DNA of 53,791 bases. Origin: Alphaproteobacteria bacterium (GTDB lineage: Bacteria; Pseudomonadota; Alphaproteobacteria; Micavibrionales; UBA1664). Of this stretch, positions 1 through 53,791 are shown piece by piece. The notes beneath the pieces are model-generated. The model was not told the origin of the DNA. It saw nothing but the letters and a program-made list of their open reading frames with translations, and made no database searches. Each line of letters opens with the position of its first letter. Within the stretch, counting starts at the first letter, position 1. The translations under genes and the position numbers were made by a program. The stretch spans positions 1-53,791 of the forward strand of contig JAMIFL010000159.1 in NCBI GenBank assembly GCA_035906295.1, written 5' to 3'.

Positions 1-760
1 TGCTCAGGTCGATGGTGATGACCGCGTTGCCGATGGCCGTTGCCGGGTCCAGCGCGATGCTGCCGTCGAAATTCTTGAATTCGCCCTTGAACGGCGCACC
101 TTCCTGCGTCGCCTCGAACGTCAGGCGGCTCTGCGTCCGGTCGATGGTCCACACCTTCGCCTTCGCGTCTTCCGCCAGCGCCGGGAACGCCATCAGCAGC
201 AAAACCGCCGCCGACGTAAACGGCAGCATGCGGCGCAGCGTGTTGTCGCGGTCGATGATGGCGTGCTTCAGCGCCCCCGCCACATGCAGCCCCAGGAACG
301 CCCAGATGCCCCATGCGATGTATTCATGCACCTCGCTCGCAAGCCCGCGCAGTGCCTGGTTAGGCTCCACGATGGCCGGCACCGGGAAGAACCCGAACCA
401 GTTGATGGTCGACGAAGCAGCACTGGTCAAAATCCACCCCGAAAGCGGCATGGCGATAAGCAGCGCATAAAACCCCCAATGCACGAATTCCGCCGCCACC
501 CGTTCATGCCAAGGGTGTGTCGGATTCGGCGCGGGCCTGTGCCAGTTCAAAAGCTTCCACCCCAGCCGCGCCACCATCAAAAACAGGATGGTGATGCCCA
601 GCGATTTATGGATGCCGTACACCCAGAACCGGTCCGCCATGTTGGGAATATCGCCCATGACAAGCCCCATCACGAGCATCATGAGCACGAACAGGGCAAT
701 CACCCAGTGCAGCGTTTTATGGACGGCGCCATACTGCGCCTGGGTGTTGCGCCAGTTCAT
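1..760 (-). CDS. cytochrome b561 family protein with a C-terminal YceI-like domain (3' end runs off the left edge)
   Basis: Absent from the ORF track because it has no stop in the window. My reverse-complement translation from the ATG at 760..758 gives MNWRNTQAQYGAVHKTLHWVIALFVLMML...LGLHVAGALKHAIIDRDNTLRRMLP. This is colinear with E. coli CybB-type cytochrome b561 (His-bearing TM helices, DNTLxRMxP tail). It continues into AEDAKAKVWTIDRTQSRLTFEATQEGAPFKGEFKNFDG, a YceI-like pattern. The start lies 1 nt after the stop of the upstream YceI gene. Confidence 0.75.
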   Translation of the reverse strand, partial: MNWRNTQAQYGAVHKTLHWVIALFVLMMLVMGLVMGDIPNMADRFWVYGIHKSLGITILFLMVARLGWKLLNWHRPAPNPTHPWHERVAAEFVHWGFYALLIAMPLSGWILTSAASSTINWFGFFPVPAIVEPNQALRGLASEVHEYIAWGIWAFLGLHVAGALKHAIIDRDNTLRRMLPFTSAAVLLLMAFPALAEDAKAKVWTIDRTQSRLTFEATQEGAPFKGEFKNFDGSIALDPATAIGNAVITIDLS

Positions 761-761
761 C

Positions 762-1367
762 TTACTTGGCCGCCGCGGCGTCCTGCGCCGGCGCTTCCAC
801 GGTGATCTGGATTTTCACCTCGTCCGAAACCATCGGAATGGCCTTCGTCATGCCGAAATCCGAACGCTTCAGCGTACCCACCGCGTCGAAACCGCAGGTC
901 AGCTTCTTGCTCATCGGGTGCTCGCCGCATTTGTTCAGCGTCACGTCCAGCGTCACCGGCTTGGTCTGGCCCAGCAGGGTCAGGTCGCCGGTCATCTTGG
1001 CGGTCTTGTCGCCGGTCACGTCGACCTTGGTGCTTTTGAACGTCATGGTCGGGAAAGCGGCGGTGTTGAACATATCCGGCGCTTTCAGGTGCTCTTCCCA
1101 CGTCGCGTCGTCCATGTTCAGGGAATTGGTGTCGATGGTGACATTCGCCTCGCCGCCCGCTTTCGGGTTTTCCGGGTCGAAGGTGAAGGTCCCGTCAAAG
1201 CCCAGGAACTTGCCCGAGGAATGCGAGAAACCCATATGCTCCACGAAGAACAGCACCTGCGTGTGCAGCTTGTCCGACAGCGTGAACGTGGTCGGCGCGG
1301 CCATGGCGGGCGCTGCGAAGGCGGACATCATGGCGGCGGTAAGCAGAAAACGGCGAAGCATCAGCAA
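762..1367 (-). CDS. YceI family periplasmic protein
   Basis: 201-aa ORF with a signal peptide (MLMLRRFLLTAAMMSAFAAPAMA). It shows the YceI pattern (FTLSDKLHTQVLFFVEHMGFSHSSGKF...DVTGDLTLLGQTKPVTLDV...GTLKRSDFGM). It is tightly coupled to the cytochrome b561 gene, the classic yceI-yceJ arrangement. Confidence 0.9.
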   Translation of the reverse strand: MLMLRRFLLTAAMMSAFAAPAMAAPTTFTLSDKLHTQVLFFVEHMGFSHSSGKFLGFDGTFTFDPENPKAGGEANVTIDTNSLNMDDATWEEHLKAPDMFNTAAFPTMTFKSTKVDVTGDKTAKMTGDLTLLGQTKPVTLDVTLNKCGEHPMSKKLTCGFDAVGTLKRSDFGMTKAIPMVSDEVKIQITVEAPAQDAAAAK

Positions 1368-1535
1368 AATCCCTTTTTTGTAAATTGACTTAGCTCAATT
1401 TAGACAAGGGATGTGACCATGCAAGGGCGGCCTTTAAAATAAAATGTCGCGCACTATGACTCCGGAAAATAAAAGCCAGTCACATTCATATGACCTTTTT
1501 CATTCCTGCGGTCTTGAGGCCGTCCAGATAAAGAA

Positions 1536-1561
1536 AATAAAAAAAGCGGCCCGAAGGCCGC
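1536..1561 (-). terminator. rho-independent terminator downstream of guaB
   Basis: Read on the minus strand: GCGGCC-TTCG-GGCCGC followed by a run of T (plus-strand A-run 1537-1545). It lies 12 nt after the guaB stop. Confidence 0.75.
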
Positions 1562-1572
1562 TTTAATTTCAA

Positions 1573-3108
<1,536 letters not shown>

Positions 3109-3176
3109 CTATGCCCCCGACGCCCGGTATGGCAAGGGGTTTCTGGTAAGGCGCCGGTTTATGCTAGGCTGCATCC

Positions 3177-3986
3177 ATGCTCCTGAACGAAATTCCCGGC
3201 ATGAACGGCATAAAAACAGGCCGTTTCGTGCTGAAACCCGAAAGCCTCAGCGACCATCTGACGCGCTCCTGCCGCATGGTCGTTAGCGAAGGCGTGTCCG
3301 GAATCCTGCCCATCGGGCGCACCGGCAGCGCCACCCTCGTCCGCTGCGAGGGGCATGACTGCGTCTTCATGACCCGCCATCAACTGGATTTAAAACCCCA
3401 CGAACCCCCTGACGAAGCCATCCTCAACACCATCCGCGTCAGCAGCGGGCAGGACCGGCTGCGCAACATCCCTTTGCGCAACTGCGTTTTTCACACCTCC
3501 GATACGGATGAGCAGTTCGCCGACATCCTCGCCTTCCGCGCCGCCGAAACATGGCAGACCCAAACCGCCGACCTGCCTTACTTCTTCCCGCTGGCCCGGT
3601 TTCATAAAGGCCCGCGCGTCCTGTCCTTCATGGTGGGGTATCCCACGGCCAGCAACTCGCTGGATGAATATCATGAAACGTTTTATGAAACGCTCGAAGT
3701 CGGCGGCGTCGGCAAAATCCCCATGACCCGCGCCATCCGCGACTGCGTGATAGACCCCGCCTACACCTCCCACGCCCGCAATGTCCGCCGCTACACCCTC
3801 AACCGCCCCGCCGGCGACCTTGATGGCTACAGCGGCGGCGCCGTCTTCTCCCTCATCGGCACGCTCGGCACCCACGAAATCGTGCTGGACGGCATCATCG
3901 CCATGGCGAAGGACGATCAGGTCTACATCGTCGATGCCGACGCGCTGACCGATATGCTGGAAGGCCAGTGGCCTGCACCCGCGTAG
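3177..3986 (+). CDS. hypothetical protein with trypsin-like serine peptidase triad motifs
   Basis: 269-aa ORF with good GC3 bias. It has ordered motifs resembling an S1/Trypsin_2 triad: FMTRHQL (His), ADILAFR (Asp, cf. DIALLR) and GYSGGAVF (Ser, cf. GDSGGP). No signal peptide is seen. Confidence 0.55.
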   Translation: MLLNEIPGMNGIKTGRFVLKPESLSDHLTRSCRMVVSEGVSGILPIGRTGSATLVRCEGHDCVFMTRHQLDLKPHEPPDEAILNTIRVSSGQDRLRNIPLRNCVFHTSDTDEQFADILAFRAAETWQTQTADLPYFFPLARFHKGPRVLSFMVGYPTASNSLDEYHETFYETLEVGGVGKIPMTRAIRDCVIDPAYTSHARNVRRYTLNRPAGDLDGYSGGAVFSLIGTLGTHEIVLDGIIAMAKDDQVYIVDADALTDMLEGQWPAPA

Positions 3987-4062
3987 CGGGCTTGGAACGG
4001 TTACCCGCGTAGCGGGCTTGGAACGGTTACCCGCATAGCGGGCTTTGGAACGTTTACCCGCC
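3977..4062. repeat. tandem 26-bp hairpin-containing repeat, about 3.3 copies
   Basis: acccgcgtagcgggcttggaacggtt occurs at 3977-4002 and again, identical, at 4003-4028. A degenerate copy lies at 4029-4055 and a partial copy at 4056-4062. Each unit contains the small palindrome CCCGC-rTA-GCGGG. The first unit contains the stop codon of the 3177..3986 ORF. Confidence 0.9.
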
Positions 4063-4173
4063 AAACATCTGCCCGGCCTTAAAACGCCCTGCCATCGCCT
4101 GTACCGCCCAAAATCGCCGCATGAATAAAAGATTGCCGCTGGCTTCAGCCCCAAAACCTTCTAAATTAAAACC

Positions 4174-4566
4174 ATGCGCCTCATATTGACCCTGTGTGCC
4201 GTCTCCATCGCCCTCGCAACCGCCATTCCGGCGGCTCAGGCGGGCTGCACCATGCGCAATATCGGCACTACCCTCAAAACCCGCTGTGACGACGGCTCGT
4301 CCTACACCATCCGCAAATACGGCGGCAAAACCAAGTTCTCCGGCGATGAAAAAGGCGAAGCGCGTCAGGTCGCCATGGATAATTACCGCTATTCCGGCGC
4401 CTATGAAGGCGAAGTCTATCCCTATAATCACGATGCCCACCCCTACATCATCGATGGCCGCCACTATCAGGAAAACGAAGGCGGCGCCGCCCGCGCGCTG
4501 GGCCGCATCACCGGCTCCGTCATCCGTGACGACAAACCCCGCACCACCATCATCCTGCGCGATTAA
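4174..4566 (+). CDS. small secreted protein of unknown function
   Basis: 130-aa ORF with high GC3. It has an N-terminal signal peptide MRLILTLCAVSIALATAIPAAQA|GC, cleaved by signal peptidase I or possibly lipidated at the Cys. I recognise no family. Confidence 0.6.
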   Translation: MRLILTLCAVSIALATAIPAAQAGCTMRNIGTTLKTRCDDGSSYTIRKYGGKTKFSGDEKGEARQVAMDNYRYSGAYEGEVYPYNHDAHPYIIDGRHYQENEGGAARALGRITGSVIRDDKPRTTIILRD

Positions 4567-4569
4567 GGC

Positions 4570-5568
4570 TTAAGGGTTCAGCGCCCGCACGGCAGGCCTG
4601 TTTCCGGCCTGTTTTTTCTGCACGGCTTTTTTCCGCACGGCCCATTCCACCAGTTGGCGTTCTTTCGGCATCTTTTCGCCGCGCATCAGCGCCGCGAATT
4701 TCTCATGCACGGCATGGCTGTGCCGTTCCATCATCTCCGCCCGGTAAAACCGGAATTTCTGTTCCCGGCTCAAAGGCTCGAAAAACGTCGTCCCGCCCAT
4801 GCCTTCGAAGAAACGCCGGTACGCACCCTCCGCTTCGTGCAGGTCCTGTTGCTGCTTGTGCACGTTCTCATGCACCGCGATGCTCACCGCCCATGCACTG
4901 TCGCGCAACCCGTCCGCGTCCTCGTGCACGTTGATGCCGATAATGTTCTCAAGCCCCGGCTGCGTGCCGAAAGCCCCGCTTTGCTGCGCGAAAAACCCGG
5001 CGGGGTAAATGCCTTCCGGCTCCGCCTGTTCATGCGCCTGCCGCGAAAGGCTGAAAGTCTGGATGGAATACGCAGGCTCGAACCCGAAAATCGCGGCCTG
5101 GTTGCGCACCACATGCGTCAGCACCTCGATTTTGCGTTCCACGCTTGACCGGCCCCACCCCGCCATGGCGCGCGCATATCCCGGGTCGTCCTGCAAATGC
5201 CGGTACAGCGCCAGCAGCCTTTCCTCTTCCAGCGCCTCGATATGCTCGTAATGCCGCGCCCGCAGCAGCAGCTTCACCGCAAGGTCCACCGCTATGTCCG
5301 TCTGGTCCGGGTAACGCTGCGCAAACCGCTTCAGTTCGTAAACCGCGTCGCTGCGCGCGTCTGCGGGTGCATGGTCGAATTCGCCCGCGTTCACCCGCAG
5401 CTTCATCCGCGCGGGCAAAGATGCCGATGGCGCCTCCAGTGCCTGAAGCGTGAACGTCTTCGGCCCCGATTGCACCAGCTTCCACGCTTCCCTGCAAAGC
5501 CCGCGGTCCTCCGTATACCCCTTGGGCAGCCGGATGACGACGGGTTGGTGCGGTGTGTCTGAAGTCAT
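4570..5568 (-). CDS. hypothetical protein with an HExxH motif
   Basis: 332-aa ORF of diverse composition. It contains a single HExxH (SIAVHENVHKQQQ) in the C-terminal third. No signal peptide, and I recognise no family. Confidence 0.6.
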   Translation of the reverse strand: MTSDTPHQPVVIRLPKGYTEDRGLCREAWKLVQSGPKTFTLQALEAPSASLPARMKLRVNAGEFDHAPADARSDAVYELKRFAQRYPDQTDIAVDLAVKLLLRARHYEHIEALEEERLLALYRHLQDDPGYARAMAGWGRSSVERKIEVLTHVVRNQAAIFGFEPAYSIQTFSLSRQAHEQAEPEGIYPAGFFAQQSGAFGTQPGLENIIGINVHEDADGLRDSAWAVSIAVHENVHKQQQDLHEAEGAYRRFFEGMGGTTFFEPLSREQKFRFYRAEMMERHSHAVHEKFAALMRGEKMPKERQLVEWAVRKKAVQKKQAGNRPAVRALNP

Positions 5569-5800
5569 CCGTCCTTTTAACGAACATTAGCCATAACCAC
5601 AAATTTCGAAAATGCATTTATAGGAATATAATCCCATTATTATACCTCCCGTACCCATCCATTTGAAAAACAGCTCCCCGCAAAGCCTTACGGCCTTTGG
5701 GTTTGCAGAGAACTTAAACCAAAACCAACTATTTTAGTTAACTAAATCAAATATTTAGCGCCAAAATAGTTCTTGCATAGGAAAATTTTGTAGGTAAAAG

Positions 5801-5832
5801 AAAAAGGTCGCTCTTCAGAAGCGACCTTTTTC
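5801..5832. terminator. bidirectional terminator-like hairpin inside the IS-like element
   Basis: An A-run, then AGGTCGCT (5805-5812), a 7-nt loop, AGCGACCT (5820-5827) and a T-run (5828-5832). Confidence 0.55.
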
Positions 5833-5892
5833 TAACACTAACCCGCGTGTACGCGAAGGTAGGTGGTACATGACAACATGAGCCAATTAAGG

Positions 5893-5924
5893 CCCGTCAG
5901 GCTATAAACCTGACGGGTTCTTTT
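5893..5924 (+). terminator. terminator-like hairpin inside the IS-like element
   Basis: CCCGTCAGG (5893-5901), a 7-nt loop, CCTGACGGG (5909-5917), then TTCTTTT. Confidence 0.55.
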
Positions 5925-6152
5925 ATACCAAAACAGCGATTCGTTCGTCAACCGTCTTGTACTTCGTTTTGAAGAATAATATCGTATTTTTAGCACGGCC
6001 TAATGCCGTGTTGGGGCTTCGAAACCTCTGAATCCATAGACCTCGCCTACGGCGGGGAGGCGTTAGCTATACAAGAACCTTCGGGTAAAGGCTGGCGCGA
6101 ACCTTCCTATGGAATCGGTTTTTCGAACTCCCCGCCACCAGCGGAGTTCGAT

Positions 6153-6557
6153 ATGAAATCAGCTTTATTTGCTTCCCTGATTTTTCTTAGCGCATGTGCA
6201 ATACCGCCGCACCCAACACTGGCTATCAGCAACGAAGACCGTCAAATTGCTCAGGACATTTGTGTTCAAGAAGGAAGAAAGCTCGGAACACCAGAGTTTG
6301 ATAATTGCTATCGGGAAACACTAAATCTTGTTCCCCAGCCATCAACAGGATTACAGCAATTTTCCCAATCCATGCGGGAATTAGCTGCCCAGCAACAAGC
6401 ACAACAACAGCAACAACAAATGCTAGAACTCTATGCCAACCGACCCGAAATGGCAGCTTGCATGTATCAAGGCCAATGCGGAGCGTATGCCCAGCCACAA
6501 AGAACGCATACAGAGTGCCGATACGTTTTTAAAAAGCTGGTCTGTGATAGCTATTAA
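6153..6557 (+). CDS. putative lipoprotein with a poly-Gln tract (passenger gene)
   Basis: I use the internal start of ORF 6003..6557. The ATG at 6153 is preceded by GCGGAG and gives MKSALFASLIFLSAC, with lipobox L-S-A-C. It is Cys-rich and contains AAQQQAQQQQQQ. GC is lower than in host genes. Confidence 0.5.
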   Translation: MKSALFASLIFLSACAIPPHPTLAISNEDRQIAQDICVQEGRKLGTPEFDNCYRETLNLVPQPSTGLQQFSQSMRELAAQQQAQQQQQQMLELYANRPEMAACMYQGQCGAYAQPQRTHTECRYVFKKLVCDSY

Positions 6558-6715
6558 CGGACTAGTTTTTCAATAGCGCGTTCAAATGTCTCGCCAGTTT
6601 CGTCAACTTCAACCTTACGGGCATACTCGATAAACCGTTCCTTTTGAGTAAGGCCCGGTTTTACTTTTTTCGATGATTTTTTCTTCTTAACCACGCGCCT
6701 CCGCAGTTGTTTCAT
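6554..6715 (-). CDS. small basic/acidic ORF overlapping the 3' end of the transposase gene
   Basis: Absent from the ORF track (53 aa). The ATG at 6715..6713 lies in the +1 frame relative to the transposase. It gives MKQLRRRVVKKKKSSKKVKPGLTQKERFIEYARKVEVDETGETFERAIEKLVR, with its stop at 6554-6556. The ERFIE..A......DE....FE.A..K pattern recalls small proteins I have seen on alphaproteobacterial mobile DNA. That is memory only. Confidence 0.35.
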   Translation of the reverse strand: MKQLRRRVVKKKKSSKKVKPGLTQKERFIEYARKVEVDETGETFERAIEKLVR

Positions 6716-7643
6716 AGGTCAGGCGTTTGCCCATGACACAAGCCAACAGCATTTCAGCACGCTGTACATCGTTATAGCCCAGTTTTTCGCGGTGATTGTA
6801 GCGGAAATCGTATTCAGACAGATAGCGGTGCAAGTGCTTTTCATCGCAGTGCTGATAGATGCCCTTCATGCCGCGCTTGAAAATGCTGAAGAAACCTTCC
6901 GCGCTGTTGGTATTGACAAGACCGCGGACATATTCTCCAGAGGCATGGTGGACGGTGTGGTGTTCTGCGACGTGGCCTTCAGCGCCAATGTATAGGCGGC
7001 TCTCGTCGGTATGCAAATGACTTTCACGGGCTACGTTCTCAACAACGATACGAGCAACAGTTTGCTTGTTGGCGCTCTTCACATGGAAAGACCGGGCTTT
7101 TCCGCCGCGTTCAACCAGAGACACAATGGCGCGTTTGTTTGCAGGACCGCGGTTACCAGTTTTATAGGGCAAGCCATCGAAAACACGAGTGGTACGGGGA
7201 TTAGCCACTTTTCCATGATAGGTTTCGTCCGCTTCGACGATTTTACCGTCACCGCCTAACGGACCCAGGGCGCCATCCTTCATGGCTTCGCGGATTCGGT
7301 GGGACAGGAACCAAGCGGATTTGAGAGTGATGCCCAAAGTACGGTGCAACTGGTTAGCAGACACACCTTTCTTAGATGATGAAATCAGGAAAATAGCCTG
7401 CAACCAGATATGCATTTTGATATGGCTGCTTTCAAAAATGGTGCCCACTTTCACCGTAAACGGCTTACGGCATTGATAGCACTTATGAACGCCAATGCGG
7501 GTGCTTTCGCCTTCCAGCTTGCCGATACGGTCAAATCCTCCGCAGTGAGGGCAGACTGGTCCATTCGCCCAGATGCGAGCCTCAACAAACCGATAAGCGG
7601 CCTTTTCGTTGTGGAAGTGTGCAGCTGAAAGTATGTTTTTCAT
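6687..7643 (-). CDS. IS1595 family (ISXO2-like) transposase
   Basis: 318-aa ORF. It has an N-terminal zinc ribbon (CPHCGG...KCYQCRKPFTVKVGTIFESSHI), an HTH region (LHRTLGITLKSAWFLSHRIREAM) and a DDE region beginning IVEADETYHGK. Confidence 0.9.
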   Translation of the reverse strand: MKNILSAAHFHNEKAAYRFVEARIWANGPVCPHCGGFDRIGKLEGESTRIGVHKCYQCRKPFTVKVGTIFESSHIKMHIWLQAIFLISSSKKGVSANQLHRTLGITLKSAWFLSHRIREAMKDGALGPLGGDGKIVEADETYHGKVANPRTTRVFDGLPYKTGNRGPANKRAIVSLVERGGKARSFHVKSANKQTVARIVVENVARESHLHTDESRLYIGAEGHVAEHHTVHHASGEYVRGLVNTNSAEGFFSIFKRGMKGIYQHCDEKHLHRYLSEYDFRYNHREKLGYNDVQRAEMLLACVMGKRLTYETTAEARG

Positions 7644-8146
7644 GGTTTTCTCCTATGAAACCAACCCTAAAATCCACATTGGGGTACGTCAAGTATAATA
7701 ATGGGAATATAATCATAAATCATGCTATGCTTCCCCATGCCTCACCCAACCCCCGCCATCACCCCCGCAAATTTTCTGCAAAACGAACTGAGCAGCCCGA
7801 AAAAACGCACCCTTTCAAGGCCATGGCCCCTCAAACGCCGTCTGGCGCAGGCCCGCCGCTGCCGCCTGTCGCGCCCATGGCGGCATGCCACCGGCCCCCG
7901 CACGGCAACCGGCAAATCCCGCGCCGCGCAAAACGCGTACACCACCGGCGTACACCATGCGCAAACCCGCATGGAGCGGCGCGAAATCGCCTTCTTCTTC
8001 CGCTGGCACACCCGCTTCCTGCGTGATGTCCGCGCCGCCCGCCCGCTGGCCCCGCATCACATCCGCATGCATGCCGCCTTCCGGCATTTCGTAACCGCGC
8101 TTATGGATTTGCAACCCGGCGCGAAGCCCGTAGAATCGGCGGCACC

Positions 8147-10105
8147 ATGACCGACACGCCCCTCTGGACCCCATCGCCCGCAACCGTAACCGGCAGCCGC
8201 CTCACGGCCTTCCGCGAACAGGCCGAAAAACGCAGTGGTAAATCCCTGCCTGATTACGCCGCTTTGTGGCACTGGTCCGTCACCGACATCGAAAACTTCT
8301 GGGACCTCGCATGGGACGCGCTCGGCGTCATCGGCGACAAGGGCCATACGCTGCTCGCCAACCCGAACGCCATGCCCGGCGCGAAGTTCTTCGCCGACGG
8401 CCAACTCAGCTTCGCCGAAAACTGCCTGCGCCGCCGTGATGATGATGACGCCATCGTCTTCTGGGCGGAAGACAAAATCAAACGCACGCTGTCATGGAAA
8501 CAACTTTACGACCGCGTCTCGCAACTCCGCCAATTGCTCATCAAGCTCGGCGTCAAAAAAGGCGATCGCGTCGCGGGCTACATCTCCCATATGCCCGAGG
8601 CCGTCATCGGCCTGCTCGCCGCCACGTCCCTTGGCGCCATCTGGACCAGCGCTTCGCCCGATTTCGGCGTGCAGGGCGTGGTCGACCGCTTCGGCCAGAT
8701 TCACCCCAAAGTCGTCATCGCCATGGACGGCTACTGGTACAACGGCAAAGTCATCGACTGCTTGGGCAAACTCAAAGAAATCCAGCCGCAGATCGAGGGC
8801 CTCGAACACACGCTCGTCATCCCGTTCTTAAGCAAAACGCCCGACCTCTCGGGCCTGTCCAACGCGCAGAATTTCGACGCGGCCTGCGACGCCTTCACCC
8901 CCGGCGACATCGCGTTCGAACGCTTCCCCTTCAACCACCCGCTGGTCATCATGTACTCATCCGGCACCACGGGGGCCCCAAAGTGCATCGTCCACGGCGC
9001 GGGCGGCACGCTCATCCAGCACATGAAGGAACACCAGCTCCAGTGCGACATCAAATCCGGCGACCGCGTCTTCTACTTCACCACCTGTGGCTGGATGATG
9101 TGGAACTGGCAGGTCTCGGCCCTCGCGTCCGGCGCCACGCTGCTGACCTATGACGGCTCGCCCTTCTACCCCTCCGGCAACGTCCTGTGGGACTACGCCG
9201 ACGTCGAACGCATGACCCTCTTCGGCACCGCCGCCAAATACATCGACGCCATCAAGAAAGCCAACCTGCGCCCCGCCGAAACACATAAGCTTCACGCACT
9301 CCGCACGCTCACCTCCACCGGCTCCCCGCTGGTGCATGAAAGCTTCGACTACATCTACGACGCCATAAAGGCCGACCTGCATTTGTCTTCCATCTCCGGC
9401 GGCACTGACATCATTTCCTGCTTCGTCATCGGCAACAACATCTCGCCCGTCTGGCGCGGTGAAATTCAGGGCGCGGGCCTAGGCTACGCCATGGACGTGT
9501 TCGACGACGAAGGCAAACCCATCGCCCCCGGCGCCGGGCAGGGCGAACTCGTCTGCACGCGGGCCTTCCCCAGCATGCCCATCGAATTCTGGAACGACGA
9601 AGGCGGGCAAAAATACCACGCCGCCTATTTCGACCGTTTCCCCGACATCTGGGTTCACGGTGACTGGGTCGAACGTACCCAACACGGCGGCTGGATCATC
9701 CACGGCCGTTCCGACGCGACGTTGAAACCCGGCGGCGTCCGCATCGGCACGGCTGAGATTTACCGTCAGGTCGAACAGGTGCCGGAAGTGCTGGAATCAT
9801 TGGCCATCGGCCAGATGTGGGAAGGCGACCAGCGCATCGTCCTCTTCGTCCGCCTGCGCGACGGCGTCGCACTCACCGACGATTTGCAACAGCAAATCCG
9901 CAACACCATTAAAAAGGGCGCGTCCCCGCGCCACGTCCCCGCAAAAATCATCGCCGTCACCGACATCCCGCGCACCAAGTCCGGCAAAATCACCGAACTC
10001 GCCGTGCGCGACATCGTGCATGGCCGCAAGGTCCGCAACGTCGAAGCCCTCGCCAACCCGCAGGCGCTCGACCTCTACAAAGACCTGGATGAACTTAAAG
10101 TATGA
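8147..10105 (+). CDS. aacS: acetoacetyl-CoA synthetase (acetoacetate-CoA ligase)
   Basis: 652-aa ORF. The N-terminus LWTPSP...LTAFREQAEKRSGKSLPDYAALWHWSV is characteristic of acetoacetyl-CoA synthetases. It has the AMP-binding motif YSSGTTGAPKCIVH and a C-terminal PRTKSGK. Confidence 0.92.
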   Translation: MTDTPLWTPSPATVTGSRLTAFREQAEKRSGKSLPDYAALWHWSVTDIENFWDLAWDALGVIGDKGHTLLANPNAMPGAKFFADGQLSFAENCLRRRDDDDAIVFWAEDKIKRTLSWKQLYDRVSQLRQLLIKLGVKKGDRVAGYISHMPEAVIGLLAATSLGAIWTSASPDFGVQGVVDRFGQIHPKVVIAMDGYWYNGKVIDCLGKLKEIQPQIEGLEHTLVIPFLSKTPDLSGLSNAQNFDAACDAFTPGDIAFERFPFNHPLVIMYSSGTTGAPKCIVHGAGGTLIQHMKEHQLQCDIKSGDRVFYFTTCGWMMWNWQVSALASGATLLTYDGSPFYPSGNVLWDYADVERMTLFGTAAKYIDAIKKANLRPAETHKLHALRTLTSTGSPLVHESFDYIYDAIKADLHLSSISGGTDIISCFVIGNNISPVWRGEIQGAGLGYAMDVFDDEGKPIAPGAGQGELVCTRAFPSMPIEFWNDEGGQKYHAAYFDRFPDIWVHGDWVERTQHGGWIIHGRSDATLKPGGVRIGTAEIYRQVEQVPEVLESLAIGQMWEGDQRIVLFVRLRDGVALTDDLQQQIRNTIKKGASPRHVPAKIIAVTDIPRTKSGKITELAVRDIVHGRKVRNVEALANPQALDLYKDLDELKV

Positions 10106-10877
10106 ACGCCGCCCGCGGCCCCGCGATGAACCCGGTATTTTCGAACTGCGCGTCCCGCTTGCCGTAAACGATGGGCCTGTGCGTATCGAGGTTCAGCACC
10201 GCCCCGCCCGCCTCGCGCAAAATAATGTCTCCCGCCGCCGTATCCCACTCGTAAGTCGGCCCCAGCCGTGGGTAAAGGTCCGCGGCCCCCTGCGCCAGCA
10301 AACAGAACTTGATGGACGACCCGCGTTCCTGCCGCGACGCCACGGTATGCGCGCCGATGAACGGCTCCATCACCTCCGGCTCGCTCGCCCGTTTCCGGCC
10401 CAGCACCGCATACCCGTCGCTCGGCACCGCCCGCATCATGATGCGCGTGGCTTCGCCCTCCGCAATGCGCCAAGCGCCTTCGCCTCTGGCCGCCCACCAC
10501 GTAAACCCGTGCGCCGGCGCGTGGATGATGCCCAGCACCGGCTGGTCGCCGTCGATGAGCGCGATGTTCACTGTAAAATCCCGCGACGCCTTGATGAACT
10601 CGCGCGTCCCGTCCAGCGCGTCCACAAGCCAGAACGCGCCGCCGGGCGCGATGCTGGGGGCCGGGCCTTCCTGCATCGCCTCTTCCGCCACCACGGGGTG
10701 GGGGCTGAGCGTGCGCAGCGCCTCCAGCACGATCGCCTCCGCCGCCCGGTCTGTGGCGGTCACCGGGCTGCCGTCGGGCTTGGCGATGATGACGGGCGGC
10801 GTGCCCCAGTCAGTCATAATGCGCGCGCCTGCTTCAACAGCGGCGGAAATCAGCGCTTCGCGCAATGTGTGGTCCAT
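10095..10877 (-). CDS. cysQ: 3'(2'),5'-bisphosphate nucleotidase CysQ / inositol monophosphatase family
   Basis: I use the internal start (MDHTLREAL, ATG at 10877) of ORF 10095..10997. Motifs: WLVDALDGTREF, and WDTAAGDIILREAGG near the C-terminus. The longer start would overlap the divergent SapC gene. Confidence 0.85.
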   Translation of the reverse strand: MDHTLREALISAAVEAGARIMTDWGTPPVIIAKPDGSPVTATDRAAEAIVLEALRTLSPHPVVAEEAMQEGPAPSIAPGGAFWLVDALDGTREFIKASRDFTVNIALIDGDQPVLGIIHAPAHGFTWWAARGEGAWRIAEGEATRIMMRAVPSDGYAVLGRKRASEPEVMEPFIGAHTVASRQERGSSIKFCLLAQGAADLYPRLGPTYEWDTAAGDIILREAGGAVLNLDTHRPIVYGKRDAQFENTGFIAGPRAAFIL

Positions 10878-10948
10878 CCGATAAAACCCTTTGCCAAGGC
10901 CCATTTTTGGCCTATTTTTGCCCCATCGACAAGCACAAGGGAAGCCCC

Positions 10949-11728
10949 ATGACCACCCGCAAGACCGCGCCCGCCGAAAAGAAACCCGCAACCGCAACCC
11001 CGCAAAGCGCGCTGCCGCTGTTCTACGACAAGCCGACGCTGCTGGAAGGCGGCAAGCACGGCGACCTCGGCGTCGCCAAGGACATGTCCTACACCTTCGC
11101 GGGCAAGGTCAACGCCCTGCCCATCAACCTGGTCGAATTCCCGCAGGCCGCGCATTACTACCCAATCGCCTTCGCGCGTGATGCGGCGGCCACCCCCGTC
11201 GCTATCGTCGGCGTGCGCGACAACGAAAACCTGTTCGTCGACGCCGACGGCAAGTGGAAAACCGAAACCTACGTCCCGGCCTATATCCGCCGCTACCCCT
11301 TCATCCTCTCGGAAAGCCCGGACGGCCAGCAGCTTTCCCTGTGCATCGAAGACGCCCCCGGCGTGCTCGACCCCAACAGTCCCGACAAACTGTTCGACGC
11401 CGAAAAGCAGCCGACCCAGCTTGCCAAGAACGCCATGGAATTCTGCCGCTCCTACCACGTCGCCGCAAAACAGACCGCCCTGTTCTCGCAGGCGCTGGCC
11501 GATGAAGGCCTGCTGGTCGAACGTTCGGCCGAACTCTCGCTGCGCAACGGCCAGCGCGTCAGCTTCTCCGGCTTCCGCATCCTGGATGAGGAAAAATTCA
11601 ACAAAATCCCCGAAAAACTCCTCGCCGACTGGCGCTCCAAGGGCTGGCTCGCAGGCGCCTACGCGCATCTGTTCTCCGGCCTGCACTGGGGCAGCATCAC
11701 CCGCCTGCTGAACGACCGCATCCAGTAA
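10949..11728 (+). CDS. SapC family protein
   Basis: The ATG at 10949 is preceded by AAGGGAAG. The 259-aa product has the SapC-family pattern (LPLFYDKPTLLEGGKHGDLGV...FPQAAHYYPIAF...YIRRYPF). Confidence 0.8.
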   Translation: MTTRKTAPAEKKPATATPQSALPLFYDKPTLLEGGKHGDLGVAKDMSYTFAGKVNALPINLVEFPQAAHYYPIAFARDAAATPVAIVGVRDNENLFVDADGKWKTETYVPAYIRRYPFILSESPDGQQLSLCIEDAPGVLDPNSPDKLFDAEKQPTQLAKNAMEFCRSYHVAAKQTALFSQALADEGLLVERSAELSLRNGQRVSFSGFRILDEEKFNKIPEKLLADWRSKGWLAGAYAHLFSGLHWGSITRLLNDRIQ

Positions 11729-11741
11729 GTTTGACAAGCCC

Positions 11742-11767
11742 CCGCCCGCATGGCTCTATGCGGGCGG
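11742..11767 (+). terminator. 10-bp perfect stem-loop between the SapC gene and tRNA-Arg (no U-tract)
   Basis: CCGCCCGCAT (11742-11751), loop GGCTCT, ATGCGGGCGG (11758-11767). There is no T-run, so this may be a processing or attenuation structure rather than an intrinsic terminator. A TTGACA hexamer lies at 11731-11736. Confidence 0.4.
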
Positions 11768-11773
11768 CCAATT

Positions 11774-11850
11774 GCACCCGTAGCTCAGCTGGATAGAGCG
11801 CCGGTTTCCGAAACCGTAGGTCGCAGGTTCGAGTCCTGCCGGGTGCGCCA
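11774..11850 (+). tRNA. tRNA-Arg (anticodon CCG)
   Basis: 77 nt. Acceptor GCACCCG/CGGGTGC, D arm GCTC-AGCTGGATA-GAGC, anticodon loop TTCCGAA (CCG), T arm GCAGG-TTCGAGT-CCTGC, encoded CCA. Confidence 0.95.
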
Positions 11851-11867
11851 TTCTCGCTCAGGGGATT

Positions 11868-12554
11868 ATGATGGTCGATTTCTTCACTCCCGAAGCCTCC
11901 CGCAATTATGACCGCAAGAACAGCGGCCTTGCGCCGATTACGGACAACCTGCATTTCCTCATCCGCCTCGTCCTGAAGGATTTGCCTGCGCAGGCGCGCG
12001 TGTTGTGCGTCGGCGTCGGCACCGGCGCGGAGATACTGTCGCTGGCGGCGCATTACCCGGGCTGGACGTTCGTGGGGGGCGACCCGTCCGCGGCCATGCT
12101 GGACGTGTGCCGCGAACGCCTTGCTGCGGCGGGCGTCGCCGAACGCTGCACGCTGGTGCATGGCTATGTGCATGACGTGCTTGCCGCGGCGGATTTCGAC
12201 GCCTGCCTGAACATTCTTGTCGCGCACTTCATCAACCGTGACGACCGCCTCGGTTTCTTCCGCAACATGACGGCGCACCTGAAACCCGGCGGCATGCTGG
12301 TCAACGCTGAAATCAGCTACGACCTGAGCGCGCCCGAATTCCCCGCGATGCTGGAAAACTGGAAACAGGTGCAGGCCCTGATGGGCGCGACGCCCGAAAG
12401 CCTCACGGCGCTGCCCGCGCTGCTGCGCGAGAAACTGACCGTGCTGCCGCAGGGCGAGACCGAAAACCTGATGCGCGCGGGCGGAATTCCGCTGCCCGTG
12501 CGCTTTTTCCAGGCATTCATGGTGACCGGCTGGTATGGCCGCAAGGCCCCATAG
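11868..12554 (+). CDS. class I SAM-dependent methyltransferase
   Basis: 228-aa ORF with SAM-binding motif I VLCVGVGTGAEIL and the downstream acidic and aromatic motifs of the Rossmann methyltransferase fold. Confidence 0.85.
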   Translation: MMVDFFTPEASRNYDRKNSGLAPITDNLHFLIRLVLKDLPAQARVLCVGVGTGAEILSLAAHYPGWTFVGGDPSAAMLDVCRERLAAAGVAERCTLVHGYVHDVLAAADFDACLNILVAHFINRDDRLGFFRNMTAHLKPGGMLVNAEISYDLSAPEFPAMLENWKQVQALMGATPESLTALPALLREKLTVLPQGETENLMRAGGIPLPVRFFQAFMVTGWYGRKAP

Positions 12555-12616
12555 TTTGACATATCCCAAAGCCCTGTCCTAAGAAGGAAGAAAGGGTCGA
12601 ACAGGGAAAAACAGAC

Positions 12617-13519
12617 ATGACCACCATGCAGAATACCGCTGTGCAGAACAACGCTGTCGCGGGCATCAACGACGTGCGCACGGGCGATATTATCGAATGC
12701 GACATGCCGTCGCTGTTCGACGGGCAGATCAAGATGATCAACCGCGTGTGCCTTGTCGTCGGCGTCGAGGCCGGGCGCAAGACCGAGGACATTCACGGGC
12801 TGGTGCTGGCGCGTTTCGCGTTTCCGCAAGACCGGCTGACGGAAGACCGCGGCCTCGTCATTCGCCGCAACCAGACGCGGGAATCCGTGATGCTGGGTTT
12901 GACGGCGGACGCGGTGTTGCGTAACAACCGCGTCGACCTCATTCCCGCCGATCCGTATTATCTTGGCACCCGCATCAGGCGCGTCGGTTATGTGCGCGAC
13001 CCGCAACTGATGACGGACTTCGCGGCGTCGCTGATGACCGGCCTGCGCAAGGGAACGCAGGGACCGCGCGGCCGCCTGTCCAACACCAATATCCGCCAGT
13101 CGGCGAAACTGAAGGGCGGCACGGTGTTTCCGGACTTCCCCCTGCGCGCCGTTCTGGAGATGGCAGGCACCAAGCCCCTGATGGTGGACGACGATTACGC
13201 CCGCGCGGAAGTGCAGCGTGAATTGCAGCGCCGCGCCGAATGCGCCTGCGCCTTCAGGGCCGCGGCGGAAGCGTTGCCGACATGCCAGCAGCAGCCCGCC
13301 GGTTCCCCTGCCGAAAAACTGCCGGACCGTTACGTGACCCGCGCCGAAATCCAGCACCAGAACCGCAGGATGGGGACCCGCCAGGTCGACCAGCTTGTCA
13401 CCCGCATCAACGCGGGCGTGCGCCAGCGCCAGATGGAAGGGCAGGGCGTCGCGGGTCAAGGCACGGCGAGACAAGCCATGTCAGGGCAAGTGATGGCCGC
13501 ACAACTTGTGGTGACTTGA
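12617..13519 (+). CDS. hypothetical protein (orphan)
   Basis: 300-aa ORF of diverse composition. The competing 385-aa minus-strand ORF is Arg/Ala/Gly-rich. TTGACA lies at 12556-12561 upstream. I recognise no family with confidence. Confidence 0.55.
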   Translation: MTTMQNTAVQNNAVAGINDVRTGDIIECDMPSLFDGQIKMINRVCLVVGVEAGRKTEDIHGLVLARFAFPQDRLTEDRGLVIRRNQTRESVMLGLTADAVLRNNRVDLIPADPYYLGTRIRRVGYVRDPQLMTDFAASLMTGLRKGTQGPRGRLSNTNIRQSAKLKGGTVFPDFPLRAVLEMAGTKPLMVDDDYARAEVQRELQRRAECACAFRAAAEALPTCQQQPAGSPAEKLPDRYVTRAEIQHQNRRMGTRQVDQLVTRINAGVRQRQMEGQGVAGQGTARQAMSGQVMAAQLVVT

Positions 13520-13551
13520 GGTTTCGCATTCCGCCGCTATGTTGCAGCGTT

Positions 13552-14592
13552 ATGCCTATACTCATCCTCACGATTCTTCTGGCCTGTGCCGCAGCCTACG
13601 CGCTGGGCGTGGGTAAAACCTACTACACCGGGCCCGCCAGCGACCATTTCGACGGCAGGCAGTTCTTCAACCCCGGCATCAACGTCGATAAAACGCGCGC
13701 CGATCTGATAAAATGGCGCAAGACCGCGCAGCGCGCCGTCTGGCCGCTGGACGTTCCGTACGAGCCGCAGGAAAAACCGCCCGCGCGGGTGGACGGCGCC
13801 GACATGCGCGTGACCTTCGTGGGCCACGCCACCTTCCTGATACAGGCCAACGGCCTGAATATTCTGACCGACCCGTTCCTGTCGGACCGGGCGAGCCCGT
13901 TGCCATTCATGGGGCCGAAACGCGTGCGCCCGCCCGCCGTGGCGTTCGACGACCTGCCGAAAATCGACATCGTGCTGGTGTCGCACAACCATTACGACCA
14001 CCTCGACCGCGCCGCGCTCAAACGCCTGCACAAGCGCGACAACCCGGTTATCGTGACGCCTTTGGGCAATGATAAAATCATCGACCTGCCCAACACCCGC
14101 ATGCTGGACTGGGGGCAGGCGACCGAACCCATGGGCGCGCATATCACGCTGGAGCAGGCCTATCACTGGTCGGCCCGCGGCCTGTGGGACAGGCGCAAGG
14201 CGCTGTGGGGCGCGTTCGTGGTGAAACTGCCGGCGGGCAGCGTTTACTTCGGCGGCGATACCGCCTTCATCGACGGAAAGATCTTCGGCGAGGCGCGCGA
14301 CAAACACGGGCCCTTCCGGCTGGCGCTGCTGCCGGTGGGTGCGTATGAGCCGCGCTGGTTCATGCAGACCGCGCATATGAACCCGGAAGACGCCGTGAAG
14401 GCATGGACCCTGCTGGGCAAGCCGTTCACCCTTGGCATGCATTTCGGCACCGTGCAGTTGACCGACGAACCCATCGACGCGCCGGGCCATGCACTGGCGG
14501 AGGCGCTGAAAATGGAAGGCGCGCCGGAAGCGGGGTTCCGCATGCCGGAATTCGGGAAGGGTCTGAACGTAAAAGGCCTGAACGTAAATTAA
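13552..14592 (+). CDS. MBL-fold metallo-hydrolase (NAPE-PLD-like)
   Basis: I use the internal start (MPILILTILLACAAAYA, ATG at 13552) of ORF 13240..14592. Motifs: VTFVGHATFLIQ, and HxHxDH as VSHNHYDHLD. Confidence 0.85.
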   Translation: MPILILTILLACAAAYALGVGKTYYTGPASDHFDGRQFFNPGINVDKTRADLIKWRKTAQRAVWPLDVPYEPQEKPPARVDGADMRVTFVGHATFLIQANGLNILTDPFLSDRASPLPFMGPKRVRPPAVAFDDLPKIDIVLVSHNHYDHLDRAALKRLHKRDNPVIVTPLGNDKIIDLPNTRMLDWGQATEPMGAHITLEQAYHWSARGLWDRRKALWGAFVVKLPAGSVYFGGDTAFIDGKIFGEARDKHGPFRLALLPVGAYEPRWFMQTAHMNPEDAVKAWTLLGKPFTLGMHFGTVQLTDEPIDAPGHALAEALKMEGAPEAGFRMPEFGKGLNVKGLNVN

Positions 14593-15299
14593 GAAGCGGC
14601 CTTGGTCCCGGCCTTGTGGACGAGGCTGAGATGCGTGAACACCTTGTCGCCGAACCCCGCGGGACCGGCGGCGGGCAGGTGTTTTTCCATGATGGCGAAG
14701 GGCAGGGTGATGGAGCCGGGGTACACGTCGGCGGCGACACCGGCGCGGAACATCAGCGTGAACACGGCCATTTCCTCAAGCAGGTAGGCGCGGGAGTGAC
14801 GCTGGAAATTCGGCAGTTTGAAATCTTCCGTGAAGCCAAGGCGCTTGCAGCGCCGCTCCCAGAAATCGGCGACGCAGGCGTTGATGGCGGTATGCATGTC
14901 CGGCTGCGTGTCGTACAGCGCGCAGATGTCACGGTGCAGCGGCGCATAGTCTGCTGAACTGCGCCATTCTTCCCAGCGCGAGATGCGGTAATGCGGCAAC
15001 GTATCCAGAATGGCCTTGTGCCGGGCGATCCACTGGTCGCCATGGCCGTGCGTGAGGCTTGTGGCCATCGCATCGGGCAGGCCTTTTTCGAAGCACAGGT
15101 TGTGCCGTTGCAGCGTATCGTTGACGCAGATGGTGACGTGTTCGAACCGCGCCGCCATCCAGGCGACCATGGCCGCGAGCTTGGCCCCCTCGTGGTTGGC
15201 GCCGCCGACCGACACCTGCAGGCGTGCGTGGCTGTACTGGCTGAACCCGGCCGCTTTTTTAACGCTGACGACGTAAGGCGTTTCAGTTGAATCGGACAT
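14589..15299 (-). CDS. tRNA-dependent cyclodipeptide synthase (CDPS)-like protein
   Basis: I use the internal start (MSDSTETPYV, ATG at 15299) of ORF 14589..15407. The product is 236 aa. HARLQVSVGGANHEGAKLAAMVAWMAARFEHVTICVNDT aligns by eye with AlbC EHALIGISAGNSYFS...LLQWAGQRFERTDVVYVDT. Ser30, Tyr172-x3-Glu176 (YLLEE) and Tyr193-Pro194 reproduce the AlbC S37, Y178/E182 and Y202 spacing (142, 4 and 17 residues here; 141, 4 and 20 in AlbC). They also match the XYP-subfamily signature. Confidence 0.55.
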   Translation of the reverse strand: MSDSTETPYVVSVKKAAGFSQYSHARLQVSVGGANHEGAKLAAMVAWMAARFEHVTICVNDTLQRHNLCFEKGLPDAMATSLTHGHGDQWIARHKAILDTLPHYRISRWEEWRSSADYAPLHRDICALYDTQPDMHTAINACVADFWERRCKRLGFTEDFKLPNFQRHSRAYLLEEMAVFTLMFRAGVAADVYPGSITLPFAIMEKHLPAAGPAGFGDKVFTHLSLVHKAGTKAAS

Positions 15300-15933
15300 C
15301 GGACGTGCTTTTTGTCGGCTGCTGGAGCACGCTCCACAGCATGTTGAACGTATTGCGCTGGATATTGGCGTTGACCGGGTCGACCTTGACCGCGAACTGG
15401 AAGGCATTGCCCGCCTCCGTCACCACGTGGTCGCCGTATATGAGGGTGACGCGGTTGATGAAGAACGCCTTGGGGACGTAGCGGTATTCGTCAAGCGGCG
15501 CCATAAGGTGCGTGTTGCCTTCCTGCACGAGCTGGCGCATGCCGATTCCGGCGGCGCGCAGGCGCATATAGGCGGCGTTCACCGCTTCCGGCGAAACGGA
15601 ATCGTCGGAATACATGATGAGCAGTTCGGGGTGCTTGCGCCCCGCGAGGTGGCGTTCGACGTCGTCCAGCACCTGCAGGTAGGCCTCTTCCTGCGTGTCG
15701 CCTTCAAGGAAGTAAAGCGGGTTCGGTTCGTATTCGATGCCGCGTTCCGTGAACAGGACCCCGCGTTTTTCGAACGCCTTGACGATTTTTTTCTGGGTCC
15801 GGGCGGTGGGATGGCTTTCCCCGCGTTCAACCTTCTGCATACCCTGAAGCGACAAATCGGCCTGTTCCGCCAATTGGTCTTGCGTCAAGTTGAGAAAAGC
15901 CCGTGCGGCCCGTATCTGTCCTGAAAAATCCAT
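15283..15933 (-). CDS. XRE-family helix-turn-helix transcriptional regulator with a ~150-aa C-terminal domain
   Basis: 216-aa ORF. The N-terminal HTH_3 pattern is IRAARAFLNLTQDQLAEQADLSLQGMQKVERGESHPTARTQKKI. Its last 17 nt overlap the start of the CDPS-like gene. Confidence 0.85.
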   Translation of the reverse strand: MDFSGQIRAARAFLNLTQDQLAEQADLSLQGMQKVERGESHPTARTQKKIVKAFEKRGVLFTERGIEYEPNPLYFLEGDTQEEAYLQVLDDVERHLAGRKHPELLIMYSDDSVSPEAVNAAYMRLRAAGIGMRQLVQEGNTHLMAPLDEYRYVPKAFFINRVTLIYGDHVVTEAGNAFQFAVKVDPVNANIQRNTFNMLWSVLQQPTKSTSDVRFN

Positions 15934-15935
15934 TA

Positions 15936-15958
15936 AGAGTAGTTATAGTGACTACTCT
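15936..15958. promoter_or_regulatory. perfect 8-bp inverted repeat (candidate operator) in the divergent AT-rich intergenic region
   Basis: AGAGTAGT (15936-15943), a 7-nt spacer, ACTACTCT (15951-15958). It starts 3 nt upstream of the XRE gene ATG (15933). The intergenic region 15934-16042 is visibly AT-rich. Confidence 0.45.
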
Positions 15959-16042
15959 AATAACCGCAACAATTATTTTTAATGCTTTTTTAACCAAAAT
16001 CCCCTATAAAGTCTGCGAAGGTTAGAGAACAGGGATGTGAGA

Positions 16043-16402
16043 ATGTACGTAAAGATCGAAACCGGCCCGCAAGCCGCCACCGCCATTCGCCAGGTATTCG
16101 TCGCCAACCAGAACGTCGCCCTGGTCGTTCCGGCAACGGAAGCGCCGCAATGGTATGATGTGAAATTCCTGGCCGAACGCATGGTCGACCTGCGCGGCAT
16201 GGTGCGCAACGCCATCGCCAACCGCCGCCGCGCCGAACAGCTCAAGCAACGTTACGCCGGTCATTCCGCGCGCCATATCGTGACCGCCGAAATTCACGGC
16301 CACTCCATGGACATCGCGCTGGCCTGGCACGATTACCGTCAGGCCACCGCCGCCTACCACGCCTCATGGGCGGTTTATCAGAACAACCTGCGCCGCTATT
16401 AA
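16043..16402 (+). CDS. hypothetical protein
   Basis: ORF 16037..16402 opens with GTG. I prefer the ATG at 16043, with GGGA 7 nt upstream. 119 aa, His/Ala/Arg-rich C-terminal half. I recognise no family. Confidence 0.5.
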   Translation: MYVKIETGPQAATAIRQVFVANQNVALVVPATEAPQWYDVKFLAERMVDLRGMVRNAIANRRRAEQLKQRYAGHSARHIVTAEIHGHSMDIALAWHDYRQATAAYHASWAVYQNNLRRY

Positions 16403-16407
16403 GCGTT

Positions 16408-17202
16408 ATGACCGTTGATGCAGAACGGGCATGGGCAGAACGGGCATGGATTGAGCAGGTGCTGCATCATGCCGCGGATTTTGTCATCGACCTGAATGAA
16501 CGAAACCTGCGGGAACGTCGTCTGAACGATCCCTACAGCCGTTTCTGGCAAACCATGCCCGCCTGTCCCGGCACAGAAGACCGGGACGATTCCACCACCA
16601 CCAGCTACGCCTTTCGCAAACACGCGACCGATCAGGACTGGCAACGCCTGCTGCAAAATCAGGCGGCTGCGGCACAGGCGATGGACGCGGATATCCTGGC
16701 CATCGATGGTGAGAGCATAGAGGGCCTGCGTGCCGTGGCTGTGGCGCGCAGAATAAGAAAACCGGAAAGAAGGCCGTGGTTTCCCGACGGCCTGTTCGAC
16801 CGTGTTAAAGATAGGCCCGCATTCTTCGCGCAGAACCCGAAACTCCACGGCATCGTCAATTTCATGCCGTTGGCGCGTGCGCATGCGCAATCCTGCGAAT
16901 GGAAAAACTGGCAGGATTTTTGCCATTCTTTCGCGGGCCATCTGGAACAGCACAATGTCGATATGACGCACGGCATCGTGGGGCGTTTGCTGGGAGGCGG
17001 CATCACGCTGGGCCCGCGCCCCGATACTACGCACCTGATTGAAGCCAGGCCCTTGCCGGTGGATGACATCAAACCGGCATCGCGCCTGAACGAGGTTTAT
17101 GCCGAGGCCACCGAGCGCCCGAAACGCGGCGACCGCCGTGTTACCGGCGGTCGCGCTAAGAAGGGGCCGCAAAAACCGGCCCTGTGGAAGCCCAAGGTTT
17201 AG
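16408..17202 (+). CDS. hypothetical protein
   Basis: I use the internal start (MTVDAERAW, ATG at 16408, 5 nt after the previous stop) of ORF 16366..17202. 264 aa with a basic C-terminal tail (KRGDRRVTGGRAKKGPQKPALWKPKV). I recognise no family. Confidence 0.55.
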   Translation: MTVDAERAWAERAWIEQVLHHAADFVIDLNERNLRERRLNDPYSRFWQTMPACPGTEDRDDSTTTSYAFRKHATDQDWQRLLQNQAAAAQAMDADILAIDGESIEGLRAVAVARRIRKPERRPWFPDGLFDRVKDRPAFFAQNPKLHGIVNFMPLARAHAQSCEWKNWQDFCHSFAGHLEQHNVDMTHGIVGRLLGGGITLGPRPDTTHLIEARPLPVDDIKPASRLNEVYAEATERPKRGDRRVTGGRAKKGPQKPALWKPKV

Positions 17203-17828
17203 GCGGCGGCTTTATACTCGACCTCTTCCGCCTGAAGCGCCGCCTGGTAGGCCGGGCGGTTGCTGATGTCTTTCAGCAGGCGCTTGGCGTTGGGGCCGAT
17301 ATTGACGGGCTTCGGCATCTTGCCGGTCCAGTTGGCGATGACCGTCAGCAGGATGTCGCCCACCGTCACCTGATCGCCCGCGAGGTATTTCGACTGGCCG
17401 AGGCGGGTTTCCACGTCATCCCACAGCGTCTGGATTTTTTTGACCGCGAACGCCGCGACGGCATCCTGCACGCCCGAATCGTCCGACACGCGCCTGACGC
17501 TGAACCCGAGGCTGTAGGCCGGGTGCATGGTGGCGTTGCCGAAGCACAGCCATTCGATGGCGAGGTCGCGCGCGGGGCCTGATTGCGGCATCAGCGCGGA
17601 TTTATGCTTGTCGGCGAGATGCATGAGAATGGCGGCGCCTTCGCGGATGATGTGGTCGTCGTCCACCAGCACCGGCACCTGGTGGCGCGGATTGACCTGC
17701 AGCAGCGCCGCGTCTTTTTCCGGCCCGTGAAGGTTGACGCGTTTCAGTTCGACTTCCTGCTTCAGTTCGTTGAGCAGCACATGCACCGCCATCGAGCAGG
17801 CGCCGGGGGAATAATAGAGCGTGTACAT
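17199..17828 (-). CDS. glutathione S-transferase
   Basis: The ATG at 17828 (MYTLYYSPGACS) is preceded by AAGGAG. It has an N-terminal thioredoxin-like GST domain (VNPRHQVPVLVDDD..IREGAAI) and a helical C-terminal domain. Confidence 0.9.
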   Translation of the reverse strand: MYTLYYSPGACSMAVHVLLNELKQEVELKRVNLHGPEKDAALLQVNPRHQVPVLVDDDHIIREGAAILMHLADKHKSALMPQSGPARDLAIEWLCFGNATMHPAYSLGFSVRRVSDDSGVQDAVAAFAVKKIQTLWDDVETRLGQSKYLAGDQVTVGDILLTVIANWTGKMPKPVNIGPNAKRLLKDISNRPAYQAALQAEEVEYKAAA

Positions 17829-17944
17829 CGGTATCTCCTTCACGGGTTCAAAAGGGCCGACAGATTAACCCCGATTGCCCCGAAAGCCACAACGCGGAAA
17901 TTTATAAACTTTATTTTTATAAATTATCGTCTTATAACACATCT

Positions 17945-18874
17945 ATGAAAAATAAGACCTTTGCCGTGATCGGTCACCGGGGCATGGGCGCGTCGTCGCG
18001 CGCAGCCGCGCAGCGCGACCGTGTCGAATACCCCGAGAACACGCTGCTGTCGTTCGAGACCGCCCTGCTGAACGGGGCCGACGGCATCGAATTCGATGTG
18101 CACCTGAGTCGCGACGGCGTGCCCGTCGTCATCCACGACAAGGACATGGAACGCATCGTGCCGCCGCATCGCAACCTTGGCCGCGTCTTCCGCGACGTGT
18201 CCGACATGGACGTGGCGGAGCTGCGCTCCTTCGTGCTGGGGCGCGGACAGGTCATCCCGCTTTTGTGCGACGTGCTGTCATTATGCGCGCGGTTCAAAAA
18301 ATGCGCCAAACGGTGTGACAAACCCGCGCCGGTCGTGAACATCGAACTCAAGCGCGGCGAGGCGGCGCAGGCGACGCACGACACGCTTAAACCTTATCTC
18401 GACCGCAAGCAGCTTTCGGTCGACAACGTGGTTTTCTGTTCGTTCGAGTGGGAGGCGCTGGCCGCACTTAAAAAACTCAACCCGGAATACAAGGTCAGCC
18501 CCTCGCTGAAAACGGCGCGCATTTTCGGCAAGGACAAGGTGGTGATGCCGGATTATTACGTCTCGCCGCAGGCGCGCTGCCAGCCTTCCGTGTTCGTAGA
18601 AATCGCCAACCTGCGTAAGACTCTGGGCTTCGATACGGTCGATCTCGTCATTCAGGACGTGCGGCGCGAATTCATCGAATTCTGCCAGAAAACGGACCTC
18701 GGCCTTTATATCTCCGTCTCCGCCTTCAAGCCCAAGATGGGGCCGATAGAACCCGTGTTCCAACGCCTCGACGCGCTGAACAAAATTCTGCCAGAGGTAA
18801 GCTTCAAGGCCGACCGGCCCGAGCGTGTCCACGCATGGCGCCGGAAACGCGCCCGCTTTACGCCGGGTTCCTGA
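17945..18874 (+). CDS. glycerophosphodiester phosphodiesterase family protein
   Basis: 309-aa ORF with GDPD motifs [21 protein letters not shown], and [22 protein letters not shown]. Confidence 0.85.
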
Positions 18875-19883
18875 TAAGGAAGCTCGTATCCCCGTAGGAA
18901 TAAAAACGATAGCCGGACGCGATGGCGTGCGCATAGGCCGCAAGCATGCGTTCGCGCCCCGCGAAGGCGGATACCAGCATCAGCAGCGTGGACCGCGGCA
19001 AATGGAAATTGGTCATCAGCACGTCCACCGCTTTGAACCTGTATCCGGGCGTGATGAAAATGCGCGTCTCGCGCGTTCCCGCATGCACGATGCCGGTGTC
19101 GTCCGCCGCGCTCTCAAGCGTTCGTAAAGACGTGGTGCCCACCGCGATGACGCGCCCGCCCGCGCGGCGCGCATCGTTGATGGCGTGGGCGGCTTCCTCG
19201 GTCACATGCGTCCATTCCGCGTGCATGATGTGGTCGTCGGTGTCATCCGCCTTCACCGGCAGGAACGTGCCTGCGCCCACATGCAGCGTGACATGCACGC
19301 GGGTCGCGCCCGCGGCGTCGATGGCCTTCAGTAAATCGGGCGTAAAGTGCAGCCCCGCCGTGGGGGCCGCGACGGAACCGGGATGCTCGGCATAGGCGGT
19401 CTGATAGTCGGACTTGTCCTGCGCCCCGGCGCGGCGCTGCATGTAGGGGGGCAGGGGCATTTCGCCGTATTTGTCGAGCATGGCGAACAGATCGTCGCAC
19501 TGGAAATCCAGCAGCACCTGCCCGTCTTCCCCACGCTCGCCCACGATGGCGGTGAAATCCGGCGCGAAGGTCACCACGTGGCCCGGCTTCAGGCGCTTGG
19601 CGGGCCTGGCGAAACACAGCCACTGGTTGCCCGAAACGGCTTGATGCAGCAGGCATTCCACCGCAACCTCCCCGCGCGTGCCGCGCAGGCGGGCGGGAAT
19701 GACGCGCGTGTCGTTGAACACCATCACGTCGCCCGGGCGCAGCAGGGAAGGGATGTCGCGCACATGCTTGTCCAGCAGCGCATCGGGCGCGACGTGCAGA
19801 AGTTTTGCAGATTCGCGCGGGGAAGCGGGCGTGGTCGCGATGCTGCTGTCAGGCAGGTCGAAATCGAACAGGTCGACGCGCAT
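18858..19883 (-). CDS. queA: S-adenosylmethionine:tRNA ribosyltransferase-isomerase
   Basis: 341-aa ORF. It has the typical QueA N-terminus [17 protein letters not shown], plus [16 protein letters not shown] and [11 protein letters not shown]. Confidence 0.95.
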
Positions 19884-19884
19884 G

Positions 19885-20985
19885 TTACACGCGCGGCAGT
19901 TCAGGGACGCTGTCGTCCGCCTGCTTGCGGTCGGTGTGGCTCCACTCCATCACCAGCGCGTAGGCGACGGCCAGCAGCGTGGGGCCGATGAACAGCCCGA
20001 TGAACCCGAACGCGATAAGCCCGCCGAACACGCCGAGAATGACCAGCGGCAAAGGCAGGTTGGAACCGAGCGAGATGAAGTACGGGCGGATGATGTTGTC
20101 CACCCCGCTGATGATGAGCAGGCCCCAGATGCCCATGAAGATGCCCGCGCCCGTCATGCCTTCCGACAGAAGCCAGATGGTGGCCGGAACCCAGATGACC
20201 GGCGGCCCCATGGGAATGAACGACATAAGCAGCGTGATGAGGCCGAGGAACGTGGCCCCCGGCACGCCCGCAAGCCAGAAGCCGATGCCCGCCAGCGCCC
20301 CCTGCGCCAGCGCGGTGCCGAGCACGCCGTAAACCACGCCGATGACCGTTTTCTTGGAGACCGCCAGCAAATGCTGCCCGCGCGGACCCACGAACTTGGT
20401 GATAAGGGTGCTGACCCGGTGCGCCACCGCGATGCCGTGGCGGAAGAAGAAGAACGCGATGAGCACGCCGAGCGACAAATCGAGCATGCCCTGCCCGATG
20501 GCCTTGCCCGTGGCGATGAGCTTGGGCGCCAGATGCGCCTTGAGCGCGGCGCCCTCCTGCAGCGGCTGGGCGACATAGTCGTTCCAGATGCCGTCGAGGT
20601 AAGGGCCGATCAAAGGCAGCTCGTGCAGCCATGCCGGCATTTCGCCGGGACCGTTGATGATGGGTTCGAGCACGACGGAATAAAGCCGCCCGAAATTATC
20701 CGCGAGGCTGGAGCCGAGGAACGTCAGCGGCACGAGAAAACACACCGCCAGCAGCAGCGTCATCAGAAGCGCCGCCAGCGTACGGCGGCCGTTCAGCCGG
20801 TCCTTGATCCATGTAAACGCGGGCCATGTCGACAGCGTGAAGATGATGGCCAGCAGGAACGCCGGGATGAACGGTTGCAGGATGACGAGACAGCCCCACA
20901 AAATCAGCGCGACGCCCACCACCGTAATCAGGGTACGGTAGACGGTCTCACGGTTGAGGCTTTCAATATCGAAACGGACGGCCAT
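19885..20985 (-). CDS. AI-2E family transporter (PerM/UPF0118-like permease)
   Basis: 366-aa polytopic membrane ORF. The C-terminal region [23 protein letters not shown] is typical of the family. Confidence 0.88.
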
Positions 20986-21026
20986 GCCCCCATCATAGGG
21001 GCTGGACTATTGGGCGTAAAGCGCAA

Positions 21027-21093
21027 CCGCGCCGTCAGGCGCAAAAGCAAGCCACGCCGTCAGGCGTAAAACCGAACCACGCCGTCAGGCGTA
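21027..21093. repeat. three tandem copies (period 25 bp) of a hairpin-containing unit
   Basis: ccgcgccgtcaggcgca lies at 21027-21043. ccacgccgtcaggcgta lies at 21052-21068 and again, identical, at 21077-21093. Each unit has the core palindrome CGCC-GTCA-GGCG. The third copy encodes the last codons and the stop of ORF 21085..21768. Confidence 0.85.
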
Positions 21094-21768
21094 GAGTTCA
21101 ACCGAAAGCGGGTCGCCCGCCACGGTGCTCATGATGGCGCCCATGGAATTGTATTTCTTCTCGGTCCGGCTGATTTCGATGGTGCTGGGCTTGCCCGCGC
21201 TGTCCATGCCCAGGGTCATGGCGGCGCTGGTGGCGGTGCCGCCCTGCACGTTGGAAACGGTCAGGCTGACCGGCTTGCCATTATCGTACTGCACCGTCGC
21301 GGTCAGCCGCTGGCCGTTGCCGGACAGGGTGAAGGACTGGCGCTGCCCGCGGACATAGCTGCTGGTCATGTTGTCGAACCCGGCGTCGCGCGTGACCCCG
21401 GACATGTTGTCGATGATTTTGTCGATGCCCTTGAGCAGGTTTTGCGCGTCTTCCGAGAGTTTGTCGGTGTCGATGCCGTTGGATTCGAAGAACTTGGCGA
21501 TGAAATCCGTGGCGCCCGCCTTGGCCGATTTGCCGCCATCCGCATCCCCCGTGCCGCCGGTGGCGGCGGCGCCCTGCGTCGCCAGCATGGCCTGTGCCTG
21601 CGCGGAAAGGCTGATGGTGTCGCCAAGGCCCATGCCGCTGTCGGTCGCGGCCAGGTACCCCGCAAGCGAAGAGGTGGTCGAGGTTGCGATCTGCGCTGCC
21701 GAAGCGCCGTTTTTCTCAAGGTAATTCACAAGGCTGGGCATCTGCATCAGCGATGAAATGGACGTCAT
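21085..21768 (-). CDS. hypothetical protein
   Basis: 227-aa ORF. The N-terminal third is Ser/Thr/Ala/Gly-rich. The C-terminal half is beta-rich in appearance (FTLSGNGQRLTATVQYDNGKPVSLTVSNVQGG). I recognise no family. Confidence 0.55.
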   Translation of the reverse strand: MTSISSLMQMPSLVNYLEKNGASAAQIATSTTSSLAGYLAATDSGMGLGDTISLSAQAQAMLATQGAAATGGTGDADGGKSAKAGATDFIAKFFESNGIDTDKLSEDAQNLLKGIDKIIDNMSGVTRDAGFDNMTSSYVRGQRQSFTLSGNGQRLTATVQYDNGKPVSLTVSNVQGGTATSAAMTLGMDSAGKPSTIEISRTEKKYNSMGAIMSTVAGDPLSVELYA

Positions 21769-21832
21769 TTTATGGCCTCTCCTGTTGGCCGGTGCGACCG
21801 GCTTCAGGACACCATTGCAAGAACCGGGCCAA

Positions 21833-22600
21833 TCAGGGCCGGTAAGGCGCGTCCGTCATGCCGATACGCCCGATAAAGGGCAGTTTCAGCGCCGGGCGCA
21901 GTACGTCCACCCCGAAACTGAAGCCGAGGATGTTGACCTCGACCCCGTCCGCGATGCCCGCCGTGGCGCCCAGCACGCCGAACAGCGATATTTGATAGCC
22001 CGTGCCGCTTTCCGACCGGGCGAAGAAATCGCCTTGCCCAAGCCAGTCGCGCCCGATGGCGTTGGCGGGCAGTTCCACCCCCAGCTCCGGCACCGCGCGC
22101 ACGACGTGCGACACGAACGTGTTGCTGTTCGGCCCCGGCCAGATGCGATACGCCTGCGGATACGGATAGCTTGCAACCGCCGCGCGGATTTTGGGAATGG
22201 CGGCCTCCGCCTCCTCGCCGACAAGGCTTTCAATCAGATGCGGTTTCGCGCCGAACCATGCGCGGTCCGGCACGTCGTCCTGCGCCATCACGCTGCCGCC
22301 GCCCCGGCGCAGGTTCCAGCCCGCGACCTGATAGGTGGTGTAATGGCCCGCGCCCTTTTCCTTGACCGCGACCCAGCAATGCAGCGAAAACCACCCGCGC
22401 CAGTTGATGGCGCGCGCGCCGTAAACCTGCACCACGGCACGGCTCTCCTGCGCCGGTAGCGGGGCAATGCCCGCGCTTTCCCGCGACGCGGTGCGCCAGT
22501 CCGTGCTGGTCAGGATTCCGACCGTAACAATCGCCGCCAGAATAACGGCCCCGCCGATGAAGGATGACAGATGCATGCCGCCATCATGGCAAACTTGCAT
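21833..22600 (-). CDS. DUF3750-like membrane-anchored protein
   Basis: 255-aa ORF, or 247 aa from the alternative start at 22576. It has one N-terminal TM helix. The motif YRIWPGPNSNTFVSHVVRAVPELGVELPANAIGRDWL matches my memory of the DUF3750 hallmark WPGPNSNTF. Confidence 0.7.
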   Translation of the reverse strand: MQVCHDGGMHLSSFIGGAVILAAIVTVGILTSTDWRTASRESAGIAPLPAQESRAVVQVYGARAINWRGWFSLHCWVAVKEKGAGHYTTYQVAGWNLRRGGGSVMAQDDVPDRAWFGAKPHLIESLVGEEAEAAIPKIRAAVASYPYPQAYRIWPGPNSNTFVSHVVRAVPELGVELPANAIGRDWLGQGDFFARSESGTGYQISLFGVLGATAGIADGVEVNILGFSFGVDVLRPALKLPFIGRIGMTDAPYRP

Positions 22601-22642
22601 GACTTAAAAAAGGCGACAATACCGCGCGACCGCCCTAGATGA

Positions 22643-23488
22643 ATGGCCATGAACCACATCATACGCACAGGGCTTGCGTGTATCATGGCCCTGTGCGCGG
22701 CGGCCTGCACGCAACTGGGCTTCGCCGCCGCCAACGCGCCGGGGCTGCGTGACGTGGCAGCGGCTAACGATGTCATGTTCGACAAGGCGCACGCTTTGGC
22801 GCTCGATGTCTATGCCCCCAAAAGCCATGCGGATGCCTTGCCCGTGATTGTCTTCATCCATGGCGGCCGCTGGCAGTCGGGCGATAAGGGCGATTACGCC
22901 TTCGCGGGCGCGGCACTGGCCCGGCAGGGCTTCGTCGTCGTTATTCCCGACTACCGCAAATACCCCGACGTGAAATTCCCGGCCTTCGTCGACGACGCGG
23001 CCCGCGCAGTTGAATGGGCGCACGAAAACATCGCGCCCTACGGCGGTGACCCTGCGCGCCTTTTCGTGGCCGGTCACTCATCCGGCGCGCATGTGGGCGC
23101 GTTGCTGGCCGCCGATGAACGGTATGTACCGCGCGGTATCATCAAGGGGTTCGCCGGTCTGGCGGGTCCCTATGCCTTTACCCCCGACGAACCGGATTTG
23201 CAGGACATGTTCGGCCCGCCGCAAAACTACCCGGCCATGCAGGTCACCCGTTTCATTGACGGTCGGGAACCGCCGATGCTGCTGCTCTACGGCACCGCCG
23301 ATAAAGCCGTGGCACCCTACAACCTCGAACGCCTCGTAACCGCCGTTCACGCCAAGGGCGGGCAGGTCGAAACCATCCTCTACCCCGATGTCACCCACAC
23401 CGGCATCATCGCGGGATTAAGCTGGTTCAGGCGCGGCAACCCGCCCGTGGCGCAGGATATGGCCCGGTTCTTCAAAGCGGTGAAATAA
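22643..23488 (+). CDS. alpha/beta hydrolase (esterase, fold-3 type), probably exported
   Basis: 281-aa ORF. It has an N-terminal signal or lipoprotein-like sequence (IMALCAAAC), an oxyanion region FIHGGRWQSGDK and the nucleophile elbow GHSSGAH. Confidence 0.85.
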   Translation: MAMNHIIRTGLACIMALCAAACTQLGFAAANAPGLRDVAAANDVMFDKAHALALDVYAPKSHADALPVIVFIHGGRWQSGDKGDYAFAGAALARQGFVVVIPDYRKYPDVKFPAFVDDAARAVEWAHENIAPYGGDPARLFVAGHSSGAHVGALLAADERYVPRGIIKGFAGLAGPYAFTPDEPDLQDMFGPPQNYPAMQVTRFIDGREPPMLLLYGTADKAVAPYNLERLVTAVHAKGGQVETILYPDVTHTGIIAGLSWFRRGNPPVAQDMARFFKAVK

Positions 23489-23494
23489 AGAGGA

Positions 23495-23523
23495 AAATGG
23501 TGCCGTTGAAAGGATTTGAACCT
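23495..23523 (-). pseudogene. orphan tRNA-Thr 3'-end fragment (duplicate of 23627-23655)
   Basis: aaatggtgccgttgaaaggatttgaacct is identical over 29 nt to the CCA, acceptor and T-arm end of the intact tRNA-Thr plus 3 flanking nt. It then diverges. No D or anticodon arm is present. Confidence 0.85.
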
Positions 23524-23629
23524 CGTTGCGCTTGGCGCAATAAACACCTCGTCGCGCTTGGCGCGACAAACATATACGTTTGAAGGTCCAAAACCTTTCA
23601 ACGCGATGCATTGGAAATGAAGAGAGAAA

Positions 23630-23704
23630 TGGTGCCGTTGAAAGGATTTGAACCTTCGACCCTCGCATTACGAATGCGATGCTCTACCCCTGAGCTACAA
23701 CGGC
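23630..23704 (-). tRNA. tRNA-Thr (anticodon CGU)
   Basis: The reverse complement is GCCGTTG-TA-GCTC-AGGGGTA-GAGC-A-TCGCA-TTCGTAA-TGCGA-GGGTC-GAAGG-TTCAAAT-CCTTT-CAACGGC-A-CCA. 75 nt, anticodon CGT. Confidence 0.93.
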
Positions 23705-23825
23705 ACATGTCGTGGGACACGAACGGGGTATTTCTTAAGGTTTTTCGGCTGGGGATGCAACATCCCAATGGGGCCTTTGCCAAAATTCGTTGATTTTTGC
23801 GCGGCCATGGCCTAACTCTGCCCCC

Positions 23826-23920
23826 GGGAAGCCGGTGGCGGGCGAATGCGTCGCTAACCCGGTCAGGTCCGAAAGGAAGCAGCCGTAACGATTTTGCTTC
23901 GGGTCGCTATCCGGTTTCCT
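23826..23920 (+). ncRNA. ffs: signal recognition particle RNA (small bacterial 4.5S type)
   Basis: It contains the near-invariant domain IV sequence GGTCAGGTCCGAAAGGAAGCAGCC, compared with E. coli 4.5S GGUCAGGUCCGGAAGGAAGCAGCC. It is closed by the long-range pairing GGAAGCCGG (23827-23835) with CCGGTTTCC (23911-23919). Inner pairings are GGCG..CGAA with TTCG..TCGC. The ends are approximate to within a few nt. Confidence 0.85.
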
Positions 23921-23957
23921 ACTTAATCTTCCAAAAAATCAGAAAATTTCAGGGAAT

Positions 23958-26900
23958 TCAGGACGGTGCGCGCCCGCGCGGTTTTGGCGCGCGCGGCCCC
24001 GTGTACTGGAACCCGCCCTTGTCCGGCAGCGTGGTGATGATGGCGTCGGCGTTTTCAACATGCGCCGCGCGCAAGGTGGCGCGGATGTTGAAGATGGCGG
24101 CGTAGGCCGTTTTTTCCGGGTGCCTGTGCGTGGGGTAGATTTCGGCCCCCAGCGTGCGCGCGGCCACCGGCTCCGCCCGCTGGTTGAACAGGCGGCGCAG
24201 CACCTTGTAATGCGTCTGCGAGAAGCCCTTGTCCGTGCCGGCAATCATGGCGGGCTTGCCGGAATCGGGCGCGTATTGGATGCGGAAATCGCCGAAATCC
24301 ATGCTGTGCGCGGTATCCAGCGCGGGCGTAGCTGGCGGCACCGGCGCCATCTGCACCCGGCCATCGGCGTCGAATGCCAGCAACGGCGCGTCGCCGGACA
24401 GGCCGGGCAGCGCCGCATTCAGGCGCGCCAGTACGCCGGGCAGGTAGCCGGACAGGGCCTTGTTTTCAGGCGCGATCGTCATGGCGAGGTCCCGGCGGCT
24501 GACCCATTCGCCGCGCCGTTCGGGCGCCGCCAGGTGCAGCAGGATGCGCCCGCCGAGATTGGAGACCGCGACCTGCGTGTCGCCACGGGCGACCACGGCG
24601 TCCTTCATCGAGTTTTCCTGCAGCGTGACGGAGAAATTATCGAAGCCATGCGTGACCGGCGGCTGGCTGGCGGCCGGTTTCGGCGCGCGCGTTTTTTCGG
24701 CCACGGGGGCTGCGGGCGGCTGGGTCTGGCCCGGCGCCGCGAAACACACGCCATGCCCGTTGGCGGCATAAAGGGTGGTCTCGGCCGCGTCGCCCATGGC
24801 TTTTTGCAGGACGGCGCGCGCGGCGTCGATGGTGCGCTTGGCCATGACGTAGCGGGATGCGTCAGTCCCTTCGAACAGCGTTTGCCCGATGCTGGCGCGC
24901 GACACCCACGCGCCGCGCCGGGCATGCAGCAGGTCGAACAGCGCGAGTACAGCGCGCGGCACCACCACGTCCGTGCCGGTCACCGTGGCCGCGTCCTTGC
25001 GGCCCGTGGGCTGGATGGTGACGCTGAACGGGCCGAAATCGCGCAGTTCCGGTTCGGGTTTTTTGGGCGGGGCGGGCAGGTCGGGGCAGGGCTGGCCCTG
25101 TTTCGCCACGGTTATGCCGTGCTTGTTTTCGATGCGGAAGACCCGCGCGCGCCCTTCGGGCCCCAGCGCCTGTTCGAATGCGGCTTCGATTTTGGGCAGA
25201 ACCGTGCGCAGGTTGGAAACGAAGCATTTATCGTCCGGCGAAACGGCCTGCCCGATCTGCGCACGGCTGACCCATGTGCCGCGCAGGGCCGGACCCGCCG
25301 CGTGGCGGATGATTTTGACCGCCACCTGTGAAATGAGGCGCCGTCCCTGCGCCCCTTCCAGCAGCGCCATTTTGTGGGCGCCGAGGTCGTGGATTTTGAA
25401 ATCGCCGAAATCCTCGGTGCCGAGAATGCGGGGCTGGGTTTGTTGGGGTTTGACGCCCCGTTCGGCAGTAGGCTTGGAGATGGACTGGCGCGTGGCCGGT
25501 GCGGGGTCCGGAATGCTTTCCGGTTCCAGCGTTTCACCGGGGCGCAGCAGGCGCATGCGGCCATTGCGCACCAGCAGGATGTCGGTGGCCTTGCCGGTTT
25601 GCCCGCGCACGGCCAGCTCGCCGTCGAATGCGCGGCGCAGCTCCGCCGTCACGCCGCTCAGGCTGGCATCGCGGTTCTGCATTGCCGGGAAAAGGGCGCG
25701 GCCCAGCGCATCGCGGTCAAGGAACATGCCGGGCGCGGCATGCAGGTGTTGCAGCAGGCCGAAAGCCCCGCCGCTCAACGCACGGTCGCTGCCTGCCACG
25801 AGCCGCGCGCGCTGCTTGCGGTCATGCACGTTGACGGTGAACCAGCCGAAATCATGCGCTACCGGCGGCGATTCAGGTTTGGGTTCTGCCGCCGGCCTGG
25901 GAGCTGGTTTCGCGGCGGGCTTGTTGCGCGTCCTGCCGCTGCCGGCGCGGTGGGAAAACTGCTGGCGCAAACTGCCGGTTACTGTGGGAGGGGTCACCGC
26001 GGGCGTGGCCGGTTTGGGAAGGATCGGTGCGCGGACGGGCTGTGCTGCCGGTGTGGACGATGCGGCCACGGGCATCATGATGCGCTGGGCATGGCGCAGC
26101 TCACGTTGCAGCGCGTCCGTTTCCTGCCCCAGCATGTCGGTGAGCCGCGCCAGCGACGGGCGGATATGCGCCGGAACGAGATGGGTGACATACAGCACGA
26201 AGCGCAGCGGCGTAAGCTCGGCATAAGCGTCGGCGACGGCCACGCCGTGGGCGGGACCGAGCAGCGCACGCGCCCATGACAGGTGCGTGTCGTCCGGCTC
26301 ACCGTCCACGTCTGCGGCGGGTGGGGGCGTATAGGCGGTGAATGCGGCTGGCGCGGGCGCGGGTTTGGGGGGTGCCGCTGGCGTGGAATCTTCGGCCCCG
26401 TCTTCTGCCCCGTCTTCCGCCGTATCGGACGGCCCCGCGTCGCCGGTATCGCCGTCGGCCTTCGCGGCTTTTTTGCCGCGTGCCGGGCCGTCGGGCGCGC
26501 GCAGAAGGGTTGAGAGCTGGGTATAGGTTTCCTGCACCGGCGTGCCGCGCACGGCCTGCGTCCAGTAAGCGACGGTGTAGGCCACGCGTTCGAACAGGTC
26601 GAAGTAATCGAGCGAGTGTCCCGCGCTGGTGTTCGGGTTTTCGTTCCGCGCGCGCATGTAGCCGACGATTTCGCGCAAAACCCCGGTCAGTTGCGCCGGG
26701 TCCGTCACGCGGGCGCGTTGCTCAAGCCCGGGCAGGTGGGTGGAAAGCGCGCGGCCCTGCACCTTGACCGGCTTCGCCTTTTTGACCGCGGTATAAAGGG
26801 CTTCCAGCGCTTTTTCCGCCGTGTCGTTTGCGACCGGCGCCAGTTTCGCGATATGCGCGCCGTGCGCCACCAGATGCGTGCCCGTTCCGTCCGGGTTGCC

Positions 26901-27062
26901 GAGGAAGCGGCCCTGCACCAGCGTCAGGTCCTGCCCCGCGATGATTTTTTCCTCGATGCCGTGGAAGATGAACCACGCGCCGGTGCGGGTATCCACCCCC
27001 AGCTGGCCCGGAATCCATTGTTCAACGGGCGGCAGTTTTTTCGCGGCGGCTTTGGGCGGCAT
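23958..27062 (-). CDS. large multi-winged-helix protein: unknown N-terminal region plus five tandem OmpR/PhoB-type (Trans_reg_C-like) DNA-binding modules
   Basis: An uninterrupted 1034-codon ORF. Five modules of about 100 aa each begin with a DFGxF-type strand (HDFGWFTV, EDFGDFKI, RDFGPFSV, HGFDNFSV, MDFGDFRI). Each follows the PhoB/OmpR C-terminal domain pattern. For example, module 5 MDFGDFRIQYAPDSGKPAMIAGTDKGFSQTHYKVLRRLFNQRAEPVAARTLGAEIYP...AYAAIFNIRATLRAA....IITTLPDKGGFQY compares with PhoB [49 protein letters not shown]...VDVHIRRLRKAL....VQTVRGTGYRF. The modules are joined by Pro-rich linkers. No receiver domain and no TM segment are present. Confidence 0.85.
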   Translation of the reverse strand: MPPKAAAKKLPPVEQWIPGQLGVDTRTGAWFIFHGIEEKIIAGQDLTLVQGRFLGNPDGTGTHLVAHGAHIAKLAPVANDTAEKALEALYTAVKKAKPVKVQGRALSTHLPGLEQRARVTDPAQLTGVLREIVGYMRARNENPNTSAGHSLDYFDLFERVAYTVAYWTQAVRGTPVQETYTQLSTLLRAPDGPARGKKAAKADGDTGDAGPSDTAEDGAEDGAEDSTPAAPPKPAPAPAAFTAYTPPPAADVDGEPDDTHLSWARALLGPAHGVAVADAYAELTPLRFVLYVTHLVPAHIRPSLARLTDMLGQETDALQRELRHAQRIMMPVAASSTPAAQPVRAPILPKPATPAVTPPTVTGSLRQQFSHRAGSGRTRNKPAAKPAPRPAAEPKPESPPVAHDFGWFTVNVHDRKQRARLVAGSDRALSGGAFGLLQHLHAAPGMFLDRDALGRALFPAMQNRDASLSGVTAELRRAFDGELAVRGQTGKATDILLVRNGRMRLLRPGETLEPESIPDPAPATRQSISKPTAERGVKPQQTQPRILGTEDFGDFKIHDLGAHKMALLEGAQGRRLISQVAVKIIRHAAGPALRGTWVSRAQIGQAVSPDDKCFVSNLRTVLPKIEAAFEQALGPEGRARVFRIENKHGITVAKQGQPCPDLPAPPKKPEPELRDFGPFSVTIQPTGRKDAATVTGTDVVVPRAVLALFDLLHARRGAWVSRASIGQTLFEGTDASRYVMAKRTIDAARAVLQKAMGDAAETTLYAANGHGVCFAAPGQTQPPAAPVAEKTRAPKPAASQPPVTHGFDNFSVTLQENSMKDAVVARGDTQVAVSNLGGRILLHLAAPERRGEWVSRRDLAMTIAPENKALSGYLPGVLARLNAALPGLSGDAPLLAFDADGRVQMAPVPPATPALDTAHSMDFGDFRIQYAPDSGKPAMIAGTDKGFSQTHYKVLRRLFNQRAEPVAARTLGAEIYPTHRHPEKTAYAAIFNIRATLRAAHVENADAIITTLPDKGGFQYTGPRAPKPRGRAPS
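24000..25856 (-). repeat. protein-level tandem array of five winged-helix modules within the 1034-aa ORF
   Basis: Module coordinates from my residue count: aa 403-508 = 25539-25856; aa 550-656 = 25095-25415; aa 674-776 = 24735-25043; aa 805-906 = 24345-24650; aa 921-1021 = 24000-24302. The repeats are diverged. I noticed no nucleotide-level repeat. Confidence 0.75.
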
Positions 27063-27200
27063 GGGTCTTTCCTCGAACGTCGTGGCAGACAGTATGTCTA
27101 TGGAAATAATAAAGTTACGTCAAACGCCGAATATGCGTGAAGCCGGGATAAGCGGCGGGCGATTGTTGCGGGGGGCTGCCGAAGGCATTAAAACAATTTT

Positions 27201-28925
<1,725 letters not shown>

Positions 28926-28956
28926 TTCCAGGGTCCCGATTTCAAGGAGTGACGTC

Positions 28957-29772
28957 ATGAAAATCATGACCTGGAACATCAATTCCGTGCGCCTGCGCAA
29001 GGACCTCGTCCTGCGTGCCATCAGCGAACTGGACCCCGACATCGTCTGCCTGCAGGAGACGAAAAGCCCCGATGAATTGTTCCCGCTGAAGACCTTCGTC
29101 GATGCCGGTTTCAAACACGTCCACATGAACGGCATGAAGGGCTATAACGGCGTCGCCATCCTCTCCCGCCATGAATTTCAGGCGTACGACCGCTGGGATC
29201 GCGTGGGTAAATCCGACTGCCGCCACGCCGCTGTAAGCGTACAGGTCAAAAATTTTAAAAAACCGCTGCAAATTCATAACCTGTACGTGCCCGCAGGTGG
29301 TGATATTCCTGATGTTGAGGTGAATGATAAATTCGCGCACAAACTCAGTTTCGTTGACGAAATGAAGACCTTTTTTGCCGATAATTACACGCGTACGGAC
29401 CCTATGATAACGCTGGGTGATTTCAACATCGCGCCGCTGGAACACGACGTGTGGTCGCACAGGCAATTGCTCGACGTGGTCAGCCACACGCCCATCGAGG
29501 TGGAGAAACTGAACGCCATGCAGGACTCCCTCAAATGGGTCGACGGCGTGCGCAGCTTCGTGCCGGAAGACCAGAAGCTCTATAGCTGGTGGTCGTACCG
29601 GAATAAGGATTGGAAGGCATCGAACCGTGGCCGCCGTCTCGACCACATCTGGGTGACGCCGGCGCTTAAGGAGTCGGTGAAGGATTATAAAATCCTGAAA
29701 GACACCCGCGACTGGGTCCAGACCAGCGACCACGTTCCCGTGCTGCTCGACCTCGACCTCAAGGCCGCTTAA
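28957..29772 (+). CDS. xthA: exodeoxyribonuclease III
   Basis: I use the internal start of ORF 28861..29772. The ATG at 28957 is preceded by AAGGAG. MKIMTWNINSVRLR, DIVCLQETK, and a C-terminal SDHVPV. Confidence 0.93.
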   Translation: MKIMTWNINSVRLRKDLVLRAISELDPDIVCLQETKSPDELFPLKTFVDAGFKHVHMNGMKGYNGVAILSRHEFQAYDRWDRVGKSDCRHAAVSVQVKNFKKPLQIHNLYVPAGGDIPDVEVNDKFAHKLSFVDEMKTFFADNYTRTDPMITLGDFNIAPLEHDVWSHRQLLDVVSHTPIEVEKLNAMQDSLKWVDGVRSFVPEDQKLYSWWSYRNKDWKASNRGRRLDHIWVTPALKESVKDYKILKDTRDWVQTSDHVPVLLDLDLKAA

Positions 29773-29810
29773 GCCACCGCGATTCCCATACCGGCCCGAT
29801 TCCCATACCG

Positions 29811-30128
29811 ATGCGAACGGGGTATAACCACCCTATGGAAACGCCGGATAAACCTCCCCTGAAGTCGCTCGAAGAATACCGGGCTGACATCGACCGTCTC
29901 GATAACGCCATCGTCGACCTGCTGGTCGAACGGTTTCAAATTGTCGCCAGTGTCGGGCGCCTGAAAGCCCGTGACGGCATTGCGGTCGTTCAATCGGCCC
30001 GTGCCGAGCAGGTGAAAGAGCGTGTAGCCGCCATGGCCTCTGCAAAGGGTCTGGACGGGGACCTGCTGCGCGACATCTATACCCTCATGATTGATCACGC
30101 CCACGTTCTCGAACAGGATATGACATAA
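29811..30128 (+). CDS. chorismate mutase (AroQ class)
   Basis: 105-aa ORF, or 97 aa from the alternative start at 29835. [33 protein letters not shown] is a typical CM_2 helix 1. Confidence 0.85.
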
Positions 30129-30973
30129 TGGGAATTGTTAAGACCGGCCTCCTGATGGGGGTAATGACCGCGTTGTTCATGGGCATTGGCGGCATGGTGG
30201 GCGGGCAGAGCGGGGCTATGTTCGCCTTCGCCATCGCCGCCGTGATGAACATGGTCGCCTACTGGAACAGCGACAAAATGGCCCTGCGCTATTACCGCGC
30301 CGTCCCGGCGGATGAAAACAACGCCCCCGGCCTGACGGCCATGACCGTCCAGATGGCAACCAATGCCGGCCTGCCCAGTCCGCGTGTCTATGTTTTCGAT
30401 AATGAGCAGCCCAACGCCTTTGCCACGGGCCGCAACCCGCAAAACGCAGCCGTAGCCGTGTCAACCGGGCTGCTGCGCCGCCTGAACATGGCGGAAATCG
30501 CGGGGGTCGTGGCGCATGAACTGGCCCATATCAAGAACCGCGACACGCTTATCATGACGGTCACGGCGACGCTGGCCGGGGCCATCGGCTGGCTCGCCAA
30601 CCTCGCCGTGTTCTTCGGCCCGCGTGACGCACAGGGGCGGAGCAACCCCCTGATGGGCCTGCTGGTCATGATCTTCGCGCCCATGGCCGCGGCCCTCGTG
30701 CAAATGGCCGTCAGCCGCGCCCGGGAGTATGAGGCCGATCGCATCGGCGCCGAGATTTGCGGCCGCCCCCACTGGCTTGCGGATGCGCTGGAAAAGATTT
30801 CCGGTGCGGCCCATGTGACCGACAATATGCGTGCCGAGGCGAACCCGGCGACGGCCCATATGTTCATCATCAACCCGTTGCACGTCCGCAAGGTGGATAG
30901 CCTGTTCAAAACCCACCCGCCGACCCAGGAACGCATCCGCCGCCTGCGTGAAATGACCCTCAATGGCCAATAA
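30128..30973 (+). CDS. htpX: zinc metalloprotease HtpX (M48 family)
   Basis: 281-aa membrane ORF with [10 protein letters not shown] (HExxH) and a downstream EYEADR glutamate ligand region. Confidence 0.93.
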
Positions 30974-32306
30974 TTCTGAATTGGAACAGGGTGTTGCTAC
31001 ACGCCTTGCCGCGGTTCATGTGCTTGAAGCCGTGCTCGACCGACAACTGACGCTGGACGAAGCCTTAACCCGCATCGCCAAAAAATCGAGACTTGGAGAC
31101 GATGACAGGCGTCTGGTTCACGCCATCGCTGCCAGTGTTTTCAGGAACTTACCCTACATTGACGACGCATTGAAGCGTCTGATGCAGCGCGATTCCGACC
31201 CCCGTCCGAAGCTGCTGCACCACCTGCTCAGGGTGGGGGTGGCCCAGCTTTGGTACCTCGCGGTAGCCCCGCATGCTGCGGTTCATACCTGTGTGTCAGC
31301 CGCTGTGTCACTGAAGCTCAATACTCGTAAAAGCCTTGTAAACGCTGTGCTTCGCGCGGCGCAGCGTGAGCATGATGCGGGGGTCACGCCTGAAACGGAT
31401 GCGCTGAAACTGATGGCCCCATGGCTGGCCGAACGCTGGGTTAAGAATTATGGCCAGTCCAAAGCCCATGACCTTGCTATGGCCATGCGGCAGGAAGCCC
31501 CCATTGATGTAACCATGAAAGACCCTCAGGCATCACTTGAATGGGCGCGCTTGAACGGCGGTGAAGAGGTGCTTCCCGGCGCGGTTCGGGTGCTGCATCA
31601 CCCCGGTCAGGTTACGTCATGGCCCGGATTCGATGTCGGTGCGTGGTGGGTGCAGGATCTTGCTTCTTCTTTGCCAATCAAGCTCTTAAGTAATGTCTCA
31701 GGAAAGTCGGTTCTGGATATGTGCGCCGCACCGGGCGGTAAGACCATGCAACTGGCTGCACTGGGTGCAAAGGTCACTGCACTGGACGCTGCACCGGCGC
31801 GCATGGCACGGCTTACCGAAAATCTTGCCCGCACCGGCCTGAGCCAACGGGTCGAAACACTGGTCGCAGACGCACGCACATGGCAACCCAAGGTCGGCCC
31901 GGCTGACCAACCTCATGTATTTGATGCAGTGGTGCTCGACGCCCCATGCTCCGCAACCGGTACTTTAAGGCGTCACCCCGAACTGCCTTGGATTCATTCA
32001 CAAAATCAGGTTGAAAAGATGACCCTGATCCAGCGTGACTTGCTGCGACGCGCATGCGACTGGGCCGTAAACGGGGGTGTTGTGCTGTATATCACCTGCT
32101 CCATGGAGCCGGAGGAGGGTGAGGCGCAGGTTGAATCATTGCTGGCTGAACGCAATGATATCAAGCTGATAAGCGATATGCCTGCACTGATGCATCCGTA
32201 TTTGCAGCCCGGTTTCAATAACATTGGTTTCCGCACGAATCCTGCCATCCAGACCCCCGCGGGCGGCATGGACGGGTTCTTCATGGCCCTTTTGAAAAAG
32301 GTATAA
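30963..32306 (+). CDS. rsmB: 16S rRNA (cytosine967-C5)-methyltransferase RsmB/Sun family
   Basis: 447-aa ORF with an N-terminal NusB-like region, the SAM motif [10 protein letters not shown] and catalytic [15 protein letters not shown]. Confidence 0.9.
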
Positions 32307-32412
32307 ATTTCAATGCACTTGCATTGATTAGCCCAAGTCGAATCCCTATACTTTAAGGAAGCTGCGCCGGTTTCTCAGGTTGCGGAAAAAATCATAAATA
32401 TTTCAAGGTCCT

Positions 32413-33075
32413 ATGTCTTCATCCTCCGCAATCCGCATTGCGCCCTCCATTCTTTCCGCTGATTTTTCGAAACTGGGGGACGAGGTCCGCGCCATCGATG
32501 AAGCCGGGGCCGATTACATCCATGTCGACGTGATGGACGGGCATTTCGTGCCGAACATCACGATGGGGCCGAATGTGGTGGCCTCCATCCGCCCCCATAC
32601 CAAAAAGGTGATGGACGTGCATCTGATGATCGCGCCCGCGGACCCGTTCCTCGAATCCTTCGCGAAGGCCGGGGCTGACATCATCACCATCCACCCGGAA
32701 GCGGGCCCGCATCTCCACCGCTCGCTCCAGACCATTAGGGCGTTAGGGAAAAAAGCAGGCGTGGCCCTCAACCCCGGCACCCCCGTCAACATTCTCGATA
32801 ACATCATGGACCTCGTGGACATGGTGCTCATCATGACCGTCAACCCCGGCTTCGGCGGGCAGGCGTATATTCCGCTGGAAGACAAAATCGCCGAAGCCCG
32901 TAAACGCATTACGGCCACTGGCCGCGCCATCGACCTCGAAGTCGACGGCGGCGTCACGCCCGAAACGGCCAAGAAAGTCATCGCCGCCGGTGCCGATGTG
33001 CTGGTGGCGGGCACCGCCGTTTTCAAGGGCGGCCCCGGTCAGTACGCTGCCGCCATCAAAGCCCTTCGTCCGTGA
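32413..33075 (+). CDS. rpe: ribulose-phosphate 3-epimerase
   Basis: 220-aa [47 protein letters not shown]. Confidence 0.96.
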
Positions 33076-33086
33076 GGGTCGTTTAG

Positions 33087-34724
33087 ATGACCCTGCTGTC
33101 CAACCTGTTCGATCCGGCCCGTTCGCGGGGACCCATGCGCGCGCTGGCCCGGCCTTTGTATACGTGGAGCCTGACCGGCGGCGGCATTCCCGACCGGCTG
33201 GTGGTTTTGCCGCCCGACCCGTGGGCGGGCGACGCGGGCCGTGGCCGCTGGGTCGCGAACCGCATGCTGGACGTGGCGGGACGGCGGATTTCCATGGACC
33301 CGAAGGCGTGGTCCTGCACGGAACTGGCGCATTGCGCCCCCCTGCACGGGTTTGAATGGCTGCGCGACTTGCGCGCTCTGGGCGGGGACCAGTCCCGCCG
33401 CCTTGGCCGCCAGCTCATGCAGGAATGGATGACGGCGCAGGTTAAATGGCAGGACGGCGTGTGGGATTTCCCCGTGACCGCCAACCGCCTTGCATCGTGG
33501 CTGATGGGCTATGACTTTTTCTGCGCCAGCGGCGACGACCAGTTTCTGCAGGCGTTTTACGCCTCCCTCATCCGGCAGGTCCGCCACCTCGACCGGGTCA
33601 ACCCCGCCGACATCGCGGGGCTGGACGCGCTTTCGGTCATCCGGGCGCAGATTTTTGCAGGGTTAGGCCTCGAAGGCGGCGAAGCCCGCCTCGAACACGC
33701 CCTTGGCTGGTGCGACCACTGGATCATGCATGAACTGGACGGCGAGGGGATGCACGTTTCCCGCAGTCCGGTACAGGCCGTTGCCGCGGCAAGGCAGCTC
33801 ATCGACATTCGCGGCGCGCTGGTGCGTGCCGGTTATGCAGCGCCGACCGCCTTGCAGGCGGCCATCGATCGCATCATCCACGCCATCCGCTTCTTCCGCA
33901 TGCCGGACGGGCGCCTTGCCTGTTTCAACGGCAGCCAGGAAGACGACGCCACCGCGCTCGATACGCTGGTGCGCGTCAGCGGCGTGCGTATCAGAAAGCC
34001 GTTGAGCCAGCTTGAAAGCAGCGGATTCGAGTCATTGGTGCGCGAACGCGTGTCAATTTTGGTCGATTGCGGCCTGTCCCCGAGTCATCCGCACGATAAA
34101 GGCCATCACGCGGGGCCGCTGGCGTTTGAAATGTCCGTTGGCCGCGACCGGATGATTGTGAATTGCGGGACCCACCCCGGCGACGCCGCATGGGCCGACC
34201 ATTTACGCGCGACGGCGGCGCATTCCGGACTCACGGTCGATGACCGCAACGCCTTTGAAATCTGCGCCGACGGCCACATTGGCCGGGCCGCGAACCATGT
34301 CGCCGCGCGGCGTGATCTGGCGCAAGCGGGACTCATCCTCACCATGTCGCATGATGGCTACGTGCCGCTGAATGGTCTCATTCATACCCGCCGCATGACT
34401 CTCTCTCAAGGGGGGGACGAACTGACCGGCGAGGACTGGCTGGCATCGGACGTGCCGCTGGTGAAGCCCGCGACCTTCGCCATCCGCTTCCACCTCCACC
34501 CCCGGGTGCAGGCCTCCCTCATTCAGGACGGGCATGCGGCGCTGCTGCGCCTGCCTTCGGGCGACGGCTGGCGGTTTTCCAAGACTCAAGGCCAGCTCAG
34601 CCTTGAATCAAGCATCTATTGCGGGTCGGGCACGACCCCGCGCAAGACCCAGCAGCTCGTCATTTCCGGCACGTGCGAGGGCAATGGCTGCCAGATGGGC
34701 TGGAGCTTCCGCGAGGAAGCGTAA
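33087..34724 (+). CDS. heparinase II/III family protein
   Basis: 545-aa ORF. The N-terminal PDPWAGDAGRGRWV motif and its position directly after rpe are typical of the alphaproteobacterial heparinase II/III-like gene. Confidence 0.78.
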   Translation: MTLLSNLFDPARSRGPMRALARPLYTWSLTGGGIPDRLVVLPPDPWAGDAGRGRWVANRMLDVAGRRISMDPKAWSCTELAHCAPLHGFEWLRDLRALGGDQSRRLGRQLMQEWMTAQVKWQDGVWDFPVTANRLASWLMGYDFFCASGDDQFLQAFYASLIRQVRHLDRVNPADIAGLDALSVIRAQIFAGLGLEGGEARLEHALGWCDHWIMHELDGEGMHVSRSPVQAVAAARQLIDIRGALVRAGYAAPTALQAAIDRIIHAIRFFRMPDGRLACFNGSQEDDATALDTLVRVSGVRIRKPLSQLESSGFESLVRERVSILVDCGLSPSHPHDKGHHAGPLAFEMSVGRDRMIVNCGTHPGDAAWADHLRATAAHSGLTVDDRNAFEICADGHIGRAANHVAARRDLAQAGLILTMSHDGYVPLNGLIHTRRMTLSQGGDELTGEDWLASDVPLVKPATFAIRFHLHPRVQASLIQDGHAALLRLPSGDGWRFSKTQGQLSLESSIYCGSGTTPRKTQQLVISGTCEGNGCQMGWSFREEA

Positions 34725-34783
34725 ACCAAACGCCTGCTTCCGCGAAGAAGCGTAAAGAAGCGTAAAAGCGCCGAGTCATGAAA

Positions 34784-34810
34784 GCGGCGGTACTGAATCA
34801 GCACCGCCGC
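34784..34810. terminator. bidirectional stem-loop between convergent genes
   Basis: GCGGCGGT (34784-34791), an 11-nt loop, ACCGCCGC (34803-34810). It is preceded by three copies of GAAGCGTAAA in 34716-34770. Confidence 0.5.
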
Positions 34811-34838
34811 ATAAGATTCAAAACGTTGAAAAGATTCG

Positions 34839-35915
34839 TTATTTGGTGCCCAGCAGCGTCTTAGCTTCGGCCCAGCGGCGCTCCGCCTGCAGCGCGAACG
34901 CATCGCCAGCGCCCGAGTAACGGGCGTCGGCGCTCAGCGTCTGGTTGAGCAGTTGCTGAATGAGGGGGGCCACTTCGCCCTTCGCGTTCGCCTCGATGGG
35001 GTCGGCGAGGATGCGGGCGCGGCGCAGGCCGGGCCACTCGCCGAACGCGTTGACGATGCCTTCGGCGAAGACCTGTTTCATCGCCTCACGCTCCAGCACG
35101 CGGAACACGTCGCCGCGCACCCAGCGCGGCAAACGGCGTATATCCGGCAGTTTCAGCACCGAGTCAATATCGCGGCACAGCTCGCGCTGCGCCCGTTCGG
35201 CCTGCACCCATGCGGCCAGAAGCGCCTCGGGGTCTTCGACCGCCAGCGCCTCTGCCGCGGCGCGTCCGCGAGTCACGTAGGTCTCGAAATTCGCGTCCGG
35301 TTCCTGGTCCAGCCGTTCGCCGTCGTAAATCAGGCGGTCCAGCCGCACCCAGCCGGTGCCGCGCCAGAGGATGCCGTCGTAATTCTCGGTCAGCTTGGCG
35401 GGGTAGCCGCCCAGCATGGCCGCGAGATGGGCATGCGTGTCCACGTGCTCGGGGTAAGCAGGGCCGTAAAGGCGCAGGTAAAGATCGACAAGCTGGGCAT
35501 CCGTGCGCGTGGCGATGATGGGGAAGTTGAGTGTGCCTGCGAACATGTGGCGCATGGCCACATCATTGACGATGGGTTCCGGCGCGTCTTCCGGCGCGAA
35601 AGCCTGACGCACGCCCTTCATGCGTGCCGCGTCGCCCTGCGCCTGCATCAGCATGCGGTCGATGAGCAGTTCCCGCGTCATGCGGTACAAAGGCGTATCG
35701 GCCATGAGTTTGGCCAGTAGCTCGCGCCCGTCCGGCGTGTCCAGCGTCAGCAGGCGGGCGGGGTCGGTCGGCGCCACGATCCACGGCGACGGGCTTACGG
35801 CCACGTCCTCCTGCGGTTTGGCGGTCTGGACCCCGGCCAGTTGTGCCGCCGAATCCGTAAGGTCGGCGCCGCGCAGGAACCCGTGGGGTCCCGAAAGCTG
35901 GAAGTAGAGCGTCAT
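34839..35915 (-). CDS. hypothetical protein (last gene of the pheST cluster)
   Basis: 358-aa ORF of diverse composition with good GC3. Its start lies 11 nt downstream of the pheT stop. I recognise no family. Confidence 0.6.
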   Translation of the reverse strand: MTLYFQLSGPHGFLRGADLTDSAAQLAGVQTAKPQEDVAVSPSPWIVAPTDPARLLTLDTPDGRELLAKLMADTPLYRMTRELLIDRMLMQAQGDAARMKGVRQAFAPEDAPEPIVNDVAMRHMFAGTLNFPIIATRTDAQLVDLYLRLYGPAYPEHVDTHAHLAAMLGGYPAKLTENYDGILWRGTGWVRLDRLIYDGERLDQEPDANFETYVTRGRAAAEALAVEDPEALLAAWVQAERAQRELCRDIDSVLKLPDIRRLPRWVRGDVFRVLEREAMKQVFAEGIVNAFGEWPGLRRARILADPIEANAKGEVAPLIQQLLNQTLSADARYSGAGDAFALQAERRWAEAKTLLGTK

Positions 35916-35926
35916 GGTATGTCCTT

Positions 35927-38341
35927 TTATCCCCGTAACGTCGCGCCGGTTTTTTCTGAAACCGCTTTGACGATGCTTTGGCCCACGCCTTCAATGTCGG
36001 CGTCGGTCAGCGTTTTGTCGCGCGGTTGCAGGATGACCGTGACGGCCACCGATTTTTGGCCCCCCGGAATGCCTTTGCCCGCGTAAACGTCGAACACCTC
36101 GACCCGGTCCACCAGGTCGCGCGCGGCACCCTGCGCCAGCCGCACGATGGTGTCGGCGCTGACATCGTCGTTCACGATGAAGGCGAAATCGCGTTCGATG
36201 GGTTGCAGCGGCGAGGGTTTAAGCAACGGTTTCGCGCTGCCCGTGCGTTTCGGCATGGGAATGGCGGCGAGGAACATTTCGAACCCGCAGGCGGGGCCTT
36301 TGACGTCCAGCGCTTCAAGGGCGGAGGGGTGCAGTTCGCCGAACCAGCCAAGCACTTCCTTACCCTGCCGGATGGTGGCCGAACGGCCCGGGTGGTAATA
36401 GCCTGGCGCGTCGGTGGTGATTTGCACCTTGGCAGGGTTCATGCCGCAGGCTTCCAGCACGGCCAGCGCATCGGCCTTGGCGTCATACGCCGTGACCGCG
36501 CGGTGCGCGTCTTTCGAAGACCAGTGGCGTTCGCCCACGGCCATGTGGCGGATGCCCGAAGCCATGAAGCCCTGCTCGCCCGGTTCGGTGCCCGAAAATA
36601 CGGGGCCGATTTCAAACAGGCTGGCATTGGGGAAACCGCGGTCGGCGTTTTTCTGCGCGGCCTGCAGCAGGTTGGGCAGGATGCTCGGGCGCATGCGGTC
36701 CATCTCGGATGAAATGGCGTTGGTGAGCGTGAGGCGCGCGCGCGCATCGTCGTTCAGCGGCTTGGCTTCGAAGGATACGGCCTTGTCGCTTTGCATGAAG
36801 GACCACGTGATGGCCTCTTTCAGGCCACGGGCGGCAAGCGCGCGGCGCGTGTCCTGCCTGCGTTTCAAATCGGGCGAAAGCGCCCCGCCGGTCATCATGC
36901 TGTCACGCACCATGGAGACGGACTGGATATGGTCGAACCCGTGAATGCGCGTAACTTCTTCGACAAGGTCGGCGCTGCCTTCGATGTCGGGGCGCCAGCT
37001 CGGGGACACGACCTTCCACGGCACGGTATGCGCATCGACGCCGAAACCCAGCGCCAGGAGAATGTGATGTTGTTCCTGATGGCTCAGGTGAATGCCCGCC
37101 AGCTTCTCGGTCTTGTCGGGGTCGAAATGCAGGGTCGGTTTGCCTGCGGGCACCGACCCGTCGCTGACCACCTGACCCGGCGTACCGCCGCACAAATCGA
37201 GGATGAGGGCGGTGGCAAGTTCGATACCCTCCGCCGTGAAGGCCGCGTCGATGCCGCGTTCGAAGCGGTAACGGGCGTCGGAATTGATTTGCAGGGCGCG
37301 GCCCGTCATGGCGGTGCGCACGGAATCGAAGAAAGCGGCTTCCAGATACACGTTCTGCGTCGTCTCCGACACGCCGGTGGATGTGCCGCCCATGATACCG
37401 CCGAGGCCCAGCACGCCGGAATCGTCGCACACCACGGTCATGCCATCGTCCAGCGTGTAGGTCTTGTCGTTCAGCGCCTCGAAGCTTTCGCCCTTTTGCG
37501 ACAGGCGCACATGAATATTGCCCTTCACCTTATCGGCGTCGAAGACGTGCAGGGGGCGGTTGAGCCCGATGGTGAAGTAGTTGGTGATGTCCACGAGGCA
37601 GGAGATGGGACGCAGGCCGATGGAGGTGAGGCGCTTTTGCAGCCACTCCGGGCTGGGGCCGTTAGACACGCCGCGGACAAGGCGGCCCATGAACAGCGGG
37701 CAAGCCTTCTTGTCGTCGATGCGCACCTTGATGGGCGTGTCGAACTGGCCGGTAACGGGCTTGGCGTCCAGCGGCTTGAGCACGCCGAGGCTCTTGGCCG
37801 CGAGGTCGCGCGCGATGCCGCGCACGCCCGCGCAGTCGGCGCGGTTGGGCGTGAGGTTGATTTCGATGACGGGGTCGTCGAGGCCGAACAGCGGCGCCAT
37901 CGGCTGGCCGATTTCGGTGTCGGGCGCGAGGTCGATGATGCCGTTATGCTCGTCCGAGAGTTTCATCTCCCGTTCCGAAACCATCATGCCGTTGGATTCG
38001 ACGCCGCGGATGACGCCTTTTTTGAGCACGACGTCGAGGCCGGGAATATAGCTGCCCTCGGGCGCGAACACGCCCACCATGCCCGCGCGCGCGTTGGGCG
38101 CGCCGCAGACGACCTGAAGGGGTTTCTCGCCGCCGAAATCGACCATCAGCACTTTCAGGCGGTCGGCATCCGGGTGTTTTTCAGCCGAGATAACCTTGGC
38201 CGTTTTGAACGGGGCGTAGGTGGCCCCGCGGTCTTCCAGCGATTCCACTTCGAGGCCGACAGCCGTAAGCGTCTTGGCGACGGTGTCGAGATCGGCCTTG
38301 GTGTCGAGGTGTTCCTTGAGCCAGGACAGGGTGAACTTCAT
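35927..38341 (-). CDS. pheT: phenylalanine--tRNA ligase beta subunit
   Basis: 804-aa ORF. MKFTLSWLKEHLDT, the tRNA-binding domain, and the B3/4, B5 and FDX-ACB regions are recognisable. Confidence 0.97.
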   Translation of the reverse strand: MKFTLSWLKEHLDTKADLDTVAKTLTAVGLEVESLEDRGATYAPFKTAKVISAEKHPDADRLKVLMVDFGGEKPLQVVCGAPNARAGMVGVFAPEGSYIPGLDVVLKKGVIRGVESNGMMVSEREMKLSDEHNGIIDLAPDTEIGQPMAPLFGLDDPVIEINLTPNRADCAGVRGIARDLAAKSLGVLKPLDAKPVTGQFDTPIKVRIDDKKACPLFMGRLVRGVSNGPSPEWLQKRLTSIGLRPISCLVDITNYFTIGLNRPLHVFDADKVKGNIHVRLSQKGESFEALNDKTYTLDDGMTVVCDDSGVLGLGGIMGGTSTGVSETTQNVYLEAAFFDSVRTAMTGRALQINSDARYRFERGIDAAFTAEGIELATALILDLCGGTPGQVVSDGSVPAGKPTLHFDPDKTEKLAGIHLSHQEQHHILLALGFGVDAHTVPWKVVSPSWRPDIEGSADLVEEVTRIHGFDHIQSVSMVRDSMMTGGALSPDLKRRQDTRRALAARGLKEAITWSFMQSDKAVSFEAKPLNDDARARLTLTNAISSEMDRMRPSILPNLLQAAQKNADRGFPNASLFEIGPVFSGTEPGEQGFMASGIRHMAVGERHWSSKDAHRAVTAYDAKADALAVLEACGMNPAKVQITTDAPGYYHPGRSATIRQGKEVLGWFGELHPSALEALDVKGPACGFEMFLAAIPMPKRTGSAKPLLKPSPLQPIERDFAFIVNDDVSADTIVRLAQGAARDLVDRVEVFDVYAGKGIPGGQKSVAVTVILQPRDKTLTDADIEGVGQSIVKAVSEKTGATLRG

Positions 38342-38841
38342 TGCGATACTCCCAGTTTGTCGAGCATCCCGAGCGGCAGGATGTGAAAGGTGAAATCAAG
38401 CGCGATGGCCTTGTTGCGATACAGCGCCTGCGCTTCGGTGTTGTTCTTGTCGGTCAGCCAGTAGATGCGGTCCCACTTCTGCACACGGCCCATGCTGGCC
38501 AGCGATTCGATGAGGCGCGCGGCGATGCCCTGCCGGCGACGCGCCGGGTGGACGTACAAATCCTGCATGTAGCAGATGGGATTCATGGACCCCGCGACCG
38601 GGTGCACCACCCCGTGCAGCAGGCCCGCGACCTCGCCGTCTTCCGTGACGGCGAGCAGCGCGAACAGCGGCACGGCGGAATCGAGGATTTGTTTCTCGGT
38701 GAAATCGACCACCGGCTTGTCCAGCGCGTCGCCCACGTTCATGCGCCACAACTGCCGCCAGCCCACGACATGCGACGCCGTCATCGGCACGATGCGCACC
38801 GGTTTCAGCGGCTTGGGTTGCGTGGGCGCGGATGCGTTCAT
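38338..38841 (-). CDS. GNAT family N-acetyltransferase inserted between pheS and pheT
   Basis: I use the internal start ([10 protein letters not shown]) of ORF 38338..39069. Its ATG (38841..38839) shares 1 nt with the pheS stop. Its stop overlaps the pheT start by 4 nt. It has the acetyl-CoA motif LYVHPARRRQGIAARLIESL. Confidence 0.8.
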   Translation of the reverse strand: MNASAPTQPKPLKPVRIVPMTASHVVGWRQLWRMNVGDALDKPVVDFTEKQILDSAVPLFALLAVTEDGEVAGLLHGVVHPVAGSMNPICYMQDLYVHPARRRQGIAARLIESLASMGRVQKWDRIYWLTDKNNTEAQALYRNKAIALDFTFHILPLGMLDKLGVSQ

Positions 38842-39923
38842 CAGATGCCCGTGGCGAGGTTGGGGCGGTTCAGCGGGTCGAAGCCGTAATGGTCGAGCCA
38901 GCGTGTGTCGCCTTCGAAGAAGGTGCGCAAATCGGGGATGCCGTATTTCAGCATCGCCACGCGCTCGATGCCCATGCCGAAGGCGAAGCCCTGATATTCT
39001 TCCGGGTCGATGCCGCAGTTTTTCAGCACGTTCGGGTGCACCATGCCGCAGCCGAGAATTTCGAGCCACGACGCGCCCGCGCCGATTTTGAGGCCGCCGC
39101 CAGAACGGTCGCAGCCAATATCCATTTCAGCCGAGGGTTCTGTGAACGGGAAGAAGCTGGGACGGAAGCGGGTGGGCAACTCGTCCACGCCGAAGAACGC
39201 CTTGCAGAAATCGATGAGGCAGCCTTTCAGATGCCCCATATGCGTGGCCTTGTCGATGACGAGGCCTTCGAGCTGGTGGAACATGGGCGTGTGCGTCATG
39301 TCGTAATCGGAACGATAGGTGCGGCCCGGGATGATGATGCGGATGGGCGGCTTCTGCGTCTGCATCGTGCGGATTTGCACGGTGGATGTGTGCGTGCGCA
39401 AAAGACGCTTGGCCGCGAGACCCTCCGCGCCCGGGGCGTCCGGCAGGTAGAACGTGTCGTGCATCGCGCGCGCCGGGTGTTCGGGCGGGAAGTTCAGCGC
39501 GGTGAAATTGTGGAAGTCGTCTTCAATGTCCGGCCCTTCGGCGACGGTGAAACCCATGTCGGCGAAAATCGCGATCATCTCATCCACGGTTTGCGAGATG
39601 GGGTGGATTTTACCCCTGGCGCCGGTGGAAACGGGCAGCGTCATGTCCTGCTTCTCCGCCTGCAGGCGCGCGGTGACGGCGGCGCCTTTGAGCGTGGTAA
39701 AACGGTCTTCCAAAAGGCGGGAGACGTTGTCCTTCAGCTTGTTCACTTCGGCGCCGAAGGCTTTGCGTTCATCCGGCTGCATGGTGCCGAGATTCTGCAT
39801 CAGCGCCGTGATGGCGCCTTTTTTGCCCAGCGCCTCGACGCGGATTTTTTCAATCTCGTCCAGGTCGTTCGCGGCGGTGATACGCGCTTCGAGTTGGGTT
39901 TGAAGGCTGGCGATTGCGCTCAT
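38841..39923 (-). CDS. pheS: phenylalanine--tRNA ligase alpha subunit
   Basis: 360-aa ORF with class II aaRS motifs ([39 protein letters not shown]). Confidence 0.97.
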
Positions 39924-39937
39924 GGAATCCTCGGGTA

Positions 39938-39974
39938 AGAAAAAGGGCGCCGGGCCGGTTCCCCGGCGGCGCCC
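39938..39974 (-). terminator. terminator/attenuator-like hairpin between rplT and pheS
   Basis: Read on the minus strand: GGGCGCCGCCGGGG-AACC-GGCCCGGCGCCC followed by TTTTTCTT. It lies in the 78-nt rplT-pheS spacer. Confidence 0.65.
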
Positions 39975-40001
39975 TGACTTTAGTCTATTCTAACGCCTTA
40001 A

Positions 40002-40397
40002 TTAAGCGGCTTTATTTGCTTTTTGCGCGTTGTTCTGGGCATCCGTCAGGGCTTTCTGGGCCTTGTCGAAGATGGTCTTGAACGTGGCGGCGTCACGCAC
40101 GGCGATGTCGGCCAGCACTTTGCGGTCCAGTTCGATCTGGGCCAGTTTCAGGCCGTTGATGAACTGGGCGTAGGTCAGGCCATGCTCGCGCACGGCGGCG
40201 TTGATACGCTGGATCCACAAAGCGCGGAAGGTGCGCTTCTTGTTGCGGCGGTCGCGATAGGCGTACTGGAGGCCTTTTTCGACGGTTTCGACCGCAATAC
40301 GGAAGCAGCTCTTCTTACGGCCGTAGTTACCCTTGGCCATTTTGAGGATTTTATGTTTACGGGCGTGGGCGCGGGGGCCGGCTTTTACGCGTGCCAT
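40002..40397 (-). CDS. rplT: 50S ribosomal protein L20
   Basis: 131-aa [31 protein letters not shown]. It has a short Ala/Lys/Gln-rich C-terminal tail. Confidence 0.97.
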
Positions 40398-40672
40398 TAT
40401 GCACCTGCCTTTGCTTGGGTGTTGTCGTTGGCCAGACGCGGGGTCCGGGCTTTCGCGTTACGGCGCTTTTTGAGCGAGTAAGGCAGGAAGTGGGTCAGGA
40501 CCTTCACGCCATCCGAGTGGAACATGACGGCAGTGCCACGGGCCTTGCGCTTCATTTTCTTGGGTTTGCTGATCAGGCGGTGACGGGAATGGGCTTGTTT
40601 GAACTTAACCTTGCCCGAGGCCGTGACCTTGAAGCGCTTTTTGGCGCCCGATTTGGTCTTCATTTTCGGCAT
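40397..40672 (-). CDS. rpmI: 50S ribosomal protein L35 (with a ~25-aa C-terminal extension)
   Basis: I use the internal start ([22 protein letters not shown]), preceded by GGAGAT. The L35 core ends at ...HFLPYS, cf. E. coli ...CLPYA. The ORF then continues [25 protein letters not shown] to a TAA that shares its final A with the rplT ATG. Confidence 0.9.
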
Positions 40673-40783
40673 TTCTATCTCCATCGTTAAGGAGTTGAAC
40701 ATCGGCTGCTGGCATGCCGTTTTAGCCAGTTTGCCGTAAGAAGCGCACTTTTAATCAGGTTCCGGGCCCGAAGGCAAGCTTTT

Positions 40784-41269
40784 TCAGCCTTTTTTGTGCA
40801 AATCCGCCAAAGGCGTACGGAATTGCATCTCCAGGTCCCACGGGAAGAAGATCCACGTGTCCTGGCTGACCTCGGTAATATAGGTGTCGCAGGTGGGAAT
40901 GCCCTGCGGCTTGGCATAAACGGCGGCGTATTGCGCGTTCGGCAGCGTCTGGCGGATGATTTTGAAGGTGTTGCCGGTATCGACCAGGTCGTCGACCACG
41001 ATCCAGCCCGTGCCGTCGCCCAAAGACTCCAAAGGTTTCAGCACCTTGGCCGAGCCCTGGTCCTGATGGTCGTAGGACGCGATGCAGATGGTTTCGATGA
41101 GCCTGATGTCCAGCTCCCGCGCCACGACGCAGGCGGGCACGAGCCCGCCGCGCGTAACCGCGGCCACGCCCTTGAACGTGCCGCCCTTCTCCAGCAGGCG
41201 CCATGCCAGCAGCTTGGAGTTGCGGTGCATTTCATCCCACGAGACGGGAAAATCTTTCGAGTACGACAT
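40784..41269 (-). CDS. gpt: xanthine-guanine phosphoribosyltransferase
   Basis: I use the internal start (MSYSKDFPVSWDEMH) of ORF 40784..41305. It has the PRPP loop WIVVDDLVDTGNT and a C-terminal WIFFPWD. Confidence 0.9.
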   Translation of the reverse strand: MSYSKDFPVSWDEMHRNSKLLAWRLLEKGGTFKGVAAVTRGGLVPACVVARELDIRLIETICIASYDHQDQGSAKVLKPLESLGDGTGWIVVDDLVDTGNTFKIIRQTLPNAQYAAVYAKPQGIPTCDTYITEVSQDTWIFFPWDLEMQFRTPLADLHKKG

Positions 41270-41314
41270 GAGCCGGACTTTGCCGATAAATCGCCCTGCG
41301 GTCAATTACCCCGG

Positions 41315-41893
41315 TTATGTGTTGGGCGTGAAGGGGCCGAACCAGTTCGTTTTCGGCTGCGGCATGAGGCTGCGTTTGGATTCCTCGACGCGCGGCACGA
41401 AGCTCTGGATACGGGCCATGGCCTGTTCGTCGAAATTGCGGCGCATCCAGCCGCCGAACTGCTCCAGCACCTGATGCGCGGTATCGAGCGTATAGGTGCG
41501 CACGTTATGTTGTTTGCCGTCCTTGGTGGCGACCTCATAACGGCCTTCCGGCGCGATGCGCACGTCGAACTGGTCCTCGGCGCGGTTGCTGCCGCCGCAG
41601 GCCGAAACGGTCATGCCCAGCGGCGAGGCGCTGAAATAAAACCAGTCGGAATACATGCCCTTTTCAGGCTGGATGCGGGGGGACGACAGGGTGAGGGCCG
41701 CGGCGCCGAATTTCTGGCTTTTCTCCATGGTCCAGTCATTCGTGTCGGCGGTGAAATGCGCGTGGTTCATGGCTTCCACCGTGATGGCCACGGCGGGCAT
41801 GATGTCGGCCAGTTGTTCGCGGGCCATGGCGCGGTCTTCGGGGGCGCGGCCTGCGCCGGCAAGGGCCAGCAGGAATTGGGTGCGTGCGGACAT
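41315..41893 (-). CDS. hypothetical protein, paralog A of a tandem pair
   Basis: I use the internal start (MSARTQFLLALAG, ATG at 41893), preceded by AAGGAGAG. 192 aa. It is clearly homologous to the next gene. Confidence 0.7.
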   Translation of the reverse strand: MSARTQFLLALAGAGRAPEDRAMAREQLADIMPAVAITVEAMNHAHFTADTNDWTMEKSQKFGAAALTLSSPRIQPEKGMYSDWFYFSASPLGMTVSACGGSNRAEDQFDVRIAPEGRYEVATKDGKQHNVRTYTLDTAHQVLEQFGGWMRRNFDEQAMARIQSFVPRVEESKRSLMPQPKTNWFGPFTPNT

Positions 41894-41934
41894 GGGGGAC
41901 TCTCCTTGAAAATGGTTTGAAGTGTACAAAAAAT

Positions 41935-42531
41935 TCAGGCGGTGAGCTTGGACGGCGCGAAACGCCCGGTCCAGTCGCTGCGCGGCTGCGGCATGATGCT
42001 TTGCTTCGACGCCTCGATTTTCGGGACCCATGCTTCGACTTCGCGCAGCGTGGCGATGTCGAAATTGCGCTGCATCCACTCGCCGAACTTGACGGCGACG
42101 GCGTTGGCGTCGGCCAGCGTTTCCTTGCGGACCGTGCCGTAATGGCTGTTCTGGGTCAGGAAATCGAAACTGCCTTTGGCGTTCACGTCCACCATGAAGG
42201 TGGTTTCCTTCAGCTTCGGCTGGTCGTTGTCGGAACCGGCGTGAATGGTGAAGCCGCCCGTTTCGTTCCGGAAATGGAACCACGTGGAATAAACGCCGCG
42301 CGGCGGCTGCGTCATGTTGATGTCGTGGGTCAGGGCGGCGGGGCCGAACAGGCTGTGTTTTTCCTGCGTCCAGTTCTCCGGCTCAATGATGAGATGCGCG
42401 TTGTTGAGCGCTTCCGTCAGGATGGCGATGGACGGCATGACGTCGCCCAGCCGTTCGCGCCCGAGCGTCATCGCGTCGGGCTGGAGGATCATGCCGGTAT
42501 GGGCGAGGATGAACTGGGTACGGGCGAGCAT
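41935..42531 (-). CDS. hypothetical protein, paralog B of a tandem pair
   Basis: 198-aa ORF (MLARTQFILAHTG) preceded by AGGAG. Blocks shared with paralog A: ARTQF.LA, MP..AI..EA.N.AH, WT.EK..FG.AALT, YS.WF.F, FG.WM.RNFD, VP..E.SK.S.MPQP..W.G.F.P. Confidence 0.7.
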   Translation of the reverse strand: MLARTQFILAHTGMILQPDAMTLGRERLGDVMPSIAILTEALNNAHLIIEPENWTQEKHSLFGPAALTHDINMTQPPRGVYSTWFHFRNETGGFTIHAGSDNDQPKLKETTFMVDVNAKGSFDFLTQNSHYGTVRKETLADANAVAVKFGEWMQRNFDIATLREVEAWVPKIEASKQSIMPQPRSDWTGRFAPSKLTA

Positions 42532-42655
42532 GCGATGACTCCTGCGGCTGGAATGACGATGCCATGCGTTTTATGGCAATTATTCCGGTCTTGTCCAGTT
42601 TTTCGCGTTAATGCGCGCGGGCCCCCCGCACGTTAGTGCGCACGTCCCCCGCACG

Positions 42656-45430
42656 TCAGTGCGCACGCCCCCACGTGTCGCCGATGCCCGCCTCGGCCAG
42701 CAGCGGCAGGCCGATATCGGCCACGTCCGGGCTTTCCATGATGCCTTTGATGAGGCTGGCGGCATCAGCGGCGTGGTCTTCGCGCACTTCGAACACCAGT
42801 TCGTCGTGCACCTGCAAAAGCATCTTGCAGTCGAAATCGCCGTTCAGGAGCGCGCGGTCGATGCGCACCATGGCGCGTTTCATGATATCCGCCGCAGTCC
42901 CTTGCAGGGGCGCGTTGATGGCCTGCCGTTCGGCGAAGCTTTTGCGCGGGCCTTTTTCGTGGATGCCGTCGATCATGCATTTGCGCCCGAACATGGTTTT
43001 GACGTAGCCGAACTGCCGCGCCTCGGCCTTCGTGCGTTCCATGTAGTCCGACAGTTCCGGGAAACGGGCGAAGTAAGCCTTGATGAAGGCGTTGGCCTCC
43101 GCCGCCTCGATGCCGAGTTGTCGCGCGAGGCCCCAACCCGAAATGCCGTAGATGATGCCGAAATTGATGGCCTTGGCCTTGCGGCGGATGTCGCTGGTCA
43201 TCTCCGCCATCGGCACGCCGAACACCTGTGATGCCGTCATCGCGTGAATGTCGAGATTGTCGCGGAACGCCTGTTGCAGCGCCGGAATGCCCGCGATGCT
43301 GGCGGCGAGGCGCAGTTCGATCTGGCTGTAGTCGGCGGAGATGAGCTTGTAGCCGTCCCGCGCCACGAACGCCTCGCGGATTTTTTTGCCGTTATCGGTG
43401 CGGATGGGAATGTTCTGGAGGTTGGGATCGGACGAGGCGAGGCGGCCCGTGGAGGTATGCGCCAGCGCGAACGAGGTGTGCACCCGGCCCGTGCGGGGGT
43501 TGATGTCCTGTTGCAGCGAGTCCGTGTACGTCGATTTCAATTTCGACATCTGCCGGAAATCCAGCACCTTCTGAACGATGGTATGGCCTGCTTCCGCCAG
43601 CTCCTCAAGAATGTCGGCGGAGGTGGACCAGTCGCCCTTCTTGGTTTTGCCGCCGCCCTGCAACCCCATTTCGCCGAACAGCACGTCGCCCAGTTGTTTG
43701 GGGCTGGCGACGTTGAACGGGTGGCCCGCAAGCGCATGGATTTCCGTTTCAAGCTGCGCTATCTGCGTGCCGAAATCCTGGCTGAGACGCGCCAGCATGC
43801 CGGTGTCGATGCGCACCCCCGCCTGTTCCATGCGCGCGATGACGGGCGACAAAGGCCGGTCCATCGTCTCGTACACCGTGACCATCTGTTCCGCCGCGAG
43901 GCGGGGTTTGAGAAGCGTATGCAGGCGCAAGGTGACATCGGCGTCTTCCGCCGCATAATCGGTGGCCTTGTCCACCGGCACCTCGGCGAAGCCGATTTGC
44001 TTGGCGCCCTTGCCGCAGACATCTTCATACGAAATGGTTTTGTAGTTCAGGTGCATGGCCGCGAGGTCGTCCATGCCGTGGCCGTGGCGGCTGCCGTCCA
44101 GCGTGTAGGAAATGAGCATCGTGTCGTCGATGGGCGCGACGGTGACGCCGCGTGAGGAGAACATCTGCAAATCGTACTTGATGTTGTGGCCGACTTTCAG
44201 CACACCCGGGTCTTCCAGCAGGGGACGCAAAATATCGAGCGCTTCGTGTTCCGGCATCTGCGTGACGGTCTGGGCGGGGCCGCCCAGCAGGTCGGCCATC
44301 GGCGCGCGGTGGCCCAGCGGCACGTAAATGCCGGATCCGGTTTCATAGGACAGCGAAATGCCGACAAGGTCCGCCTTGGCGGGGGTGAGGGAAGATGTCT
44401 CGGTATCGACCGCGATGACGCCGCGCGAAATGGCTGCGGCAACCCACGTCCTGAGCGTTTCGGCATCGTTGACCGTGGTGTAGCGACCCTTGGCGCTGAG
44501 CGCGGCGTCGACGGGGGCTGTGTCTTTTACCGGCTGCGGCATGTGCGGCGCGGCTGGCATTGCCGCCGGGGCCTGCCCCAGCCGTGCCAGGATGGTCTTG
44601 AAATTATACTGCGTCAGGAACGCGATGAGGGCCGTGTTGTCGGCGGACCCGGCGCCCAGTTCGTTCAGCGGGCGGGGCAGCGGGGAATGGTCGTCCAGCC
44701 GCACCAGTTGCTTGGAAATGCGCGCGAGGTCCGCGTTCTGTTCCAGCGTTTCGCGCCGCTTGGGCTGTTTGATTTGCGACAGGTTGTCGAGCAGCGCCTC
44801 AAGCGTGCCGAACTGGTTGATGAGTTCCGCCGCCGTCTTGACGCCGATGCCGCGCACGCCCGGCACGTTGTCGGTGGGGTCGCCGCACAGCGCCTGCACG
44901 TCCACCACCTTGTCGGGCGTGACGCCGAATTTCTCAAAAACCTCGGCCTGCGCCAGCGGCTTCTGCTTGATGGGGTCGAACATGACGACCCCGTCGCGCA
45001 CAAGCTGCATCAAATCCTTGTCCGACGACACGATGACGACGTTCAGCCCCGCCTCGCGCCCCACGCGGGCGTAGGTGGCGATGAGGTCGTCGGCCTCGTA
45101 CCCTTCGGCCTCCAGCGGTTCGAACCCGAAAGCGCGGGTGGCGTCGCGGATGAGGGGGAACTGGGGAATGAGGTCCGGCGGCGTCTCATCCCGGTTGGCC
45201 TTGTATTCGGCATAGATGTCGTTGCGGAAATTGGCCCGCGCGGCATCGAAGATGACGCCCACGTGTTTGGCCTGCAACTCGCGCAGAAGCCGCATCATCA
45301 TGTTGGTGAAACCGACCACGGCCCCCACCGGCGTGCCGTTACTGGTCAGCGGCGGCAGGGCGTGGAACGCCCGGAAAATGAAGCCGGAGGCGTCGACGAG
45401 GTAAAGCGTGTCTTGTGGGGTGTCGGTCAT
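42656..45430 (-). CDS. polA: DNA polymerase I
   Basis: I prefer the start at 45430 (MTDTPQDTLYLVDASGFIFRAFHALP); the ORF opens at 45457. The 5'-nuclease, 3'-5' exonuclease and polymerase domains are present (DYSQIELR, RRKAKAINFGIIYG, QVHDELVFE). Confidence 0.97.
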   Translation of the reverse strand: MTDTPQDTLYLVDASGFIFRAFHALPPLTSNGTPVGAVVGFTNMMMRLLRELQAKHVGVIFDAARANFRNDIYAEYKANRDETPPDLIPQFPLIRDATRAFGFEPLEAEGYEADDLIATYARVGREAGLNVVIVSSDKDLMQLVRDGVVMFDPIKQKPLAQAEVFEKFGVTPDKVVDVQALCGDPTDNVPGVRGIGVKTAAELINQFGTLEALLDNLSQIKQPKRRETLEQNADLARISKQLVRLDDHSPLPRPLNELGAGSADNTALIAFLTQYNFKTILARLGQAPAAMPAAPHMPQPVKDTAPVDAALSAKGRYTTVNDAETLRTWVAAAISRGVIAVDTETSSLTPAKADLVGISLSYETGSGIYVPLGHRAPMADLLGGPAQTVTQMPEHEALDILRPLLEDPGVLKVGHNIKYDLQMFSSRGVTVAPIDDTMLISYTLDGSRHGHGMDDLAAMHLNYKTISYEDVCGKGAKQIGFAEVPVDKATDYAAEDADVTLRLHTLLKPRLAAEQMVTVYETMDRPLSPVIARMEQAGVRIDTGMLARLSQDFGTQIAQLETEIHALAGHPFNVASPKQLGDVLFGEMGLQGGGKTKKGDWSTSADILEELAEAGHTIVQKVLDFRQMSKLKSTYTDSLQQDINPRTGRVHTSFALAHTSTGRLASSDPNLQNIPIRTDNGKKIREAFVARDGYKLISADYSQIELRLAASIAGIPALQQAFRDNLDIHAMTASQVFGVPMAEMTSDIRRKAKAINFGIIYGISGWGLARQLGIEAAEANAFIKAYFARFPELSDYMERTKAEARQFGYVKTMFGRKCMIDGIHEKGPRKSFAERQAINAPLQGTAADIMKRAMVRIDRALLNGDFDCKMLLQVHDELVFEVREDHAADAASLIKGIMESPDVADIGLPLLAEAGIGDTWGRAH

Positions 45431-45448
45431 GGGCCTCGACTTAAGGCC

Positions 45449-46429
45449 ATGGCGCATATTTATTCAACCCGCTCTGCGAATATTCTCGATGTCGATACCG
45501 GCCCCGTAACGCTGGAGGACGACGTCATCTGGCTCGACCTCCTCTACCCCACGCCGGAGGAGGAGCGCAGTTATGAATCGCAACTGGGCATCGACCTGCC
45601 CCTGCGCGAGGAATTGAAGAGCATCGAACCGTCGTCCCGCCTGTACAAGGAAGACAACGCCCTGTTCATGACCGCGACCATCGTTTCGCACGCCCAGTCA
45701 GGCTTGCCGGAAGCGGGGGCCATCGCCTTCATCCTGCACGAACACCGCCTCATCACCATCCGCTATACCGAACCGAAAGCCTTCGACATTTTCGGCGCCT
45801 ACGTCATGCGCCACCCGCACCAGTACAACGACGGCGCGGCGCTGCTGGCGGGCCTGCTGGAAGCGGTGGTGGACCGCGCGGCGGAAGTGATGGAAAACGT
45901 CAGCGTCGAAATCGACGCGGTTGCGACCGATATTTTCGCGGCCCGCACCGACAAGCCGCAGAACATGGCCTCAGGCCCGAAACTGAGCGAGGCGCTCCAG
46001 AAAATCGCCCAGCGCCAGAACCTGATGTCGAAAATACGGGACTCGCTGGTGTCGCTGGGTCGCGTCACGCGCTTCCTGTGCCTGTCGGACCAGATCATCA
46101 AGAACCACGCTTTGGACGAACAATTGCGTTCGGTCGACCGCGACATCACCTCGCTGACCGATCAGGCCAGTTTCATCGGCAACAACATGTCGTTCCTGCT
46201 GAACGCGTCGCTCGGCCTTATCAGCATCGAACAGAACGCGATTATCAAGATTTTCTCGGTCGCTGCCGTGGCCTTCCTGCCGCCGACGCTGGTGGCGTCC
46301 ATCTACGGCATGAACTTCCAGCACATGCCCGAACTGGCCATGAGGCACGGTTATCTGTGGGCGCTGACGCTGATGGTGCTGTCGGCGGTTGTACCGTTCT
46401 TCTACTTCAAGCGCCGCCGCTGGCTGTAA
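45449..46429 (+). CDS. corA: magnesium/cobalt transporter CorA
   Basis: I use the internal start (MAHIYSTRS, ATG at 45449) of ORF 44186..46429. The upstream 421 codons are antisense to polA. It has a C-terminal YGMNF motif and two TM helices. Confidence 0.9.
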   Translation: MAHIYSTRSANILDVDTGPVTLEDDVIWLDLLYPTPEEERSYESQLGIDLPLREELKSIEPSSRLYKEDNALFMTATIVSHAQSGLPEAGAIAFILHEHRLITIRYTEPKAFDIFGAYVMRHPHQYNDGAALLAGLLEAVVDRAAEVMENVSVEIDAVATDIFAARTDKPQNMASGPKLSEALQKIAQRQNLMSKIRDSLVSLGRVTRFLCLSDQIIKNHALDEQLRSVDRDITSLTDQASFIGNNMSFLLNASLGLISIEQNAIIKIFSVAAVAFLPPTLVASIYGMNFQHMPELAMRHGYLWALTLMVLSAVVPFFYFKRRRWL

Positions 46430-47516
46430 GCACCGCGTAAAGCGCGACCGCAGCCGCGTTGGATACGTTGAGGGAACGGATGTCCCCTTGCGTGGGCAGT
46501 GACACCAGCGTGTCGCAATGGTCCGCCACAAGCCTGCGCAAACCGGCCCCTTCGGCGCCGAGAACCAGCGCGATGCGCTTATGCGCGGGCAGTTTCGAAA
46601 GCGCGTCGCCGCGTTCGTCCAGCCCGGCCACGAAGAACCCGTTTTCCTGAAGCATTTCGATGGCGCGCGAAAGGTTGGTTTCAACGGCGACGGGAATGAC
46701 ATCGGCCGCGCCCGATGCGGTCTTGGCCAGCACGCCCGTCAGCTCAGGCGCGTGGCGGTCCTGCAAAATGACGCCCTTGGCGCCAAAGGCGGCGGCAGAA
46801 CGCAGGATGGCGCCCACGTTGTGCGGGTCGGTCACCTGGTCGAGGATGATGAGGACGGCGGGTTCATCCGCGTCCAGACCGGCGACGAGGTCGTGCGCGT
46901 CGCGCACCGGCAGCGGCTCAACCAGTGCGGCAATGCCCTGGTGCACCGCGCCCGGCGGCATCAGGCGGTCGAACACGCCTTTGTCCATCAGTTCCGGTTG
47001 TGGGCGCTTGAGGTCGCCTGAATCCAGCGTGTCCTGAAAACCGCCAAGCCCGGCATCCGTCACCAGCAGGCGCAGCACGCGGCGCTGCGGGTTGAGCCAT
47101 GCCGAACGCACTGCGTGGAAACCCCACAGCAGCGGCCCCGCAATACGCGGTGACGCACCTTGTGTTGTGCGCGGGGACGCGCCCTGCGCGTCGCGGCGTT
47201 TTTCAAAACCGGGTTCCCGGCGTTTATCGGCCTGCGGGGCCGGGCGTTTGTCATCCCGCTGGGGACGTTTGTCGCCATACGGCGAGGATCGTTTTTCCCC
47301 GCCCTGCGCGGCGCGGCGCTCCGCATAGGATGACGGGCGGCTGCCGCCCTCGTTGTCGCGGCGCTTGTCGCCCGGCTTATCGCCGTATGATTTTTCGCCG
47401 AACGGTTTGGACCGCTCGTCACGGTCGCGGCCGCGGCGGCCGCCTTCGGGTTTGCCCGCGCCCTTGAAGGGGCCGCGTTCGCGTTTCTGGAAAGGTTTTG
47501 ATTTGCCGTTTTTCAT
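46407..47516 (-). CDS. rlmB: TrmH-family 23S rRNA 2'-O-methyltransferase (RlmB-like) with a basic N-terminal extension
   Basis: I prefer the start at 47516 (MKNGKSKPFQKRERG). An Arg/Lys/Asp-rich region of about 120 aa precedes the SpoU core (ILDQVTDPHNVGAILRSAAAFG...SLNVSNAAAVALY). It overlaps the convergent corA end by 23 nt. Confidence 0.85.
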   Translation of the reverse strand: MKNGKSKPFQKRERGPFKGAGKPEGGRRGRDRDERSKPFGEKSYGDKPGDKRRDNEGGSRPSSYAERRAAQGGEKRSSPYGDKRPQRDDKRPAPQADKRREPGFEKRRDAQGASPRTTQGASPRIAGPLLWGFHAVRSAWLNPQRRVLRLLVTDAGLGGFQDTLDSGDLKRPQPELMDKGVFDRLMPPGAVHQGIAALVEPLPVRDAHDLVAGLDADEPAVLIILDQVTDPHNVGAILRSAAAFGAKGVILQDRHAPELTGVLAKTASGAADVIPVAVETNLSRAIEMLQENGFFVAGLDERGDALSKLPAHKRIALVLGAEGAGLRRLVADHCDTLVSLPTQGDIRSLNVSNAAAVALYAVLTASGGA

Positions 47517-47562
47517 ACCCGCGACCTTAGCGCAAGGCACGGGGCCGCGTCATCTTTGAATT

Positions 47563-48723
47563 TTAGTGCGCCAGCGCGTCCACGAGCGCGCGGTTGAACG
47601 CGGCAGGGTCTTCCACCTGCGGCGCATGGCCCAGAGTGGGGAAGGGAATGAGCTTGGCGTTAGGAATGGCGCGCGCGGCGTCCGCCGCCAGCGCCGGGTA
47701 ATCGCCCAGACGCGCGGCCACGTCCCTGGAGGCGCGGTTGGCGCCCGGCGCGGTGCGGTCCAGCATGCCGATCATCAGCGTGGTCGGCACGCGGATCTGG
47801 CCGAACTGGTACATCACGGGCTGGCTTAACAGCATGTCGCTGGCCTGCGCCTGGTTCCATGCCACCAGTTGCCGTTCAGGCCCCAGATACATGCCGCCCA
47901 GCATATCGACCCAGCGGTCGTATTCCGGCTTCCAGTTGCCGTGGTAGTAAACCTCCTGCTGGTACGCCCGGATGCTTTCGCGCGTGGTGTCCAGTTCCGC
48001 CTTGTTCAGCGTTTCCAGCGTCACGTAAGGCACGCCCTTGGCCTGCCAGTCCTCAAGCCCGATGGGGTTGACCAGCACCAGCCTGTCCACCAGCGTCGGG
48101 TAATTGAGCGCATAACGCGCCGCCAGCATGCCGCCCAGCGAATGGCCGACGATGGTGGCGTTGTACACCTTCAGCGTTTCCAGCAACGCGCGGGTGTTCT
48201 CGGCAAGCTGGTTGAAGCTGTATTGATACCCGTACGGCTTGGCGGATTTGCAGAAACCGATCTGGTCTATCGCGATGACGCGGTAACCCGCATCGTTCAG
48301 CGCCGCGATGGTCGTATCCCACGTGGCGGAACAGAAATTCTTGCCGTGGAACAGCACGGCGGTTTTACCGTTCGGCGTTTTCGGGACGACATCCATGTAC
48401 GCCATCCACAAATCCTCGCCCTGTGTGCGGAAGGCATATTCCTGCACCGGGTAGGGATAGGGGAAGCCGGTAAGCTTGGAATCGTAAACGGGCTTGCCCG
48501 TCGCATCGACCATGCTTTCCGCGGGGGTTTCCCCCGGTGCAGCTTTCCCCGGCGCGGCTTCCGCCGCGGCCTCGGCAGGCTGTGCCGCGGCATCGGGGGA
48601 TTGTACCGTGGCGGCTGCCGGCACTGCGTCGGGCGGCAGCCCGTCGCTGGCGGATGCGGGAGCCGGAACAGGCCACGCAAAACTCATGACGGCGGACAGC
48701 AGGATCAGGCGGGCGAAGGTCAT
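47563..48723 (-). CDS. secreted alpha/beta hydrolase
   Basis: I use the internal start (MTFARLILLSAVMSFAWPVPAPASA, ATG at 48723) of ORF 47563..48858. It has the nucleophile elbow GHSLGG and an Ala/Pro-rich linker after the signal peptide. Confidence 0.85.
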   Translation of the reverse strand: MTFARLILLSAVMSFAWPVPAPASASDGLPPDAVPAAATVQSPDAAAQPAEAAAEAAPGKAAPGETPAESMVDATGKPVYDSKLTGFPYPYPVQEYAFRTQGEDLWMAYMDVVPKTPNGKTAVLFHGKNFCSATWDTTIAALNDAGYRVIAIDQIGFCKSAKPYGYQYSFNQLAENTRALLETLKVYNATIVGHSLGGMLAARYALNYPTLVDRLVLVNPIGLEDWQAKGVPYVTLETLNKAELDTTRESIRAYQQEVYYHGNWKPEYDRWVDMLGGMYLGPERQLVAWNQAQASDMLLSQPVMYQFGQIRVPTTLMIGMLDRTAPGANRASRDVAARLGDYPALAADAARAIPNAKLIPFPTLGHAPQVEDPAAFNRALVDALAH

Positions 48724-48754
48724 GAACCCACTGTACCCGCCCCTGCCGGTTGCC

Positions 48755-48979
48755 TCAAGCGCTTCTCGGGCCGCTCGCGCGGTCGAAACGCTGGCGGGCC
48801 TTGTCGACGACCTCAAGATTTTCCGCAGCCCATTGCCACACGCCGCAGAACGCTTCACCCAAAGTCATGCCCAGCGGCGTGACGCGGTATTCCACCCGTG
48901 GCGGCACCACGGGGTAGACGGTGCGGGTGATAAGCCCGTCGCGTTCCATAAGGCGTAATGTCTGGGTCAGCATTTTCTG
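48755..48979 (-). pseudogene. HxlR-family transcriptional regulator, 5'-truncated at a mobile-element junction
   Basis: Only the C-terminal part is present: (Q)KMLTQTLRLMERDGLITRTVYPVVPPRVEYRVTPLG. This corresponds to the recognition helix and wing of HxlR proteins. The usual N-terminal 45-55 aa are missing. Upstream sequence belongs to a different gene. Confidence 0.7.
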
Positions 48980-49197
48980 GCGTAGGCGACAAGGCGGCGG
49001 TCGTCCTTGCCGAGCTTGCTGTGATGAACCCCGTCAGCCGTGTTGGGCATCAGGTAAACGCCGTGATCGCCGACCAGCCATAAGCCTTTGCCCGTGTCCT
49101 CACCGTAAAGGGGCTGGGCGGCTTTGGCAGTGTCGACTTCCTCAATCAGCTTTTCGATTTCGTTCCAAGGAAAATGCAGTTTCATTATTGCCTCCAC
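48967..49197 (-). CDS. DUF3085-like protein, probably C-terminally truncated or fused at the element junction
   Basis: 76-aa ORF. GLWLVGDHGVYLMPNTADG......RRLVAYA matches my memory of DUF3085 proteins from ICEs and plasmids (LVHDQGVYLMSNG....VAYAKGCDP). The last three codons and the stop (RKC*) are read from hxlR-derived sequence in another frame. Confidence 0.5.
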   Translation of the reverse strand: MEAIMKLHFPWNEIEKLIEEVDTAKAAQPLYGEDTGKGLWLVGDHGVYLMPNTADGVHHSKLGKDDRRLVAYARKC

Positions 49198-49203
49198 GCG
49201 TTG

Positions 49204-49719
49204 TTAATAACAATCGAACCAGCGCTGGCAGGTGGCCAGCAGATGGTTGTAATCTCCCTCGGTTGCCTCGTTGAGAAAGGCTGTGACCTCTCGCTCCGAA
49301 AGACCAGCGCAATATGCCGCGCGTTTGCAAAGACCAAGGATATTAAAAGCGTTGCCGTCCTTGCCTGTCAGGCCAACACGGACTTCGGGGAATTTCACAG
49401 TCGATGGGTCAGCTACCCGCCGCCCGATATAGCGAGCGTAACGATAACCTGAAGGATCGACATACAGCGTCTCTCGTCCCGGCGAGGTGACGGCAATGGC
49501 AAGGCGTGTGGTTTTATTTTTCCAACCGCCTTTGTCATCCAGCCAATCACGATAGGCCAGCGGTCTGGCAACAAAGTCATCATATTCGGCGGCGGTCATT
49601 TCGCGTGTTTCAATGATTTCGGTGTCATAGGCCGTACCGCTGCCGTAACGGCTACCGGATTCAATTTCGTGCCAATCGCCGGGCTTACGGGCGTAAATAA
49701 CGCGGATCATGTCGCTCAT
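49204..49719 (-). CDS. hypothetical protein (mobile-element gene)
   Basis: I use the internal start (MSDMIRVIYARKPG, ATG at 49719), preceded by AGGAGA. 171 aa. The C-terminal GNAFNILGLCKRAAYCAGLSEREVTAFLNEATEGDYNHLLATCQRWF resembles a small domain common in phage and plasmid proteins. That is memory only. Confidence 0.6.
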   Translation of the reverse strand: MSDMIRVIYARKPGDWHEIESGSRYGSGTAYDTEIIETREMTAAEYDDFVARPLAYRDWLDDKGGWKNKTTRLAIAVTSPGRETLYVDPSGYRYARYIGRRVADPSTVKFPEVRVGLTGKDGNAFNILGLCKRAAYCAGLSEREVTAFLNEATEGDYNHLLATCQRWFDCY

Positions 49720-49727
49720 GGTTTCTC

Positions 49728-50039
49728 CTATTTCGTTTCCTGCCCAAGCATCCCCTTGACCCATTCGATAGCATCGGAATCCGTGCCATAGACATTCCAC
49801 TCGCGCAGACGTTTGATGGTGGGGTTTTTGCTGTCGTAGGATCGGCTGGTTTTATAATTGTTGATTTCGACAAAGCAGCCGGGAATTAACTCGATCTCCC
49901 ATACTGCTTCGATTTTATAGCCGTCACCGGGCTGGGGCTTTCCGAACGCTTTGACCAGTTCCTTGTAGGTGGCATTGACCGTGCCTAAAAAGGTGAAACA
50001 TTCGCGGGTGTCTGCGGGGATTACCGTTTTCTTGGTCAT
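49728..50039 (-). CDS. hypothetical protein (mobile-element gene)
   Basis: I use the internal start (MTKKTVIPADT, ATG at 50039), preceded by AAGGAAGGA. 103 aa. Confidence 0.55.
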   Translation of the reverse strand: MTKKTVIPADTRECFTFLGTVNATYKELVKAFGKPQPGDGYKIEAVWEIELIPGCFVEINNYKTSRSYDSKNPTIKRLREWNVYGTDSDAIEWVKGMLGQETK

Positions 50040-50049
50040 CGTTCCTTCC

Positions 50050-50568
50050 TTATTTCCAAGCCTTGCGGCCAGCTTCATAAGCGGCTTCCAGCGCATCCTT
50101 GACGCTCCAGACTGCGACATCGTGAAAATCAAGGCTGTCAGCGCTGCGTGTTACCAGCGTTTCGATGCTGAGGTGCTGCTGGGCGATCAGCGTAAAAAGA
50201 GCATCCTTGGACATCGGCGCTTTGCGCGGAAAGTTTTTTCCTGTGGCTTCGCGTATGGCGTTCTCAAAGCAATCGCGCCAGCCACGGTCGACCACCCGCA
50301 TCGTCAAGTGCTTGGTGATGGCGGCGGTGTTGATGGGGCCTTTGGCGTTGTCCTTGCCGTTCTCGATGAAGCTCAGGTCATCGGCAAGATGGCGACCGAA
50401 GCGCGCATCCAGCACGTCACGGGTTTGTTCGGCGGTCAGATCAAATTCTTTTGCGAGAAAGTGGCTGGCGGCATCCCATGTCAATTCGGCATCATAACCG
50501 TTGTTAACGCTGGTTCCCCAGAATCCCCATTCTTTGTTTCCGGTCGGTAAAATCGCTGTGTTTTTCAT
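50050..50568 (-). CDS. hypothetical protein (mobile-element gene)
   Basis: 172-aa ORF. The C-terminal LSIETLVTRSADSLDFHDVAVWSVKDALEAAYEAGRKA resembles a motif seen in plasmid-borne proteins. That is memory only. Confidence 0.6.
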   Translation of the reverse strand: MKNTAILPTGNKEWGFWGTSVNNGYDAELTWDAASHFLAKEFDLTAEQTRDVLDARFGRHLADDLSFIENGKDNAKGPINTAAITKHLTMRVVDRGWRDCFENAIREATGKNFPRKAPMSKDALFTLIAQQHLSIETLVTRSADSLDFHDVAVWSVKDALEAAYEAGRKAWK

Positions 50569-50685
50569 GGTTTTCTCCTTTGCTTATACATCCATGAACG
50601 CTTCATTCGCGGCACTTATCAAGTGAATACGGCTGTGAAATGATTGCAAAGTTTGGAGAAAGACGATCATTTGATTATCCAGCAT

Positions 50686-51084
50686 TCAGCGTATTTTCGC
50701 GGCAATTCGCGCCAATGCGCGGCGATACATTTCCCACGCTTTCGTGCGACCGACGCCGAACCGGGCGCAGATCAGTTTCCAGCGCACACGTTCAGCTCGT
50801 AGCCACACCAGGCGGCGTTCATCCGGCTCCAGCCATTTAAGCCACTCAAACAAAACTTCTTCCATGTCCGTGATGCTCTTCTGCGATGGATAGAAGCGCA
50901 TCGGCTCAGGTTCCATTTGCAGAATTTCCAGCGGCTCCCGAATAATTGTCGGCCAAGTGTTGAAATAACCCTGCACCTTCACGTCCGGTATGCGGCGCAA
51001 TGTGCGCGCAGCGGCTTGGATTCGATCTTCGACGTAAGATTCGCCCTCGCTTAATTTTTTCTGTTTTTCACGGTCATCATTCAT
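50686..51084 (-). CDS. putative helix-turn-helix regulatory protein (sigma-70 region 4-like C-terminus)
   Basis: 132-aa ORF. The C-terminal LEPDERRLVWLRAERVRWKLICARFGVGRTKAWEMYRRALARIA looks like a LuxR/sigma region-4 type HTH. Confidence 0.6.
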   Translation of the reverse strand: MNDDREKQKKLSEGESYVEDRIQAAARTLRRIPDVKVQGYFNTWPTIIREPLEILQMEPEPMRFYPSQKSITDMEEVLFEWLKWLEPDERRLVWLRAERVRWKLICARFGVGRTKAWEMYRRALARIAAKIR

Positions 51085-51177
51085 GCGGCTGTCCTTTTTT
51101 GGTTGACGGGGTGGGTACGGTGCTGGCCGCCGCCATGTCAGGCGGCGCCAGCATTACTCCGTAGGAGTAAGGGGATG

Positions 51178-51353
51178 TTTGCCGACTGCCGACTGACGGA
51201 ACGCGCTGGAATCGCTGGTTTATTGTCAGTCGGTGAGTTGGCAAATTGAGTCGGAAGCTGCCGATTGGATTTTGAATGAAAACAGCTATGCCATGCGGCG
51301 TTGTGCGGGGTTCAGTCGGCAAAGTTTCGGCGTTCACTCGGCAGTCGGCAAAA
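51178..51353. repeat. iteron-like cluster of AGTCGG(C) / GCCGACT motifs (candidate origin or operator region)
   Basis: GCCGACT lies at 51181-51187 and 51188-51194 (tandem). The complementary orientation AGTCGG lies at 51228, 51249, 51314 and 51344, plus ACTCGG at 51336. AGTCGGCAAA occurs twice (51314-51323 and 51344-51353), 30 bp apart. The cluster lies in the 276-bp non-coding gap between the primase-helicase and HTH genes. Confidence 0.6.
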
Positions 51354-51360
51354 CGGCGCA

Positions 51361-53496
51361 TCACAATTCCTCTTCGTCGCTAACGTCAGAAAACGGGAGG
51401 CTCGGCGTGCAAATCACGGGCAGGATTTCGCCGGATTGTGGATCCTTGAAATGCGTCGGCACGACTAAGCGGCCTGTGTTCAGCACCATGCCATCGACGC
51501 AGAGATAGCCTTGGCGGCTGCGAGCCAAGAGCGGCAAGCCATAGACATCAGCATTTTTGAAAAACTTTACATGGCCTTTGGTGGCTAGAACGCTTAAGCG
51601 TTCGCGGATGGTGCGACTACTACCCAAGCCTTCTTTATTCTCGAAAGTTTCCGCGAACTGATTGGCGGTATAGATTCTGCCCGTCTGCGTCTGTTCATAA
51701 ATCAGGCGGATGATGGTTTCGGTTTTTCGCAGGCGCTCTGCATCTTGGCGTTCGCCTTGATCTTTGAAGTCCAACCGTGCGGTGTAGTTTTCGACTTCTT
51801 CCCAGCCCCGCGAAGCGCGTGCTACCATTTTGGGAGGAAGTTCTGGCCCATTACGCAATTCAAAGAGTACTAGCCGCTCTGGCCGCTTTTCATTAGGTCT
51901 GTGAAGCATGATGCCGGAAGTGTAATAGGAACGTAGCGCTCCAGCGCCGCTTAAAGCCTGAAACGGGTCTTCCTCTGCGGCTTTCTTGAATAATTTACGC
52001 GTGTGGTGCGCGAGGATGATTCCGGCATTAGGATTGACGCGGCGGCGCAGTTCTTCAAGTCGCTGTGCCAGAAAAAACATCATCGCGTCATTGTCGTTTT
52101 CGCCGCCAAGCCCACCGCCGTCAAACACATTACGAAGTGGATCGATAGCGATGATATCAGGCGGCGCATCGGAGAACCGCTGGTGGATAGATTCCACAAC
52201 CGTTTCAATGCCAATTTCATTCAGGCAAATTGAAATCTGCGGCGTGACAATGAAATTGGAGTTGAGAAATAGTGTTGAAGCTTTGGTAAGCGCCAGCCGT
52301 TGCACACGCTCACGAAGATAATGGTATTGAACCTCGGCTTGCAGATAAAACACGCGCAAAGGGCGCTTGCAGTTCATGCCCAAGAATGGAACGCCTCCAG
52401 CCAAGTGCGCCAAAAGTGCAATCAGAAAATCGCTTTTGCCGACCTTGGGAGCGCCGCCCAATACCAGCAGTCCGCCCGGCGTCAGAATGCGCGGGGAAAT
52501 CAGGTCGTCAGGGATGGGGCTGCTGTCTTGTTGCAACTCGGTAATGCTATAAAGCGGAAGTGTTTTTCGCGGCGGCGGTGTGTCTTTGGCTACCAGCCGT
52601 TCCCAATTCTTGAGGATAGCGTGAATATCTAATCCCTCGGCCACCGCATCAGCAGCATCCCAGGCCTGCGGCTTTTCGGGCGGTATCTTCAGGATATGTA
52701 CATGGACGGCACCAGCGCGGGCGGCCGCACTGGCTGCATTGCGTGCGTAATCCAATCCTGGCTCATCGTGATCTGGCCAGATGATTACTCTTTTTCCCTG
52801 CAGAGGTGACCAGTCAGTTTTACTAACCGGCGCTTTTGCCCCGTTCATGGCGGTGGTCGCGCACACCTTCACCGATAAAAGCGCCTCGGCGCACTTCTCG
52901 CCCTCGACTAGGACAACCAGTTCGGCGTTTTTCAGACCGGGCTGGTTATAGAGCGGGCGAACCTCCGGCGCTTTCATCACCCCACGCACGGCATCCCACG
53001 GCCTGAATTCTTTGGAGCCGTCCGGCAGATCATAGCGATAAACGGACCCGATGATCTGGCCGGCACCATCGGTGTAATCCCACTTGGCGGTAGGGTTGCC
53101 GAGTTTTCGACTGATTGGAGCGGATCGGAGAGAGGCGCGTGGCGCGGGCGGCAGACCAGCGCTAAGATGACTTTGAATATCCTGCAGCAGCGCTGGGAAC
53201 TGTGCTTGCCGATCGAGGCTTTTGACCATGCCCCAAAGATCAAAAATATCACCGCCAGCGCCGGTAGCGAAATCGTGCCAGAGTCCAGCTTTTTCGCCGT
53301 GCAGCTCGACGACAAGACTATCGCCCTTATTGCCGCCGATATCGCCTACCATAAATTTCCGGCCACGAACAACACCAGCGGGAAGAAGATGCCGGAGAAT
53401 ATCAGGCAGCGCGTTCAAAACGCGTGGGCGCAATTCTGATGCCGACAGCGGCTTCAGGGGAATGATCTTTGGCGGTGTCCCTTTATCCGGCGTCAC
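51361..53496 (-). CDS. bifunctional primase-helicase type replication protein (N-terminal primase-like region + Toprim + AAA_25/RepA-like ATPase)
   Basis: 711-aa ORF. Toprim motifs: LVVLVEGEKCAEAL and IIWPDHDEPG. Walker A: LVLGGAPKVGKSDFL. Walker B-like: DIIAIDPL. The N-terminal GDSLVVELHGEKAGLWHDFATGAGGDIFDLW is typical of plasmid and phage primases. Confidence 0.85.
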   Translation of the reverse strand: MTPDKGTPPKIIPLKPLSASELRPRVLNALPDILRHLLPAGVVRGRKFMVGDIGGNKGDSLVVELHGEKAGLWHDFATGAGGDIFDLWGMVKSLDRQAQFPALLQDIQSHLSAGLPPAPRASLRSAPISRKLGNPTAKWDYTDGAGQIIGSVYRYDLPDGSKEFRPWDAVRGVMKAPEVRPLYNQPGLKNAELVVLVEGEKCAEALLSVKVCATTAMNGAKAPVSKTDWSPLQGKRVIIWPDHDEPGLDYARNAASAAARAGAVHVHILKIPPEKPQAWDAADAVAEGLDIHAILKNWERLVAKDTPPPRKTLPLYSITELQQDSSPIPDDLISPRILTPGGLLVLGGAPKVGKSDFLIALLAHLAGGVPFLGMNCKRPLRVFYLQAEVQYHYLRERVQRLALTKASTLFLNSNFIVTPQISICLNEIGIETVVESIHQRFSDAPPDIIAIDPLRNVFDGGGLGGENDNDAMMFFLAQRLEELRRRVNPNAGIILAHHTRKLFKKAAEEDPFQALSGAGALRSYYTSGIMLHRPNEKRPERLVLFELRNGPELPPKMVARASRGWEEVENYTARLDFKDQGERQDAERLRKTETIIRLIYEQTQTGRIYTANQFAETFENKEGLGSSRTIRERLSVLATKGHVKFFKNADVYGLPLLARSRQGYLCVDGMVLNTGRLVVPTHFKDPQSGEILPVICTPSLPFSDVSDEEEL

Positions 53497-53500
53497 CGCG

Positions 53501-53716
53501 TTATTCTTTCTCTGGGGCAGCCTTGTCGCGCTCGATGGCTTTCAGCTTGATAATGCCGTCCACCCATTGCAGGGCGCGGCCAACTTCGCGGACTTCCTTG
53601 ACCAGCGCTTCCCGAATTTCCTGCAGACGCTCATCTGTAAGAGATTTAAGCTGGCCAACAGGCGCTCGTTGCACCCATTTGAACATGGCCATATCGCCGT
53701 TTTGTGACTGATCCAT
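53501..53716 (-). CDS. small hypothetical protein (mobile-element gene)
   Basis: 71-aa ORF ending 4 nt before the primase-helicase start. It is predicted helical and charged. I recognise no family. Confidence 0.5.
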   Translation of the reverse strand: MDQSQNGDMAMFKWVQRAPVGQLKSLTDERLQEIREALVKEVREVGRALQWVDGIIKLKAIERDKAAPEKE

Positions 53717-53729
53717 ACCTTTTCCTTTC

Positions 53730-53746
53730 GTGTGATGTGGTCACAC
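53730..53746. promoter_or_regulatory. inverted repeat upstream of the small ORF (candidate operator)
   Basis: GTGTGA (53730-53735), a 5-nt spacer, TCACAC (53741-53746). It lies 14 nt upstream of the ATG at 53716. Confidence 0.3.
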
Positions 53747-53791
53747 AGGGCTGGTATGCCGTTCTGTTCAAAACCGACGATGCGGCGACGA

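What the first reader, a model, noticed from the sequence alone, without database searches (positions are those of the whole stretch)
14589..15933. Cyclodipeptide-synthase-like gene overlapping an XRE-family regulator gene, with no tailoring enzyme in its own two-gene unit
Seen in sequence:
- The 236-aa ORF (14589-15299) aligns by eye with the N-terminal Rossmann region of AlbC: HARLQVSVGG...AMVAWMAARFEHVTICVNDT against HALIGISAGN...LLQWAGQRFERTDVVYVDT.
- It has Ser30, Tyr172, Glu176 (YLLEE) and Tyr193-Pro194.
- The spacings are 142, 4 and 17 residues, compared with 141, 4 and 20 for AlbC S37, Y178, E182 and Y202.
- Its ATG lies inside the last 17 nt of the upstream XRE-type HTH gene (15283-15933), so the two are almost certainly co-transcribed.

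Established knowledge: these four residues are the catalytic and signature positions of tRNA-dependent cyclodipeptide synthases. Tyr-Pro marks the XYP subfamily. CDPS genes are best known from Actinobacteria and Firmicutes, usually beside oxidases, P450s or methyltransferases.

Inference: this is a candidate CDPS in a proteobacterial housekeeping neighbourhood, paired with a dedicated regulator rather than a tailoring enzyme. The product and its role (signal or antibiotic) are unknown. The nearby SAM methyltransferase (11868-12554) and MBL hydrolase (13552-14592) are on the other strand and are not obviously linked.
Basis: partly seen in the sequence, partly recalled or inferred. Interest (0 to 1): 0.7.

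Follow-up and report, generated by a model that had tools for sequence, protein, structure and literature searches.

The report
Mobile cyclodipeptide synthase cassette with own regulator
The gene is a real tRNA-dependent cyclodipeptide synthase from an uncharacterised branch, and in about 70 unrelated genomes it sits overlapped behind the same unusual regulator, so the pair looks like a self-contained mobile module that makes, and perhaps senses, one small cyclic dipeptide.

Summary
ORF 14589-15299(-) is a cyclodipeptide synthase (CDPS) of the XYP subfamily. It scores 61 bits against NCBIfam TIGR04539 (cut-off 45). It matches solved CDPS structures at E=4.5e-19 by sequence. Its AF2 model (pLDDT 89) superposes on XYP CDPSs at TM 0.8. 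Ser30, Tyr172, Glu176 and Tyr193-Pro194 are present; the Ser, Glu and Tyr193 equivalents are nearly universal in 65 relatives.

New here:
- **Conserved pairing.** In 70 of 72 distinct homologous loci, the same 215-aa regulator gene lies directly upstream. The CDPS start overlaps it in 44 of 47 loci, mostly by 14 nt. No tailoring enzyme or transporter is conserved.
- **The regulator.** It has a restriction-controller-like XRE HTH and a C-terminal phospholipase-D-like (TrmB-like) domain that lacks the catalytic His and is in no Pfam model.
- **The promoter.** It is conserved, looks leaderless, and carries a unique palindrome.
- **A third gene.** A small divergent gene (16037-16402) accompanies the pair in about half the loci.
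- **Mobility.** The cassette also occurs inside a Mu-like prophage and beside relaxase genes.
- **Prior test.** The only tested clade member (CDPS 35 of Micavibrio) gave no product in E. coli.

Best reading: an autoregulated, mobile producer of one untailored cyclodipeptide, possibly a signal sensed by its own regulator. The product and its role are unknown.

The parts
14589..15299 (-). XYP-type cyclodipeptide synthase gene (236 aa). Catalytic Ser30, Tyr172, Glu176, Tyr193-Pro194. Putative P1 pocket R26/Q28/C58/N60/W109/V179/F180/D191. Putative P2 pocket C142/D145/F146/R149/G195/I197/T198.
   Evidence: TIGR04539, 61.1 bits against a cut-off of 45; AF2 pLDDT 89.4; TM 0.81 to 5OCD and 5MLQ.
15283..15933 (-). 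Regulator gene (216 aa). Residues 1-68 form an XRE/controller-protein-like HTH. Residues about 70-216 form a PLD/TrmB-like domain with a degenerate HKD motif (V153-x-K155-x4-N160-x6-G167).
   Evidence: HTH_3. (C.Kpn2I 4YBA, E=4.7e-12). (AF2 pLDDT 93.4). (TrmB 3QPH, TrmBL2, Nuc 1BYR, Zucchini, NucT). (no Pfam model covers the C-terminal domain). (234 representative clusters, nearly all of them 205-225 aa).
15283..15299 (-). 17-nt overlap of the regulator's 3' end with the CDPS start, implying translational coupling.
   Evidence: Overlap is conserved in 44 of 47 loci, with a modal length of 14 nt.
15936..15958 (.). Perfect palindrome AGAGTAGT-n7-ACTACTCT, the putative operator. It covers the -10 box and the transcription start of the regulator/CDPS operon.
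   Evidence: It is unique in the window, with 0 matches expected in 100 shuffles. An imperfect version sits at the same place in related loci.
15942..15969 (-). Putative promoter: -35 TTGCGG (15969-15964), 16-nt spacer, -10 TATAAC (15947-15942). The -10 box ends 8 nt before the ATG at 15933, which implies a leaderless or nearly leaderless mRNA.
   Evidence: Read from the sequence. The -10 box and its distance to the ATG are conserved in 6 of 7 aligned loci whose proteins are only 57-67% identical. The consensus scan did not call it because the last base of the -10 box is C.
15972..15993 (-). Conserved A/T-rich direct repeat TTAAAAAAGCATTAAAAATAAT upstream of the -35 box. It may be a second binding site or an UP-like element.
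   Evidence: Alignment of upstream regions.
16037..16402 (+). Small divergent gene (121 aa; an alternative ATG is at 16043) for a protein with no family hit. It is a frequent third member of the cassette.
   Evidence: A 40%-identical homologue sits at the same position in L054. An iterative HMM finds the family in 32 loci, that is 27 of 56 distinct loci with at least 700 nt of upstream sequence, always divergent and 65-260 nt from the regulator gene. No Pfam, NCBIfam or PADLOC hit.

Best explanation
This is a self-contained, horizontally mobile cassette with two conserved core genes, plus a small divergent gene in about half of the loci.

**Shown.**
- The downstream gene encodes an XYP-type tRNA-dependent cyclodipeptide synthase with every catalytic and tRNA-A76-contacting residue intact.
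- It is almost always preceded, with an overlap, by one particular 215-aa protein: an XRE/controller-like HTH joined to a catalytically dead PLD/TrmB-like domain.
- No tailoring enzyme or exporter travels with the pair.

**Inferred mechanism.**
1. The regulator binds the palindrome that covers its own -10 box and start site, and so autoregulates a leaderless bicistronic mRNA. Regulator and synthase are then made together in a fixed ratio. This is the same logic as controller (C) proteins of restriction-modification operons.
2. The synthase takes two aminoacyl-tRNAs through a Ser30 acyl-enzyme intermediate and releases an untailored cyclodipeptide. The first residue is fixed by a clade-specific polar P1 pocket (R-Q-x-N/S-W-x-F-D). 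The second residue differs between loci because P2 is variable.
3. The PLD/TrmB-like domain is the sensor. The most economical ligand is the cassette's own cyclodipeptide, which would make the pair a signal-synthase/receptor (feedback or autoinduction) module that chromosomes, conjugative elements and a Mu-like prophage can carry. This is the least certain step.
For: **CDPS identity.**
- Sequence and family matches.
- Structure.
- Residues S30, Q64, N67, F146, Y172, E176, Y193 and P194 match Nbra-CDPS residues shown to contact A76 or the alanyl group (PMC13062777).

**Cassette.**
- The regulator is upstream in 70 of 72 distinct CDPS loci.
- A CDPS is adjacent in 66 of 74 regulator loci with enough downstream sequence. 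Six of the eight without an adjacent CDPS call are deliberately sampled paralogues; the other two are the orphan L077 and L072, whose CDPS is adjacent but missed the distance threshold.
- The overlap is conserved.
- Clustering of neighbours finds no other gene in more than 6 loci.

**Regulation.**
- The HTH is closest to C.Kpn2I.
- The palindrome is unique in the window.
- Promoter and operator are conserved in loci whose proteins are only about 60% identical.

**Sensor domain.**
- The fold matches the TrmB effector domain and PLD nucleases.
- The catalytic His is absent (sequence).
- 42 C-domain positions are at least 90% conserved among CDPS-linked regulators. Only 17 and 12 of them persist in two paralogue groups that precede other genes, and the polar positions are subgroup-specific.

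**Mobility.** The cassette sits in a Mu-like head-gene module and next to relaxase, NikA, resolvase, ParE and a reverse transcriptase.

**Pockets.** P1 is conserved and P2 is variable in 65 unique homologues.
Against: - The only tested clade member, CDPS 35 (34% identity), produced no detectable cyclodipeptide in E. coli. Activity is therefore unproven. The authors suggest unsuitable E. coli tRNAs or wrong start codons for inactive XYP enzymes. CDPS 35 also lacks about 16 residues present here.
- 12 of the 65 homologues have Phe at the Tyr172 position.
- No evidence bears directly on what the C-terminal domain binds. It could be a protein-protein or dimerisation surface.
- Paralogous regulators precede unrelated genes, so the family may be generic controllers rather than product sensors.
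- The cassette was not found in IMG/VR, INPHARED phages or PLSDB plasmids, so its link to mobile elements rests on a few metagenomic contigs.
- The consensus promoter scan did not call the proposed promoter.
Confidence: 0.55

Rival explanations
1. Toxin-antitoxin or abortive-infection-like module. The CDPS-like enzyme is a growth-arresting effector that drains or diverts aminoacyl-tRNAs. The HTH protein is its antitoxin and repressor, and the PLD-like domain senses a trigger such as phage infection.
For: - Two overlapping genes with the DNA-binding protein first, behind an autoregulatory-looking operator.
- Patchy distribution in unrelated contexts, including a prophage moron position and beside ParE, resolvase and relaxase genes.
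- No biosynthetic partners.
- The HTH gives weak hits to HipB/Y4mF-type antitoxins.
- An orphan regulator without a CDPS exists (L077).
Against: - The regulator is more conserved than the enzyme in 62 of 64 loci. This is the opposite of the usual antitoxin/toxin pattern (my general knowledge).
- PADLOC has no model that matches the CDPS.
- Around a hundred CDPSs have been overexpressed in E. coli for product screening without toxicity being raised as a problem in the paper read (PMC5816076).
- CDPS turnover releases deacylated tRNA that can be recharged (inference).
- Two loci carry tandem CDPS paralogues behind one regulator (L036, L072). That fits product diversification better than toxin dosage.
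Confidence: 0.15
2. The protein has the CDPS fold but does not make a free cyclodipeptide. It might transfer an aminoacyl or dipeptidyl group to another acceptor, or act only in complex with the regulator or the small divergent protein.
For: - CDPS 35 gave no product in E. coli.
- The P1 pocket is unusually polar and charged (R26, Q28, N60, D191) compared with the characterised XYP motifs listed in PMC5816076.
- Fixed-ratio co-translation with the regulator would suit a complex.
- One paralogous regulator precedes a different aa-tRNA-dependent transferase domain (LPG_synthase_C, 36.6 bits).
Against: - The Ser, Glu and Tyr193 equivalents are kept in nearly all 65 unique sequences, and the Tyr172 equivalent in about 80%.
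- The cyclisation Tyr and the A76-contacting residues are intact.
- A single negative heterologous test on a shortened, 34%-identical relative is weak evidence.
- Other paralogous regulators precede genes with no aa-tRNA link.
Confidence: 0.12
3. The regulator is only a timing or homeostasis controller in the manner of restriction-modification C proteins, with no small-molecule ligand. The PLD-like domain serves oligomerisation, and the cyclodipeptide acts outward as an antibiotic, an allelochemical or a factor in predation.
For: - The closest HTH relative is a C protein, and PADLOC 'Control_protein' scores E=7e-8.
- The gene order, the overlap with the controlled gene and the leaderless-type promoter mirror C/R operons (the leaderless nature of pvuIICR mRNA is from my memory).
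- Paralogous regulators precede varied cargo genes at one fixed chromosomal site.
- Many hosts are Micavibrio-like predatory bacteria.
Against: - Classical C proteins are single-domain proteins of about 80-100 aa (lengths). Here a 145-aa domain is added.
- That domain has many conserved polar residues specific to the CDPS-linked subgroup.
- Its nearest structural relative in a regulator is the TrmB effector-binding domain.
Confidence: 0.18

Closest known systems
XYP-subfamily cyclodipeptide synthases with solved structures: Fdum-CDPS (5OCD, listed as a cGG enzyme), Nbra-CDPS (5MLQ/9I5M, makes cAE), BcmA (9J61), Rgry-CDPS (5MLP)
   Same: Same fold (TM 0.75-0.81). Same Ser/Tyr/Glu/Tyr-Pro residues. 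The DTLQRxN motif is shared, and its Gln and Asn contact the aminoacyl group and A76 in Nbra-CDPS.
   Different: Only 22-28% identical. The P1 pocket is polar (RQCNWVFD, against VLAAWIIV in Nbra and LPLDWVME in Fdum). In particular, the Leu32 that closes P1 in Nbra is Gln28 here. The product is unknown. The genomic partner is a regulator, not an oxidase, P450 or methyltransferase.
CDPS 35 (MICA_581, WP_014102141) of Micavibrio aeruginosavorus ARL-13, and Mesorhizobium australicum WP_085463145, listed as unclassified XYP CDPSs in Gondry et al. 2018
   Same: Same clade: 34% identity at E=7e-28, and the same P1 signature R-x-x-x-W-V-F-D. A Micavibrio aeruginosavorus MAG chromosome carries a regulator-CDPS pair of this clade (L040).
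   Different: CDPS 35 is shorter by about 16 residues in the alpha6-alpha7 region and has Asp at the Gln28 position. It was scored inactive in E. coli. The papers I read mention neither the regulator nor the cassette.
Controller (C) proteins of restriction-modification systems, e.g. C.Kpn2I (4YBA) and C.Esp1396I
   Same: The HTH domain is 34% identical to C.Kpn2I over 68 residues. The gene lies upstream of, and overlaps, the gene it presumably controls. A palindromic site sits at its own promoter.
   Different: There are no restriction or modification genes. There is an extra 145-aa PLD-like domain. The controlled gene is a biosynthetic enzyme.
TrmB-family regulators (TrmB 3QPH/2F5T, TrmBL2 5BPD)
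   Same: A DNA-binding domain followed by a PLD-like fold without catalytic residues. In TrmB, this region is the sugar-binding effector domain.
   Different: The DNA-binding domain here is XRE-type, not the winged helix of TrmB. Sequence similarity is undetectable. The structural match is moderate (TM about 0.4 over the whole query, up to 0.64 against Nuc).
Signal-synthase/receptor gene pairs carried on mobile elements (LuxI/LuxR-type such as TraI/TraR, and phage arbitrium AimP/AimR)
   Same: A small-molecule synthase and a ligand-domain transcription factor are encoded together, move together, and occur on a prophage and a conjugative-type element.
   Different: There is no homology to any of these systems. 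Signalling by the product is purely inferred. No export or import component is present.

Membership tests
tRNA-dependent cyclodipeptide synthase (CDPS; TIGR04539 / PF16715) | Significant match to the family profile | tested here: met
   NCBIfam TIGR04539 gives 61.1 bits against a cut-off of 45. Pfam PF16715 gives 25.6 bits, just under its cut-off of 27, at E=1.2e-5. Solved CDPSs match at E=4.5e-19.
tRNA-dependent cyclodipeptide synthase (CDPS; TIGR04539 / PF16715) | Rossmann-type fold of CDPSs, related to class Ic aminoacyl-tRNA synthetases | tested here: met
   The AF2 model has pLDDT 89.4. The top 44 Foldseek hits are all CDPS structures, followed by TyrRS at TM about 0.48.
tRNA-dependent cyclodipeptide synthase (CDPS; TIGR04539 / PF16715) | Catalytic Ser37, Tyr178, Glu182 and Tyr202 (AlbC numbering) | tested here: met
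   These are Ser30, Tyr172, Glu176 and Tyr193, mapped on Nbra S34/Y172/E176/Y194. They are invariant in 24 homologues. In the wider set of 65, 12 have Phe at the Tyr172 position.
tRNA-dependent cyclodipeptide synthase (CDPS; TIGR04539 / PF16715) | Formation of a cyclodipeptide from two aminoacyl-tRNAs | not testable with these tools
   The only experimental datum for the clade is negative: CDPS 35 was inactive in E. coli (PMC5816076 supplementary data set 4).
XYP subfamily of CDPSs | Tyr-Pro at AlbC positions 202-203 (rather than Tyr-His), and no Asn at position 40 | tested here: met
   Tyr193-Pro194 are present. Position 33 (AlbC 40) is Gly here and Gln in most of the family.
XYP subfamily of CDPSs | Structurally closer to XYP than to NYH enzymes | tested here: met
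   TM 0.75-0.81 to 5OCD, 5MLQ, 9J61 and 5MLP, against 0.54-0.63 to Rv2275, AlbC and YvmC.
XYP subfamily of CDPSs | Basic beta2/beta7 strands that bind the tRNA acceptor stem | tested here: inconclusive
   The family consensus has VKVK in the N-terminal strand and FTRIDFxR in the C-terminal strand. The window protein has VSVKK and FTHLSLVHK, which are less basic. No electrostatics were computed.
XRE-family HTH transcription regulators | Cro/C1-type HTH domain | tested here: met
   Pfam HTH_3 gives 30 bits against a cut-off of 23. The AF2 model has a 4-helix N-terminal domain. C.Kpn2I matches at E=4.7e-12.
XRE-family HTH transcription regulators | Sequence-specific binding to an operator | not testable with these tools
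   The candidate operator is the palindrome at 15936-15958, unique in the window, with an imperfect counterpart in related loci.
Restriction-modification controller (C) proteins | Part of a restriction-modification gene system | tested here: not met
   No endonuclease or methyltransferase is conserved next to it in 81 loci. The methyltransferase at 11868-12554 is not conserved with the cassette.
Phospholipase D (HKD) superfamily enzymes | HxK(x)4D catalytic motif | tested here: not met
   The fold matches Nuc, Zucchini and NucT, but the motif reads V153-P-K155-x4-N160. The His position is Ile or Val throughout the family.
TrmB-like regulators (PLD-like effector domain) | DNA-binding domain plus a non-catalytic PLD-like ligand-binding domain | tested here: inconclusive
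   The best Foldseek hits are TrmB 3QPH (E=4.4e-5), TrmBL2 and 2F5T. TM is only about 0.4, there is no sequence similarity, and the type of DNA-binding domain differs. Ligand binding is untested.
Type II toxin-antitoxin systems | Toxic protein neutralised by the co-encoded DNA-binding partner | not testable with these tools
   The architecture is compatible. However, the regulator is more conserved than the enzyme in 62 of 64 loci.
Known anti-phage defence systems (PADLOC-DB 2.0) | Match of the effector to a defence-system model | tested here: not met
   No PADLOC hit for the CDPS, the 121-aa ORF (16037-16402) or the 278-aa ORF (16366-17202). Only generic HTH hits were found for the regulator.

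The most novel reading that the evidence does not exclude
The cassette is a new type of cell-cell, or element-to-element, communication module. A CDPS makes a plain cyclodipeptide, and the co-translated XRE/PLD-like protein is its cytoplasmic receptor, switching its own leaderless promoter. The module spreads between Micavibrio-like predators, other Alphaproteobacteria, conjugative elements and a Mu-like phage, with the variable P2 pocket creating different 'dialects'. It would be the first genetically defined synthase/receptor pair for diketopiperazine signalling.
Probability: 0.2. Interest if true: 0.85.

Novelty: new variant of a known kind. Interest (0 to 1): 0.6.

Why it matters
Cyclodipeptides have long been proposed as bacterial signals. 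However, no dedicated synthase/receptor gene pair for them appears in the papers found here. CDPS genes are usually read as the first step of tailored antibiotic pathways.

This CDPS clade has four properties that point elsewhere:
- It never travels with tailoring genes.
- It almost always travels, with an overlap, with one regulator whose second domain looks like a ligand sensor.
- It moves between genomes and mobile elements.
- Its only tested member was written off as inactive.

The cassette therefore gives a concrete, testable candidate for the biological role of untailored diketopiperazines. It may also explain the earlier negative result, for example through a missing partner or unsuitable tRNAs.

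It defines a previously unmodelled regulator family: XRE joined to a degenerate PLD domain, about 234 clusters at 50% identity, with no Pfam model. Cultured carriers exist for experiments: Aestuariibius sp. 2305UL40-4 and Roseobacter sp. HKCCA0434.

Tried and rejected
- **Genomic island at tRNA-Arg (11774-11850).** No direct repeat of the tRNA end was found. GC3 of the cassette genes (0.76-0.81) is close to that of their neighbours (about 0.82). There is therefore no sign of recent insertion.
- **The two ORFs next to the CDPS in L001/L002 (125 aa and 255 aa).** I tested whether they match the 121-aa ORF (16037-16402) and the 278-aa ORF (16366-17202) of the window. They do not.
- **The 278-aa ORF 16366-17202, the 300-aa ORF 12617-13519, MBL, methyltransferase and GST as cassette members.** None is conserved in any related locus.
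- **A general link between the regulator family and aa-tRNA-using enzymes.** This was suggested by the LPG_synthase_C partner in L049. Other paralogues precede unrelated proteins, so the idea was dropped as a rule.
- **Phage and plasmid collections.** IMG/VR, INPHARED and PLSDB gave no hit.
- **Pfam scan of 32 regulators at E<=10.** No PLD or TrmB model was detected, so the fold assignment rests on structure prediction alone.
- **Literature searches** for CDPS with XRE, Micavibrio, prophage, defence, TA or quorum-sensing receptor found nothing on this cassette. The library lacks most subscription journals, including Jacques et al. 2015 itself.
- **Consensus promoter scan.** It did not call the proposed promoter. 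The promoter rests on cross-locus conservation.
- **Product prediction.** I did not commit to one. No characterised CDPS shares the pocket motifs.

Full report
**1. The observation**

14589-15299(-) encodes 236 aa and 15283-15933(-) encodes 216 aa. The ATG of the downstream gene lies 17 nt inside the upstream gene. A longer reading frame from 15407 exists, but all homologues are 236-257 aa and align from the 15299 start.

**2. The downstream gene is a cyclodipeptide synthase of the XYP type**

- Pfam CDPS scores just under its gathering threshold (25.6 against 27 bits, E=1.2e-5).
- NCBIfam TIGR04539 passes clearly (61.1 bits, cut-off 45).
- A plain sequence search of the PDB gives E=4.5e-19 to the Fluoribacter dumoffii CDPS (5OCD). 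It gives about 4e-18 to the Nocardia brasiliensis CDPS (5MLQ/9I5M), and also finds BcmA (9J61), Cglo-CDPS and Rgry-CDPS.
- An AlphaFold2 model built on 24 homologues has mean pLDDT 89.4. It superposes on those XYP enzymes at TM 0.75-0.81. NYH-type enzymes (Rv2275, AlbC, YvmC) reach only 0.54-0.63 and TyrRS about 0.48.
- Ser30, Tyr172, Glu176, Tyr193 and Pro194 map onto Nbra-CDPS S34, Y172, E176, Y194 and P195. Residues that contact the terminal adenosine or the alanyl moiety in recent Nbra-CDPS complexes are also conserved: Q69, N72 and F149 there, Q64, N67 and F146 here (PMC13062777).
- The one notable change is that Leu32, which closes the P1 pocket of Nbra-CDPS, is Gln28 here.

**3. The clade is known but uncharacterised**

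Gondry et al. 2018 state that 65% of XYP CDPSs are proteobacterial. The phylum is therefore not surprising.

Their supplementary data set 4 lists two unclassified entries with the pocket signature of this clade. One is 'CDPS 35, inactive' from Micavibrio aeruginosavorus ARL-13 (P1 RDSAWVFD, P2 AQYRGIL). The other is a Mesorhizobium australicum protein (RQVSWVFD / AALRGWL).

CDPS 35 is 34% identical to the window protein (E=7e-28). It lacks about 16 residues of the alpha6-alpha7 region.

By the same AlbC-based positions, the window protein has P1 = RQCNWVFD and P2 = CDFRGIT. Across 65 unique homologues, P1 is nearly fixed as R-Q-(C/I)-(N/S)-W-(V/A/I)-F-D, while P2 varies widely.

The P1 pocket is far more polar than in any characterised XYP group I could read. 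I do not predict the product.

**4. The gene pair is a conserved cassette**

- A scan of one genome per species found 46 loci. They are mostly Micavibrio-like and other alphaproteobacterial MAGs. They also include cultured Aestuariibius, Roseobacter and Marichromatium strains.
- A scan of metagenomes that started from the regulator found 28 more loci.
- After de-duplication there are 81 distinct loci. 70 of 72 CDPS loci have the regulator immediately upstream on the same strand.
- 66 of 74 regulator loci with enough downstream sequence have the CDPS adjacent. Of the eight others, six are paralogues I sampled on purpose, one (L077) is an orphan regulator, and one (L072) does have an adjacent CDPS that missed my distance threshold.
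- The CDPS start overlaps the regulator's end in 44 of 47 loci, most often by exactly 14 nt.
- Clustering all neighbours within 7 kb shows no other gene shared by more than six loci: no oxidase, P450, methyltransferase or transporter.
- The methyltransferase and the MBL hydrolase of the window are not conserved with the cassette.

**5. The regulator has two domains**

- *N-terminal domain.* Residues 1-68 form an XRE-type HTH. Its best relatives are restriction-modification controller proteins (C.Kpn2I 4YBA, E=4.7e-12; PADLOC 'Control_protein').
- *C-terminal domain.* Residues about 70-216 match nothing in Pfam, even at E<=10 for 32 members, and nothing in the PDB by sequence.
- *Predicted fold.* The AF2 model is confident (pLDDT 93.4). 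Its C-terminal domain resembles the PLD fold of TrmB and TrmBL2 and of the nucleases Nuc, NucT and Zucchini (Foldseek E=4e-5 to 4e-4).
- *Degenerate motif.* The HKD motif survives only as V153-x-K155-x4-N160-x6-G167, with the catalytic His missing throughout the family. The domain is therefore a binding module, not an enzyme.
- *Family size.* A search of 1.84 billion representatives finds 234 clusters. Nearly all are 205-225 aa with the domain at the same position, so the architecture is fixed and the family small.
- *Conservation.* The regulator is more conserved than the enzyme in 62 of 64 loci.

**6. Regulatory region**

A perfect palindrome, AGAGTAGT-n7-ACTACTCT (15936-15958), sits immediately upstream of the regulator's ATG. 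It is unique in the window and has no match in 100 shuffles.

The palindrome covers a TATAAC -10 box that ends 8 nt before the ATG. A TTGCGG -35 box lies 16 nt further upstream.

I aligned seven loci whose proteins are only 57-67% identical. Six of them share the -10 box, its distance to the ATG, the flanking TAGT/ACTA half-sites and an upstream TTAAAAATAAT repeat.

I infer a leaderless, autoregulated mRNA. The generic promoter scan did not call it because of the C at the last -10 position.

**7. A third gene**

The 121-aa ORF 16037-16402, divergent from the regulator, has a 40%-identical counterpart at the same place in the closest locus. An iterative HMM restricted to upstream opposite-strand ORFs converges on 32 loci. 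That is 27 of 56 distinct loci with enough upstream sequence.

The proteins are small and very divergent, and match no family. Their role is unknown. The following ORF (16366-17202) is not conserved.

**8. Mobility and paralogues**

The cassette lies between Mu F/portal and protease/major-head genes of a Mu-like prophage. It also lies beside relaxase/NikA, resolvase, ParE, a reverse transcriptase and ParB. Elsewhere its chromosomal neighbourhoods are unrelated. It is absent from IMG/VR, INPHARED and PLSDB.

In the window, its composition matches the host.

More distant regulators of the same architecture (521 hits) sit at a fixed dnaA-rpsT-fpg locus. They are followed by different genes in different genomes: an LPG_synthase_C-like protein, unknown proteins of 388-394 aa, and a methyltransferase-like protein.

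Of 42 C-domain positions that are at least 90% conserved in CDPS-linked regulators, only 17 and 12 are kept in these two paralogue groups. The polar positions (S114, Q134, N140, K155, N160, D185, N194) are subgroup-specific. This fits a ligand or interface specific to the CDPS pairing.

**9. Interpretation**

Shown:
- a bona fide XYP-type CDPS with an intact active site;
- an obligate, overlapping partnership with an XRE/PLD-like regulator;
- no tailoring genes;
- a conserved promoter and operator;
- scattered, partly mobile-element, locations.

Inferred:
- autoregulation from the palindrome;
- a leaderless mRNA;
- production of an untailored cyclodipeptide;
- most speculatively, sensing of that product by the PLD-like domain.

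Rivals are a toxin-antitoxin/defence module, a CDPS-fold enzyme with another activity, and a ligand-free controller. They are weighed in the structured fields. The inactivity of CDPS 35 in E. coli is the main caution.

**10. Novelty**

The enzyme family and subfamily are known, and the clade was listed in 2015-2018. The cassette itself is not described in anything I could search. That covers the regulator architecture, the conserved overlap, the operator, the third gene and the mobility. I rate it a new variant of a known kind.

Noticed in passing
window 23482-23523 and 23614-23655 (tRNA-Thr(CGT) at 23630-23704, - strand): A 42-nt, 93%-identical partial copy of the tRNA-Thr end and its flank lies 132 nt away. 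It may be a remnant attachment site of an integrative element.
   Followed up: no
window 21013-21091: Three tandem 25-nt units (GGCGTAAA..AACC.CGCCGTCAGGCG) sit just upstream of the start (20985, - strand) of the 366-aa membrane-protein ORF 19885-20985, which I took for an AI-2E-type permease without running a family search.
   Followed up: no
window 5000-8000, with an ORF at 6687-7643 (-): A low-GC stretch (49-53% against 61% overall) contains an IS1595-family transposase and two ORFs without any Pfam hit (4570-5568, 6003-6557).
   Followed up: partly
window 49000-53791, with an ORF at 51361-53496 (-): A low-GC (53%) end of the window holds a 711-aa AAA_25-domain protein and two ORFs without hits. 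It may be part of an integrated element.
   Followed up: partly
window 12617-13519 (+): A 300-aa ORF has no Pfam, NCBIfam or PADLOC hit, but its GC3 of 0.81 is typical of real genes in this window. It lies between the methyltransferase and the MBL hydrolase and is not conserved with the cassette.
   Followed up: partly
window 14589-14592: The MBL hydrolase gene (+) and the CDPS gene (-) converge and share 4 nt. Their two stop codons lie within one palindromic TTAA, which leaves no room for a terminator.
   Followed up: no
window 11774-11850 (+): tRNA-Arg(CCG) lies directly upstream of the methyltransferase gene. I looked for a direct repeat of its 3' end downstream, which would mark an island, and found none.
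   Followed up: yes
L052 3519-5312 and L053 (metagenomic contigs): The whole three-gene cassette (small protein, regulator, CDPS) is inserted on the opposite strand between Mu F/portal/terminase and protease/gpT head genes of a Mu-like prophage. This is a typical moron position.
   Followed up: partly
L049/L050, L082-L088: Paralogous XRE/PLD-like regulators sit at a fixed dnaA-rpsT-x-fpg-x locus of Micavibrio-like genomes. They are followed by different genes in different genomes: an LPG_synthase_C-like protein of 357 aa, unknown proteins of 388-394 aa, and a methyltransferase-like protein of 332 aa. This is a variable-cargo site under one regulator family.
   Followed up: partly
L021 9344-10699 (Marichromatium gracile DSM 203): A clade member occurs without the regulator in a high-GC gammaproteobacterium. 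A 164-aa ORF that looks like a GNAT acetyltransferase (by eye from its sequence; no family search run) and a transposase-like ORF precede it. It looks like a separate horizontal acquisition.
   Followed up: partly
L036 1577-2941; L072 6687-7965; L003, L025, L050: Some loci carry two CDPS paralogues in tandem behind one regulator. Others carry a second, 24-29%-identical copy of the regulator next to the cassette.
   Followed up: no

Follow-up and report, generated by a model that had tools for sequence, protein, structure and literature searches.

The region between ffs and dnaX in a Micavibrio-like alphaproteobacterium raises the question of what is done by a large protein ending in a row of winged-helix modules, and how its gene came to lie at this site. 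The window analysed was a single stretch of 53,791 nt, in which the frame, here called gene X, was confirmed to run uninterrupted for 1034 codons on the minus strand (23958..27062), giving a product of 1034 aa. Its domains, in order, are a predicted CarD-like N-terminal domain, an acidic linker, a small helical domain, a basic Pro-rich linker and five winged-helix (wHTH) modules.

A Shine-Dalgarno sequence, GAGGAAAG, is located 6 nt 5′ of the ATG. The GC3 value is 0.81, compared with approximately 0.82 in the neighbouring genes, in agreement with the native-looking codon bias noted in an earlier, sequence-only reading of this DNA; together with a position kept in 8 of 8 related loci, this indicates that gene X is real and native. 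Several long overlapping ORFs are present on the other frames of the region.

As had been proposed, gene X lies between the small SRP RNA gene ffs (23827..23922, plus strand), with which it is convergent, and dnaX (27201..28925, plus strand, with an alphaproteobacterial DUF3646 C-terminus), from which it is divergent; both form conserved boundaries of the locus. Beyond ffs, on the side away from gene X, is a tRNA-Thr gene (23630..23704, minus strand), and the att-like scar reported there was found to be real, with 23482-23523 duplicating the tRNA 3′ end (23614-23655) at 93% identity. The suggestion that gene X was acquired next to this tRNA was not upheld, since the scar lies across ffs and all 8 related loci carry a gene of this type at the dnaX-ffs site.

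Nucleotide homology with six related loci is lost where ffs ends and returns approximately 15–20 bp before the dnaX start codon, delimiting a variable cassette (23928..27181) that consists of gene X and about 120 bp upstream. In two genomes, the flanks match at 94% identity in nucleotide sequence and 97% in protein sequence, and the gene X alleles are only 31% identical. A divergence of about 70% between near-identical genomes, with sharp boundaries at ffs and the dnaX start, is a striking allele replacement. The oddity of the locus is this replacement inside a fixed site, not acquisition beside a tRNA, and it suggests that a putative DNA- and RNAP-binding protein is under strong diversifying or frequency-dependent selection. 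The divergent intergenic region between gene X and dnaX (27063..27200), which falls largely within the cassette, shows no conservation among relatives and no repeats were found in it. An iterated binding site, raised earlier as a possible target, was sought in the local intergenic DNA and none was found, which leaves this idea unsupported there.

Module boundaries were set with an iterated module HMM, which recovered five modules in the product, within a few bases of the five tandem segments described previously. They are module 1 (M1; aa 403-507, 25542..25856, pI 11.5), M2 (aa 550-654, 25101..25415, pI 9.9), M3 (aa 674-776, 24735..25043, pI 9.5), M4 (aa 805-906, 24345..24650, pI 6.1) and M5 (aa 921-1022, 23997..24302, pI 9.4; alignment A3), all on the minus strand. 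The modules are mutually homologous, with pairwise phmmer E values of 1e-4 to 1e-11 among M1–M4 and weaker values for M5, and M1 gave weak matches to the DNA-binding domains of RstA and CarR and to the C-terminus of PRK07239. Scanning of the segments for Trans_reg_C (PF00486) gave a divided result: in the gene X product M5 alone matched, at 23.4 bits and below the cut-off of 26.2, whereas homologous modules exceeded it in P0004 (56.5 bits, 3 stretches), P0010 (59.9), P0003 (43.7) and P0009 (34.2).

A profile of 50 family modules matched 49 OmpR/PhoB/ToxR/CadC DNA-binding domains in the PDB (best E 1.9e-10), the matches covering profile positions 3–104 of 106. AF2 modelling, which covered M4, produced a wHTH with a pLDDT of 92 and the topology β1–β4, α1, β5, α2, α3 and wing hairpin (E2-6, E11-15, E22-26, E29-33, H35-45, H56-63, H70-84, E95-97 and E103-105). 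In Foldseek, the best 50 matches of this model were all OmpR/PhoB/ToxR/CadC DNA-binding domains (TM 0.6–0.75), and the single best was that of CadC (5ju7). These results bear out the earlier assignment: all five modules are OmpR/PhoB-type winged helices, M4 as judged from its model and M1, M2, M3 and M5 from homology.

M1, M2, M3 and M5 are basic and M4 is acidic; across the family, 78% of 58 modules have a pI above 8. The core of the modules is conserved and the exposed face of the recognition helix α3 is variable. Canonical DNA-contacting residues of α3 are kept only in part, and the commonest residue at the LR(K) motif position is the corresponding basic one. The terminal, M5 type is the best-conserved module type in the family (39–46% identity), and its α2-α3 loop motif YYPxH..P is strongly kept.

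The first 400 or so residues had been regarded as belonging to no assignable family, and this no longer holds. Residues 1-190 (26493..27062, minus strand; family HMM match 26448-27062) gave an AF2 model, built from 7 sequences, with a pLDDT of 82.8 and a pTM of 0.78, in which five strands (within 21-76) are followed by five helices (within 79-187). Foldseek comparison with the PDB placed CarD in all six best positions (E 7.6e-6 to 1e-3), with TM-scores of 0.57–0.61 normalised to the target over 172–178 aligned columns spanning both subdomains; the top CarD matches include 4l5g, 4xax, 6edt, 9e87 and 8hvr_H. Mfd, which carries the RNAP-interacting domain (RID), and then isolated N- and C-terminal domains of CdnL came next. 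The model thus suggests, at the level of prediction, that aa 1-190 adopt the two-subdomain CarD/CdnL fold, a Tudor-like RID followed by a helical domain. At the sequence level, none of 7 N-terminal domains had a Pfam match at E<10, PF02559 included, a PDB profile search with the domain gave no match, and hhalign against M. tuberculosis CarD (sequence verified as 4kbm_B) gave a probability of 0.07%. Inspection of alignment A5 by eye found a Trp in the loop equivalent to that of the CarD wedge Trp in P0011 only and none in the gene X product. A different domain of some homologues starts with YHPxYGPGxxLG, resembling the CarD/TRCF RID; its best relevant PDB match was the Mfd RID, a weak one (E 0.67).

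The N-terminal domain is followed by an acidic Pro/Ala-rich linker (aa 191-256, 26295..26492, minus strand; net charge −9) that includes an AEDGAEDGAED tract and a 12-nt tandem repeat at 26389-26421; the acidic tract and Pro-rich linkers described before are thus present. A small helical domain (aa ~257-335, 26058..26294, minus strand) was delimited from alignment A8 and HMM matches. Further copies occur in P0002 and P0019, P0003 has several, and the C-termini of P0008, P0011 and P0012 look similar. The domain had no Pfam match, and the PDB gave only weak matches to sigma-factor HTH (E of at least 0.014). A basic Pro/Ala/Lys-rich linker (aa 336-402, 25857..26057, minus strand; net charge +8) leads to the modules.

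As expected from the sequence-only reading, the product has no receiver, no transmembrane segment and no BTAD. No Response_reg match was obtained in Pfam or NCBIfam at E<10 and the N-terminal model is a β-sheet with a helical bundle, not (β/α)5; an OmpR-family response regulator was rejected on both counts. The maximum 19-residue hydropathy is 1.46, indicating no transmembrane segment, and neither this nor a signal peptide was found; with no Pfam match to BTAD or NB-ARC, ToxR/CadC-type and SARP/AfsR-type regulators were also rejected.

Among 1.84 billion proteins, the family forms only 16 clusters at 50% identity. Every member bearing a name is called "hypothetical protein", and the architecture is annotated nowhere, in line with the earlier remark that no described equivalent was known; it is a new architecture assembled from known domains. 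Both taxonomically assigned members are Micavibrio MAGs, and the family has so far been found only in Micavibrio relatives. The repeat number, which the earlier reading proposed to check, varies from 0–1 to at least 12 modules per protein, with at least 20 in one locus, and recent tandem duplications reach 71% identity. Most members have the N-terminal domain fused to wHTH modules; in GCA_020638235.1, neighbouring genes encode them separately, P0011 carrying the N-terminal domain alone and P0016 the wHTH part. The small members P0013, P0009 and P0015 have wHTH modules without the N-terminal domain, and in some relatives the locus is divided into 2–3 ORFs. No homologues were found on plasmids or phages, and P0001, P0002, P0004, P0008 and P0012 had no match among the PADLOC defence models at E<0.1.

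With four of five modules basic and no transmembrane segment, the soluble multivalent DNA binder proposed earlier is a reasonable description. With the predicted CarD-like domain, a transcription factor linked to RNA polymerase becomes a likelier role than a passive nucleoid bridge. Our preferred explanation, held tentatively and at a little less than an even chance, is that Micavibrio-like Alphaproteobacteria have a lineage-specific gene with a fixed place between dnaX and ffs, of which gene X is the allele in this genome, and that the product of gene X is a modular cytoplasmic RNAP-tethering transcription factor analogous to Myxococcus CarD. The wHTH array would anchor the protein to DNA, at several sites at once or at one long composite site, each module probably having its own specificity because the exposed α3 face is variable over a conserved core. 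The N-terminal domain would contact the β lobe of RNA polymerase, and the protein would therefore recruit or stabilise RNAP at promoters marked by the array, a logic as in Myxococcus xanthus CarD with the wHTH array replacing the AT-hooks. Arrays may lengthen or shorten by tandem duplication, and whole alleles may be swapped by recombination within the fixed locus.

Fusion in most members and adjacency of the split genes in GCA_020638235.1 were counted in favour of a functional link between the N-terminal domain and the modules. Several points weigh against this explanation. The CarD link is one of predicted fold, drawn from a single AF2 model with TM-scores of only 0.5–0.6 and no sequence support, and by eye the wedge Trp does not seem to be conserved. 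RNAP tethering cannot be the whole story, since P0013, P0009 and P0015 lack the N-terminal domain. Divergence of about 70% where the flanks are 94% identical would be surprising in a global regulator of housekeeping type; the α3 DNA-contact residues are only partly kept and M4 is acidic; and no binding site for the product was identified.

It is unlikely that the product is instead, as the earlier reading suggested, a multivalent nucleoid-associated or DNA-bridging protein, whose five wHTH would compact or bridge DNA and whose N-terminal domain would serve oligomerisation or partner binding unrelated to RNAP. Five DNA-binding-type domains on flexible linkers, described as basic (M4 having a pI of 6.1), the missing CarD signal in sequence, the lack of a specific iterated site nearby and the absence of the N-terminal domain from some members would all suit such a protein. 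Small size, abundance and conservation are the norm for nucleoid proteins, whereas this one has about 1000 aa and is hypervariable; moreover, the CarD fold match spans both subdomains in all six best matches, and wHTH domains of OmpR type are typically sequence-specific.

More doubtful is a role in conflict, in which a fast-evolving DNA-reader array under diversifying selection would either (a) silence mobile elements or phages as xenogeneic DNA or (b) be delivered to prey and take over the DNA and RNAP there; version (a) is likened here to rapidly evolving tandem zinc-finger arrays and version (b) to TAL effectors. The 31% identical alleles within nearly identical, sharply bounded flanks, the 1 to at least 12 modules per protein with recent duplications, the variable α3 surface and the identified hosts, Micavibrio being an obligate epibiotic predator (PMC3189940), are consistent with it. 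Against it are the lack of a secretion signal, of PADLOC matches and of plasmid or phage homologues, a fixed chromosomal site by dnaX that is atypical of effector or defence islands, and the absence of direct evidence about any target. Of similarly low likelihood is a wider proposal that the dnaX-ffs locus of Micavibrio-like predators is the bacterial equivalent of polydactyl DNA readers such as tandem zinc-finger arrays or TAL effectors. An evolvable array with 1 to at least 20 wHTH modules of OmpR type would be coupled to RNA polymerase via CarD-like domains, and diversifying selection would act as strains reshuffle and trade the number and specificity of their modules, giving strain-specific re-targeting of transcription on the own genome, mobile elements or prey DNA.

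We consider it improbable that the modules have lost DNA binding and act as a protein-protein scaffold, for example by presenting the α2-α3 loop to sigma or other partners. The partly kept α3 contacts, the acidic M4, the direct Pfam score for M5 only and below cut-off, and the strong conservation of YYPxH..P in M5-type modules would fit a scaffold, but the fold is fully preserved, wing included, 78% of the 58 family modules have a pI above 8, and a basic residue is commonest at the LR(K) position. A spurious or decaying ORF in a GC-rich genome, to which the long overlapping ORFs and the split loci of some relatives might point, is effectively ruled out by the GC3 of the frame, the Shine-Dalgarno sequence, same-locus homologues in 8 assemblies, family homology with recurring modules, and confident models of the N-terminal domain and M4 with the Foldseek matches of the latter.

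In bacteria, OmpR/PhoB winged helices rank with the most common domains for binding DNA and, to our knowledge, occur one per chain, reaching tandem sites by dimerising. The gene X family shows that they can also be joined covalently in one chain, as arrays of 5, 8 or at least 12 units. These are apparently attached to a predicted RNA-polymerase-binding module, a different build of bacterial transcription factor that would converge on the Myxococcus CarD design, in obligate predators that have received little study. Should the modules be independent readers, the family may offer a natural scaffold for programmable DNA recognition and a handle on differences in gene control between predator strains.

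Among known systems, eukaryotic tandem C2H2 zinc-finger arrays and TAL effectors resemble the family by analogy only, in variable module number, growth by tandem duplication and rapid allele divergence; the fold is unrelated, and reading of adjacent segments and diversifying selection are hypothetical for gene X. OmpR/PhoB response regulators, consisting of a receiver and one Trans_reg_C, share the effector-domain fold and profile similarity with each module. In that family, two domains bind direct repeats in tandem and head to tail by dimerising, whereas gene X has five domains in one chain (1 to at least 12 in relatives) and no receiver, hence no phosphorylation control. The one-component regulators ToxR/CadC and SARP/AfsR also have an OmpR-type wHTH without a receiver, and the CadC domain is the best match of M4; theirs is single and N-terminal, with a TM/periplasmic sensor or BTAD/NB-ARC, whereas those of gene X are C-terminal and repeated. 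The CarD/CdnL proteins of Thermus, Mycobacterium and Caulobacter (~160 aa) have the two-subdomain fold predicted for the N-terminal domain, but they are stand-alone, lack sequence-specific DNA-binding domains, are conserved and often essential, and show no sequence similarity to gene X, in which their wedge Trp, judged by eye, does not seem to be conserved.

The closest parallel is with the global regulator CarD of Myxococcus xanthus, in which the N-terminal domain (CarD_CdnL_TRCF) binds RNAP-β and an HMGA-like C-terminal domain binds DNA (PMC4374960, PMC2919716). The DNA-binding part of gene X differs in being five folded OmpR-type wHTH instead of disordered AT-hooks; no RGRP motif was found in its translation, where a myxococcal CarD-type regulator would carry AT-hooks (RGRP) or an H1-like tail, so that the relation is functional analogy and not membership. 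Sequence comparison detects no similarity of its N-terminal domain to PF02559 or CarD, gene X has no known CarG partner, and it belongs to Micavibrio-like Alphaproteobacteria and is hypervariable. What the two proteins would share, given the predicted fold, is the same order: a Tudor-like and helical N-terminal module, an acidic stretch and a C-terminal DNA-binding region.

Gene X, the 1034-aa ORF between ffs and dnaX (window 23958-27062, minus strand; protein P0001), encodes a soluble protein carrying five OmpR/PhoB-type winged-helix (wHTH) folds, M1 to M5, joined by flexible linkers. A family-iterated HMM placed these modules, all on the minus strand, at 25542-25856 (M1), 25101-25415 (M2), 24735-25043 (M3), 24345-24650 (M4) and 23997-24302 (M5), essentially reproducing the coordinates of the sequence-only reading. 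They were true internal repeats, as that reading had held: M1 to M4 matched one another in phmmer searches at E values of 1e-4 to 1e-11, and M5 matched more weakly. Pairwise identity among the five was only 23-37%; therefore, the modules of the window protein are old. The proposed Pfam check was borne out in part, since M5 alone matched Trans_reg_C, with a score of 23.4 bits, below the cut-off of 26.2; M1 weakly matched the OmpR-like C-terminus of PRK07239 and the DNA-binding domains of RstA and CarR. The cut-off was passed by the homologous family proteins P0004 (56.5 bits, three stretches), P0010 (59.9), P0003 (43.7) and P0009 (34.2). A 50-module family profile detected 49 DNA-binding domains of the OmpR/PhoB/ToxR/CadC type in the PDB; DrrB was the best match (E = 1.9e-10), with profile positions 3-104 of 106 aligned and the initial DFGxF strand covered. 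The one module modelled with AF2 was M4, the most atypical of the five; the model (pLDDT 92, pTM 0.84) showed the canonical order b1-b4, a1, b5, a2, a3 (the recognition helix) and wing, and its top 50 Foldseek matches in the PDB were all of the OmpR-type fold (TM 0.6-0.75), with the CadC DNA-binding domain as the best. The wHTH assignment is firm because of this family evidence, direct Pfam evidence on X being weak, and the modules belong to the Trans_reg_C fold family. Domain profile searches of the protein agreed with the earlier view that a receiver domain is absent, and no BTAD, TM segment or signal peptide was found. M1, M2, M3 and M5 are basic (pI 9.4-11.5) and M4 is acidic (pI 6.1). Over 50 family modules, conservation was seen in the hydrophobic core and at the Gly positions, and variation at the exposed positions of a3.

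The first 400 or so residues, which had previously seemed unassignable, are now predicted to consist of a CarD-like fold, a small helical domain and two linkers. Residues 1-205 aligned with six homologues (alignment A5 of the family N-terminal domains). The AF2 model of the N-terminal domain (pLDDT 82.8, pTM 0.78) had five strands at residues 21-76 followed by five helices at 79-187, and its six best Foldseek matches in the PDB were all CarD, including those of Thermus (4l5g and 4xax, E = 8e-6 to 1e-5), Streptomyces (8hvr_H) and M. tuberculosis (6edt and 9e87, both in open-promoter complexes). These alignments spanned 172-178 columns (TM 0.57-0.61, target-normalised) and so covered both subdomains. 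Next in the list came Mfd, which shares its RNAP-interacting Tudor-like domain with CarD, and then separate CdnL N- and C-terminal domains. Pfam at E<10 gave no match for any of seven family N-terminal domains, the N-terminal profile matched no PDB sequence, and hhalign against M. tuberculosis CarD (query identical to 4kbm_B) was negative. Inspection of A5 by eye indicated that the CarD wedge Trp is seemingly not conserved. No cdnL gene was found in the DNA examined, and Foldseek against viral structures gave no match to the N-terminal model at E<0.04. The predicted CarD-like domain is followed by an acidic Pro/Ala linker (aa 191-256, net charge -9), the small helical domain (aa ~257-335) and a basic Pro/Ala/Lys linker (aa 336-402, net charge +8). 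Copies of the small helical domain are also present in P0002, P0019 and P0003, and the C-termini of P0008, P0011 and P0012 are similar to it; Pfam gave nothing for this domain, and a PDB profile search returned only sigma-factor HTH matches, all insignificant.

Among 1.84 billion cluster representatives scanned exhaustively with HMMER, just 15 clusters besides X were detected, with lengths from 271 to 1763 aa. Named genomes could be assigned to two members (Micavibrio sp. UBA6145 and an uncultured Micavibrio sp.), and others were labelled "Rhodospirillales bacterium" or "Alphaproteobacteria bacterium"; the X protein had no close relative among GTDB species representatives. Micavibrio, an obligate epibiotic predator (PMC3189940), is still listed under Bdellovibrionota in NCBI taxonomy; the DnaX architecture points to an alphaproteobacterium, and the window DnaX, 80% identical to that of UBA6145, has the DUF3646 C-terminus typical of Alphaproteobacteria.

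The number of wHTH modules varied among homologues as had been anticipated, from 0 in P0011, which has the N-terminal domain only, through 1-2 in several small proteins, 3 each in P0002, P0017, P0019, P0004, P0008 and P0010, 5 in the window protein and 8 in P0003, to 12 in the gene immediately upstream of P0003, which runs off the contig end; therefore, the P0003 locus encodes at least 20 modules. These two adjacent giant genes occupy the X locus in L009, a relative with 48% GC, at 2-5653 (at least 1883 aa, running off the contig end; 12 modules) and 5650-10941 (1763 aa; 8 modules). Identity among the modules of the 12-module array reached 71%, a sign of recent tandem duplication. A conserved domain of ~250 aa, starting with YHPxYGPGxxLGxVTR and lacking from the window protein, was C-terminal in P0002, P0004, P0007, P0010 and P0019 and N-terminal in P0008. 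Its opening motif resembles the RNAP-interacting domain (RID) of CarD/TRCF, and its best relevant PDB match was the Mfd RID (E = 0.67); hhalign and Pfam were both negative, and a RID-like nature is a possible lead only. P0002 and P0017, which share one 90% cluster, differed at 30 amino acids, all within residues 1-533, with residues 534-1065 identical in both, a mosaic pattern that suggests recombination within the gene.

In all 8 related loci examined, the X gene or genes were divergent from dnaX and convergent with ffs, followed by tRNA-Thr. In the window, these neighbours are dnaX (27201-28925, plus strand), ffs (23827-23922, plus strand) and tRNA-Thr(CGT) (23630-23704, minus strand). Relatives shared 80% protein identity with the window in DnaX, 73-76% in QueA and 65-74% in AI-2E; X shared 25-44% at most, over fragments. 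Nucleotide homology to six loci ended at window 23921-23927, the end of ffs, and restarted at 27182-27200, just 5' of the dnaX start; therefore, a variable cassette spans ~23928-27181. The region upstream of dnaX beyond ~15-20 bp falls within it, so the dnaX promoter is not conserved among relatives. The sharpest case was L001 (Micavibrio sp. UBA6145) versus L007, whose flanks shared 94% DNA identity and 97% protein identity. Their X alleles (1048 and 888 aa) showed no nucleotide similarity and a protein identity of only 31% over the C-terminal half, and similarity restarted, at 99%, exactly at the X stop codon. Divergence of this kind cannot be the product of change in place and requires replacement of the allele through recombination. 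The earlier idea of acquisition beside a tRNA has to be rephrased accordingly: the site itself is ancestral (8/8 loci), its content turns over, and the tRNA scar lies beyond ffs. With a mobile-element or defence origin in mind, PADLOC models were compared with P0001, P0002, P0004, P0008 and P0012 and gave no match at E<0.1, and tblastn against plasmids and phages gave none either.

The 3' end of tRNA-Thr with its flank is duplicated 132 bp beyond the tRNA (23482-23523 versus 23614-23655, 42 nt, 93% identity), with two tandem copies of a 26-nt repeat between both 3'-end copies (23520-23572). The duplicate resembles an att-type scar, as left behind by an integrated element that has since been lost, and sits across ffs from X, on the far side. 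A second variable spot was observed just past tRNA-Thr, next to the X cassette, with rhodanese/ArsR/CMD genes in L001 (13414-14776) and SDR/acetyltransferase/metallophosphatase genes in L007 (12961-15749). Directly 3' of dnaX, the window (27201-29772) and most relatives have an Exo_endo_phos gene, not ybaB, which is kept after dnaX in L017 only (2721-3044). Low GC (0.49-0.55) was observed at window 5001-8000 and 49001-53000, and GC3 was 0.55-0.60 in the genes at 6687-7643 (minus), 30963-32306 (plus) and 51361-53496 (minus), versus ~0.82 in native genes; these may be foreign DNA or merely of atypical composition. Intergenic tandem repeats (23-26-nt units, 2.3-3.2 copies, 82-94% identity) occur at 3977-4061, 21013-21093 and 42621-42672. 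An iterated binding site for X, suggested previously, was not supported: repeats were absent from 27040-27210, and elsewhere nothing was suggestive.

Two separate, adjacent genes of GCA_020638235.1 encode the N-terminal domain (P0011) and the wHTH part (P0016), which argues, in the manner of a Rosetta stone, that the two parts work together. The wHTH array would anchor X to DNA and the N-terminal domain would contact the RNAP beta lobe, so that RNAP might be recruited or stabilised at promoters marked by X. We tentatively favour such an RNAP-tethering role, parallel to that of M. xanthus CarD, at somewhat less than even odds; it does not account for the hypervariability of X. A nucleoid-bridging protein making no RNAP contact appears unlikely. 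The hypervariability is the reason for considering a conflict protein, acting either as a silencer of mobile elements or as an effector aimed at prey; we regard this as slightly less likely still. A protein scaffold with degenerated wHTH domains is improbable. A spurious ORF can practically be dismissed: a Shine-Dalgarno sequence (GAGGAAAG) lies 6 nt 5' of the ATG, and GC3 is 0.81 (~0.82 in neighbouring genes). The frame is uninterrupted, and the excess in overall GC (0.68 versus 0.61) is due to codon positions 1 and 2, i.e. an Ala/Pro/Gly/Arg-rich composition.

No annotated or described equivalent of X was found in the databases and literature searched, all named family members being annotated "hypothetical protein", in line with the novelty claimed earlier for the architecture; no paper among those searched linked Micavibrio with dnaX or described tandem Trans_reg_C arrays. 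X does not belong to the OmpR-family response regulators, the ToxR/CadC-type or the SARP-type regulators, because the defining partner domains (receiver, TM segment and BTAD, respectively) were searched for and are absent. In M. xanthus CarD, a CdnL-like N-terminal domain binds RNAP-beta and an HMGA-like tail, required for full activity, binds DNA (PMC4374960, PMC2919716). The design of X is parallel to this; X resembles CarD-type factors by fold and architecture only, sequence comparisons having given no match to them. In our view, the component domains are known, and what is new is their assembly into a hypervariable array.
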